Below are positions 1-32,000 of a DNA stretch of 32,000 nt, one piece after another. Where the stretch lies: assembly GCA_016210565.1 (NCBI GenBank), contig JACQUA010000037.1, forward strand, positions 1 through 32,000. The letters are read 5' to 3'. The position numbers and the translations under genes were made by a program. The notes beneath the pieces were generated by a model. It searched no databases. It worked only from the letters and a program-made list of their open reading frames with translations, and was not told the origin of the DNA. This stretch comes from Chloroflexota bacterium. GTDB lineage: Bacteria > Chloroflexota > Dehalococcoidia > JACQUA01. Numbering within the stretch: position 1 is the stretch's first letter; each line of letters begins with the position of its first letter.

Positions 1-102
1 AATGTTTGGATTGATAACCTGGATGAAATCTATATCCGATTCAAGCATAAGATCGACCACTGGTCGAAAGACAAAATTAAGCAACTATGTATAATTAATT
101 AA
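1..102 (+). other. Possible C-terminal end of a truncated ORF (…NVWIDNLDEIYIRFKHKIDHWSKDKIKQLCIIN*), family unknown
   Basis: Open frame from the window edge to TAA at 100-102. Noticeably more AT-rich than the rest of the window. Confidence 0.25.
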
Positions 103-118
103 TGCGTTCGTATTAGTT

Positions 119-240
119 GTCACGGGCAAGATGCCCGTGCTACTGTGCCCGTGCTACCGCTGCGGTACAACGGGCATCCCTGCCGGTGGCTGGCGTTGGC
201 ATAGGTCCGGCCCGTCACGGGCAAGATGCCCGTGCTACTG
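119..240. repeat. Two copies of a 27-bp palindromic (REP-like) repeat GTCACGGGCAAGATGCCCGTGCTACTG
   Basis: Identical copies at 119-145 and 214-240. Each contains the perfect stem CACGGGCA/TGCCCGTG. Confidence 0.85.
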
Positions 241-254
241 ATGGTGTAACGATT

Positions 255-1103
255 ATGATTAGAGTTCTGGCTCCGGCCAAAATAAACCTGACCCTGGAGG
301 TGCTGTCGCGCCGTCCGGACGGCTACCACGAGATTTGCAGCGTGGTACAGGCGGTGGGTTTGTACGACGAACTAACGTTTGAAGGGGCTGAAGATATCAC
401 GCTCACCTGCGAAGGGTTGGACCTGCCCCCTGAAGACAATCTGGTGGTGAAATCTGCGCGCCTGCTGGGCCGGCAGACTGGGGCGGCGGTGGGGGCAAGG
501 ATAACTCTCAGGAAAGGAATCCCGGTGGGGGCGGGGTTGGGAGGAGGTTCCAGCGACGCCGCGGCGACTCTCACGGCTCTGAACGAGTTGTGGCAACTGG
601 GACTGTCCCGGGAGAGGCTCGCCGCACTGGCCGCCGGGGTCGGCTCGGACGTGCCCTTTTTTATCTACGGGGGGACCGCCCTGGTAAGGGGCAAGGGGGA
701 GACAGTAACACCCCTGGGGCCTGTTTCTCCGGCCTGGGTGGTGCTGCTCGACTCCCTGTTGAACGTGCCGGCGGGCAAGACCGCCATAATGTACAAAAGT
801 TTAACAGCTACCGACTTTACAGACGGGCATTATACGGTTAGAATGGTACAGGAAATAAGAGAAGAAAAGCGTATTGATGAAGACCTGCTTTTTAATGTTT
901 TCGATAGAGTAGCCACAGTCCTGTTTCCTGACCTACAGACCCAGAGGAGTCTGATGCAGAATGAGGGGAATGGGAAGGTGACGCTGGCCGGTTCCGGGCC
1001 GGTTTTGTGTTCGGTTTTAAGCCAAGAAACGGACGCGAGAAACTTGTATGGTAAACTGTTGTCGAGAGGAATAAAGGTCTATCTAGCGAAGACCTTGAAC
1101 TAA
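255..1103 (+). CDS. ispE: 4-diphosphocytidyl-2-C-methyl-D-erythritol kinase
   Basis: MIRVLAPAKINLTLEVLSRRPDGYHEI and GLGGGSSDAAATL (GHMP kinase motif) are characteristic of IspE. The provided ORF start at 117 translates the upstream REP repeat, so ATG 255 is the better start. Confidence 0.95.
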   Translation: MIRVLAPAKINLTLEVLSRRPDGYHEICSVVQAVGLYDELTFEGAEDITLTCEGLDLPPEDNLVVKSARLLGRQTGAAVGARITLRKGIPVGAGLGGGSSDAAATLTALNELWQLGLSRERLAALAAGVGSDVPFFIYGGTALVRGKGETVTPLGPVSPAWVVLLDSLLNVPAGKTAIMYKSLTATDFTDGHYTVRMVQEIREEKRIDEDLLFNVFDRVATVLFPDLQTQRSLMQNEGNGKVTLAGSGPVLCSVLSQETDARNLYGKLLSRGIKVYLAKTLN

Positions 1104-1104
1104 G

Positions 1105-1731
1105 ATGAACGGCATTGTTGAAATCCTGTCTGAAATGATCCCCAAAGAAAGGGACCGGAAAATAAGGACGGTGTGGTTCTTGCTCGCCCTGGTGGGAGCG
1201 ACCCTGGTGGTATCCTTTCTGGTACTGCTGCTCATCGTGCGGTTGCAGCCCCTGCTGTCGAGGCCGCTGCAAGAATACGCGCTCTATGCCTACCTCGGTG
1301 TTTTCTTCATCACGGTGCTCAATAGCTCCACTATCATCTTTCCCGCCCCCGGGATGGCGCTGGTCCTGGCTGCGGCGTCGCGCTGGGACCCGGTTTGGAT
1401 AGCGATCGCTGCGTCTATGGGAGGCTCTCTCGGCGAACTGACGGGGTATTTGATCGGCCGCGCCGGCAAGACGGTAATCGTGGCGGACCAATCCGAGGTC
1501 TACAAGCGTGCGGAAAGGTGGATGCGCCACTACGGCGCCTGGGTAGTATCGTTTCTGGCGGGAATACCGTTGATGCCCTTTGACATAGTTGGACTGGTGG
1601 CCGGCGGTCTGAAGTATCCGGTAGGGAAGTTCCTGCTGTTCTGCTGGTTTGGCCGCATCCCCCGGACGTTTGTGGAGGTGTTTGGCGGCGCCATGCTGCT
1701 GAAATGGGTACTCCATTTCCTGTTCAGATGA
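1105..1731 (+). CDS. DedA/VTT (SNARE-associated) family membrane protein
   Basis: Hydrophobic segments plus the pattern GGSLGELTGYLIGRAGKT…AGIPLMPFDIVGLVAGGLKYPVGKFLLFCWFGRIPR, typical of the VTT domain. Immediately follows ispE. Confidence 0.8.
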   Translation: MNGIVEILSEMIPKERDRKIRTVWFLLALVGATLVVSFLVLLLIVRLQPLLSRPLQEYALYAYLGVFFITVLNSSTIIFPAPGMALVLAAASRWDPVWIAIAASMGGSLGELTGYLIGRAGKTVIVADQSEVYKRAERWMRHYGAWVVSFLAGIPLMPFDIVGLVAGGLKYPVGKFLLFCWFGRIPRTFVEVFGGAMLLKWVLHFLFR

Positions 1732-1852
1732 TAGTCTATGTGGAATGAGAAGAACCAGACAGTGGCCATTAGCAAAATAAGTCAGCGTCTCAAGTCCCAG
1801 GATTCACAGGCACGGTGGCCTGTGGTACCGGATCACAGAAGATAACAGCTCA

Positions 1853-4696
1853 GTGGGAGAAGTACTGGTATCCCTGGACCTGGAGACGACAGGCCTTGAC
1901 CCTCAGAGCGCCCGTGTCATAGAAATCGGCGCTGTCAGATTCGATGGCGAACAAATCATCAGCCGTTTCCAGACGTTTGTTAATCCTGCCTGCCCGCTTC
2001 CCCTTTCGGCGCAGCGCCTGACCGGAATCGTTCTCTCGGACCTCGCCGCCGCCCCCTCGATTGGTGAAGCTCTCTCAAAGCTGCTTCCCTTCATCAAGGG
2101 TTACTCTCTTGTAGGGCACAGCCTCCGTTTCGACCTGGCTTTCCTGGAAGCCGGTGGAATCAAGATCCCCAACCGAGTCTATGATACGTTTGATCTGGCC
2201 GGTCTTCTTCTGCCCGAAACCCCGGACTTCAGCCTGGCCACCGTAGCCAGGGTACTTGGCGTCGAGGTAACTTCGGGCCACCGCGCTCTGGCTGACGCCG
2301 AAACCTCCATGCGGGTCTTCAATTGCTTGATGGCGCGGGCATCGAAACTGCCTCCCGGGGTCATCAGCGAGTGCCTCCGGCTGACAGAAGGCATCGACTG
2401 GCCCTACCGGCCGTTCTTTGCGGAGATTGCGGAGAGGCGGAGTGTGCTATCCGGCGGACCAGACCCCGACAGCGTGGTCGGATGGCTGCTGCCTTTCAGC
2501 TCCGAGGATAAATGGGCAAAATACCCCCCGCTCCAGGCCAATAAGAAGGTGGTGCCTATCGACGTCGAAAAGACAGGGGCCATGCTGGGTCCCGGGGGGG
2601 AGCTTACCCGGAGTTTCAGTGGTTTCCAGTGCCGGGGAGAGCAGATTACGATGGCCAAAGCCGTGTCTGCGGCCTTTAATGAAGGCCAACACCTCATCGT
2701 GGAGGCCGGGACCGGCACGGGCAAGTCCATTGCCTATTTGTTGCCGGCGGCCCTCTTTGCCCGGGAGAACCAGAGCCGTGTTGTTATTTCCAGCAATACC
2801 ATAAACCTCCAGGAACAGCTTATCCAGAAGGACATCCCGAGCTTGAGGGAGTGCCTGGGGTGGGATGAGGAGGCATTCCGCGCGACCCCCCTCAAGGGGA
2901 GGAACAACTATGTTTGCCTGCGCCGGTGGAATCACTTCCGCCAGGCCGCGGATATGTCTCCCGAGGAGACGAAGATATTCCTTCGGACGCTGGTCTGGGT
3001 GGGGGCGACGAGCACGGGCGATAGGGCGGAACTGCGCTTGCTCAACTCTGAAATGCGTCTGTGGGGGGAGGTGTGCTCGGAAGAGGAGACCTGTCTGGGA
3101 AACAAGTGCAGCTATAACCGCCGGGGAAGCTGCTTTCTCTACCGGGCCAGGAAGAGGGCGGAGAAAGCCCATCTCATCATTACCAACCACGCCCTGACGC
3201 TTTCGGACCTGGCCGTAGGCAACCAGGTCATCCCGGAATACCGGCGACTGATCGTCGACGAGGCCCATCATCTGGAGGAAGAAGCCACCGAACAGTTCAG
3301 CTTTGCTATCAATGAATCTCTCTTTAAGGACCATCTGAACCACCTCAGCGTCCGCACGACCGGCAAGGTTTACTCGGGCCTGCTGTCGGAGATTAAGGGC
3401 CGGCTCCGGCGCGTCAGACCGGCCAGGCCGCAGCGGACGGGGCCGGTGGAGACGCAGATAGATAGCCTGCAACTCACCGCGGAAATCTGCCAGCGCAGCA
3501 GCGAACGGTTTTTCGCCAGGCTGGCTGAATTCATGGGGGGGCAGGGGGCTGACGAGGGGGATTTCGAGAAACGCCTCCGGCTGACGCCTTCTCTGCGGAA
3601 GACTTCCGGCTGGGCGCGGGTTACAACGGATGGAGAGCCTCTCCTCAAGGACATGAAAGAACTCGCCGACGGCCTGGGCAAGCTGTATTCAGCCCTGGAG
3701 GGATTCGAGGACAACCCTTTCAATGACTACCAGGACATGATGGCTGAGCTTCTGTTCAGGGTGAGGAATGGCGAGGAGTTGACCCAGAGGCTCAGCTCCG
3801 CCGTGTTCAATCCGGAAAACGGCATGATCTACTGGGGCGTCCTGGAACGACAAAAGGCGGCTGCCAGCCTTTGCGCCGCTCCCCAGCACGTGGGTGAGCT
3901 GCTCCAGAAGTCCCTTTTTAGCGAGAAAGATTGCGTGGTGCTCACCAGCGCCACGCTGAGCACCGACAGCAATTTTGCCTTTGTCCGGGGCCGGCTGGGG
4001 TTGGACGAAGCGAGAGAACTTCTTATCGGAACGCCTTTCGACTATCTGAAGTCGACGTTGCTTTATGTTGTCAAGGACATGCCGGAACCCGATCAGCCCG
4101 GCTACCAGCAGACCCTGGAGAAACTACTTGTGGAGAGCTGCCGCGCCACCCGTGGCAAAACGCTGGTGCTCTTCACCTCGCACCGGGCGTTGAAGCGGAC
4201 CTACGAGGCAATCAAACCGTCCCTGGAGGGGGAAAGCATACTGGTCCTGGGGCAGGGCGTTGACGGTTCTCCGAAGAGACTGCTCGACACGTTTAAGACC
4301 AACGAGCAGAGCGTCCTGCTGGGGACCAGTTCTTTCTGGGAGGGGGTGGATGTGGTGGGCAAGGCCCTGAGTGTGCTGGTCATCGCCCGGCTGCCTTTTT
4401 CGGTCCCCAACGACCCGATCATCAGCGCGCGGTGCGAGGAGTACGCCTCACCTTTCTACGAGTTCATGGTGCCGCAGTCCATAATCCGGTTCAAACAGGG
4501 TTTCGGACGTTTGATCAGAAGCCACAACGACCGGGGGGTGGTGATAGTAGCGGACTCCCGGATCAAGAACCGCCCTTATGGCCAGACCTTTATCCAGTCC
4601 CTGCCCCAGTGCCAGCTAAAAATAGAGGCCGGGCGACACCTGGTGACCGAGCTCAGGAAGTGGCTGCCGGAGGAGACGGGCGGGGACGGTTCGTAA
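1853..4696 (+). CDS. dinG: DnaQ-like 3'-5' exonuclease domain fused to DinG-type superfamily 2 DNA helicase
   Basis: N-terminal SLDLETTGLDPQSARVIEIGAV (ExoI motif), Walker A EAGTGTGKS, DEAH box VDEAHH, cysteine cluster (C…CSEEETCLGNKCSYNRRGSC) consistent with an Fe-S domain, and C-terminal GTSSFWEGVDV…GRLIRS. Confidence 0.92.
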   Translation: MGEVLVSLDLETTGLDPQSARVIEIGAVRFDGEQIISRFQTFVNPACPLPLSAQRLTGIVLSDLAAAPSIGEALSKLLPFIKGYSLVGHSLRFDLAFLEAGGIKIPNRVYDTFDLAGLLLPETPDFSLATVARVLGVEVTSGHRALADAETSMRVFNCLMARASKLPPGVISECLRLTEGIDWPYRPFFAEIAERRSVLSGGPDPDSVVGWLLPFSSEDKWAKYPPLQANKKVVPIDVEKTGAMLGPGGELTRSFSGFQCRGEQITMAKAVSAAFNEGQHLIVEAGTGTGKSIAYLLPAALFARENQSRVVISSNTINLQEQLIQKDIPSLRECLGWDEEAFRATPLKGRNNYVCLRRWNHFRQAADMSPEETKIFLRTLVWVGATSTGDRAELRLLNSEMRLWGEVCSEEETCLGNKCSYNRRGSCFLYRARKRAEKAHLIITNHALTLSDLAVGNQVIPEYRRLIVDEAHHLEEEATEQFSFAINESLFKDHLNHLSVRTTGKVYSGLLSEIKGRLRRVRPARPQRTGPVETQIDSLQLTAEICQRSSERFFARLAEFMGGQGADEGDFEKRLRLTPSLRKTSGWARVTTDGEPLLKDMKELADGLGKLYSALEGFEDNPFNDYQDMMAELLFRVRNGEELTQRLSSAVFNPENGMIYWGVLERQKAAASLCAAPQHVGELLQKSLFSEKDCVVLTSATLSTDSNFAFVRGRLGLDEARELLIGTPFDYLKSTLLYVVKDMPEPDQPGYQQTLEKLLVESCRATRGKTLVLFTSHRALKRTYEAIKPSLEGESILVLGQGVDGSPKRLLDTFKTNEQSVLLGTSSFWEGVDVVGKALSVLVIARLPFSVPNDPIISARCEEYASPFYEFMVPQSIIRFKQGFGRLIRSHNDRGVVIVADSRIKNRPYGQTFIQSLPQCQLKIEAGRHLVTELRKWLPEETGGDGS

Positions 4697-4856
4697 GGTT
4701 TATAAGGTTTATAAGGTTAGAAAGTTAGAAGGTTGGAGGGTTCGTTGAGTTGATCGAGTTCTTTGAGTTATTGAGTTATTGAGTTCCTCCTCCCCTCCCC
4801 GACTGCCGACTGACAGACTGCTTGGCTGGTCACTGCTCGACTGCTTGACTATCGAC
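4697..4856. repeat. Left arm of a composite low-complexity inverted repeat flanking the DUF120 gene
   Basis: Order: GGTTTATAA repeats, then GAGTTATT repeats, then CCTCCCCGACTGCCGACTGACAGACTGCTTGGCTGGTCACTGCTCGACTGCTTGAC. All are mirrored as reverse complement at 5262-5458. Confidence 0.85.
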
Positions 4857-5246
4857 TTCGATTTCCACTTCGTCCCCATCCTTGATGTTAAGGGTGTCTT
4901 TTAACTTCACGGGGGCCAGGATTTCCACGATGTTCTTGCCGTGGATGCGGGCCTTTTCTTCGGGGGCTACGAGGGCGGCTGGTATCTTCCCGATGCGGAC
5001 CTTCCAGCACCGGCCTTCGCAAAAGTTCTTGTCCGGGGGGACGATGCAGATGCCTTCGCTGCGGAGCAGCCTTTCCAGGGCCGGCGCATCTTCTTCCCGG
5101 ATGTCCAGGTTCAGCGTACCGGGCCACGGTTCAAATCCCAGCGCGGCGCGGCATTGCTCCTTGACCCAGTCCAGTCCGGCGAAAAACGCCCCCTGCCCCA
5201 CCCCGCTGATGACTTTGCCGCGGAAACTGTCTTTAGCCAATTTCAT
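4830..5246 (-). CDS. DUF120-domain protein, CTP-dependent riboflavin kinase-like (archaeal RibK type)
   Basis: GKVISGVGQGAFFAGLDWVKEQCRAALGFEPWPGTLNLDI…GRCWKVRIG…VEILAPVKLKDTLNIKDGDEVEIEV matches the DUF120/RibK pattern from memory. Confidence 0.8.
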   Translation of the reverse strand: MKLAKDSFRGKVISGVGQGAFFAGLDWVKEQCRAALGFEPWPGTLNLDIREEDAPALERLLRSEGICIVPPDKNFCEGRCWKVRIGKIPAALVAPEEKARIHGKNIVEILAPVKLKDTLNIKDGDEVEIEVDSQAVEQ

Positions 5247-5261
5247 ACTCCGTCAAAACAG

Positions 5262-5458
5262 TCTAAACTGTCAAGCAGTGACCAGTCAAGCAGTGACCAG
5301 TCAAGCAGTCTAAGCAGTCAAGCAGTCTGTCAGTCGGCAGTCGGCAGTCGGGGAAGGGGGGAACTCAATAACTCAATAACCCAATAACCCAATAACTCAT
5401 TAGCTCAATAACTCAACGAACCTTATAAACCTTATAAACCTTCCAACCTTCGAACCTC
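5262..5458. repeat. Right arm of composite low-complexity inverted repeat
   Basis: CAGTCTAAACTGTCAAGCAGTGACCAGTCAAGCAG…CGGCAGTCGGGGAAGG, then (AACTCAAT)n-like, then CCTTATAAACCTTATAAACCTTCC. This is the reverse complement of the 4697-4856 arm. Confidence 0.85.
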
Positions 5459-6691
5459 TTCAATGAGTTCCCTCGCCAGTTCTTCCTCCCCTGCCGTGTC
5501 CTTGATCAGCCCATCCAGCCGGGCCATGTGCAGGTCGTGCAATATCTTGCCCATAGCCGGCCCCTGGGGCGCGCCGAGGGCTTTAAGCCGGGCGCCGTCC
5601 GTTTCCACCTTCACGCCGCGGATGACGTCCAGGAACAGTCTCAGGTAGCCGGCGGCCAGCGGGTCATCCGCTGCTGTGATGTTGACCTGGATGGCGTAGG
5701 GGAGAAAACGGGCCAGCAGCCGGTAGACTTCGCTGTTCTTCATCCCCGGCCTGAAATCCCCCAGTTTCTGCTTCAGACGCAGCGTATCCCTCATGACGCG
5801 CCCCGTCCGTCCCGGGAAATTCAGCCGTGAACTGAGCTCCTCGTTCTGGGCGAGGGTGAGATTCCAGGCCAGGAGCGAAAGGTACACCGAAACGGGCGGC
5901 TGCTTCGGCTGGAACTCCTCCCGCGCCTCGCGGAACTTCCGGGCCAGCCAGTCGTCTCCCTTCAGCCGGGGGTGCAGTTGGGTCAGGATGCCCAGCTCCC
6001 CGGCGCGTTGCAGGATCGTTTCAGGTTCGTTTTCAGCCAGGACAAGCTCCATCTCGTGCCGCAGCCGGTCGCCGCTGATGGTCTGAACATAGCCGGCGTC
6101 CCGTTTGGCGAGCGCCTCCGTCCCAGGTTCCAGCTTGAATCCCAGGCGGCTCTCGTACCGGACGGCGCGGAACAGCCTGGTTGCGTCATCAATGAAGCTC
6201 CGGTCGTGCAGGATGCGAATGAAGCGATGTTCCAGGTCGGCCCTTCCGCCGAAAGGGTCGCTGAGTTCCCCGGGGCGGGGCGGCGAAAGTCCCAGGGCCA
6301 TGGCGTTGATGGTGAAATCGCGGCGCCCGAGGTCTTCCTGGATGGTACCCGGCCTGACGACCGGCAGCGCTCCCGGCTTCTCGTAAGTTTCCGACCGCGC
6401 AGTGACCAGGTCCAGGTGAAATCCGGCATAGGCCAGGCTGGAGGCGCCGAAGCGGTCGTGGGAGATGATTTTCGCGTCCAGCTTTTCGGCGAGGCTCCTC
6501 GCCAGAGCCGGGGCGTCGCCTTCCACCACCAGGTCGAGGTCGATGTTAACCCTTCCCAGGAGTAGGTCTCTCACTGCCCCTCCCACCAGGTAAAGGGCCT
6601 GTCCCCTGTCTGCGGCGATATCTCCCGCCATTCTCACCACGGCCATCAAACGGGGTGCGATGCGTTCTTCAAGCTTCTTGAGTAGTTCCAT
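5432..6691 (-). CDS. cca: CCA tRNA nucleotidyltransferase / poly(A) polymerase family protein
   Basis: LYLVGGAVRDLLLGRVNIDLDLVVEGDA, RRDFTINAMAL and DDATRLFRAVRYESRLGFKLEP are class II CCA/PAP signature motifs. Confidence 0.9.
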   Translation of the reverse strand: MELLKKLEERIAPRLMAVVRMAGDIAADRGQALYLVGGAVRDLLLGRVNIDLDLVVEGDAPALARSLAEKLDAKIISHDRFGASSLAYAGFHLDLVTARSETYEKPGALPVVRPGTIQEDLGRRDFTINAMALGLSPPRPGELSDPFGGRADLEHRFIRILHDRSFIDDATRLFRAVRYESRLGFKLEPGTEALAKRDAGYVQTISGDRLRHEMELVLAENEPETILQRAGELGILTQLHPRLKGDDWLARKFREAREEFQPKQPPVSVYLSLLAWNLTLAQNEELSSRLNFPGRTGRVMRDTLRLKQKLGDFRPGMKNSEVYRLLARFLPYAIQVNITAADDPLAAGYLRLFLDVIRGVKVETDGARLKALGAPQGPAMGKILHDLHMARLDGLIKDTAGEEELARELIEEVRRLEGL

Positions 6692-7002
6692 GGTTCAATT
6701 CGTGCCACAGGCGTCACGCCTGTGAGGACGCTGTTTTCATCCGTGATGGTCCCGACTAGTCGGGATGGCTGGTTGCTGGCTATTGTAGCACCCTTTGCCT
6801 GGCAGGTGGTAAACACGTGCGTGGATACGTATTGACAGCGAATGCCCGCCTGACTAAACTATGATGTGCTCCAGGGCATAAATGCCGGAGCCTGTAATCT
6901 TTGTAGAATCGATTTCAACATAGAGTCCCTTGTCATTCGTCTCAAATCGGCGCCCCGGTCAGCGTCTGGCGAGCGGCTTGGCTGGTTGAAACGGGGTATG
7001 CC

Positions 7003-10000
7003 ATGAAACAATCAATCCGCCTGGTGAGTCTGGCATGTGCGGTTTTTGTGCTGTTTTCGTTTTTTCCGCCCCTCCTGGACCATGCCGTCGCCCAGGGGCC
7101 GGTGGCGCCCTCGAAGATCAGCAGCCGGCTGGACATGCAGCTAAAAGAAAAGGCGGTGTACATCGCAAGGGGCGGCAGGATGCAGCCGGAGGAGGTCACG
7201 CTCCCTCAATTGATTGGTAGACCGCTGGAGGAAGCTTCCCGGCAGAAAGTGTTCATCCATAGCGCGGAGCGGCCCGGTCCGGCCCAGCTAGCCGAATTGC
7301 GGGCTATGGGCATCGCCGTTTACCCAGATTCCTGGATACCCCCTGTCGGCCGTCACCCCACCGGCTTCTTCTACGCCGAGTCGCCGGTGGACCAGATCCA
7401 GGTCCTGGCGGCCAGGGACTACGTGTCCCGTGTAGAGACTGCGGAGATGGCCAGCAAACCACTCAACGATCTCGCGGCCCAGGCCACCGGGGCCAACCAG
7501 GTGTGGAACCTGGGCTACCGGGGCGCGGGGGTCACGGTGGCGGTCCTCGATTCAGGGCTGGACACGAACCATCTCGATTTCCCGGTCCCGGTTGTCAAGA
7601 AGGACTATTCGGCTTACCCTGTGGTGGATGAAACCGTCGCTAACACGGTGACCGGGCACGGCACCCACGTCGCGGGTACCGCCGTGGGTCGGGGTACCCG
7701 GTCGGGAGGGACCTATAAGGGGGCGGCGCCGGAGGCCAGCCTGGTGTTTATTAAGATCGGCCGCGACAGCGATAGCGCGGCCCCCTCCGCCGGCGAGGTG
7801 GCAGCCATCAGAGACGCCGTGGACCTGTACGGGGCCCGGGTCATCACCATGAGCTACGGAAGCTGGAGCGACTACCACGACGGGTCTGGCAGTGTGGCGC
7901 AGGCGGTGGACTACGCGGTCAGCCGGGGCGCCGTATACTTCGGCTCGGCGGGCAACTCCGCTAACGACGGCGAGCATTACTCGGGGACCGTCAGCGCCGG
8001 AGGTACCACCGGCTTTGTCCAGGTCAACGCCACCAATACCAGCGGGACTTCCGCCACCAATACTACGGTCCTGTCTTTCAACATGGTCTGGTTCGACGGC
8101 CCCGGCATACGTAATGATCTCGTGCTGGAGTATTACGACTCGGCATTTCAACTGCTGGCCTCTACCAATGGCACTCAGTCCCAGGGATCGAGGGGCACCG
8201 AGAGCGAGGTTTCCAGGATGAACGGCTGGCTTCCCTATCTCCCCTCCCTTGCTACCAGCACCTGGTACGTCAGGGTACGCAACAACTCGGCGACCGACCA
8301 GCTATTTCATCTCTACTACGACGACTATTATAACAGCTCCTCGGCGGTAAGAGTGACCTTTCAAACACCTGACCCCTTCTATACCCTCTCCTCACCCGCG
8401 GAAGCCGATGGCGCCATTGCCGTGGGCGCCTACGTAACCAGGAAGATCTGGACCGACTACCAGGGAGGCATGTGGCAGTCGTCCGAAACAGTGGGCACGA
8501 TTGCATCATTCAGCAGCCGGGGGCCCCGGGTGGATGGCGGGGCGCCGGGCGCGCCGGGCAAACCGAACCTGGTAGCGCCGGGTTCACGCATCGTATCGGC
8601 CCGGGACGCCGTGGTCTATCCATGGCCCAATACCAACTACAACCGTTATGTAATTGACAATGACGGGCAGTTCCTCAACGGGTCGGGGCCCGCGGACTAC
8701 TACCTGATGCAGGGAACGAGCATGGCGGCGCCCCACGCTGCGGGAATTGCTGCCCTTCTCTTGAGCAAGAACCCGTCGCTGACGCCGGCGCAGGTCCGTA
8801 CCTATTTGGAAAGCACTGCCACGGACAAAGGCGACCCCGGCCGGGATAATACCTACGGTTGGGGGCTGATCAATGCCCTCGCCGCCATCAACCAGGTCCC
8901 GGCGGCCGTGCCGCCGGTGGCCGGCTTCACCAGGGTACTCAATCCCGCGAACGGGGTGGCGCCGGTTACGGCAAACTTTACCGATACTTCGACCAATTCG
9001 CCGACAAGCTGGTCCTGGAACTTCGGCGATGGCAGCGGCAGTTCTTCCCAGAACCCGAGCAAGACCTACAGCACCCCGGGCAACTACACGGTGACTCTGA
9101 CGGCGGGCAATATCGCAGGGTCCAGCTCTGCATCCCAGACGGTGAATATCTACAGCATCCCTGTGGCCGGGTTCACCAGGACACTGAATCCCGCGAACGG
9201 TGTGGCGCCGGCTTCAGCGACCTTCACCGATTCTTCCACTGGCAATGTTACGACCTGGTCCTGGAGCTTCGGCGATGGCACGGGCAGCTCCTCCCAGAAC
9301 GCGGTGAAGATTTACAGCGCCGGGGGCAACTACACGGTGACGCTGACCGCTAGCAACCCTGCCGGATCGAGATCGACTTCACAGATTGTCAGCGTATACG
9401 GCGCTCCGGTAGCCGGTTTCAGCAAGAGCGCTTCCATTGGCCTCGTCCCGCTGACGGTTAACTTTGCGGATACTTCCAGCGGCAATGTCACCGGCTGGTC
9501 GTGGAACTTCGGCGATGGCGCCGGCAGTTCATCGCAGAACCCATCCCGGACCTACGCCAGTTCCGGGAATTACACTGTAACCCTGACGGCGACTAACCCG
9601 GCAGGGTCCAACTCCACCTCCCAGGCGATTGCTGTCTACAACTTGCCCGTGGCCGGCTTCACGAAGAGCCTTAGTCCGGGGAACGGCGTGGCGCCGGTCA
9701 CTGTCAGTTTTACTGATACTTCCACCGGGACTCCGGTAACGTGGTCCTGGGACTTCGGCGACGGGACCGGCAGTTCTTCCCAGAACCCGGTGAAGATTTA
9801 CAGCGCGGCGGGTAACCATACCGTAACGTTGACTGTTACCAACCCCCCCGGCGGGGTTGGGTCTGTTTCCCAGGCAGTGAGCGTGTACAGCATGCCTGTA
9901 GCCGGCTTCACCGAAAATGTTTCCAGCGGGATAGCGCCGCTGACGGTGAACTTCACCGATACCTCGGCGGGCAACATCGTGAGCTGGCTGTGGAGCTTCG

Positions 10001-11034
10001 GCGACGGGACGACCAGCTCGACAAAGAACCCGGTCAAGACCTATAGCAGCTCCGGCAACTACGCGGTGACGCTGACGGTGACCAATCCGGCTGGGAGCAG
10101 TTCGGCCACGGCGGTCAAGCGGGTGTACAGCATGCCTTCGGCGAACTTCACGGTCTCGGCGACCGGGGCCAACCCGGGGGGGGTGCTTTATTTCACCGAC
10201 CAGTCCAGCGGGAACGTTACCGGATGGTCATGGAGCTTCGGGGACGGGACGGGGAGTTCGTCCCAAAACCCGTCCAAGAGCTACGCCTCGACGGGCAACT
10301 ACAGCGTATCACTGACGGCCTCCAACCTGGCTGGCAGCAACACGCTTAGCCGGACGGGCTACGTCACGGTGACTTCTTCAGCCCTGAGTCTTACGGCGGA
10401 GACGGCCCTGGTACCGGACGTGTCCGGCGGGTACGCCGTCATCCGCGCCCGGATCAACCGGCTCAAAAACGGGGCAGAGGTCTTTGCCATCGGCGACGGG
10501 ATAGGGTCCTATGATGCCTATGTGACATACGTTGCCGCCGGGGTGACGGTGGTGGGGGTGGACATTGAAGCGCCCTTTGGCAGCCCCACGGTCACCGCCG
10601 GCACCGGGAGGACGGATTTCAACGCGTCGCAGGCGGGTGGGTCGCCGGCGCCGATGCTGGACGTGGCCCGGTTGAGGGTGCGGCTGCCGGGGAGCAGCGA
10701 ATTCCCCTATACCGTGACGCTGAATTTCAATAGCATCGCCAGGGTGAGCGGTGGTGGGACGGTAGAGCAGGCGGGTCCTGCCGGGGCCGTGTTTCGCAGG
10801 GGCGACGCCAATGGCAACGGGGTTGTGGACATGACCGATGCCCTGTTCATTGCCCAGTACCGGGTGGGCATCCGCGGCCTGGGTACCGACGCGCTGAGCG
10901 TTAACCCGGTCAGCGCTGCCAGCGTGAAGCCGGATGATGATGGGACCGGGGACAAGATCGACATGAATGACGCTCTGTTCATCGCCCAGTTCCGGGTGGG
11001 CATCCGGAATGCTTCTTTTCAGTGGACAGCGTGA
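7003..11034 (+). CDS. Secreted subtilisin-like (S8) serine protease with six PKD domains, a cohesin-like region and a dockerin-like C-terminal repeat pair
   Basis: Signal peptide MKQSIRLVSLACAVFVLFSFFPPLLDHAVAQ. Catalytic triad motifs VAVLDSGLD, GHGTHVAG and GTSMAAPHAAG. Six (V/S)A(G/N)F…FGDGTGSSSQNP…G(N/Y)YTVTLT repeats, then GDANGNGVVDMTDALFIAQYRVGIR and DDDGTGDKIDMNDALFIAQFRVGIR. Confidence 0.93.
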   Translation: MKQSIRLVSLACAVFVLFSFFPPLLDHAVAQGPVAPSKISSRLDMQLKEKAVYIARGGRMQPEEVTLPQLIGRPLEEASRQKVFIHSAERPGPAQLAELRAMGIAVYPDSWIPPVGRHPTGFFYAESPVDQIQVLAARDYVSRVETAEMASKPLNDLAAQATGANQVWNLGYRGAGVTVAVLDSGLDTNHLDFPVPVVKKDYSAYPVVDETVANTVTGHGTHVAGTAVGRGTRSGGTYKGAAPEASLVFIKIGRDSDSAAPSAGEVAAIRDAVDLYGARVITMSYGSWSDYHDGSGSVAQAVDYAVSRGAVYFGSAGNSANDGEHYSGTVSAGGTTGFVQVNATNTSGTSATNTTVLSFNMVWFDGPGIRNDLVLEYYDSAFQLLASTNGTQSQGSRGTESEVSRMNGWLPYLPSLATSTWYVRVRNNSATDQLFHLYYDDYYNSSSAVRVTFQTPDPFYTLSSPAEADGAIAVGAYVTRKIWTDYQGGMWQSSETVGTIASFSSRGPRVDGGAPGAPGKPNLVAPGSRIVSARDAVVYPWPNTNYNRYVIDNDGQFLNGSGPADYYLMQGTSMAAPHAAGIAALLLSKNPSLTPAQVRTYLESTATDKGDPGRDNTYGWGLINALAAINQVPAAVPPVAGFTRVLNPANGVAPVTANFTDTSTNSPTSWSWNFGDGSGSSSQNPSKTYSTPGNYTVTLTAGNIAGSSSASQTVNIYSIPVAGFTRTLNPANGVAPASATFTDSSTGNVTTWSWSFGDGTGSSSQNAVKIYSAGGNYTVTLTASNPAGSRSTSQIVSVYGAPVAGFSKSASIGLVPLTVNFADTSSGNVTGWSWNFGDGAGSSSQNPSRTYASSGNYTVTLTATNPAGSNSTSQAIAVYNLPVAGFTKSLSPGNGVAPVTVSFTDTSTGTPVTWSWDFGDGTGSSSQNPVKIYSAAGNHTVTLTVTNPPGGVGSVSQAVSVYSMPVAGFTENVSSGIAPLTVNFTDTSAGNIVSWLWSFGDGTTSSTKNPVKTYSSSGNYAVTLTVTNPAGSSSATAVKRVYSMPSANFTVSATGANPGGVLYFTDQSSGNVTGWSWSFGDGTGSSSQNPSKSYASTGNYSVSLTASNLAGSNTLSRTGYVTVTSSALSLTAETALVPDVSGGYAVIRARINRLKNGAEVFAIGDGIGSYDAYVTYVAAGVTVVGVDIEAPFGSPTVTAGTGRTDFNASQAGGSPAPMLDVARLRVRLPGSSEFPYTVTLNFNSIARVSGGGTVEQAGPAGAVFRRGDANGNGVVDMTDALFIAQYRVGIRGLGTDALSVNPVSAASVKPDDDGTGDKIDMNDALFIAQFRVGIRNASFQWTA
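8914..10375 (+). repeat. Six in-frame ~240-250 bp PKD-domain-encoding direct repeats
   Basis: Repeat starts near 8914, 9163, 9409, 9646, 9895 and 10135, each coding PV/PSAxF…WSW(N/S)FGDG. Confidence 0.85.
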
Positions 11035-11040
11035 GCGATG

Positions 11041-11097
11041 TAGGGTGGGTTAAGCCCAACCGGGTGGCGCCGGTGGGTGGGGTTGGGCGAACCCACC
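11041..11097 (+). repeat. Dispersed repeat TAGGGTGGGTTAAGC…GCGAACCCACC, copy a
   Basis: Same termini as copies at 12372-12416 (inverted), 17398-17454 and 17784-17841 (inverted). Confidence 0.8.
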
Positions 11098-11261
11098 ATC
11101 CTCCATGGAAGCTCCTTTCTTCGATGTTCCCTTAGTGCTCTCGCGCAGGTGGATTCGCACAACAGGCTGGCTCGCTTTGACGTGCGTATCCCGGTTGGTG
11201 GCTTTCTGTCACATGGGGGCGTTGCCCGGAATTTTGGCCGGCTCCGGGGATGTACAGCCCT

Positions 11262-11281
11262 CGCAGGCACGGAGGCCTGCG
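11262..11281. repeat. Short palindromic element CGCAGGCACGGAGGCCTGCG
   Basis: 7-bp stem CGCAGGC/GCCTGCG. Resembles hairpins at 14094, 22129 and 23835. Confidence 0.6.
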
Positions 11282-11458
11282 GTACCGGGCTTCTAACTTG
11301 ACATGCCAGCTTTGAGTGGGGTATGCTCATGGGGCCGATGGCGAACAACGCAAAGAGGGGACCCGGGTCTGCCCTGCGGGTACCCGCGGTGCTTTCACCC
11401 TCTCTTTAGCCCTCTCCCATCAAGGGAGAGGAGACTTGCTGAAAGGCCCTCCTCCGAT

Positions 11459-12169
11459 TTGAACGAAGTCCTCCTCTTAGAGGAAAAACTGAATGTCAGT
11501 TTCCGCGACAAGGCCCTCCTGGAGCAGGCCCTGGTTCACAGTTCCTTCCTCAACGAGAACCCCCAGGCCACCGCGGCTTCCAACGAACGGATGGAGTTCC
11601 TTGGCGATGCTCTGATAGGACTGGTGGTCGCTCGCGAGCTCTATTTGGGCTATCCCGATTTGGCCGAAGGGCAGATGACCCGCCTGCGGGCTTCGATCAT
11701 CAATGGAGAGGTCCTGGCGGGGCGGGCCAAAGCCCTGGGCGTGGGAGACTGCCTTATCCTGGGAAAGGGAGAGGAGCTGGACGGTGGGCGGGACAAAGAA
11801 AGAAACCTGGCGGGGGCTTTTGAGGCGGTCATGGGGGCCTTGCTCGTGGACCAGGGACTCGAGGTTGCCAGCGAAGCCGTGGTGAGGCTGCTGGACGAGG
11901 AAATCAAGAATGCCGTAGAAGGCAGGACCGGCGTTGATCATAAGTCGGAGCTTCAGGAGCTGGTGCAAAAAGTGTACCGGATGACTCCGAGTTATCGCGT
12001 GGCGGCGGCGGATGGGCCGGAGCACCAGCGGCGCTTCACTGCCGAACTATTCGTCGGCGAGGATTTGCTGGGGACCGGGACCGGGCCGAGCAAACACAAG
12101 GCAGAGCGGGAGGCGGCAAGGGCCGCACTGGAGAAGCTGAAAGGGGAGGGAGTAGGGAGTAGGGAGTAG
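11459..12169 (+). CDS. rnc: Ribonuclease III
   Basis: NERMEFLGDALIGLVVARELY, LAGAFEAVMGALLVDQG and a C-terminal dsRBD (DHKSELQELVQK…GTGPSKHKAEREAARAALEKL). TTG start at 11459 inferred from homology (LNEVLLLEEKL…); the ORF-track start at 11303 is too far upstream. Confidence 0.93.
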   Translation: MNEVLLLEEKLNVSFRDKALLEQALVHSSFLNENPQATAASNERMEFLGDALIGLVVARELYLGYPDLAEGQMTRLRASIINGEVLAGRAKALGVGDCLILGKGEELDGGRDKERNLAGAFEAVMGALLVDQGLEVASEAVVRLLDEEIKNAVEGRTGVDHKSELQELVQKVYRMTPSYRVAAADGPEHQRRFTAELFVGEDLLGTGTGPSKHKAEREAARAALEKLKGEGVGSRE

Positions 12170-12256
12170 GAAGGGTAGGAAGAGTAGGAAGGGTAGGAAG
12201 GGTAGGAAGGGTAGGAAGGGTAGGAAGGGTAGGAAGAGTAGGAAGAGTAGCAAAGT
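12149..12256. repeat. Microsatellite: (GGGAGTA)n passing into ~10 copies of 9-bp GTAGGAAGG/GTAGGAAGA
   Basis: Direct reading. Opposite-strand frames give (LPT)n and (LPF)n. The array overlaps the rnc stop codon. Confidence 0.95.
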
Positions 12257-12371
12257 AGTTAGAGCAAGCAGTTAGCCGAGCGGGTGGGTAAGCATCCCGA
12301 TGCAATCGGGATGGGAACCCAGCAGAGCAAGGGGCACCAGAACGAAGCTGTGCAAGCCGTCCGAGAACAAC

Positions 12372-12416
12372 GGTGGGTTCGCGTCCCGATGTCATCGGGA
12401 CGCTTAACCCACCCTA
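12372..12416 (-). repeat. Dispersed repeat (copy b, inverted): GGTGGGTTCGC…GCTTAACCCACCCTA
   Basis: Reverse-complement relationship to 11041-11097. Contains internal palindrome CGTCCCGATGTCATCGGGACG. Confidence 0.8.
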
Positions 12417-12463
12417 CGGAACCGACTGCTGAATGCTGATAGCTGTTACCGAAAGGAGATAGC

Positions 12464-13990
12464 ATGGTCGAGAGGAACATCACGAGCCTGAGAGGCGCCC
12501 TGGACTATTTGAATTCCATCGGGGAACTATCTGTGGTGAAGGGAGAGGTGAGCCCTATCCTGGAGATTTCGGGCATCCAGAAGGCCCTGGAAAACGGGCC
12601 AACCCTGTTGTTCGAGAACATTCAGGGCTATCCCTGGGTCAGGGATGTGGGGAACATCTTCTCCCGCCGGGAGAGGGTAGCCAAACTCTTTGGCGCGGAT
12701 GATTACAAGCAGGTCAAATTCAAGTGCCAGGAGGCAATCCGCCATCCGCTGCCGGTGAAAGAGGTCACCGAGGCGCCTTGCCAGGAAGTGGTCATCGACC
12801 GGGACATAGATGTCATGGGGACCCTGCCCATATTGAAACATACCGAAAGGGACGGCGCCAGGATTCTGGGCGGGGGCAACACGTTGATCAGCGGCAAGTT
12901 CTTCCGGGGCGGCACACACATTTCTTTCAACCGGATGAGTTTTCGGGGAAAGGACTGGGGGACCATCTCTTTCGGCTCCGGCAATCACGCGGAATGGGTA
13001 ACCTACATCGAGCACCGTTCGGAGACGATTCCGGTGACCATCAACATCGGCAATCCGCCGGCGGTGACCGCCGCCGCGGCAGCCGGTTTCCTCCATCCCA
13101 TTGTGCCCATCGGCGCCGACGAGCTGGGGTTTTCGGGCGCGCTCCAGGGGTCGCCGGTGGAACTGGTTAAGGCGAAGACCGTGGACGCTTATGCCATCGC
13201 CCAGGCGGAATGGGTTATCGAGGGCTGGGTGAACAGCAAGGAGCGGGCCTGGGAAACCGAAGAGGCGGAGAAACTGGGTCGGATCGGGGTGGCGCCCTTT
13301 TTCCCGGAGTGGACGGGATACCTGGGAAGGGCCTACCGTCTACTGAAGTTCCACGTCACCGCCATCACGCACCGGCGTAACCGTCCCATCTTCTTCTCCC
13401 CCCTGGCCAATGGTTTCGAGACTGACATCGGCGGATCGCTGTTCCGTGAAGCCTGCTTCCTGGAACTGGCCGACCGCATGAGGCCCGGGCTGGTCCAGGA
13501 CGTCAATACGTTCGAAGGGGTGGCGGGGTGGGCGGGGCACGTGGTCTTCCAGGTGAAGAAAGCGCGGCGGGCCGATGAAGGCCACCAGAGGAACCTTCTG
13601 AGCGCGGCGCTGGCGGCGGCCCAGGGGCAGCGTCTGGTGATAGTGGTGGACGAGGATGTGGACATCTACAGCCCGGAGGACGTGCTCTGGGCTTTGACCA
13701 CCCGGCTGAATCCCGGCACGGGCCTCGTGCGCATAGCGGCGGGCGGCATGGGACAGGCGCTGATGCCGATGGAAAGATCAGGGATCGCCGTTCAGTCCAG
13801 CGAAGAGATCCGGCACGAAGGCGGCCTGGGTTTGGACGCTACCGTTCCCTTTGACGGCAAATGGAATTTCGAGAGGGCCAAACATCCGGGAGACAAGGTC
13901 GACCTGAAGAGATGGTTTACGGCTGAGGAGCTCGCCCGGATCAGGGAACAGCAGAGTCCCTATGCCCGGCTGATGGCGGTGAAGGGGTAG
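12464..13990 (+). CDS. UbiD-family decarboxylase, divergent subtype (paralog 1)
   Basis: LFENIQGYP, SFNRMSFRGKDW, KAKTVDAYAIAQAEWVIEG, APFFPEWTGYLG, VVDEDVDIYSPEDVLWAL. Aligns end to end with the ORFs at 18707 and 22231. Confidence 0.9.
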   Translation: MVERNITSLRGALDYLNSIGELSVVKGEVSPILEISGIQKALENGPTLLFENIQGYPWVRDVGNIFSRRERVAKLFGADDYKQVKFKCQEAIRHPLPVKEVTEAPCQEVVIDRDIDVMGTLPILKHTERDGARILGGGNTLISGKFFRGGTHISFNRMSFRGKDWGTISFGSGNHAEWVTYIEHRSETIPVTINIGNPPAVTAAAAAGFLHPIVPIGADELGFSGALQGSPVELVKAKTVDAYAIAQAEWVIEGWVNSKERAWETEEAEKLGRIGVAPFFPEWTGYLGRAYRLLKFHVTAITHRRNRPIFFSPLANGFETDIGGSLFREACFLELADRMRPGLVQDVNTFEGVAGWAGHVVFQVKKARRADEGHQRNLLSAALAAAQGQRLVIVVDEDVDIYSPEDVLWALTTRLNPGTGLVRIAAGGMGQALMPMERSGIAVQSSEEIRHEGGLGLDATVPFDGKWNFERAKHPGDKVDLKRWFTAEELARIREQQSPYARLMAVKG

Positions 13991-14093
13991 GGGGCGAATA
14001 ATCCCGTAGCGGCAGGACTTGCCCCTGACGGGGCAGGGCGAGGATGGGTGGTCCGCCGCCGCGGCGATGTCGGCAGGGCGCGGTGACCTCAGC

Positions 14094-14115
14094 CGACAGG
14101 CTGGAAAGCCTGTCG
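14094..14115. repeat. Perfect hairpin CGACAGGCTGGAAAGCCTGTCG (9-bp stem, GGAA loop)
   Basis: Direct reading. Located in the paralog-1 / ligase A intergenic region. Confidence 0.75.
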
Positions 14116-14221
14116 TACCGGGGGAGTTGACGGGGCCAGCCGAAATCCTGTATAAATTACCAGTTACGCGACCCCTTCTGGAAACCAGCATCGGAGGGAT
14201 TCGACGAAGGAGAATTTCTAA

Positions 14222-15871
14222 ATGGCGATTCCGGCGCGGTACACTCCACAGATGATGGAGGAATACCTGAAGACTGGCCAGTGGAACCCCGTTCCCTGGC
14301 CGGAGGTCTGGGACAATAACGCCAGGGATTTCCCGAACCATGAGGCTATTTGCGATGCCAGGACCCGCTTGACCTGGGGCCAGGCGAAAGAGTGGATCGA
14401 CCGGTTCGCTCTGGGGTTTCTGGAGATGGGTTTCAAAAGAGACGAGGTCATGGTTATCCAGCTACCCAACTCGGCGGAGCTGGCCCTCCTCCGCCTCGCC
14501 TGTGAGAAAGCAGGAATTCTTTGCGCTCCCGTTCTGCGCACCCTGCGGCACAAAGAGATGGAGTACATCCTCAGCTTCACCGGCGCCCGGGGTATCATCA
14601 TCCCGCTGGAGTTCCGCGGTTTCAATTATCTTCAGATGGTACAGGAGATCCGTCCCGTCCTGCCTGGTCTGAAAGACGTCTTCGTCGCCGGGGATGTGGC
14701 GCCCGCCGGGTGCGTCTCGATCAAAGAGATGCTGCAGAAACCCCTGGAAAAGAAATATCCCCCAGGCTATTTGAAGAAGTTCACCTATGATGCCAGGGAG
14801 ACTTCCTGGATCAGCCACACCAGCGGCAGCACGGGCTTTCCCAAGTTTGTCCAGATACCAGCGGTGGCACGGCGCAGCCTCTGCGAGGGCCAGGTGCATG
14901 TCCTGAAACTGACTCAGAAGGACGTCGTCGGGGCCCTTTCCCCGGCCACCGGCGGGCCGAACATCATCACCTACTGGGCGGCGGCGATGGTGGGCGCCAG
15001 GGTGGTCATGATGGAGCATTTCGAGGCCGAAGAGGCGATGCAGCTTATCCAGAAAGAGAAAATAAGCGTGGCAGGGCTGGTCCCCACCATGCTGACCGGC
15101 ATACTGCGTCATCCCAACCGGCACAAGTATGACTTGAGCTCGATGCGGGCCTGGTACTGCGCTGCCGGGACCCCGCCATTTCAATTGGTCAAGGAGCTTG
15201 AGGAGACGGTGGGCGGGAAGGTGATCCAGGCCTATGGAGCCGTGGATTACGGTTGCGCCACCAATGCCGGGCTGGACGACTCGATGGAAGTCAGGGTGCT
15301 CACGGCCGGCAAGCCGTGCTGGGGCGCCCGCCTGAAGATAGTCGATGACAATGGCAACGAGTTGCCCCGGGGGGAGGTGGGAGAGGTGTGGGGGACCGGC
15401 CCCGGAGGCGTCGGCGGCTATTACAAAGATGAAAAGGCTACCTGGGAAGCCTGGACCAGGGACAACTGGTACCGCACCGGGGACCTGGGAAAGATCAATG
15501 AAGACGGCAACCTGCTCATCGTGGGGCGGAAAAAGGAGATGATCAAACGGGGCGGACAGAACATCTACCCTATCGAGGTAGAGAAATTGCTGATAACCCA
15601 TCCCAGGGTGAACGACGTGGCTGTGGTGGGCATGCCGGACCCGGAGATGCTGGAAAGGGCCTGCGCCTACGTGGTCCCCAAGCCGGGGCAGAAATTTCTC
15701 TTTGACGATATGTCGGAGTTCTTGAAAGAAAAGGGCCTGGCGCCTTTCAAAATCCCGGAGAGGCTGGAAATCCTGGAAAAGATGCCCATGCTGGCGGCCG
15801 ACCAGAAGATCGACAAGAAGGTCCTGAAGGCGGACATTGTCGAAAAGCTAAAAGCCGAGGGTAAGGTCTAG
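14222..15871 (+). CDS. AMP-dependent acyl/aryl acid ligase (DhbE/EntE-like adenylate-forming enzyme), ligase A
   Basis: P-loop SHTSGSTGFPKF, YRTGDLGKINEDGNLLIVGRKKEMIKRGGQNIYPIEVE, C-terminal ADQKIDKKVLKADIV. Upstream RBS GAAGGAG. Confidence 0.9.
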   Translation: MAIPARYTPQMMEEYLKTGQWNPVPWPEVWDNNARDFPNHEAICDARTRLTWGQAKEWIDRFALGFLEMGFKRDEVMVIQLPNSAELALLRLACEKAGILCAPVLRTLRHKEMEYILSFTGARGIIIPLEFRGFNYLQMVQEIRPVLPGLKDVFVAGDVAPAGCVSIKEMLQKPLEKKYPPGYLKKFTYDARETSWISHTSGSTGFPKFVQIPAVARRSLCEGQVHVLKLTQKDVVGALSPATGGPNIITYWAAAMVGARVVMMEHFEAEEAMQLIQKEKISVAGLVPTMLTGILRHPNRHKYDLSSMRAWYCAAGTPPFQLVKELEETVGGKVIQAYGAVDYGCATNAGLDDSMEVRVLTAGKPCWGARLKIVDDNGNELPRGEVGEVWGTGPGGVGGYYKDEKATWEAWTRDNWYRTGDLGKINEDGNLLIVGRKKEMIKRGGQNIYPIEVEKLLITHPRVNDVAVVGMPDPEMLERACAYVVPKPGQKFLFDDMSEFLKEKGLAPFKIPERLEILEKMPMLAADQKIDKKVLKADIVEKLKAEGKV

Positions 15872-15872
15872 C

Positions 15873-15895
15873 TTTGCAAGGGGTCCCCTTGCAAA
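15873..15895. promoter_or_regulatory. 23-bp near-perfect palindrome TTTGCAAGGGGTCCCCTTGCAAA between ligase A stop and ubiX
   Basis: Symmetric arms of 11 nt around a central T. Begins 1 nt after the ligase A stop. No T-tract follows, so not an obvious intrinsic terminator. Confidence 0.45.
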
Positions 15896-15913
15896 TGTGA
15901 AGGGCTGACAAGA

Positions 15914-16477
15914 ATGGTACTCATCATCGCCATCACCGGCGCCTCCGGCGCCATCTATGGAATCAGGTTGCTGGAAGTGCTCAAACAGGCCGGGGACGTG
16001 GAAACCCACCTGGTCATTTCCGAGGCCGCGGCGCGTACCATCGAGTACGAGACCACCTACACCGTGGCCGGGGTCATGAAACTGGCGCACCACTGCTATG
16101 ACAACAAAGATGTCGGCGCGGCGCTGGCCAGCGGGTCCTTCCGCCGCGACGGCATGGTGGTCATGCCGTGCTCGGTCAAAACCATGGGGGCCCTGGCCCA
16201 TTCTTATTCGGAGAACCTGATTATCCGCGCCGGAGACGTGACTTTGAAGGAGCGGAAAAGGCTGGTGCTGGTGGTCAGGGAAACGCCGCTGCATCTCGGC
16301 CACTTGAGAAACATGGTGCAGCTTACGGAAATGGGCGCCGTGATCCTGCCGCCGGTGACCAATTTCTACAGCAAGCCGAAAACCATCGATGACCTGATCA
16401 ACCATATCGTCGGCCGCACGCTCGACCTTTTTGGCATCGACCATTCCCTGGTGAAGCGGTGGAAGGGGGAGGGGTAG
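15914..16477 (+). CDS. ubiX: UbiX-family flavin prenyltransferase
   Basis: IIAITGASGAIYGIRLLEVL, LVISEAAARTIEYE, VVMPCSVKTMGALAHSYSENLIIRAGDVTLKERKRLVLVVRETPLHLGHLRNM, GAVILPP. Confidence 0.93.
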   Translation: MVLIIAITGASGAIYGIRLLEVLKQAGDVETHLVISEAAARTIEYETTYTVAGVMKLAHHCYDNKDVGAALASGSFRRDGMVVMPCSVKTMGALAHSYSENLIIRAGDVTLKERKRLVLVVRETPLHLGHLRNMVQLTEMGAVILPPVTNFYSKPKTIDDLINHIVGRTLDLFGIDHSLVKRWKGEG

Positions 16478-16624
16478 TGATGTGGGGTTTGAAGGTTCAT
16501 AAGGTTATAAGGTTGGAAGGCTCGAAAGTTTGGCGGTTGAAAAGAGTAGAGGGTGATAGCTGACAACTGACCTCTGATAGCTACCCCAGAGGCTACCCCG
16601 GAGAACTCAAATAAGGAGGAGCGA

Positions 16625-17365
16625 ATGGCTACCGACTACGAGAACCTGCTCGACCTGGTGAGACGGAGGCGGAGCACCAGGCGCTACAAGCCGGACCCGG
16701 TGGCGGACGGGGACATCGAAAAGATAATCGAAGTGGCGCGGTGGGCTATGTCCGGGGCCAACGCCCAGCCCTGGGAATTCGTGGTGGTGAAAGACGGGAA
16801 TACCAGGGCAGAGATATTCGAACTGTACAAGCTACACCGGACGCAGACAGACGTGTTCAACAAGCTGCTGCCCCCGGAACTGAAGCATCCGGTCACGGGT
16901 ACGCTCAAGGCCGGCCAGCCTTCTTTCAGAGACGCCCCGGTGTTTATAGTGGTCTGCGGCGACAGCCGGACTCTGCTGGCCACCAGCCTGTCTGCGGAGA
17001 TAATGGGCTACGAACGCACAACGTATCATTTCAATCTGGCTAATGCCACGATGCTGGTCCACCTGGCGGCTGCTTCCTTGGGTCTGGGGACGCAGTGGAT
17101 CAGCACCAGCCCGATCTGGGAAGGGAAGCTGAAGACCCTTCTTGGCATACCCGACTGGTTTACGGTCCCGCATCTGGCGCCCCTGGGCTACCGCGATTAC
17201 ACGCCGCCACCGCCGTACCGGCGCGAGGTGTCCGAAATACTCCACCGGGAAGAATACGAACAGTCAAAATTCCGGACGGATGAGCAGGTCCTGGAGTACA
17301 TCGCGCTGGTAAGAAATCGGGCCAGGGCGGCGTACTACATTCCGCCCGAAAAAGGGAAGAAGTGA
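16625..17365 (+). CDS. Nitroreductase family FMN-dependent oxidoreductase
   Basis: RRRSTRRYKPDPVADGDIEKIIEVARWAMSGANAQPWEFVVVKD … MLVHLAAASLGLGTQWI … LLGIPDWFTVPHLAPLGY. Confidence 0.85.
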   Translation: MATDYENLLDLVRRRRSTRRYKPDPVADGDIEKIIEVARWAMSGANAQPWEFVVVKDGNTRAEIFELYKLHRTQTDVFNKLLPPELKHPVTGTLKAGQPSFRDAPVFIVVCGDSRTLLATSLSAEIMGYERTTYHFNLANATMLVHLAAASLGLGTQWISTSPIWEGKLKTLLGIPDWFTVPHLAPLGYRDYTPPPPYRREVSEILHREEYEQSKFRTDEQVLEYIALVRNRARAAYYIPPEKGKK

Positions 17366-17397
17366 CAGAGAAATGAGATAGAGATAGAGAAGCCGCG

Positions 17398-17454
17398 TAG
17401 GGTGGGTTAAGCACAGTGGGGCCTGGGGAAGATGGGTGGCTGGGCGAACCCACC
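17398..17454 (+). repeat. Dispersed repeat TAGGGTGGGTTAAGC…GCGAACCCACC, copy c
   Basis: Same 15-nt and 11-nt termini as copy a. Confidence 0.8.
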
Positions 17455-17590
17455 GTTCGACGCCAATTCCAATAACCAACCCCTGACTGAATCGGGGGCC
17501 AAAAGACTCCAACAACGAAATTCCAAATGAGAAAACCGACGGAGCCCTTTTGGGGGCTAGACCATTGGGATTTTCATATTGCTCCGAAAA

Positions 17591-17699
17591 TGTCACCCTG
17601 AGCGCAGTCGAAGGGTCTTTCGTCCGGCGCCCCACCTCGAAAGATTCTTCGACTATCCCGATTCTATCGGGACTGCGCTCGCTTCGCACAGAATGACAT
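17591..17699. repeat. MITE-like element TGTCACCCTGAGCGCAGTCGAAGGGTC…CGCTCGCTTCGCACAGAATGACA
   Basis: Imperfect terminal inverted repeats. Related copies at 26785-26909 and 28015-28197. Confidence 0.7.
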
Positions 17700-17783
17700 T
17701 TTCATCGTTCATTGTCCCGACTCGTCGGGATGGCCGATTGTTGTTTGGAATTTGGCTTTTGGGATTTGGAATTTCGCGTCGTT

Positions 17784-17841
17784 GGTGGGTTCGCGCAACC
17801 ACCCCGGTCAGCACCGCCCCATTTGCGCTTAACCCACCCTA
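17784..17841 (-). repeat. Dispersed repeat (copy d, inverted): GGTGGGTTCGC…GCTTAACCCACCCTA
   Basis: Same termini as copy b, inverted relative to copy c. Confidence 0.8.
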
Positions 17842-17885
17842 CCCGTATTGTGTCCTTTATTGTTAGCGGTCGAAAGAGTGACGGC

Positions 17886-18518
17886 ATGGCAACGGGTAAT
17901 ATTTTGACGAGACTGGAGGACGTGGCATCCCCGGCGCATACGGCGCTGGTGGTCATCGACGTCCAGAATGACTTCTGCCACCCGGAGGGCGCCATCGGGC
18001 GCAGCGGCAACGACCTGGGCCTTGTCCAGCAGATACTGCCGGGACTGTCCGCGTTCCTGTTGGGCGCGCGCCGGCTGGGGGTGAAGCCCGTCTTTATCCG
18101 GAACGTTTACAGCGCCCGCTATGTTCCGGTGTCCATGAGGGAGGCCCTGGAACGCAGGGGGTCTAAACCGAACTGCCTGCCCGGTAGCTGGGGCGCCGGT
18201 TTTGTGGAAAGTTGCGGCCCGGAAAAGGATGAGCTGGTCTTCGAAAAGCACTGTTACGATGCCACTACCAACAGGCGTTTTACCAGCTTCCTGAAGTCAG
18301 GAAACTATAGGACCGTGGTGTACTGCGGGGTGATGACCAACGTTTGCGTGGAGACCACCGCCAGGTCGACGGCCATGGCTGGATACTATCTGGTCGTGGT
18401 GGAAGACTGCGTCGCGAGTTACGACCGCGAAAGCCACCGGGTTACGCTCCGGAACCTGGACAAATACTTCGGGAGGGTGGTAAAGTCGGCCGACCTGCTG
18501 GCTGGCTGGGCCAGATGA
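17886..18518 (+). CDS. Isochorismatase-fold cysteine hydrolase
   Basis: Asp/Lys/Cys triad contexts: VVIDVQNDFCHPEG, LVFEKHCYDATT, VVYCGVMTNVCVETTARSTAMAGYYLVVVEDCVAS. Start ATG 17886 chosen; the ORF-track extension is repeat sequence. Confidence 0.82.
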   Translation: MATGNILTRLEDVASPAHTALVVIDVQNDFCHPEGAIGRSGNDLGLVQQILPGLSAFLLGARRLGVKPVFIRNVYSARYVPVSMREALERRGSKPNCLPGSWGAGFVESCGPEKDELVFEKHCYDATTNRRFTSFLKSGNYRTVVYCGVMTNVCVETTARSTAMAGYYLVVVEDCVASYDRESHRVTLRNLDKYFGRVVKSADLLAGWAR

Positions 18519-18547
18519 TGGCGGCAAACGATGAAGCTACGCGAAAG

Positions 18548-18556
18548 TGCTATAAT
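18548..18556 (+). promoter_or_regulatory. Candidate extended -10 promoter element TGCTATAAT upstream of UbiD paralog 2
   Basis: Exact TGnTATAAT match. No convincing -35. Would give a ~145 nt leader containing a palindromic repeat. Confidence 0.3.
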
Positions 18557-18580
18557 ACAGTCTCCTTAGCCCAGGATTCC

Positions 18581-18647
18581 GTAGGGGCAGACCCGTCCCG
18601 ACTTGTCGGGACCCGCGTGGCGGGCGAACACCGGGGTTCGCCCCTAC
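18581..18647. repeat. Nested palindromic element GTAGGGGC[…GTCCCGACTTGTCGGGAC…]GCCCCTAC
   Basis: Outer arms GTAGGGGC/GCCCCTAC and inner arms GTCCCGAC/GTCGGGAC read directly. Confidence 0.75.
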
Positions 18648-18706
18648 GGAGCGATTCGCAACGTGCGGTCTCTGGTCCGGGACCGAAACCAGAAGGGATA
18701 ACAGAT

Positions 18707-20224
18707 TTGTTGAAACCTCAGCTTAAGAACCTGCGGAGCACCGTACCCTATTTGAAGAGACTCGGTGACTTGATGGTGGTGAGAGGGGCGGTGGACCCCA
18801 TCTATGAAATCGCAGGCATCCAGAAAGCCCTGGACGGTGGGCCGGCCCTTCTTTTCGAAAACATCAAGGGCTATCCCGGGGTGCGCGATATCGGTAATGT
18901 GTTCAGCCAGAAGTCCCGGGCGCCTTTGCTGTTTGCGGTGGACGGCCCCCGGGAATTCAAGTTGCTCTGCCGGCAGGCGATCGCTAGGCCGCTGCGGCCC
19001 CGGGTGGTGAAGCAGGCCCCGAGCCAGGAAGTGGTCGTCACCGAGAAGCTGGATGTCCCGGCCACGTTACCCATCCTCAAGCATACCGACAGGGACGGCG
19101 GGCGCATCCTGGGGAGCGGGGTTATCCTGGTGGGCGGGGAGTTCTTCAAAGGGGGAAGGGAACTATCCTTCAAACGCATGAACTTCCGTGGCAAGGACTG
19201 GGGCAGCATCAAGGCCCTCCGGGGCACGCACTTCGGCGACCTGGCCCTGAAGGAGCACCGCGGCGCAACGATTCCCCTGACGGTGAATATCGCCCCTCCT
19301 CCGGCGGTGCTGGTTGTGGCCGGAGGCGGCTCACTCCATGCCATCGTGCCCGCCGGCGCCGATGAGCTGGCCATCGCCGGCGGACTTCAGGACTCGCCGG
19401 TCGCCCTGGTCAAAGCCCGGACCGTGGATGCCTACGCCATCGCCGAAGCCGAGTGGGTGATCGAAGGATATGTGGATACAAGGGAGAGAGTCTGGGAGAC
19501 CGACGAGGCGGAGAAAACGGGGAAGTTCGGCGCCGCGCCCTTCTTCCCGGAATGGGCCGGCTACATGGGCTGGGCGGTGCGCACGCTCAAGTTCCACGCC
19601 ACGGCCATTACCCATCGCCGGGACGGGCCTATCTTTTTCAGTCCGTTGGCCCGCTCTTTCGAAGGGGATAACCTCGTGGCCATGCTCCGGGAGGCCTGTT
19701 TTTGGGAGCTGGCGGAGCGGGAGTATCCGGGATTCGTCCAGGATGTGAACATCCTCCACGGAGTCACCGCTTCCAGCGGCGTCGTTTTCCAGGTGAGGAA
19801 GGGTGGCGCTGAAGAAGGGTTCCAGCGCAATCTTATCGGCAGCGCCTTTGCCGCCTCGCCGACCATGCGAATGGTGGTGGTGGTGGACGAGGATATCGAC
19901 ATATACAGCGCCGAAGATGTGCTGTGGGCGATCACCACCCGGTGTCAACCGGGTAGCGGGGTCATCAGAGGCCCGGGCGGGCGGAGGATTGTGATGTTCC
20001 CTTCGGACACCCTGGGCGCCACCGGAGAGGATGGGGACTTCCTGGTGGAAGCCGGTATCGGCTTTGATGCTACGGTACCCCTGCCGGCAAAGGTCCACTT
20101 CGAGAGACCCCATTTCCCCGTGGACAAAGTCGATCTTAAACGCTGGTTCACCGAGAGGGACCTCGTCAAAGCCAGGTTGAAACAGAGTGAATACGGTAAG
20201 GTACTGGGCCTCAACGGGTGGTAA
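18707..20224 (+). CDS. UbiD-family decarboxylase, divergent subtype (paralog 2)
   Basis: LKNLRSTVPYLKRLGDLMVVRGAVDPIYEIAGIQKAL aligns with the N-termini of the other two paralogs. SFKRMNFRGKDW, AEAEWVIEGYVD, APFFPEWAGYMG, VVDEDIDIYSAEDVLWAI. TTG start (18707 or 18710) preceded by AGAAGGG; the ORF-track start at 18344 is spurious. Confidence 0.88.
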   Translation: MLKPQLKNLRSTVPYLKRLGDLMVVRGAVDPIYEIAGIQKALDGGPALLFENIKGYPGVRDIGNVFSQKSRAPLLFAVDGPREFKLLCRQAIARPLRPRVVKQAPSQEVVVTEKLDVPATLPILKHTDRDGGRILGSGVILVGGEFFKGGRELSFKRMNFRGKDWGSIKALRGTHFGDLALKEHRGATIPLTVNIAPPPAVLVVAGGGSLHAIVPAGADELAIAGGLQDSPVALVKARTVDAYAIAEAEWVIEGYVDTRERVWETDEAEKTGKFGAAPFFPEWAGYMGWAVRTLKFHATAITHRRDGPIFFSPLARSFEGDNLVAMLREACFWELAEREYPGFVQDVNILHGVTASSGVVFQVRKGGAEEGFQRNLIGSAFAASPTMRMVVVVDEDIDIYSAEDVLWAITTRCQPGSGVIRGPGGRRIVMFPSDTLGATGEDGDFLVEAGIGFDATVPLPAKVHFERPHFPVDKVDLKRWFTERDLVKARLKQSEYGKVLGLNGW

Positions 20225-20250
20225 AAGAAGATCAAAGGCCGAAATGGAAT

Positions 20251-20338
20251 GTCACTGCGAGCGAAGCGAAGGAATCCCCCAGTTGGCTCTACATCCGGGG
20301 GATTGCTTCGTCCCGAATAAATCGGGACTCGCAATGAC
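20251..20338. repeat. MITE-like element GTCACTGCGAGCGAAGCGAAGGAATCCCCC…GGGGGATTGCTTCGTCCCGA…TCGGGACTCGCAATGAC
   Basis: Terminal inverted repeats plus internal inverted segments. Half-elements match the 31.2-31.5 kb repeat region. Confidence 0.75.
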
Positions 20339-20364
20339 GGTCAATAACTCAAGGAACTCATCCT

Positions 20365-22008
20365 ATGGCTAAGCCAGTGCGCTTTACCCCTGAAATGATA
20401 AAGCACTACCAGAGCCTGGGAATCTGGACCTCTGACAGGCTTTCCGAATACTGGGACAAGAACGCCGCGGAACGTCCGGACAGGGAAGCCGTGGCAGACT
20501 CGCGGGGCAGGCTGACCTGGGCGCAGGCAAAGCAGTGGATCGACCGCATGGCCCTGGGACTGCTGGGACTCGGCTTTACCAGGGATGACATGCTGGCGGT
20601 GCAACTCCCTAACTGTGTCGAGCTCATGCTGCTCCGGATAGCCACGGAAAAGGTCTGTGTGCTGTGCCTGCCCGTCCTGAGGACCTTCCGCCAACAGGAA
20701 ATGGAATATATTCTGAAACGGACCGGGGCGGTGGGGCTGGTCGTCCCGTGGCGCTATCGCGGCTTCGATTATTTCCAGATGGTACAGGAAATAAGACCGG
20801 CTCTGCCGAACCTGAAACACGTGATCTCAGCCTGGGACGACATCCCTCCGGGTACGATTCCGCTAAAGGGCATCGTCGAGAAGCCTTCGGAGCGGGACTA
20901 CCCCGGCGACTATCTGAAGAAGACCACCTGCCCCCCCGTGGAGTACTCTCTGGTATTGACCACCAGCGGAACGACGGGATTCCCCAAGTTCGTGGAACAC
21001 CCGGTGTGCAGCCGCATCTATATCGGGAAGGTCTACGCCAAGGGCTGGAAGATCACCGAGAGCGACGTGATCGGCGTACTGGGTCCGGCCGCCACAGGCC
21101 CCAACCACGCCGCTTACTGGTCGGCCCCCTTGGTGGGCGCCCGGTGCGTCATGCTGGAGCATTTCGAAGCGGAGGCCGCCCTGCGACTGATTGAAAAGGA
21201 AAGAATAACGTTTACCGGTTTTGTCCCGGCGCAGCTCGCCCTTCTGCTGCGGCACCCCAATTTCGACCGCTACGACCTTAGCTCGCTGAGGTGCGTTGTG
21301 TGCACCGGCGCTCCTTTGAGCTACAAGCTGGGCGTTGAGGCTGAGGCGAAGCTGAAATGTCCCATCGTCCAGTCGTACGGCTCGGTAGACGCCGGCGGCT
21401 CGATGATGCACTACCCCGAAGACTCCCAGGAAGTCCGCCTTCTCACGGCAGGTCGCCCCATGCCGGGTGTGGAAATGAAAATAGTTGATGACTCCGGCCG
21501 GGAGGCGCCCAGGGGGGCGGTGGGCGAGGTCTGGGTCCGCGGTCCAACGTTCGTTTCCGGCTACTACAAAGACCCGGAAGCTACCTCCCATGGCTGGACG
21601 CCCGATGGCTGGTTCCAGATGGGCGATCTCGGGAAGTGGAATGACGGCAACATCATGATTGTCGGACGCAAGAAAGACATGATCATCCGGGGCGGCCAGA
21701 ATGTCTATCCCGTGGAGATTGAGAACTTGCTGGTACTGCATCCCAAAGTGGCCGGCGTCGCCGTCGTGGGTATGCCCGACCCGGTCATGGGAGAACGGGC
21801 CTGTGCCTTCGTCGTGCCCAGGCCGGGCGCGGAGTTCACTTTTGAGGAGATGGTCTCATTCCTGAAGGAAAAGAACATCGCCATGTTCAAAATTCCGGAG
21901 CGCCTCGAACTGCTGGAGCGTTTCCCGATGGTGGCCGCCGACCAGAAGGTAGACAAGAAGGTCTTGCAGCAAATCATCCGCGACAAGCTGGCCGGCGAGG
22001 GGAAGTAG
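20365..22008 (+). CDS. AMP-dependent acyl/aryl acid ligase (DhbE/EntE-like), ligase B
   Basis: LTTSGTTGFPKFV, GDLGKWNDGNIMIVGRKKDMIIRGGQNVYPVEIENLL, AADQKVDKKVLQQII. Colinear full-length homolog of ligase A. Confidence 0.9.
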   Translation: MAKPVRFTPEMIKHYQSLGIWTSDRLSEYWDKNAAERPDREAVADSRGRLTWAQAKQWIDRMALGLLGLGFTRDDMLAVQLPNCVELMLLRIATEKVCVLCLPVLRTFRQQEMEYILKRTGAVGLVVPWRYRGFDYFQMVQEIRPALPNLKHVISAWDDIPPGTIPLKGIVEKPSERDYPGDYLKKTTCPPVEYSLVLTTSGTTGFPKFVEHPVCSRIYIGKVYAKGWKITESDVIGVLGPAATGPNHAAYWSAPLVGARCVMLEHFEAEAALRLIEKERITFTGFVPAQLALLLRHPNFDRYDLSSLRCVVCTGAPLSYKLGVEAEAKLKCPIVQSYGSVDAGGSMMHYPEDSQEVRLLTAGRPMPGVEMKIVDDSGREAPRGAVGEVWVRGPTFVSGYYKDPEATSHGWTPDGWFQMGDLGKWNDGNIMIVGRKKDMIIRGGQNVYPVEIENLLVLHPKVAGVAVVGMPDPVMGERACAFVVPRPGAEFTFEEMVSFLKEKNIAMFKIPERLELLERFPMVAADQKVDKKVLQQIIRDKLAGEGK

Positions 22009-22059
22009 CCAGTAGTGAGTAGCGAGTAGTGAGTAGGCAGTAGCCAGTAGCCAGTAGCA
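22006..22059. repeat. Short simple repeat of (G)CCAGTAG/CGAGTAG/TGAGTAG units beginning at the ligase B stop codon
   Basis: TAGCCAGTAGTGAGTAGCGAGTAGTGAGTAGGCAGTAGCCAGTAGCCAGTAG. Confidence 0.85.
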
Positions 22060-22128
22060 CAGACGTCCCGCCTGTGACAGCGATCAGTAGTAGGTCGGGC
22101 TGGCTGCGCGAACCCACCGAACCCGGTA

Positions 22129-22208
22129 CGACGGGCTTCCAGCCCGTCGGCTTCGGTCTCGTCCCTGCGGGCGGGACGCAGGGAATCGCTACGGGCAGGA
22201 CGCCCGTA
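22129..22208. repeat. Three tandem hairpins upstream of UbiD paralog 3
   Basis: CGACGGGCT-TCC-AGCCCGTCG (22129-22149), TCCCTGCG-GGCGGGA-CGCAGGGA (22162-22184), TACGGGC-AGGAC-GCCCGTA (22190-22208). Confidence 0.8.
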
Positions 22209-22230
22209 ATACTTTTAGTTAGGAGAAGAA

Positions 22231-23766
22231 ATGCCCTCTCGAAACAAGAACGAAGCTATCAGGAGCTTGAGGAGCACAGTCGACTTGCTGGAGCAGAGTG
22301 GGGAGTTGCTGAGAATAAAGGGTGAGGTGGACCCTATCTATGAAATATCGGGTATTCAAATGGCCCTGGAGTCCGGCCCGGCCATACTTTTCGAAAACAT
22401 CAAGGGCTATCCCCACGCCAGGGACATCGGCAATGTTTTCGCCCGGCGGGACAGGATCGCGAAGATGTTCGGGACCGACGACCACCGCCAGTTGAAGTTC
22501 AAGTGCATCGATGCCATGACCAACCCCATAAAGCCCAGGGTTGTGGAGCGCGCCGCCTGCCAGGAAGTGGTCATCAAAGAAAACATCGATGTCCTCAACT
22601 ATTTGCCCGTGCTGAAGCATACCGTCAAGGACGGGGGACGCATCATCGGCGGCGGCAACATGTTCATCAGCGGCAAGTACTTCAAGGGCGGCACCCACGT
22701 GTCCTTCAACCGGACCCATTTCCAGGGGAAGGACTGGGCCAGCATGCAGGCCTTTGTCGGCACCCACCTCGGGGACAGCTTCTTTGTCCACCGGGGCGAA
22801 CAGGTGCCGATGACCATCAACATCGGCAATCCGCCGGCGGTGACTTTCGTCGCCGGCGGCACGGTGATGCACACCCTGCTCCCCCGGGGGACCGACAAGC
22901 TGGGCATCGCCGGGGCGTTGCAGGGCTACCCGGTAGACATTGTGCCGTGCAAGACGGTGGATGCTTTCGCCATTGCCGAGGCGGAATGGGTGATCGAAGG
23001 CTACATGGACACGACTGAGCGGGTCTGGGAAAGCCCCGAAGCCAACAAGGTGGAAGCCTACGGCGCAGCGCCCTTCTTCCCGGAGTGGCCGGGTTACATG
23101 GGACGGGCCATGAAGACATTCAAGTTTCAGGCTACGGCCATTACCCACCGGAAAGACCGCCCCATCTTCTTCAGCCCGCTGGCCCATTCCTATGAGGGGG
23201 ATATTCTGTGCGCCATGCTCCGGGAGGCCTGTTTGTACGAGCTGGTTGACCGGCTGATACCGGGTCTGGTGAAAGATGTCTACATCCTGGACGGCGTCGG
23301 GCCGCGCGCCCACGTCATCTTCCAGGTGGAGAAAAGAAGGCCTGGCGACGAGGGCTACTCGAAAAACATCATCACCGCCGCTTTTGGCGCCACCCAGGGC
23401 CTCTACCTGGTCGTGGTGGTCGACGAGGACGTCGATATCTACAGCGCGGATGACGTGATGTGGGCCATCATCACCAGGTTGAACCCCGAGACGGGCATTC
23501 TGCGTGGCACCGTGGGTGGGCGGGGCTCGCCGATGATGCCCCTGGAGAGAGTCGGCTTGAGCGGCAAGGTGGTGGGTGAGTTCCATTATCCGGGCGGCCT
23601 CGGTCTGGACTGCACCGTTCCTTTTGGCGAAAAGTGGGCCTTCGACCGGGGGAGATACCCGGTGGACCGCGTCGATTTGAAGAGATGGCTAACGGACGAG
23701 CAGATTGCGGCCGTCAAGGCCGTCCAGCCTGACTTTGCGAAACTGATGGCAAAGAGGGGTGGTTAG
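22231..23766 (+). CDS. UbiD-family decarboxylase, divergent subtype (paralog 3)
   Basis: LFENIKGYPHARDIGNVFARRDRIAKMFG, SFNRTHFQGKDW, AEAEWVIEGYMD, APFFPEWPGYMG, VVDEDVDIYSADDVMWAI. RBS AGGAGAAG. Confidence 0.9.
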   Translation: MPSRNKNEAIRSLRSTVDLLEQSGELLRIKGEVDPIYEISGIQMALESGPAILFENIKGYPHARDIGNVFARRDRIAKMFGTDDHRQLKFKCIDAMTNPIKPRVVERAACQEVVIKENIDVLNYLPVLKHTVKDGGRIIGGGNMFISGKYFKGGTHVSFNRTHFQGKDWASMQAFVGTHLGDSFFVHRGEQVPMTINIGNPPAVTFVAGGTVMHTLLPRGTDKLGIAGALQGYPVDIVPCKTVDAFAIAEAEWVIEGYMDTTERVWESPEANKVEAYGAAPFFPEWPGYMGRAMKTFKFQATAITHRKDRPIFFSPLAHSYEGDILCAMLREACLYELVDRLIPGLVKDVYILDGVGPRAHVIFQVEKRRPGDEGYSKNIITAAFGATQGLYLVVVVDEDVDIYSADDVMWAIITRLNPETGILRGTVGGRGSPMMPLERVGLSGKVVGEFHYPGGLGLDCTVPFGEKWAFDRGRYPVDRVDLKRWLTDEQIAAVKAVQPDFAKLMAKRGG

Positions 23767-23834
23767 GCTGTGGAGAAGTTAATGCAGACGCACTACATTG
23801 ACCCGGATTACGCATCAGGCCGGCGGGGTTGTAG

Positions 23835-23855
23835 CCGCAGGTCTTTAGCCTGCGG
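23835..23855. repeat. Short palindromic element CCGCAGGTCTTTAGCCTGCGG
   Basis: 7-bp stem CCGCAGG/CCTGCGG. Same style as the other small palindromes. Confidence 0.6.
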
Positions 23856-24066
23856 GGGTGGGGAAAAGTGAAGCCCACGAATAGTTCATGTATAGAATAT
23901 TGTGTCATCTCATCGTCTCTGTGTTCTCGGGTGTCTCTGTGGTGAAAGCTCACGCTTTTCGTTGGCACACCGCACGTTGCTCGGGCGTGACTCGCTCATC
24001 TTCATCCTTGAATATTGCCGCTGATAGCCGAAAGCTGATAGCTGTTAACTTTTCGATGGAGGAAAC

Positions 24067-25683
24067 ATGGCTTACTACAAAGACCTCAGGGAACACATCA
24101 AGGCATTGGAGGCGGCGGGGAAGCTGGTCCGGATAAAGAGACCGATCATCAAGGAAACTGAACTTCATCCCCTGGTCCGGTGGCAGTTCCGGGGATTGCC
24201 GGAAGAGGAAAGGAAGGCCTTCCTGTTCGAAAACGTCGTCGACGTCAAGGGGAAGAAATATGACATGCCGGTGCTGGTGGCCTCGCATGCCGCCTCTCGC
24301 CAGGTTTACGCCATCGGGATGATGTGCAAGCCGGAAGAGATCATGGACCGGTGGTCCAACGCCGAGCTTCACCAGGTGGACCCGGTCACGGTATGCACGG
24401 GGCCGGTCTGCGAAGAAATATTCAAAGGAGACAGGCTGATGGAGCGCGGGTGTCTGGAGGAGTTTCCCATACCTATCTCCACACCAGGCATGGACAACGC
24501 GCCCTACCTGACGGCGGCCAACTGGGTAACGAAAGACCCCGAGACCGGCATCCCCAATGTCGGCAACTACCGCGCCATGTTGAAAAGCCCGACGCGCCTG
24601 GGCATCTGCTCCCTGGCCACGCAGCATCTCAGGGAACACTGGGACCGCTGCCGGGCGAAGGGGATTCCTTTGCAGGCGGCTATTGTCATGGGTGCTTCCC
24701 CCGCGGTAGGATACGTGGCCACGGCCAAGTTGCCCTACGGGACAAACGAGTTCAGAGTGGCCGGAGGGATTGCCGGAGCGCCACTGGAGATGGTCAAGTG
24801 CCAGACGGTCGACCTGGAAGTTCCCGCCACTTCTGAAATCGTCATCGAGGGAATAATGCCCACCGACTTCCAGGAGCGGGAAGCGCCGTTCGGCGAATAC
24901 ACAGGTTACATGGGCATGGAAGCGATCAACCCGGTATTGAATGTGACCTGCGTCATGCACCGGAAGAACCCCATTTACAACGCTTTCCTCAGCCAGTTCC
25001 CGCCCAGCGAAAGCAGCAAGCTGCGCCAGATTGGCACTGAGGCCGTCTTCTACAAGTTCTTGAAGCATGACTGCAACATTCCCGGCATCCTCGGCGTGTC
25101 CATCCATGAAAGCAGCGGCGCCGCCGAGTACATTGTCATCAGCATGAAGAAGACCCATCCCTCCCAGGCCTGGCAGGCTCTGAACGGCGCCGCGGCGTTC
25201 ATACCGAACGTTGGTAAGATCATCATTGTCGTGGATGAAGACATCGACCCGGCGGACCCGGACTCGGTGAACTGGGCGCTGAGCTTCCGCATGCAACCCC
25301 ACCGCGATTTGAGGGTCAGTCATGGCAAGGTTTCGGGGCTGGACCCGTCCTCCGCTCCCATGACCGATCCCAACCGTCGCTATCCGGGCGTCCAGGGGGC
25401 GTCGGTCCTTTTGCTCGACGCGACGCGAAAATGGCCCTATCCGCCGACTTCGCTTCCCAAGAAAGAGTTCATGGAACACGCCCGGAAGATCTGGGAGGAG
25501 GAGGGTCTGCCGAAGCTCACCCCAAAGAAGCCCTGGTTTGGCTATAATCTCGGCTTCTGGAGCACGGAGTATGACGAGGAAGCGCAGCTAGCACTAAAGG
25601 GAGAGTATTTCAAAACAGGGGAAAAGCTGGCCAAACGCCGGATAACGGGGGAGGCAGCCAAGAGCATGGGCGAGGGAGGATAG
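24067..25683 (+). CDS. UbiD-family decarboxylase, more canonical subtype
   Basis: LFENVVDVKGKKYDMPVLVASHAASRQVYAIGM, LEVPATSEIVIEG…EREAPFGEYTGYMG, HEDxD-like VVDEDIDPADPDSVNWAL. RBS GGAGG. Confidence 0.9.
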   Translation: MAYYKDLREHIKALEAAGKLVRIKRPIIKETELHPLVRWQFRGLPEEERKAFLFENVVDVKGKKYDMPVLVASHAASRQVYAIGMMCKPEEIMDRWSNAELHQVDPVTVCTGPVCEEIFKGDRLMERGCLEEFPIPISTPGMDNAPYLTAANWVTKDPETGIPNVGNYRAMLKSPTRLGICSLATQHLREHWDRCRAKGIPLQAAIVMGASPAVGYVATAKLPYGTNEFRVAGGIAGAPLEMVKCQTVDLEVPATSEIVIEGIMPTDFQEREAPFGEYTGYMGMEAINPVLNVTCVMHRKNPIYNAFLSQFPPSESSKLRQIGTEAVFYKFLKHDCNIPGILGVSIHESSGAAEYIVISMKKTHPSQAWQALNGAAAFIPNVGKIIIVVDEDIDPADPDSVNWALSFRMQPHRDLRVSHGKVSGLDPSSAPMTDPNRRYPGVQGASVLLLDATRKWPYPPTSLPKKEFMEHARKIWEEEGLPKLTPKKPWFGYNLGFWSTEYDEEAQLALKGEYFKTGEKLAKRRITGEAAKSMGEGG

Positions 25684-26144
25684 GAAGGGGGGGATGCGGG
25701 GGTGCCGGAAAGCGCTGAAATTATTTCCGCGACCAGATCAGTTTGAACAGCGCCTTATTATCCCGTCCTCTCCTCCTGGCATCTCGGGTCCCCCGTCGTT
25801 GAGACGAAGCCCGACGCCGGTCTACTCCCCCGCACACAACGAATATACTACGGAATGTGTTAAAAAGTCATAACAAACACCGCCCGAAATATCAAAACAT
25901 TATGACATTTAGCAAGCCGAATCGCCGTATTTGAGCCACGAATAAACGAGAATGAACACGAAAACGGTTTATCGGGGACACTCGAGTGAAAGTGCGCCGG
26001 CTTGAACGGTGACGACAGATAGGGCTCTGTTTTCCTCGAAAAAGGCTTTCTGGAGCGTATTCGCGGGAAATCGTGTTTATTTGTGGTTCCGTTTCCCTGG
26101 CGCTTGCCGCAGCGGCTCCTGACGGCACTTGGTACGGTAATTAG

Positions 26145-26720
26145 TTGACAGATGCTAAGAACAGCTCTGAGAGACCCGAGGCCGCCGCGGTAGACAGGCT
26201 TGTGGCGGAGCTGGCAGGCGAGGACGGCTTTGCCCGGGAGAGGGCCAGACAAGCCCTCGTGGATATAGGTGAGCCTGCCCTGGACAGCCTCATCAAGGCA
26301 CTGTCGGACAAGCGGAAACAGGTGCGGTGGGAGGCGGCGAAAGCCCTGCATGACATAGGGCATCTCAGGGCTGGTCCGGCCCTGGTAAGGGCGCTTGAGG
26401 ACAGGGAATTCGATGTCCGGTGGCTGGCGGCAGAGGGCCTTATTGTGCTGGGCAGGAGTGGCGCCATTCCCTTACTGGGGGAGCTTGTTGCCAACGCCGA
26501 CCGGTCCTGGTTGAGGCAGGGCGCCCATCATGTCCTGAACCACCTGGCGGGAGGGGATGTCAACGAACACCACATAATGGCCCATCCTATCGCAGAAGAC
26601 AAGGATCTCGGCGAAATACTGAAGCCCGTTGTGGAAGCGCTGGAGGATGTTGAGCCGGCGGTCAGCGCGCCGCTGGCGGCGAAGACTGCTCTGGATGCGT
26701 TGAGAAGCACCCGCGCGTAA
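26145..26720 (+). CDS. HEAT-repeat domain protein
   Basis: Repeated pattern ARERARQALVDIGEPALDSLIKAL / VRWEAAKALHDIGHLRAGPALVRAL / VRWLAAEGLIVLG. TTG start. Confidence 0.75.
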   Translation: MTDAKNSSERPEAAAVDRLVAELAGEDGFARERARQALVDIGEPALDSLIKALSDKRKQVRWEAAKALHDIGHLRAGPALVRALEDREFDVRWLAAEGLIVLGRSGAIPLLGELVANADRSWLRQGAHHVLNHLAGGDVNEHHIMAHPIAEDKDLGEILKPVVEALEDVEPAVSAPLAAKTALDALRSTRA

Positions 26721-26784
26721 ACCTGGTCTTACCCTGCTTGGACGCAGGAGAAGGCCACTGTAGCCGTTGCCAGTGGCCGTAAAC

Positions 26785-26909
26785 TGTCACCCTGAGCGAA
26801 GCGAACGGGTCTTTTGTTCCTGAAAGCACACCAGCGAAGGGACCTGTCCTGAACGGATCGAAAGGATTCTTCGACTCGCTCGCTTGCGCTCGCTTCGCTC
26901 AGAACGACA
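26785..26909. repeat. MITE-like element (copy 2) TGTCACCCTGAGCGAAGCG…CGCTTCGCTCAGAACGACA
   Basis: Shares both ends with 17591-17699 and 28015-28197. Confidence 0.7.
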
Positions 26910-27099
26910 TCCTTTGCCTAAATAGGGGGCAGAGGCAGGGGGATGCTCTGCCCCCAAGAAAAGTCGCCCGGCCAGTTGCAGCCCTTCCGGCTAGTAGAGG
27001 TTAGCCATCTCAGGCAGCGGCCGGTGCGACGGACCGCACTTGTATGGGCAAGTTCTCCCCCTTTTTCAAAGGGAGAAGAGGGGGTGGCGTGATGTGCAA

Positions 27100-27726
27100 C
27101 TAGACGAAAGACTGGAACCACTCGCCGACTTTCGGCCAGTTGACGATGTTCCAGAAGGCGTCGACGAACTTCGCCCGGTCGTTCTTGTAGTCCAGATAGT
27201 AGGCGTGCTCCCAGACATCGAGCGCCATCAGGAAAGGAAATCCGGCGGGGAAGTTAACGTTGTGCTTCTCAATCTGGAGGATTCCCAGTCTCTTCGAGTC
27301 GGTGCAATAGGTCAGGGCCGCCCATCCGGAACCCTCTACGCTGGTCGCGGTCACCGTGAACTCCTTCTTGAATCGCTCAAAACCGCCGAAGTCCCGGTTA
27401 ATGGCGTCAGCAAGAAGATTGTCCGGCTTACCTCCGCCGCCCTTGCCGGCGGGGGCCATGTTCTCCCAGAAAGTGGAATGCAGCGCATTGCCCCCGAGAT
27501 GGAACGACATTTCCTTGGCGACCGCCTTGTAGTCCAGATCAACGCCCTCTTTCCGGGCCTTCTCGAGCTTTTCGATGATTCCGTTGGCCCCGTTGACGTA
27601 GGCCTGATGATGCTTGGTGTGATGGATTCTCAGTTGCTCTTCGGAGATGTACGGGGCCAGGTCGCGGTAGCCATAGGGCAGTGGAGGTAGTTCGTAGAGT
27701 TTTGGCTTTTCCAGGGTTTTTTGCAT
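27100..27726 (-). CDS. sod: Fe/Mn superoxide dismutase
   Basis: [69 protein letters not shown]. Start at [16 protein letters not shown] (27726) rather than 27795. Confidence 0.95.
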
Positions 27727-28014
27727 TAGTTCTCTCTCCTCTTCGCTGGGGGGCTGTCCTTGATTAAGTTGAACAATAAACCACGAAATTAGCACGAGAT
27801 TTTCACAAGTGCATAGCCCTCATTTCACTTATTTCTCGTGCTAATCTGGTGAAATTCTGCGGTTACGTAAGCACTCCCCGGTCACGCTATTACTTAGCGC
27901 AGACCTCTTTTGCAGTGCAGCCTTCGATAAATGTTAACAGGGTGCAGGTAAAATTATCATAAAAAAGTAAGCAAAAACAATACAAATGTATGAAATCTTG
28001 CCACGAAAATGGGC

Positions 28015-28197
28015 TGTCACCCTGTCCCGACAGGTTGGGACTCTCGGAACAGAGCATGCTCCGTTTCGGAGAGCCGGAGCCCTGAGCAAAGCGAAGGGGC
28101 AGTCGAAGGGTCTCGCGACCGCGCCCCGCCTCGAAAGAACTCGTCCTGAGCGGAGCGAAGGATTGTTCGACTGCGCTCGCTTCGCTCAAGAATGACA
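28015..28197. repeat. MITE-like element (copy 3)
   Basis: TGTCACCCTG…CAGTCGAAGGGTCTCGCGACCGCGCCCCGCCTCGAAAG…CGCTCGCTTCGCTCAAGAATGACA. The central part closely parallels copy 1. Confidence 0.7.
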
Positions 28198-28290
28198 CTT
28201 TTATCCTTGATGGTGCGCCAACGGCGCAGCGTGATTGATTCGAAGATTCCCCACCACAGGCGCGGAGACCGCGCCACCACGGATCGCTGA

Positions 28291-29592
28291 CTAGCGACTA
28301 TCGACTATTAACTCGCTTACCCTGTTGCCCAGCCGCACGCTGTAGTTGATGCCGCGGTCTTCGGGGTAAATCTGCGTGGTGTTTGCCAGGTAGAGACCGG
28401 CAATGGGTGTCTGGTGAGGAGGCAGCAGCCTGGAGTAGTTGACCGGAACAACCGGCTGGGCCGAGGGTTCACGGAAAAGGAAGCTCTGCTCCACCCAATC
28501 GTTCGTAAAGGCCGGGTTGAAGCGCGCCAGGAAGGGGGAAAACCGTTCCACGAGCTGCTTCTTATCCATTTGAAGCCAGGGACTGGAGCTGTCCAGGTAC
28601 TGGGGAAGGTAGACGATGTGCTTTCCCGCATAGTTTTCCGGGGGCATGAAATTGGTATGCTCCACCACCGCCAAGAAGGGCATCGATGGGTCGCCAACGT
28701 TTACCCAGTAGAACGGAGTCAGACGGTTCTTCAGCTTGAGCACCAGGCACTGGGCGGTCTGGTAGCTGACCGCCCGTAGCTTGTCGCGATAGTCCGGCGG
28801 CATTTCGGGTACCATTTCCGCGAAGCTATCGGAGGCTATCGTGGCGATCACCGCGTCGAAGGGCAGGCTGCCCTTGACGGTCTCGACCTCTGCCACCCGC
28901 CCGTCGCCAAGGGCAATTCGCTTTGCGGGGGTCGAAAGGGCTATCTTGCCCCCGCCTTCGTTTATCCGGCGGGCCAGACCGTCGGTGATTTGGCCGAAGC
29001 TGCCATCCAGGTAGCCCAGTACCTCATGCCGCATTCCTTCTCCCCGGGACCCAAGCCTGACATGGATCCTGCCCCAGAACCAGGCCATGGTGACCTCGCC
29101 GGCCTTTTCTCCGAACTTGCTCTGGAGGAGCGGCTCCCACACGACGCTATAGGCCCGCTTGCCGGCGTATTTCACGAGCCACTCGCGGGCGGGGATGCTT
29201 TCCAATGGTCGCCAGTTACGCTGGCGCTGCAAATACAGGGTGACCAGTCCCAGCCGCAGGCGGTCCAGGGGACTCAAAGGTGCGAAGCGGAGCAGGTCGC
29301 CGGGGGTAACGAAGGGATAGGTGCGTCCTGCGTGGTGGAAAGCAACCGTGGAAGGCAGCCATCGCAGACGTGGTCCCAGTCCCAATTCCTCGATAAGACC
29401 GATGACATCTTTGTCGCCCCGGAAGATGTGGTGGTAGAATCTTTCTAGGGGTGCGCCGTTGGCGTTGAAGGTAGCCAACTGGCCGCCGGGTTGGCTGTCC
29501 TTCTCGAAAACGGTGACCCTGACGCCTTGCCGGCATAGCCGGTAGGCCGCCGTAAGGCCGGCGATGCCACCGCCGATGATGGCCACTTCCAT
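28291..29592 (-). CDS. NAD(P)/FAD-dependent oxidoreductase (amine-oxidase/protoporphyrinogen-oxidase-like fold)
   Basis: N-terminal dinucleotide-binding motif VAIIGGGIAGLTAAYRLCRQGVRVTVFEKDSQPGG and C-terminal PIAGLYLANTTQIYPEDRGINYSVRLG. Confidence 0.85.
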   Translation of the reverse strand: MEVAIIGGGIAGLTAAYRLCRQGVRVTVFEKDSQPGGQLATFNANGAPLERFYHHIFRGDKDVIGLIEELGLGPRLRWLPSTVAFHHAGRTYPFVTPGDLLRFAPLSPLDRLRLGLVTLYLQRQRNWRPLESIPAREWLVKYAGKRAYSVVWEPLLQSKFGEKAGEVTMAWFWGRIHVRLGSRGEGMRHEVLGYLDGSFGQITDGLARRINEGGGKIALSTPAKRIALGDGRVAEVETVKGSLPFDAVIATIASDSFAEMVPEMPPDYRDKLRAVSYQTAQCLVLKLKNRLTPFYWVNVGDPSMPFLAVVEHTNFMPPENYAGKHIVYLPQYLDSSSPWLQMDKKQLVERFSPFLARFNPAFTNDWVEQSFLFREPSAQPVVPVNYSRLLPPHQTPIAGLYLANTTQIYPEDRGINYSVRLGNRVSELIVDSR

Positions 29593-29594
29593 GG

Positions 29595-31076
29595 CTATCT
29601 TCTGATTTCGAACGCAGCGACCTTGCGGAAATGATAGCCGTAGATGGCGAGACAGATGAACCTGGGAAGCTTGCGGGGAGACGCCAGCAGCGTCGTAATA
29701 AGCAGGGTCCAGTAATGCCTTCTCCCCTTATCTCGTATTCCCAGGAACCACATCGATCGCAGGACCGCCTTGACGTCGTCGGTTCGCAGGATGATGCCTG
29801 TCTTTCGCTGGGGTCGGTATTCTTTCAGAAACGTTCTGACCCTCTGGTAAAACTGTCCGGGGGAGTAGATCGTCTCCAGGATGTGCCTGTAACCGTCAAG
29901 AAGTGTATCGTGATTCATCCTGGGGATGAAGTTGAGCGAGCAGTTGCCGCCGGTAAAGGAGCCGAGCACGCGGTTCTCCCGGGTCAGGCGTTGGTGCAGC
30001 CTGGTCCCGGGCGCCGCGCTCAGAAGACTGACCATGGCGGTCACGATGCCGCTCTTTTGAATCAGGTCTATCTGGCTCCTGAAGATCGAAGGCGGGTCGC
30101 TGTCAAAACCAACGATAAATCCGCCCTGTACTTCCAGGCCGCACTTTTGAATCCTCTTCACCGAGGCAACCAGGTCACGGTTGCGGTTCTGGGACTTGGC
30201 GCATTCGTCCAGGCTGCCCTCGTTGGGGGTTTCAATGCCGACAAAGACGGCATCAAAACCGGCTCTGGCCATCAACTGCATGAGCTCTTGGTCATCAGCC
30301 AGGTTGACCGATGCCTCGGTGGAGAGGATGAAGGGATGCCTCCTCCTGGCTCTCCAGTCGATTATCGCCGGCAGTATCTCGGTCTTCAGTTTGTTCTTGT
30401 TGCCGATGAAGTTGTCGTCAACCACGAACAAGTTGCCGCGCCAGCCTTTCTGATACAGCGCTTCCAGTTCGGCCACAACCTGTTCCTTGCTCTTGGTCCG
30501 CGGTCTGCGCCCGTTCAACACGGTGATGTCGCAGAACTCACAGTCGAACGGGCAGCCCCGAGAGTACTGAATGTTCATCGAGGAATACTGCTTCATGTCA
30601 ATGAGAGACCAGAGAGGCACAGGGGTGTTGCTGATCTCCGGCCATTCGTTGCAAGGATAGGCGTGGCGGGCGCATCCCTTCTTCAGGTCTTCGAGGAACA
30701 GGGGCAAGGTGACTTCAGCTTCCCCGAGCACAAGGTGGTCTACCGCGGTGAATTTTTCGTGTTCCGAAGTAAACAAGGGGCCGCCGGCGACGGTTTTCAC
30801 TCCCATCTCCCGGCAGCGGGTAATGACCTTTTCCGCCGGATCCCGCTGCACCGCCATGGCGCTGATGAAGACATAGTCGGCCCAGCGGATGTCGGCGTCC
30901 GAGAGCCTGTCCACGTTGGTGTCTACCAGCCGTTTGTCCCATTCCTGAGGAAGCATCGCGGCCACCGTCAGCAAACCCAGGGGCGGGAAAGCCGCCCTCT
31001 TCGATATGAACTTCAGGGCGTGTTTGAAGCTCCAGAAGGTATCAGGATATTGCGGATAAACGAGCAGTATTCTCAT
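29595..31076 (-). CDS. B12-binding domain radical SAM protein
   Basis: Radical SAM motif SRGCPFDCEFCDI (CxxxCxxC). N-terminal cobalamin-binding-like domain FPPLGLLTVAAMLP…ADYVFISAM…VAGGPLFT…VLGEAE. C-terminal extension after ~aa 370. Confidence 0.9.
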   Translation of the reverse strand: MRILLVYPQYPDTFWSFKHALKFISKRAAFPPLGLLTVAAMLPQEWDKRLVDTNVDRLSDADIRWADYVFISAMAVQRDPAEKVITRCREMGVKTVAGGPLFTSEHEKFTAVDHLVLGEAEVTLPLFLEDLKKGCARHAYPCNEWPEISNTPVPLWSLIDMKQYSSMNIQYSRGCPFDCEFCDITVLNGRRPRTKSKEQVVAELEALYQKGWRGNLFVVDDNFIGNKNKLKTEILPAIIDWRARRRHPFILSTEASVNLADDQELMQLMARAGFDAVFVGIETPNEGSLDECAKSQNRNRDLVASVKRIQKCGLEVQGGFIVGFDSDPPSIFRSQIDLIQKSGIVTAMVSLLSAAPGTRLHQRLTRENRVLGSFTGGNCSLNFIPRMNHDTLLDGYRHILETIYSPGQFYQRVRTFLKEYRPQRKTGIILRTDDVKAVLRSMWFLGIRDKGRRHYWTLLITTLLASPRKLPRFICLAIYGYHFRKVAAFEIRR

Positions 31077-31328
31077 AGACCACCATTATACGATAATTCA
31101 CCGTCTCCATGCCGATGCTGAAATGACGAATGACCAAACGAATGACGAATGGCGAATCAATCAACCATGCGCCTAGGGCCACGCCATGAACGATGAAAAC
31201 GGACTGTCTTTGCGAGTCCCGATCAAGATCGGGACGACGAAGTAATCCCCTCCGCTGAGCGAGAGTCCGCTTCGCTGCGCGAGAGTCCCGACAGGTCAGG
31301 ACAAGGCGGACCAGTTGTCTGAACAGAC

Positions 31329-31484
31329 CGGGAGATTGCCGCGCTTCGCTCGCAATGACATGTTCGGGCCGGGAGATTGCCGCGCTTCGCTCGCAATGAC
31401 ATGTTCGGGCCGGGAGATTGCCGCGCTTTGCTCGCAATGACATGTTCGGGCCGTGGGATTGCCGCGCTTCGCTCGCAATGACAT
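31329..31484. repeat. Tandem array of a 41-bp unit (3 full copies plus a partial fourth)
   Basis: CGGGAGATTGCCGCGCTTCGCTCGCAATGACATGTTCGGGC starting at 31329, 31370, 31411 and 31452. Copies 1 and 2 identical, copy 3 has one C->T change, partial copy 4 has CGTGGG. Confidence 0.95.
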
Positions 31485-31520
31485 TTCACTATTCGTCATT
31501 GTGGTTCAGGCCCCGTGGAG

Positions 31521-32000
31521 TTAGGGCAGGGGTGAAGGGGCCCGTTCCGCGGACACACCGGCTGAATGCCCGGACCACCTGGGGAAGCGAGACCCACGGC
31601 TGGCGACCGGATATCTGGCCCTCTCTCCGGGATCCACCGCGGGACGCCCCCGGAAATCGCGGGCGAGGCGGACGTCCCGGCTCGGAGCGGACGCCGCATA
31701 ATCGAAGCCCTGGATGGTGCGGCGCTCGACCTTAGTCTTGAGGATGCTTTCGATGTCCCGAACCATGTCCATGTCGGCGCTGGTTACAAATGTCAGCGCT
31801 TCGCCGGTCTTATTAACCCGACCGGTACGGCCGATGCGGTGGATGTAGGCATCGGTGTTTTGCGGCATATCGTAGTTGATTACGTGTGAAATGCGGGTGA
31901 TATCGATGCCGCGGGCGGCAATGTCCGTCGCCACCATTATCTTGCACCGGCCTTCCCTGAAGGCGTCGATCGCTGCCTGCCGCCTCGATTGAGGCATGTT
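31521..32000 (-). CDS. C-terminal part of a DEAD/DEAH-box RNA helicase (continues past window edge)
   Basis: MPQSRRQAAIDAFREGRCKIMVATDIAARGIDITRISHVINYDMPQNTDAYIHRIGRTGRVNKTGEALTFV (SF2 helicase motifs V and VI). Confidence 0.93.
   Translation of the reverse strand, partial: NMPQSRRQAAIDAFREGRCKIMVATDIAARGIDITRISHVINYDMPQNTDAYIHRIGRTGRVNKTGEALTFVTSADMDMVRDIESILKTKVERRTIQGFDYAASAPSRDVRLARDFRGRPAVDPGERARYPVASRGSRFPRWSGHSAGVSAERAPSPLP

Follow-up and report, generated by a model that had tools for sequence, protein, structure and literature searches.

What is the common function of four UbiD-family decarboxylases, a UbiX flavin prenyltransferase, and two AMP-forming ligases encoded side by side, and do the nitroreductase-family and isochorismatase-fold proteins encoded among them belong to the same system? 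The cluster occupies positions 12464-25683 on the + strand of the analyzed window, a 32,000-nt stretch of the genome of an uncultured groundwater Chloroflexota bacterium. The gene content of this 13-kb cluster, as given by the first-pass annotation, was confirmed by Pfam and NCBIfam for all nine genes (Table 1).

Table 1. Genes of the cluster; the starts of the isochorismatase-fold and UbiD2 genes are predicted ones (see text).
Product	Position	Strand	Length and assignment
UbiD1, Pcd-like UbiD-family decarboxylase	12464-13990	+	508 aa, MBI4330029.1; Pfam UbiD_N, UbiD, UbiD_C
Lig1, AMP-forming acyl/aryl-CoA ligase	14222-15871	+	549 aa; AMP-binding, AMP-binding_C
UbiX flavin prenyltransferase (prFMN synthase)	15914-16477	+	187 aa; NCBIfam NF004685, TIGR00421
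Nitroreductase-family flavoprotein	16625-17365	+	246 aa; Pfam Nitroreductase, 98 bits
Isochorismatase-fold cysteine hydrolase/amidohydrolase	17886-18518	+	about 210 aa; Pfam Isochorismatase, 133 bits
UbiD2, Pcd-like UbiD-family decarboxylase	18707-20224	+	505 aa; Pfam UbiD_N, UbiD, UbiD_C
Lig2, AMP-forming acyl/aryl-CoA ligase	20365-22008	+	547 aa; Pfam/NCBIfam results as for Lig1
UbiD3, Pcd-like UbiD-family decarboxylase, Lys223	22231-23766	+	511 aa; best PDB match Pcd
UbiD4, canonical non-Pcd-like UbiD-family decarboxylase	24067-25683	+	538 aa; TIGR00148

The isochorismatase-fold ORF is open from 17712, and its start is likely at ATG 17886. For UbiD2, the most likely start is TTG 18707, because it agrees with the length of P0091 (MBI4330034.1, 505 aa) and with how the gene is called in L001, the orthologous locus; P0091 is taken to be UbiD2 based on its length and its location on the same 62,310-nt contig. 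The longer ORF that opens at 18344 is not UbiD2. Pfam matches are absent from every long minus-strand ORF overlapping the cluster genes and from the small intergenic ORFs of the cluster; therefore, all confident ORFs are indeed on the + strand. Also in agreement with the initial description, a single UbiX accompanies four UbiDs, both here and in the orthologous locus, and no transporter, regulator, benzoyl-CoA reductase (BCR), hydratase, or downstream-pathway genes are found among the annotated genes of the window.

Conservation of synteny in relatives, suggested earlier as a check, was observed for seven of the nine genes. The core order UbiD1-Lig1-UbiX-UbiD2-Lig2-UbiD3-UbiD4 is repeated in the related loci L001 and L090, with protein identity of 75-89% and spacers of 14-193 nt, and these loci have the same flanks as the window, SOD and amine-oxidase genes. 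In an independent groundwater metagenome contig, the core occupies the same position on the chromosome, and core fragments are seen in the Dehalococcoidia MAG CAZFEA01. Since the gene order is shared with an independent contig at this level of identity, the grouping is beyond chance. UbiX keeps its position in L001 and L090 (86% identity). Lig2 is flanked by UbiD2 and UbiD3 here and in both of these loci, and precedes UbiD3 in L008; UbiD4 orthologues follow UbiD3 in all three. Parts of the core occur elsewhere. The UbiD1 orthologue adjoins the Lig1 orthologue in L001 (83%) and L093 (76%), the UbiD2-Lig2 pair is present in L001 (UbiD2 80%, Lig2 75%) and L018 of Desulfobacterales (76% and 72%), UbiD3-like genes in L092 and L093 come with a ligase of their own, and single ligase-UbiD modules are found in Desulfobacterales and other MAGs. 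The single modules in L093, L018, and L092 speak for independent modules rather than one obligate complex. In L005, an RNase III gene lies upstream of the UbiD1 orthologue.

The nitroreductase and isochorismatase-fold genes, initially counted as cluster members, fall outside this conserved unit, because the 2.2-kb indel that holds them (16471-18705) has no counterpart in L001, and no homologues of either protein were found in 95 related fetched loci. They are strain-specific cargo inserted in the operon. The NCBIfam and PDB matches of the nitroreductase-family protein are weak and generic; the best PDB match of the hydrolase, which has no aryl-carrier domain, is RutB, followed by biuret hydrolase (60-72 bits).

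The four UbiDs, initially listed together, are not equivalent: three are Pcd-like paralogues and one is a canonical UbiD. The catalytic Arg and Glu are kept in all four. UbiD1-3 are 54-56% identical to each other, and the search against characterized families proposed by the first-pass annotation yielded phthaloyl-CoA decarboxylase (Pcd; PDB 8oz5/8p02/8pmk) as the best full-length solved relative of these three (E 1e-104 to 1e-114), with AroY protocatechuate decarboxylases next (E about 1e-50). Pcd is a UbiD enzyme acting on a CoA thioester. UbiD1 matches Pcd 8oz5 over residues 8-501 (E 1.2e-114, 40.7% identity), and its key residues H152, R157, H175, E220, and E282 follow the Pcd pattern (H/R/H/E/E). 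UbiD2 (37.5% identity to Pcd) has E152, R157, H175, E220, and E282. In UbiD3 (E 1e-104, 36.1%), the corresponding residues are H156, R161, H179, K223, and E285; here, Lys replaces a near-universal metal-binding Glu, aligning with a Glu in both Pcd ('CDEIG') and AroY ('YNELG'). This Lys is kept in the orthologues from L001 and L008 (88-89% identity) and in sister proteins from L009, L012, and L049. Identity to Pcd of 75% or higher is seen in more than 120 database clusters; UbiD1-3 are outside this tight orthogroup and fall in a separate uncharacterized 50%-identity cluster. Because they belong to a different cluster and are only 36-41% identical to Pcd, CoA-ester specificity of UbiD1-3 is an extrapolation.

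UbiD4 is 25-32% identical to UbiD1-3 and scores 257.6 bits with TIGR00148 (cut-off 244.85). Its best solved relative is the 2,5-furandicarboxylate decarboxylase HmfF (6h6x/6h6v, E 3e-58, versus 3e-13 for Pcd). The canonical residues N164, R169, H187, E228, and E272/E277 are kept, including the N/R/H/E and E-x4-E motifs, and the substrate is probably a free acid rather than a CoA ester. The similarity to HmfF is, however, distant: HmfF has 448 aa and UbiD4 538 aa, and UbiD4 comes from a very large uncharacterized family (7814 matches at E<=1e-40), the named members of which are mostly from Chloroflexota, Dehalococcoidia, and Desulfobacterales MAGs. Genes of this family often adjoin those for ABC-type solute-binding proteins. 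The UbiX assignment is well above the cut-offs, with 268 bits for NF004685 (cut-off 188) and 258 bits for TIGR00421 (cut-off 109).

Lig1 and Lig2 are 55% identical. In the fetched loci, all 12 distinct checkable genes of this ligase family have a UbiD gene within 600 nt. Their top PDB matches are DhbE, EntE, and salicylate-AMP ligases, and the top NCBIfam models are FadK-like, AliA-like, and DhbE-like, all far under equivalog cut-offs. The earlier label 'DhbE/EntE-like' reflects only the best PDB match (DhbE 1md9, 231 bits for Lig1). In L089, the gene for a ligase 53% identical to Lig2 has those for a PpcA-like UbiD and Phenyl_P_gamma as neighbors.

On balance, we lean toward the conserved unit being a seven-gene catabolic operon, in which aryl-dicarboxyl-CoA made by the ligases is decarboxylated by the Pcd-like prFMN enzymes. 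The most likely role of the operon is anaerobic carboxyl removal from aromatic di- or polycarboxylic acids. Starting from an aromatic or heteroaromatic acid with two or more carboxyl groups, an ATP-dependent ligase would convert one of these to a CoA thioester, and the adjacent Pcd-like UbiD would, by homology with Pcd, take off another ring carboxyl as CO2, with prFMN for the UbiDs supplied by the single UbiX. The product, benzoyl-CoA or a substituted aryl-CoA, would enter ring-reduction pathways, the genes for which would lie in other parts of the genome. Given the differences around the catalytic motifs, the three Pcd-like paralogues most likely divide the labor, acting on different isomers or substitution patterns or in successive decarboxylations. 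The modules would thus follow an 'activate, then decarboxylate' scheme, which is a known type of pathway. Of the original proposal of an aromatic (de)carboxylation locus, a cluster for acid activation and phthalate-type prFMN decarboxylation is retained, without the nitroreductase and hydrolase, the DhbE/EntE label, and the equivalence of UbiDs.

Several observations count against aryl-CoA decarboxylation. UbiD3 lacks the canonical metal-binding Glu, and the window contains no transporter, regulator, BCR, or downstream-pathway genes. Lig1 and Lig2 belong to neither of the two types of phthalate-isomer-activating enzyme with a family assignment considered here, the PaaK-type isophthalate ligase and the family III CoA transferase (PMC9516798), and the L089 ligase, from the same family as Lig1 and Lig2, is paired with a PpcA-like carboxylase.

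An unlikely alternative is that the substrates are non-aromatic, with the ligases acting on dicarboxylic acids of alicyclic or unsaturated aliphatic type (cyclohexane- or cyclohexene-dicarboxylates, glutaconate/muconate-type) and the Pcd-like enzymes then decarboxylating the α,β-unsaturated acyl-CoA. For both ligases, the top NCBIfam models include that of cyclohexanecarboxylate-CoA ligase, with 290-334 bits, and that of medium-chain fatty-acid CoA ligase, although all scores are far under equivalog cut-offs; the isophthalate ligase also takes glutarate (PMC9516798), acrylic acids are among UbiD substrates generally (PMC5818171), and enoyl-CoA hydratase genes occur near 16 of the 88 Pcd-like genes that the fetched loci contain. 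However, the sole characterized relative of UbiD1-3 works on an aromatic CoA ester, and related loci carry aromatic-pathway markers (PpcA-like UbiD, BCR-like subunits, AFOR, LigW-type Amidohydro_2). Less probable still is a heteromeric carboxylase of the phenylphosphate, benzene, or naphthalene type formed by the UbiD paralogues, which would carboxylate an unsubstituted or phenolic arene, with the ligases trapping the acid as a CoA ester. Like the locus studied here, the clusters for PpcABCD, for AbcAD together with BzlA and UbiX, and for naphthalene carboxylase of N47 combine several UbiD paralogues with an aryl-CoA ligase and UbiX; the locus resembles the N47 cluster with its four UbiD-like genes and the abcA-bzlA-ubiX arrangement (PMC12016498), and the L089 neighborhood points the same way. 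Nevertheless, UbiD1-3 score 58-91 bits with phenylphosphate carboxylase alpha/beta models (cut-offs 469-565), and the gamma, delta, ParA/MinD, and VdcD-like small or linker subunits were not found among annotated genes and intergenic ORFs. In addition, the paralogues are Pcd-like, each has its own catalytic Arg and Glu, and other genomes have each type singly, paired with a ligase.

Synthesis of a catecholate siderophore or other secondary metabolite via DhbE-like adenylation and an EntB-like isochorismatase is largely refuted and very improbable. It would account for the top structural matches of the ligases and for the isochorismatase-fold gene inside the cluster, and a UbiD/UbiX pair, BagN/BagM, is known in biosynthesis, although matches to it here are weak. 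However, DHB-AMP ligase models give 227-265 bits versus cut-offs of 724-783, the RutB- and biuret hydrolase-like protein without a carrier domain is absent from the conserved operon, and isochorismate synthase, DhbA, NRPS, and carrier protein, the partners implied by the DhbE/EntE label, are absent from the window. Equally hard to credit is housekeeping quinone biosynthesis, with UbiD/UbiX or the decarboxylase of the menaquinone futalosine pathway. Homologues are often auto-annotated as 4-hydroxy-3-polyprenylbenzoate decarboxylase, and UbiX is present, but the scores are 70-139 bits with the UbiD equivalog PRK10922 (788) and 96-212 with menaquinone decarboxylase (496), four UbiD copies are interleaved with CoA ligases, and the nearest structures are Pcd and HmfF.

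The preferred reading, activation followed by Pcd-like decarboxylation, has parallels in described systems. Anaerobic o-phthalate clusters of Thauera, Aromatoleum, and Azoarcus encode Pcd, UbiX, and succinyl-CoA:phthalate CoA transferase, the latter replaced by an ATP-dependent phthalate-CoA ligase in Desulfosarcina cetonica (PMC13040137). As there, the cluster includes UbiX and an adjacent gene for a CoA-activating enzyme; instead of one Pcd, the Chloroflexota operon has three tandem paralogues, two ligases, and an extra canonical UbiD, and it lacks the TRAP transporter and CoA transferase. In the isophthalate pathway of Syntrophorhabdus aromaticivorans, the ATP-dependent ligase IPCL (SynarDRAFT_0375) is followed by a UbiD-like isophthalyl-CoA decarboxylase yielding benzoyl-CoA (PMC9516798). 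The logic is the same, and UbiX is also present, but IPCL is a PaaK-type protein of roughly 49 kDa, whereas Lig1 and Lig2 are class I ligases of about 548 aa of the FadK/AliA/DhbE-like kind. Pcd-like proteins of Syntrophorhabdus (L047, L055, L057) share a superclade with UbiD1-3, in which they make up a separate subclade (48-50% identity to UbiD1-3). Across the fetched loci, a gene for AMP-ligase, PaaK-type ligase, or family III CoA-transferase lies within 5 kb of 51 of the 88 Pcd-like genes, and genes for TRAP transporters and UbiX are frequent neighbors too, mirroring the known phthalate and isophthalate clusters (PMC13040137, PMC9516798). In the related locus L085, a Pcd-like and ligase pair adjoins an AFOR gene and the genes for two reductase subunits of the BCR/HAD/double-cubane type.

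Domain matches bear out the gene families named by the first-pass annotation. Nine plus-strand genes form the cluster: four encode UbiD-family proteins, each with UbiD_N, UbiD and UbiD_C domains, and the others one Flavoprotein/UbiX, two AMP-binding ligases, one nitroreductase-family protein and one isochorismatase-fold protein. Long antisense ORFs, which are expected in DNA of 60% GC, and small intergenic ORFs of this interval gave no Pfam match. The window is part of a 62,310-nt contig of a Chloroflexota MAG, on which UbiD1 is MBI4330029.1. The TTG start listed for UbiD2 is the most likely one because of the gene call of its orthologue and the length of MBI4330034.1 (P0091), a database protein from the same contig that is taken to be UbiD2. 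The genes on either side are unrelated housekeeping and surface genes. A scan of the window for Rfam families and tRNAs found none, and promoter and terminator scans of the window yielded nothing informative.

Coordinates of features in the window and in two related loci, L085 and L089 (L001 is the groundwater metagenome contig used for comparison)
Feature	Location	Position (nt)	Strand	Details
Upstream flank	window			GHMP kinase, DinG-like helicase, CCA-adding enzyme, S8 peptidase with PKD domains, RNase III
Gene cluster	window	12464-25683	+	nine genes, seven of them forming the conserved operon
Nitroreductase and hydrolase segment	window	16471-18705		2.2 kb; ~38 nt in L001 (DNA alignment)
Hydrolase, most likely start	window	17886	+	ATG
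UbiD2, most likely start	window	18707	+	TTG; gives 505 aa
UbiD3 gene	window	22231-23766	+
UbiD3 K223 codon	window	~22897-22899	+	GTDKLG
HEAT-repeat protein gene segment	window	25656-27135		~1.5 kb; ~340 nt in L001 (DNA alignment)
Downstream flank	window			HEAT-repeat protein, Fe/Mn superoxide dismutase (SOD), amine-oxidase-like flavoprotein, B12-binding radical SAM protein
Two genes downstream of SOD	window	28291-31076	-	amine-oxidase/phytoene-desaturase-like flavoprotein; B12-binding radical SAM protein with DUF4070
Locus L085	Chloroflexota GCA_041642995.1, JBGGHL010000113.1	7011-21126		Pcd-like UbiD, ligase, HGD-D proteins
Locus L089	JGI 3300038380, Ga0434945_000362	7511-12851		AFOR, ligase, PpcA-like UbiD, Phenyl_P_gamma

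The treatment of the cluster as one locus is sustained by synteny. The full order UbiD1-Lig1-UbiX-UbiD2-Lig2-UbiD3-UbiD4 recurs on a groundwater metagenome contig (L001; L090 is apparently the same locus), with spacers of 14-193 nt and protein identities to the window of 83, 81, 86, 80, 75, 89, and 86% in gene order. There, as in the window, minus-strand SOD and amine-oxidase genes follow the operon. Short, separate contigs of a Dehalococcoidia MAG carry two fragments of this arrangement: RNase III and then UbiD1 (L005), and Lig2-UbiD3-UbiD4 (L008). Judged by the gene order and flanks of L001 together with these fragments, the operon is vertically conserved at one chromosomal site. The flavoprotein downstream of SOD is syntenic in L090 (68% identity); it and the neighboring radical SAM gene have, as far as we can tell, no visible relation to the UbiD operon.

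Two segments of the window correspond to much shorter stretches in L001, and one of them holds the nitroreductase and hydrolase genes. The former is a generic family member that matches uncharacterised structures only; the latter is also generic, RutB- or biuret-hydrolase-like by its best structures. Both had been counted as part of the cluster. We treat them as strain-specific insertions, since they are missing from L001 and have no homologues in the 95 related loci fetched. The hydrolase also falls outside the EntB/DhbB isochorismatases of siderophore pathways: the protein has the Isochorismatase domain alone, and its gene is in the segment that the orthologous operon lacks. Between the nitroreductase-family and RutB-like cysteine-hydrolase genes there is a 520-nt unexplained gap.

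Phthaloyl-CoA decarboxylase (Pcd) converts phthaloyl-CoA to benzoyl-CoA and depends on prenylated FMN (prFMN), K+, and Fe2+. UbiD1, UbiD2, and UbiD3, which are 54-56% identical to each other, share its three-domain architecture and match it over the full length. The Thauera chlorobenzoica enzyme (8oz5/8pmk) is the top solved relative of UbiD1 (E 1.2e-114, residues 8-501) and the top PDB match of UbiD3 (E 1e-104), and the next-best structures for all three proteins are AroY protocatechuate decarboxylases at about E 1e-50. Identity to this Pcd is 40.7% for UbiD1, 37.5% for UbiD2 (over 499 residues), and 36.1% for UbiD3.

By sequence, these three proteins are relatives of Pcd and not its orthologues. 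The best 120 database clusters listed for T. chlorobenzoica Pcd are proteobacterial-type Pcds, all at least 75% identical to it; hence, the true Pcd orthogroup is tight. No isophthalate or terephthalate reference proteins occur among these 120 matches. UbiD1-3 neither share the clade of T. chlorobenzoica Pcd, the characterised enzyme used in this comparison, nor show high identity to it. In the 50%-identity library, Pcd groups with one representative (P0369, 58% identity) and UbiD1-3 all fall with another (P0006, 77% identical to UbiD1). The exhaustive profile search over 1.84 billion such representatives revealed a compact Pcd-like family of about a dozen full-length clusters above ~500 bits; below these come weaker relatives at ~290-400 bits and then UbiD proteins in general, at about 240 bits. 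In the neighbor-joining tree of 80 related genomic proteins, UbiD1, UbiD2, and UbiD3 form three sister lineages in one subclade with Dehalococcoidia, Desulfobacterales, and Syntrophales MAG proteins, apart from the Pcd/Rokubacteria and Syntrophorhabdus subclades; the tree has no bootstrap support, and so the identity figures carry the main weight.

Active-site motifs were located by HMMER alignments to Pcd and AroY and by an L-INS-i alignment. The catalytic Arg (R157 in UbiD1 and UbiD2, R161 in UbiD3, R169 in UbiD4) and Glu (E282, E282, E285, and E277, respectively) are kept in all four UbiDs. UbiD1, with H152/R157/H175/E220/E282, has the same pattern as Pcd (H...R, H, E, E), whose residues we presume to be catalytic or prFMN/metal ligands by analogy with the Fdc1 and UbiD structures. 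The first metal-ligand position, Asn in canonical enzymes of the UbiD fold, is His in Pcd, UbiD1 (H152), and UbiD3 (H156), Glu in UbiD2 (E152), and Asn in UbiD4 (N164); further representatives of Pcd-like clusters have Asp or Cys. The His/Glu/Asp/Cys variation may have to do with the Fe2+ requirement that has been reported for Pcd. Around all three motifs, UbiD1, UbiD2, and UbiD3 show systematic sequence differences, with conservation inside each orthologue set, from which we infer different substrate pockets.

In UbiD3, K223 replaces a conserved Glu (in "DE" or "NE") that is present in Pcd, AroY, UbiD1, UbiD2, UbiD4, and 18 of the 19 aligned database representatives. The UbiD3 orthologues of L001 and L008 retain the Lys, as do sister proteins from three other loci (L009, L012, L049), which argues for a selected feature and not decay. 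The replaced Glu is, we assume, the residue that in Fdc1 and UbiD bridges the metal ions holding the prFMN phosphate; the Lys may provide a metal-independent way of binding this phosphate. If the general scheme proposed below for the operon holds, UbiD3 is a natural Glu-to-Lys variant for probing how UbiD enzymes bind prFMN.

UbiD4, which is 25-32% identical to UbiD1-3, belongs to the canonical UbiD subfamily. It scores 257.6 bits on TIGR00148, above the cut-off of 244.85, while UbiD1-3 stay below it (132-168 bits), and it carries the canonical N-x4-R, H, E, E-x4-E motifs (N164, R169, H187, E228, E272/E277). Its best structure is HmfF, the 2,5-furandicarboxylate decarboxylase (E 3e-58), with Pcd at only E 3e-13. 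Genes of this type occur in very large numbers among MAGs of Chloroflexota, Dehalococcoidia, and Desulfobacterales and often adjoin genes for ABC-type solute-binding proteins.

The association with a CoA-activating enzyme and UbiX that is expected of Pcd is present in the operon in the form of Lig1, Lig2, and UbiX. The UbiX protein scores well above the curated flavin prenyltransferase cut-offs (268 bits against 188 for NF004685; 258 against 109 for TIGR00421). Lig1 and Lig2 are class I adenylate-forming enzymes of ~548 amino acids, 55% identical to each other and unlike the PaaK-type isophthalate-CoA ligase (PMC9516798). Across the fetched loci, their family, defined by at least 42% identity, has 13 distinct members. 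For 12 of these, a UbiD gene is no more than 600 nt away, a Pcd-like one in 11 cases and a PpcA-like one in the other; the last member, in L090, is truncated at the end of its locus.

The pairing of ligase and decarboxylase genes extends beyond the operon. In locus L093, UbiD1 and Lig1 (76 and 80% identity) are transcribed away from a UbiD3-like gene that comes with a ligase of a third type, and in L092 a ligase gene precedes a UbiD3-like gene. The UbiD2-Lig2 pair occurs in a Desulfobacterales MAG (JAUYIZ01, locus L018); its 76 and 72% identity to the Chloroflexota genes suggests lateral transfer of modules between phyla. The same MAG has at least four Pcd-like loci (L011/L088, L012, L018, L024), and the module in L088 adjoins a phage-integrase fragment. 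Among the related loci, 51 of the 88 Pcd-like genes have an AMP-ligase, PaaK-type ligase, or family III CoA-transferase gene within 5 kb, probably an underestimate, as many contigs are truncated. Other recurrent neighbors are TRAP/TAXI transporter, UbiX, enoyl-CoA hydratase, and LigW-type Amidohydro_2 genes; greedy longest-ORF calling in GC-rich loci gave some spurious antisense clusters, and only Pfam-confirmed clusters were counted.

Lineage-specific expansion of Pcd-like paralogues is suggested for two Chloroflexota genomes. The MAG containing the window probably encodes at least two more of them on other contigs, MBI4333566.1 (P0004) and MBI4331175.1 (P0014), 80 and 61% identical to UbiD1, respectively; they are assigned to this MAG by their neighboring accession numbers. 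In the second, a related genome (GCA_041642995.1), no fewer than three Pcd-like genes are scattered over different sites, and two UbiD4-like genes are present.

Known anaerobic routes for phthalate and isophthalate proceed by CoA activation and then by a UbiD-like prFMN decarboxylase, with UbiX, to benzoyl-CoA (PMC13040137, PMC9516798). For the operon we give a general scheme of this activate-then-decarboxylate kind slightly better than an even chance. Upon the observed gene content, homology, synteny, and motif retention, we infer aromatic substrates, CoA-ester specificity, and the decarboxylating direction. Lig1 and Lig2 would each link CoA as a thioester to a single carboxyl group of an aromatic di- or polycarboxylic acid, and the aryl-CoA so formed would be the substrate for decarboxylation by UbiD1 and by UbiD2 and/or UbiD3. 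For UbiD3, which has its own ligase in other genomes and none here, Lig2 may serve as a shared partner, or the substrate may come from a different step; UbiD4 would act on a free acid.

Several other explanations should be considered. Non-aromatic dicarboxylates as substrates instead seem rather unlikely; here the broad NCBIfam profile of Lig1 and Lig2, in which medium-/long-chain, cyclohexanecarboxylate-CoA, and DHB-AMP ligases rank about equal and all below half of their cut-offs, stands beside the Pcd relationship of UbiD1-3. A heteromeric complex working in the carboxylating direction would also use UbiD-type subunits, and we consider it distinctly improbable. The window proteins fall outside the heteromeric UbiD-type carboxylases (phenylphosphate, benzene, naphthalene): the UbiDs reach 58-129 bits against cut-offs of 469-565 for phenylphosphate carboxylase alpha/beta, and the Phenyl_P_gamma, VdcD, and ParA families are absent from the annotated and small intergenic ORFs of the window.

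Siderophore biosynthesis would accord with the first-pass description of the ligases as DhbE/EntE-like, which has been dropped. DhbE is only their best solved structure (231 bits), and they score 265 bits on TIGR02275 (cut-off 724) and 227-237 on PRK10946 (cut-off 783). No aryl-carrier protein/EntB, isochorismate synthase, DhbA, or NRPS was found among the window ORFs, which makes a CoA-ligase role far more likely than siderophore arylation, as judged from gene content. With these low scores, the missing partner genes, and the hydrolase outside the conserved operon, siderophore biosynthesis is essentially excluded. Quinone biosynthesis is essentially excluded as well, because none of the four UbiDs reaches the NCBIfam equivalog cut-offs for ubiquinone UbiD or menaquinone decarboxylase; the cut-off for VdcC is not reached either.

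The activate-then-decarboxylate reading can be carried further, as a long shot. The operon might be a natural anaerobic route for benzene-polycarboxylic acids or for all three phthalate isomers, with each Pcd-like enzyme removing a carboxyl group from its own position on the ring. The terephthaloyl-CoA decarboxylase, an enzyme so far not pinned down, might be among them, and UbiD3 might be the first UbiD to hold prFMN with Lys in place of the metal-binding Glu. This analysis revealed no tie of the operon genes to terephthalate or any defined substrate.

The anaerobic breakdown of phthalate is commonly regarded as an evolutionarily young response to plastics. Pcd, the key enzyme, is documented in a few Proteobacteria, and for terephthalate the anaerobic route still awaits elucidation (PMC13040137). 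The enzyme families and the pathway logic are already known; new are the arrangement and the lineage, that is, a conserved Chloroflexota operon with three diverged Pcd-like paralogues, two non-PaaK ligases, a canonical UbiD, and one shared UbiX. The paralogues, the ligases, and the canonical UbiD are all outside any characterised orthogroup, and one paralogue has an unusual replacement of Glu by Lys where the cofactor binds. The Pcd-like family is diverse and largely uncharacterised in groundwater Chloroflexota and in Desulfobacterales, Syntrophales, and Rokubacteria MAGs, and its genes are tightly coupled to CoA-activating enzymes, with three stacked in one operon here. The locus hints at a broad natural family as the origin of the "xenobiotic" Pcd. 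If the prediction holds, the operon speaks for natural aromatic polycarboxylates from humic matter, lignin, or black carbon as the original substrates of the family, and it provides concrete candidate genes for isomer-specific aryl-CoA decarboxylases.

Two further loci show other combinations of these genes. Locus L085 pairs a Pcd-like UbiD (62% identical to UbiD1) with a ligase (54%). Next come two subunits from the benzoyl-CoA reductase/2-hydroxyacyl-CoA dehydratase/double-cubane reductase superfamily, both HGD-D proteins (double-cubane reductase-like, 224 bits against a cut-off of 350; BzdN-/BcrC-like, 120-142 bits). Further on are solute-binding protein and hydantoinase A/B genes, and an AFOR gene lies upstream on the opposite strand. 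The HGD-D proteins may act on the aryl-CoA product as a partner enzyme, either dearomatising or a dehydratase. In L089, the ligase is 53% identical to Lig2 and the PpcA-like UbiD scores 419 bits on phenylphosphate carboxylase alpha (cut-off 565); by its gene content, the cluster looks like an arene/phenol carboxylase accompanied by a BamB-like oxidoreductase and an aryl-CoA ligase. At a distance of 4 kb from it, a LigW-type amidohydrolase gene adjoins a Pcd-like gene.
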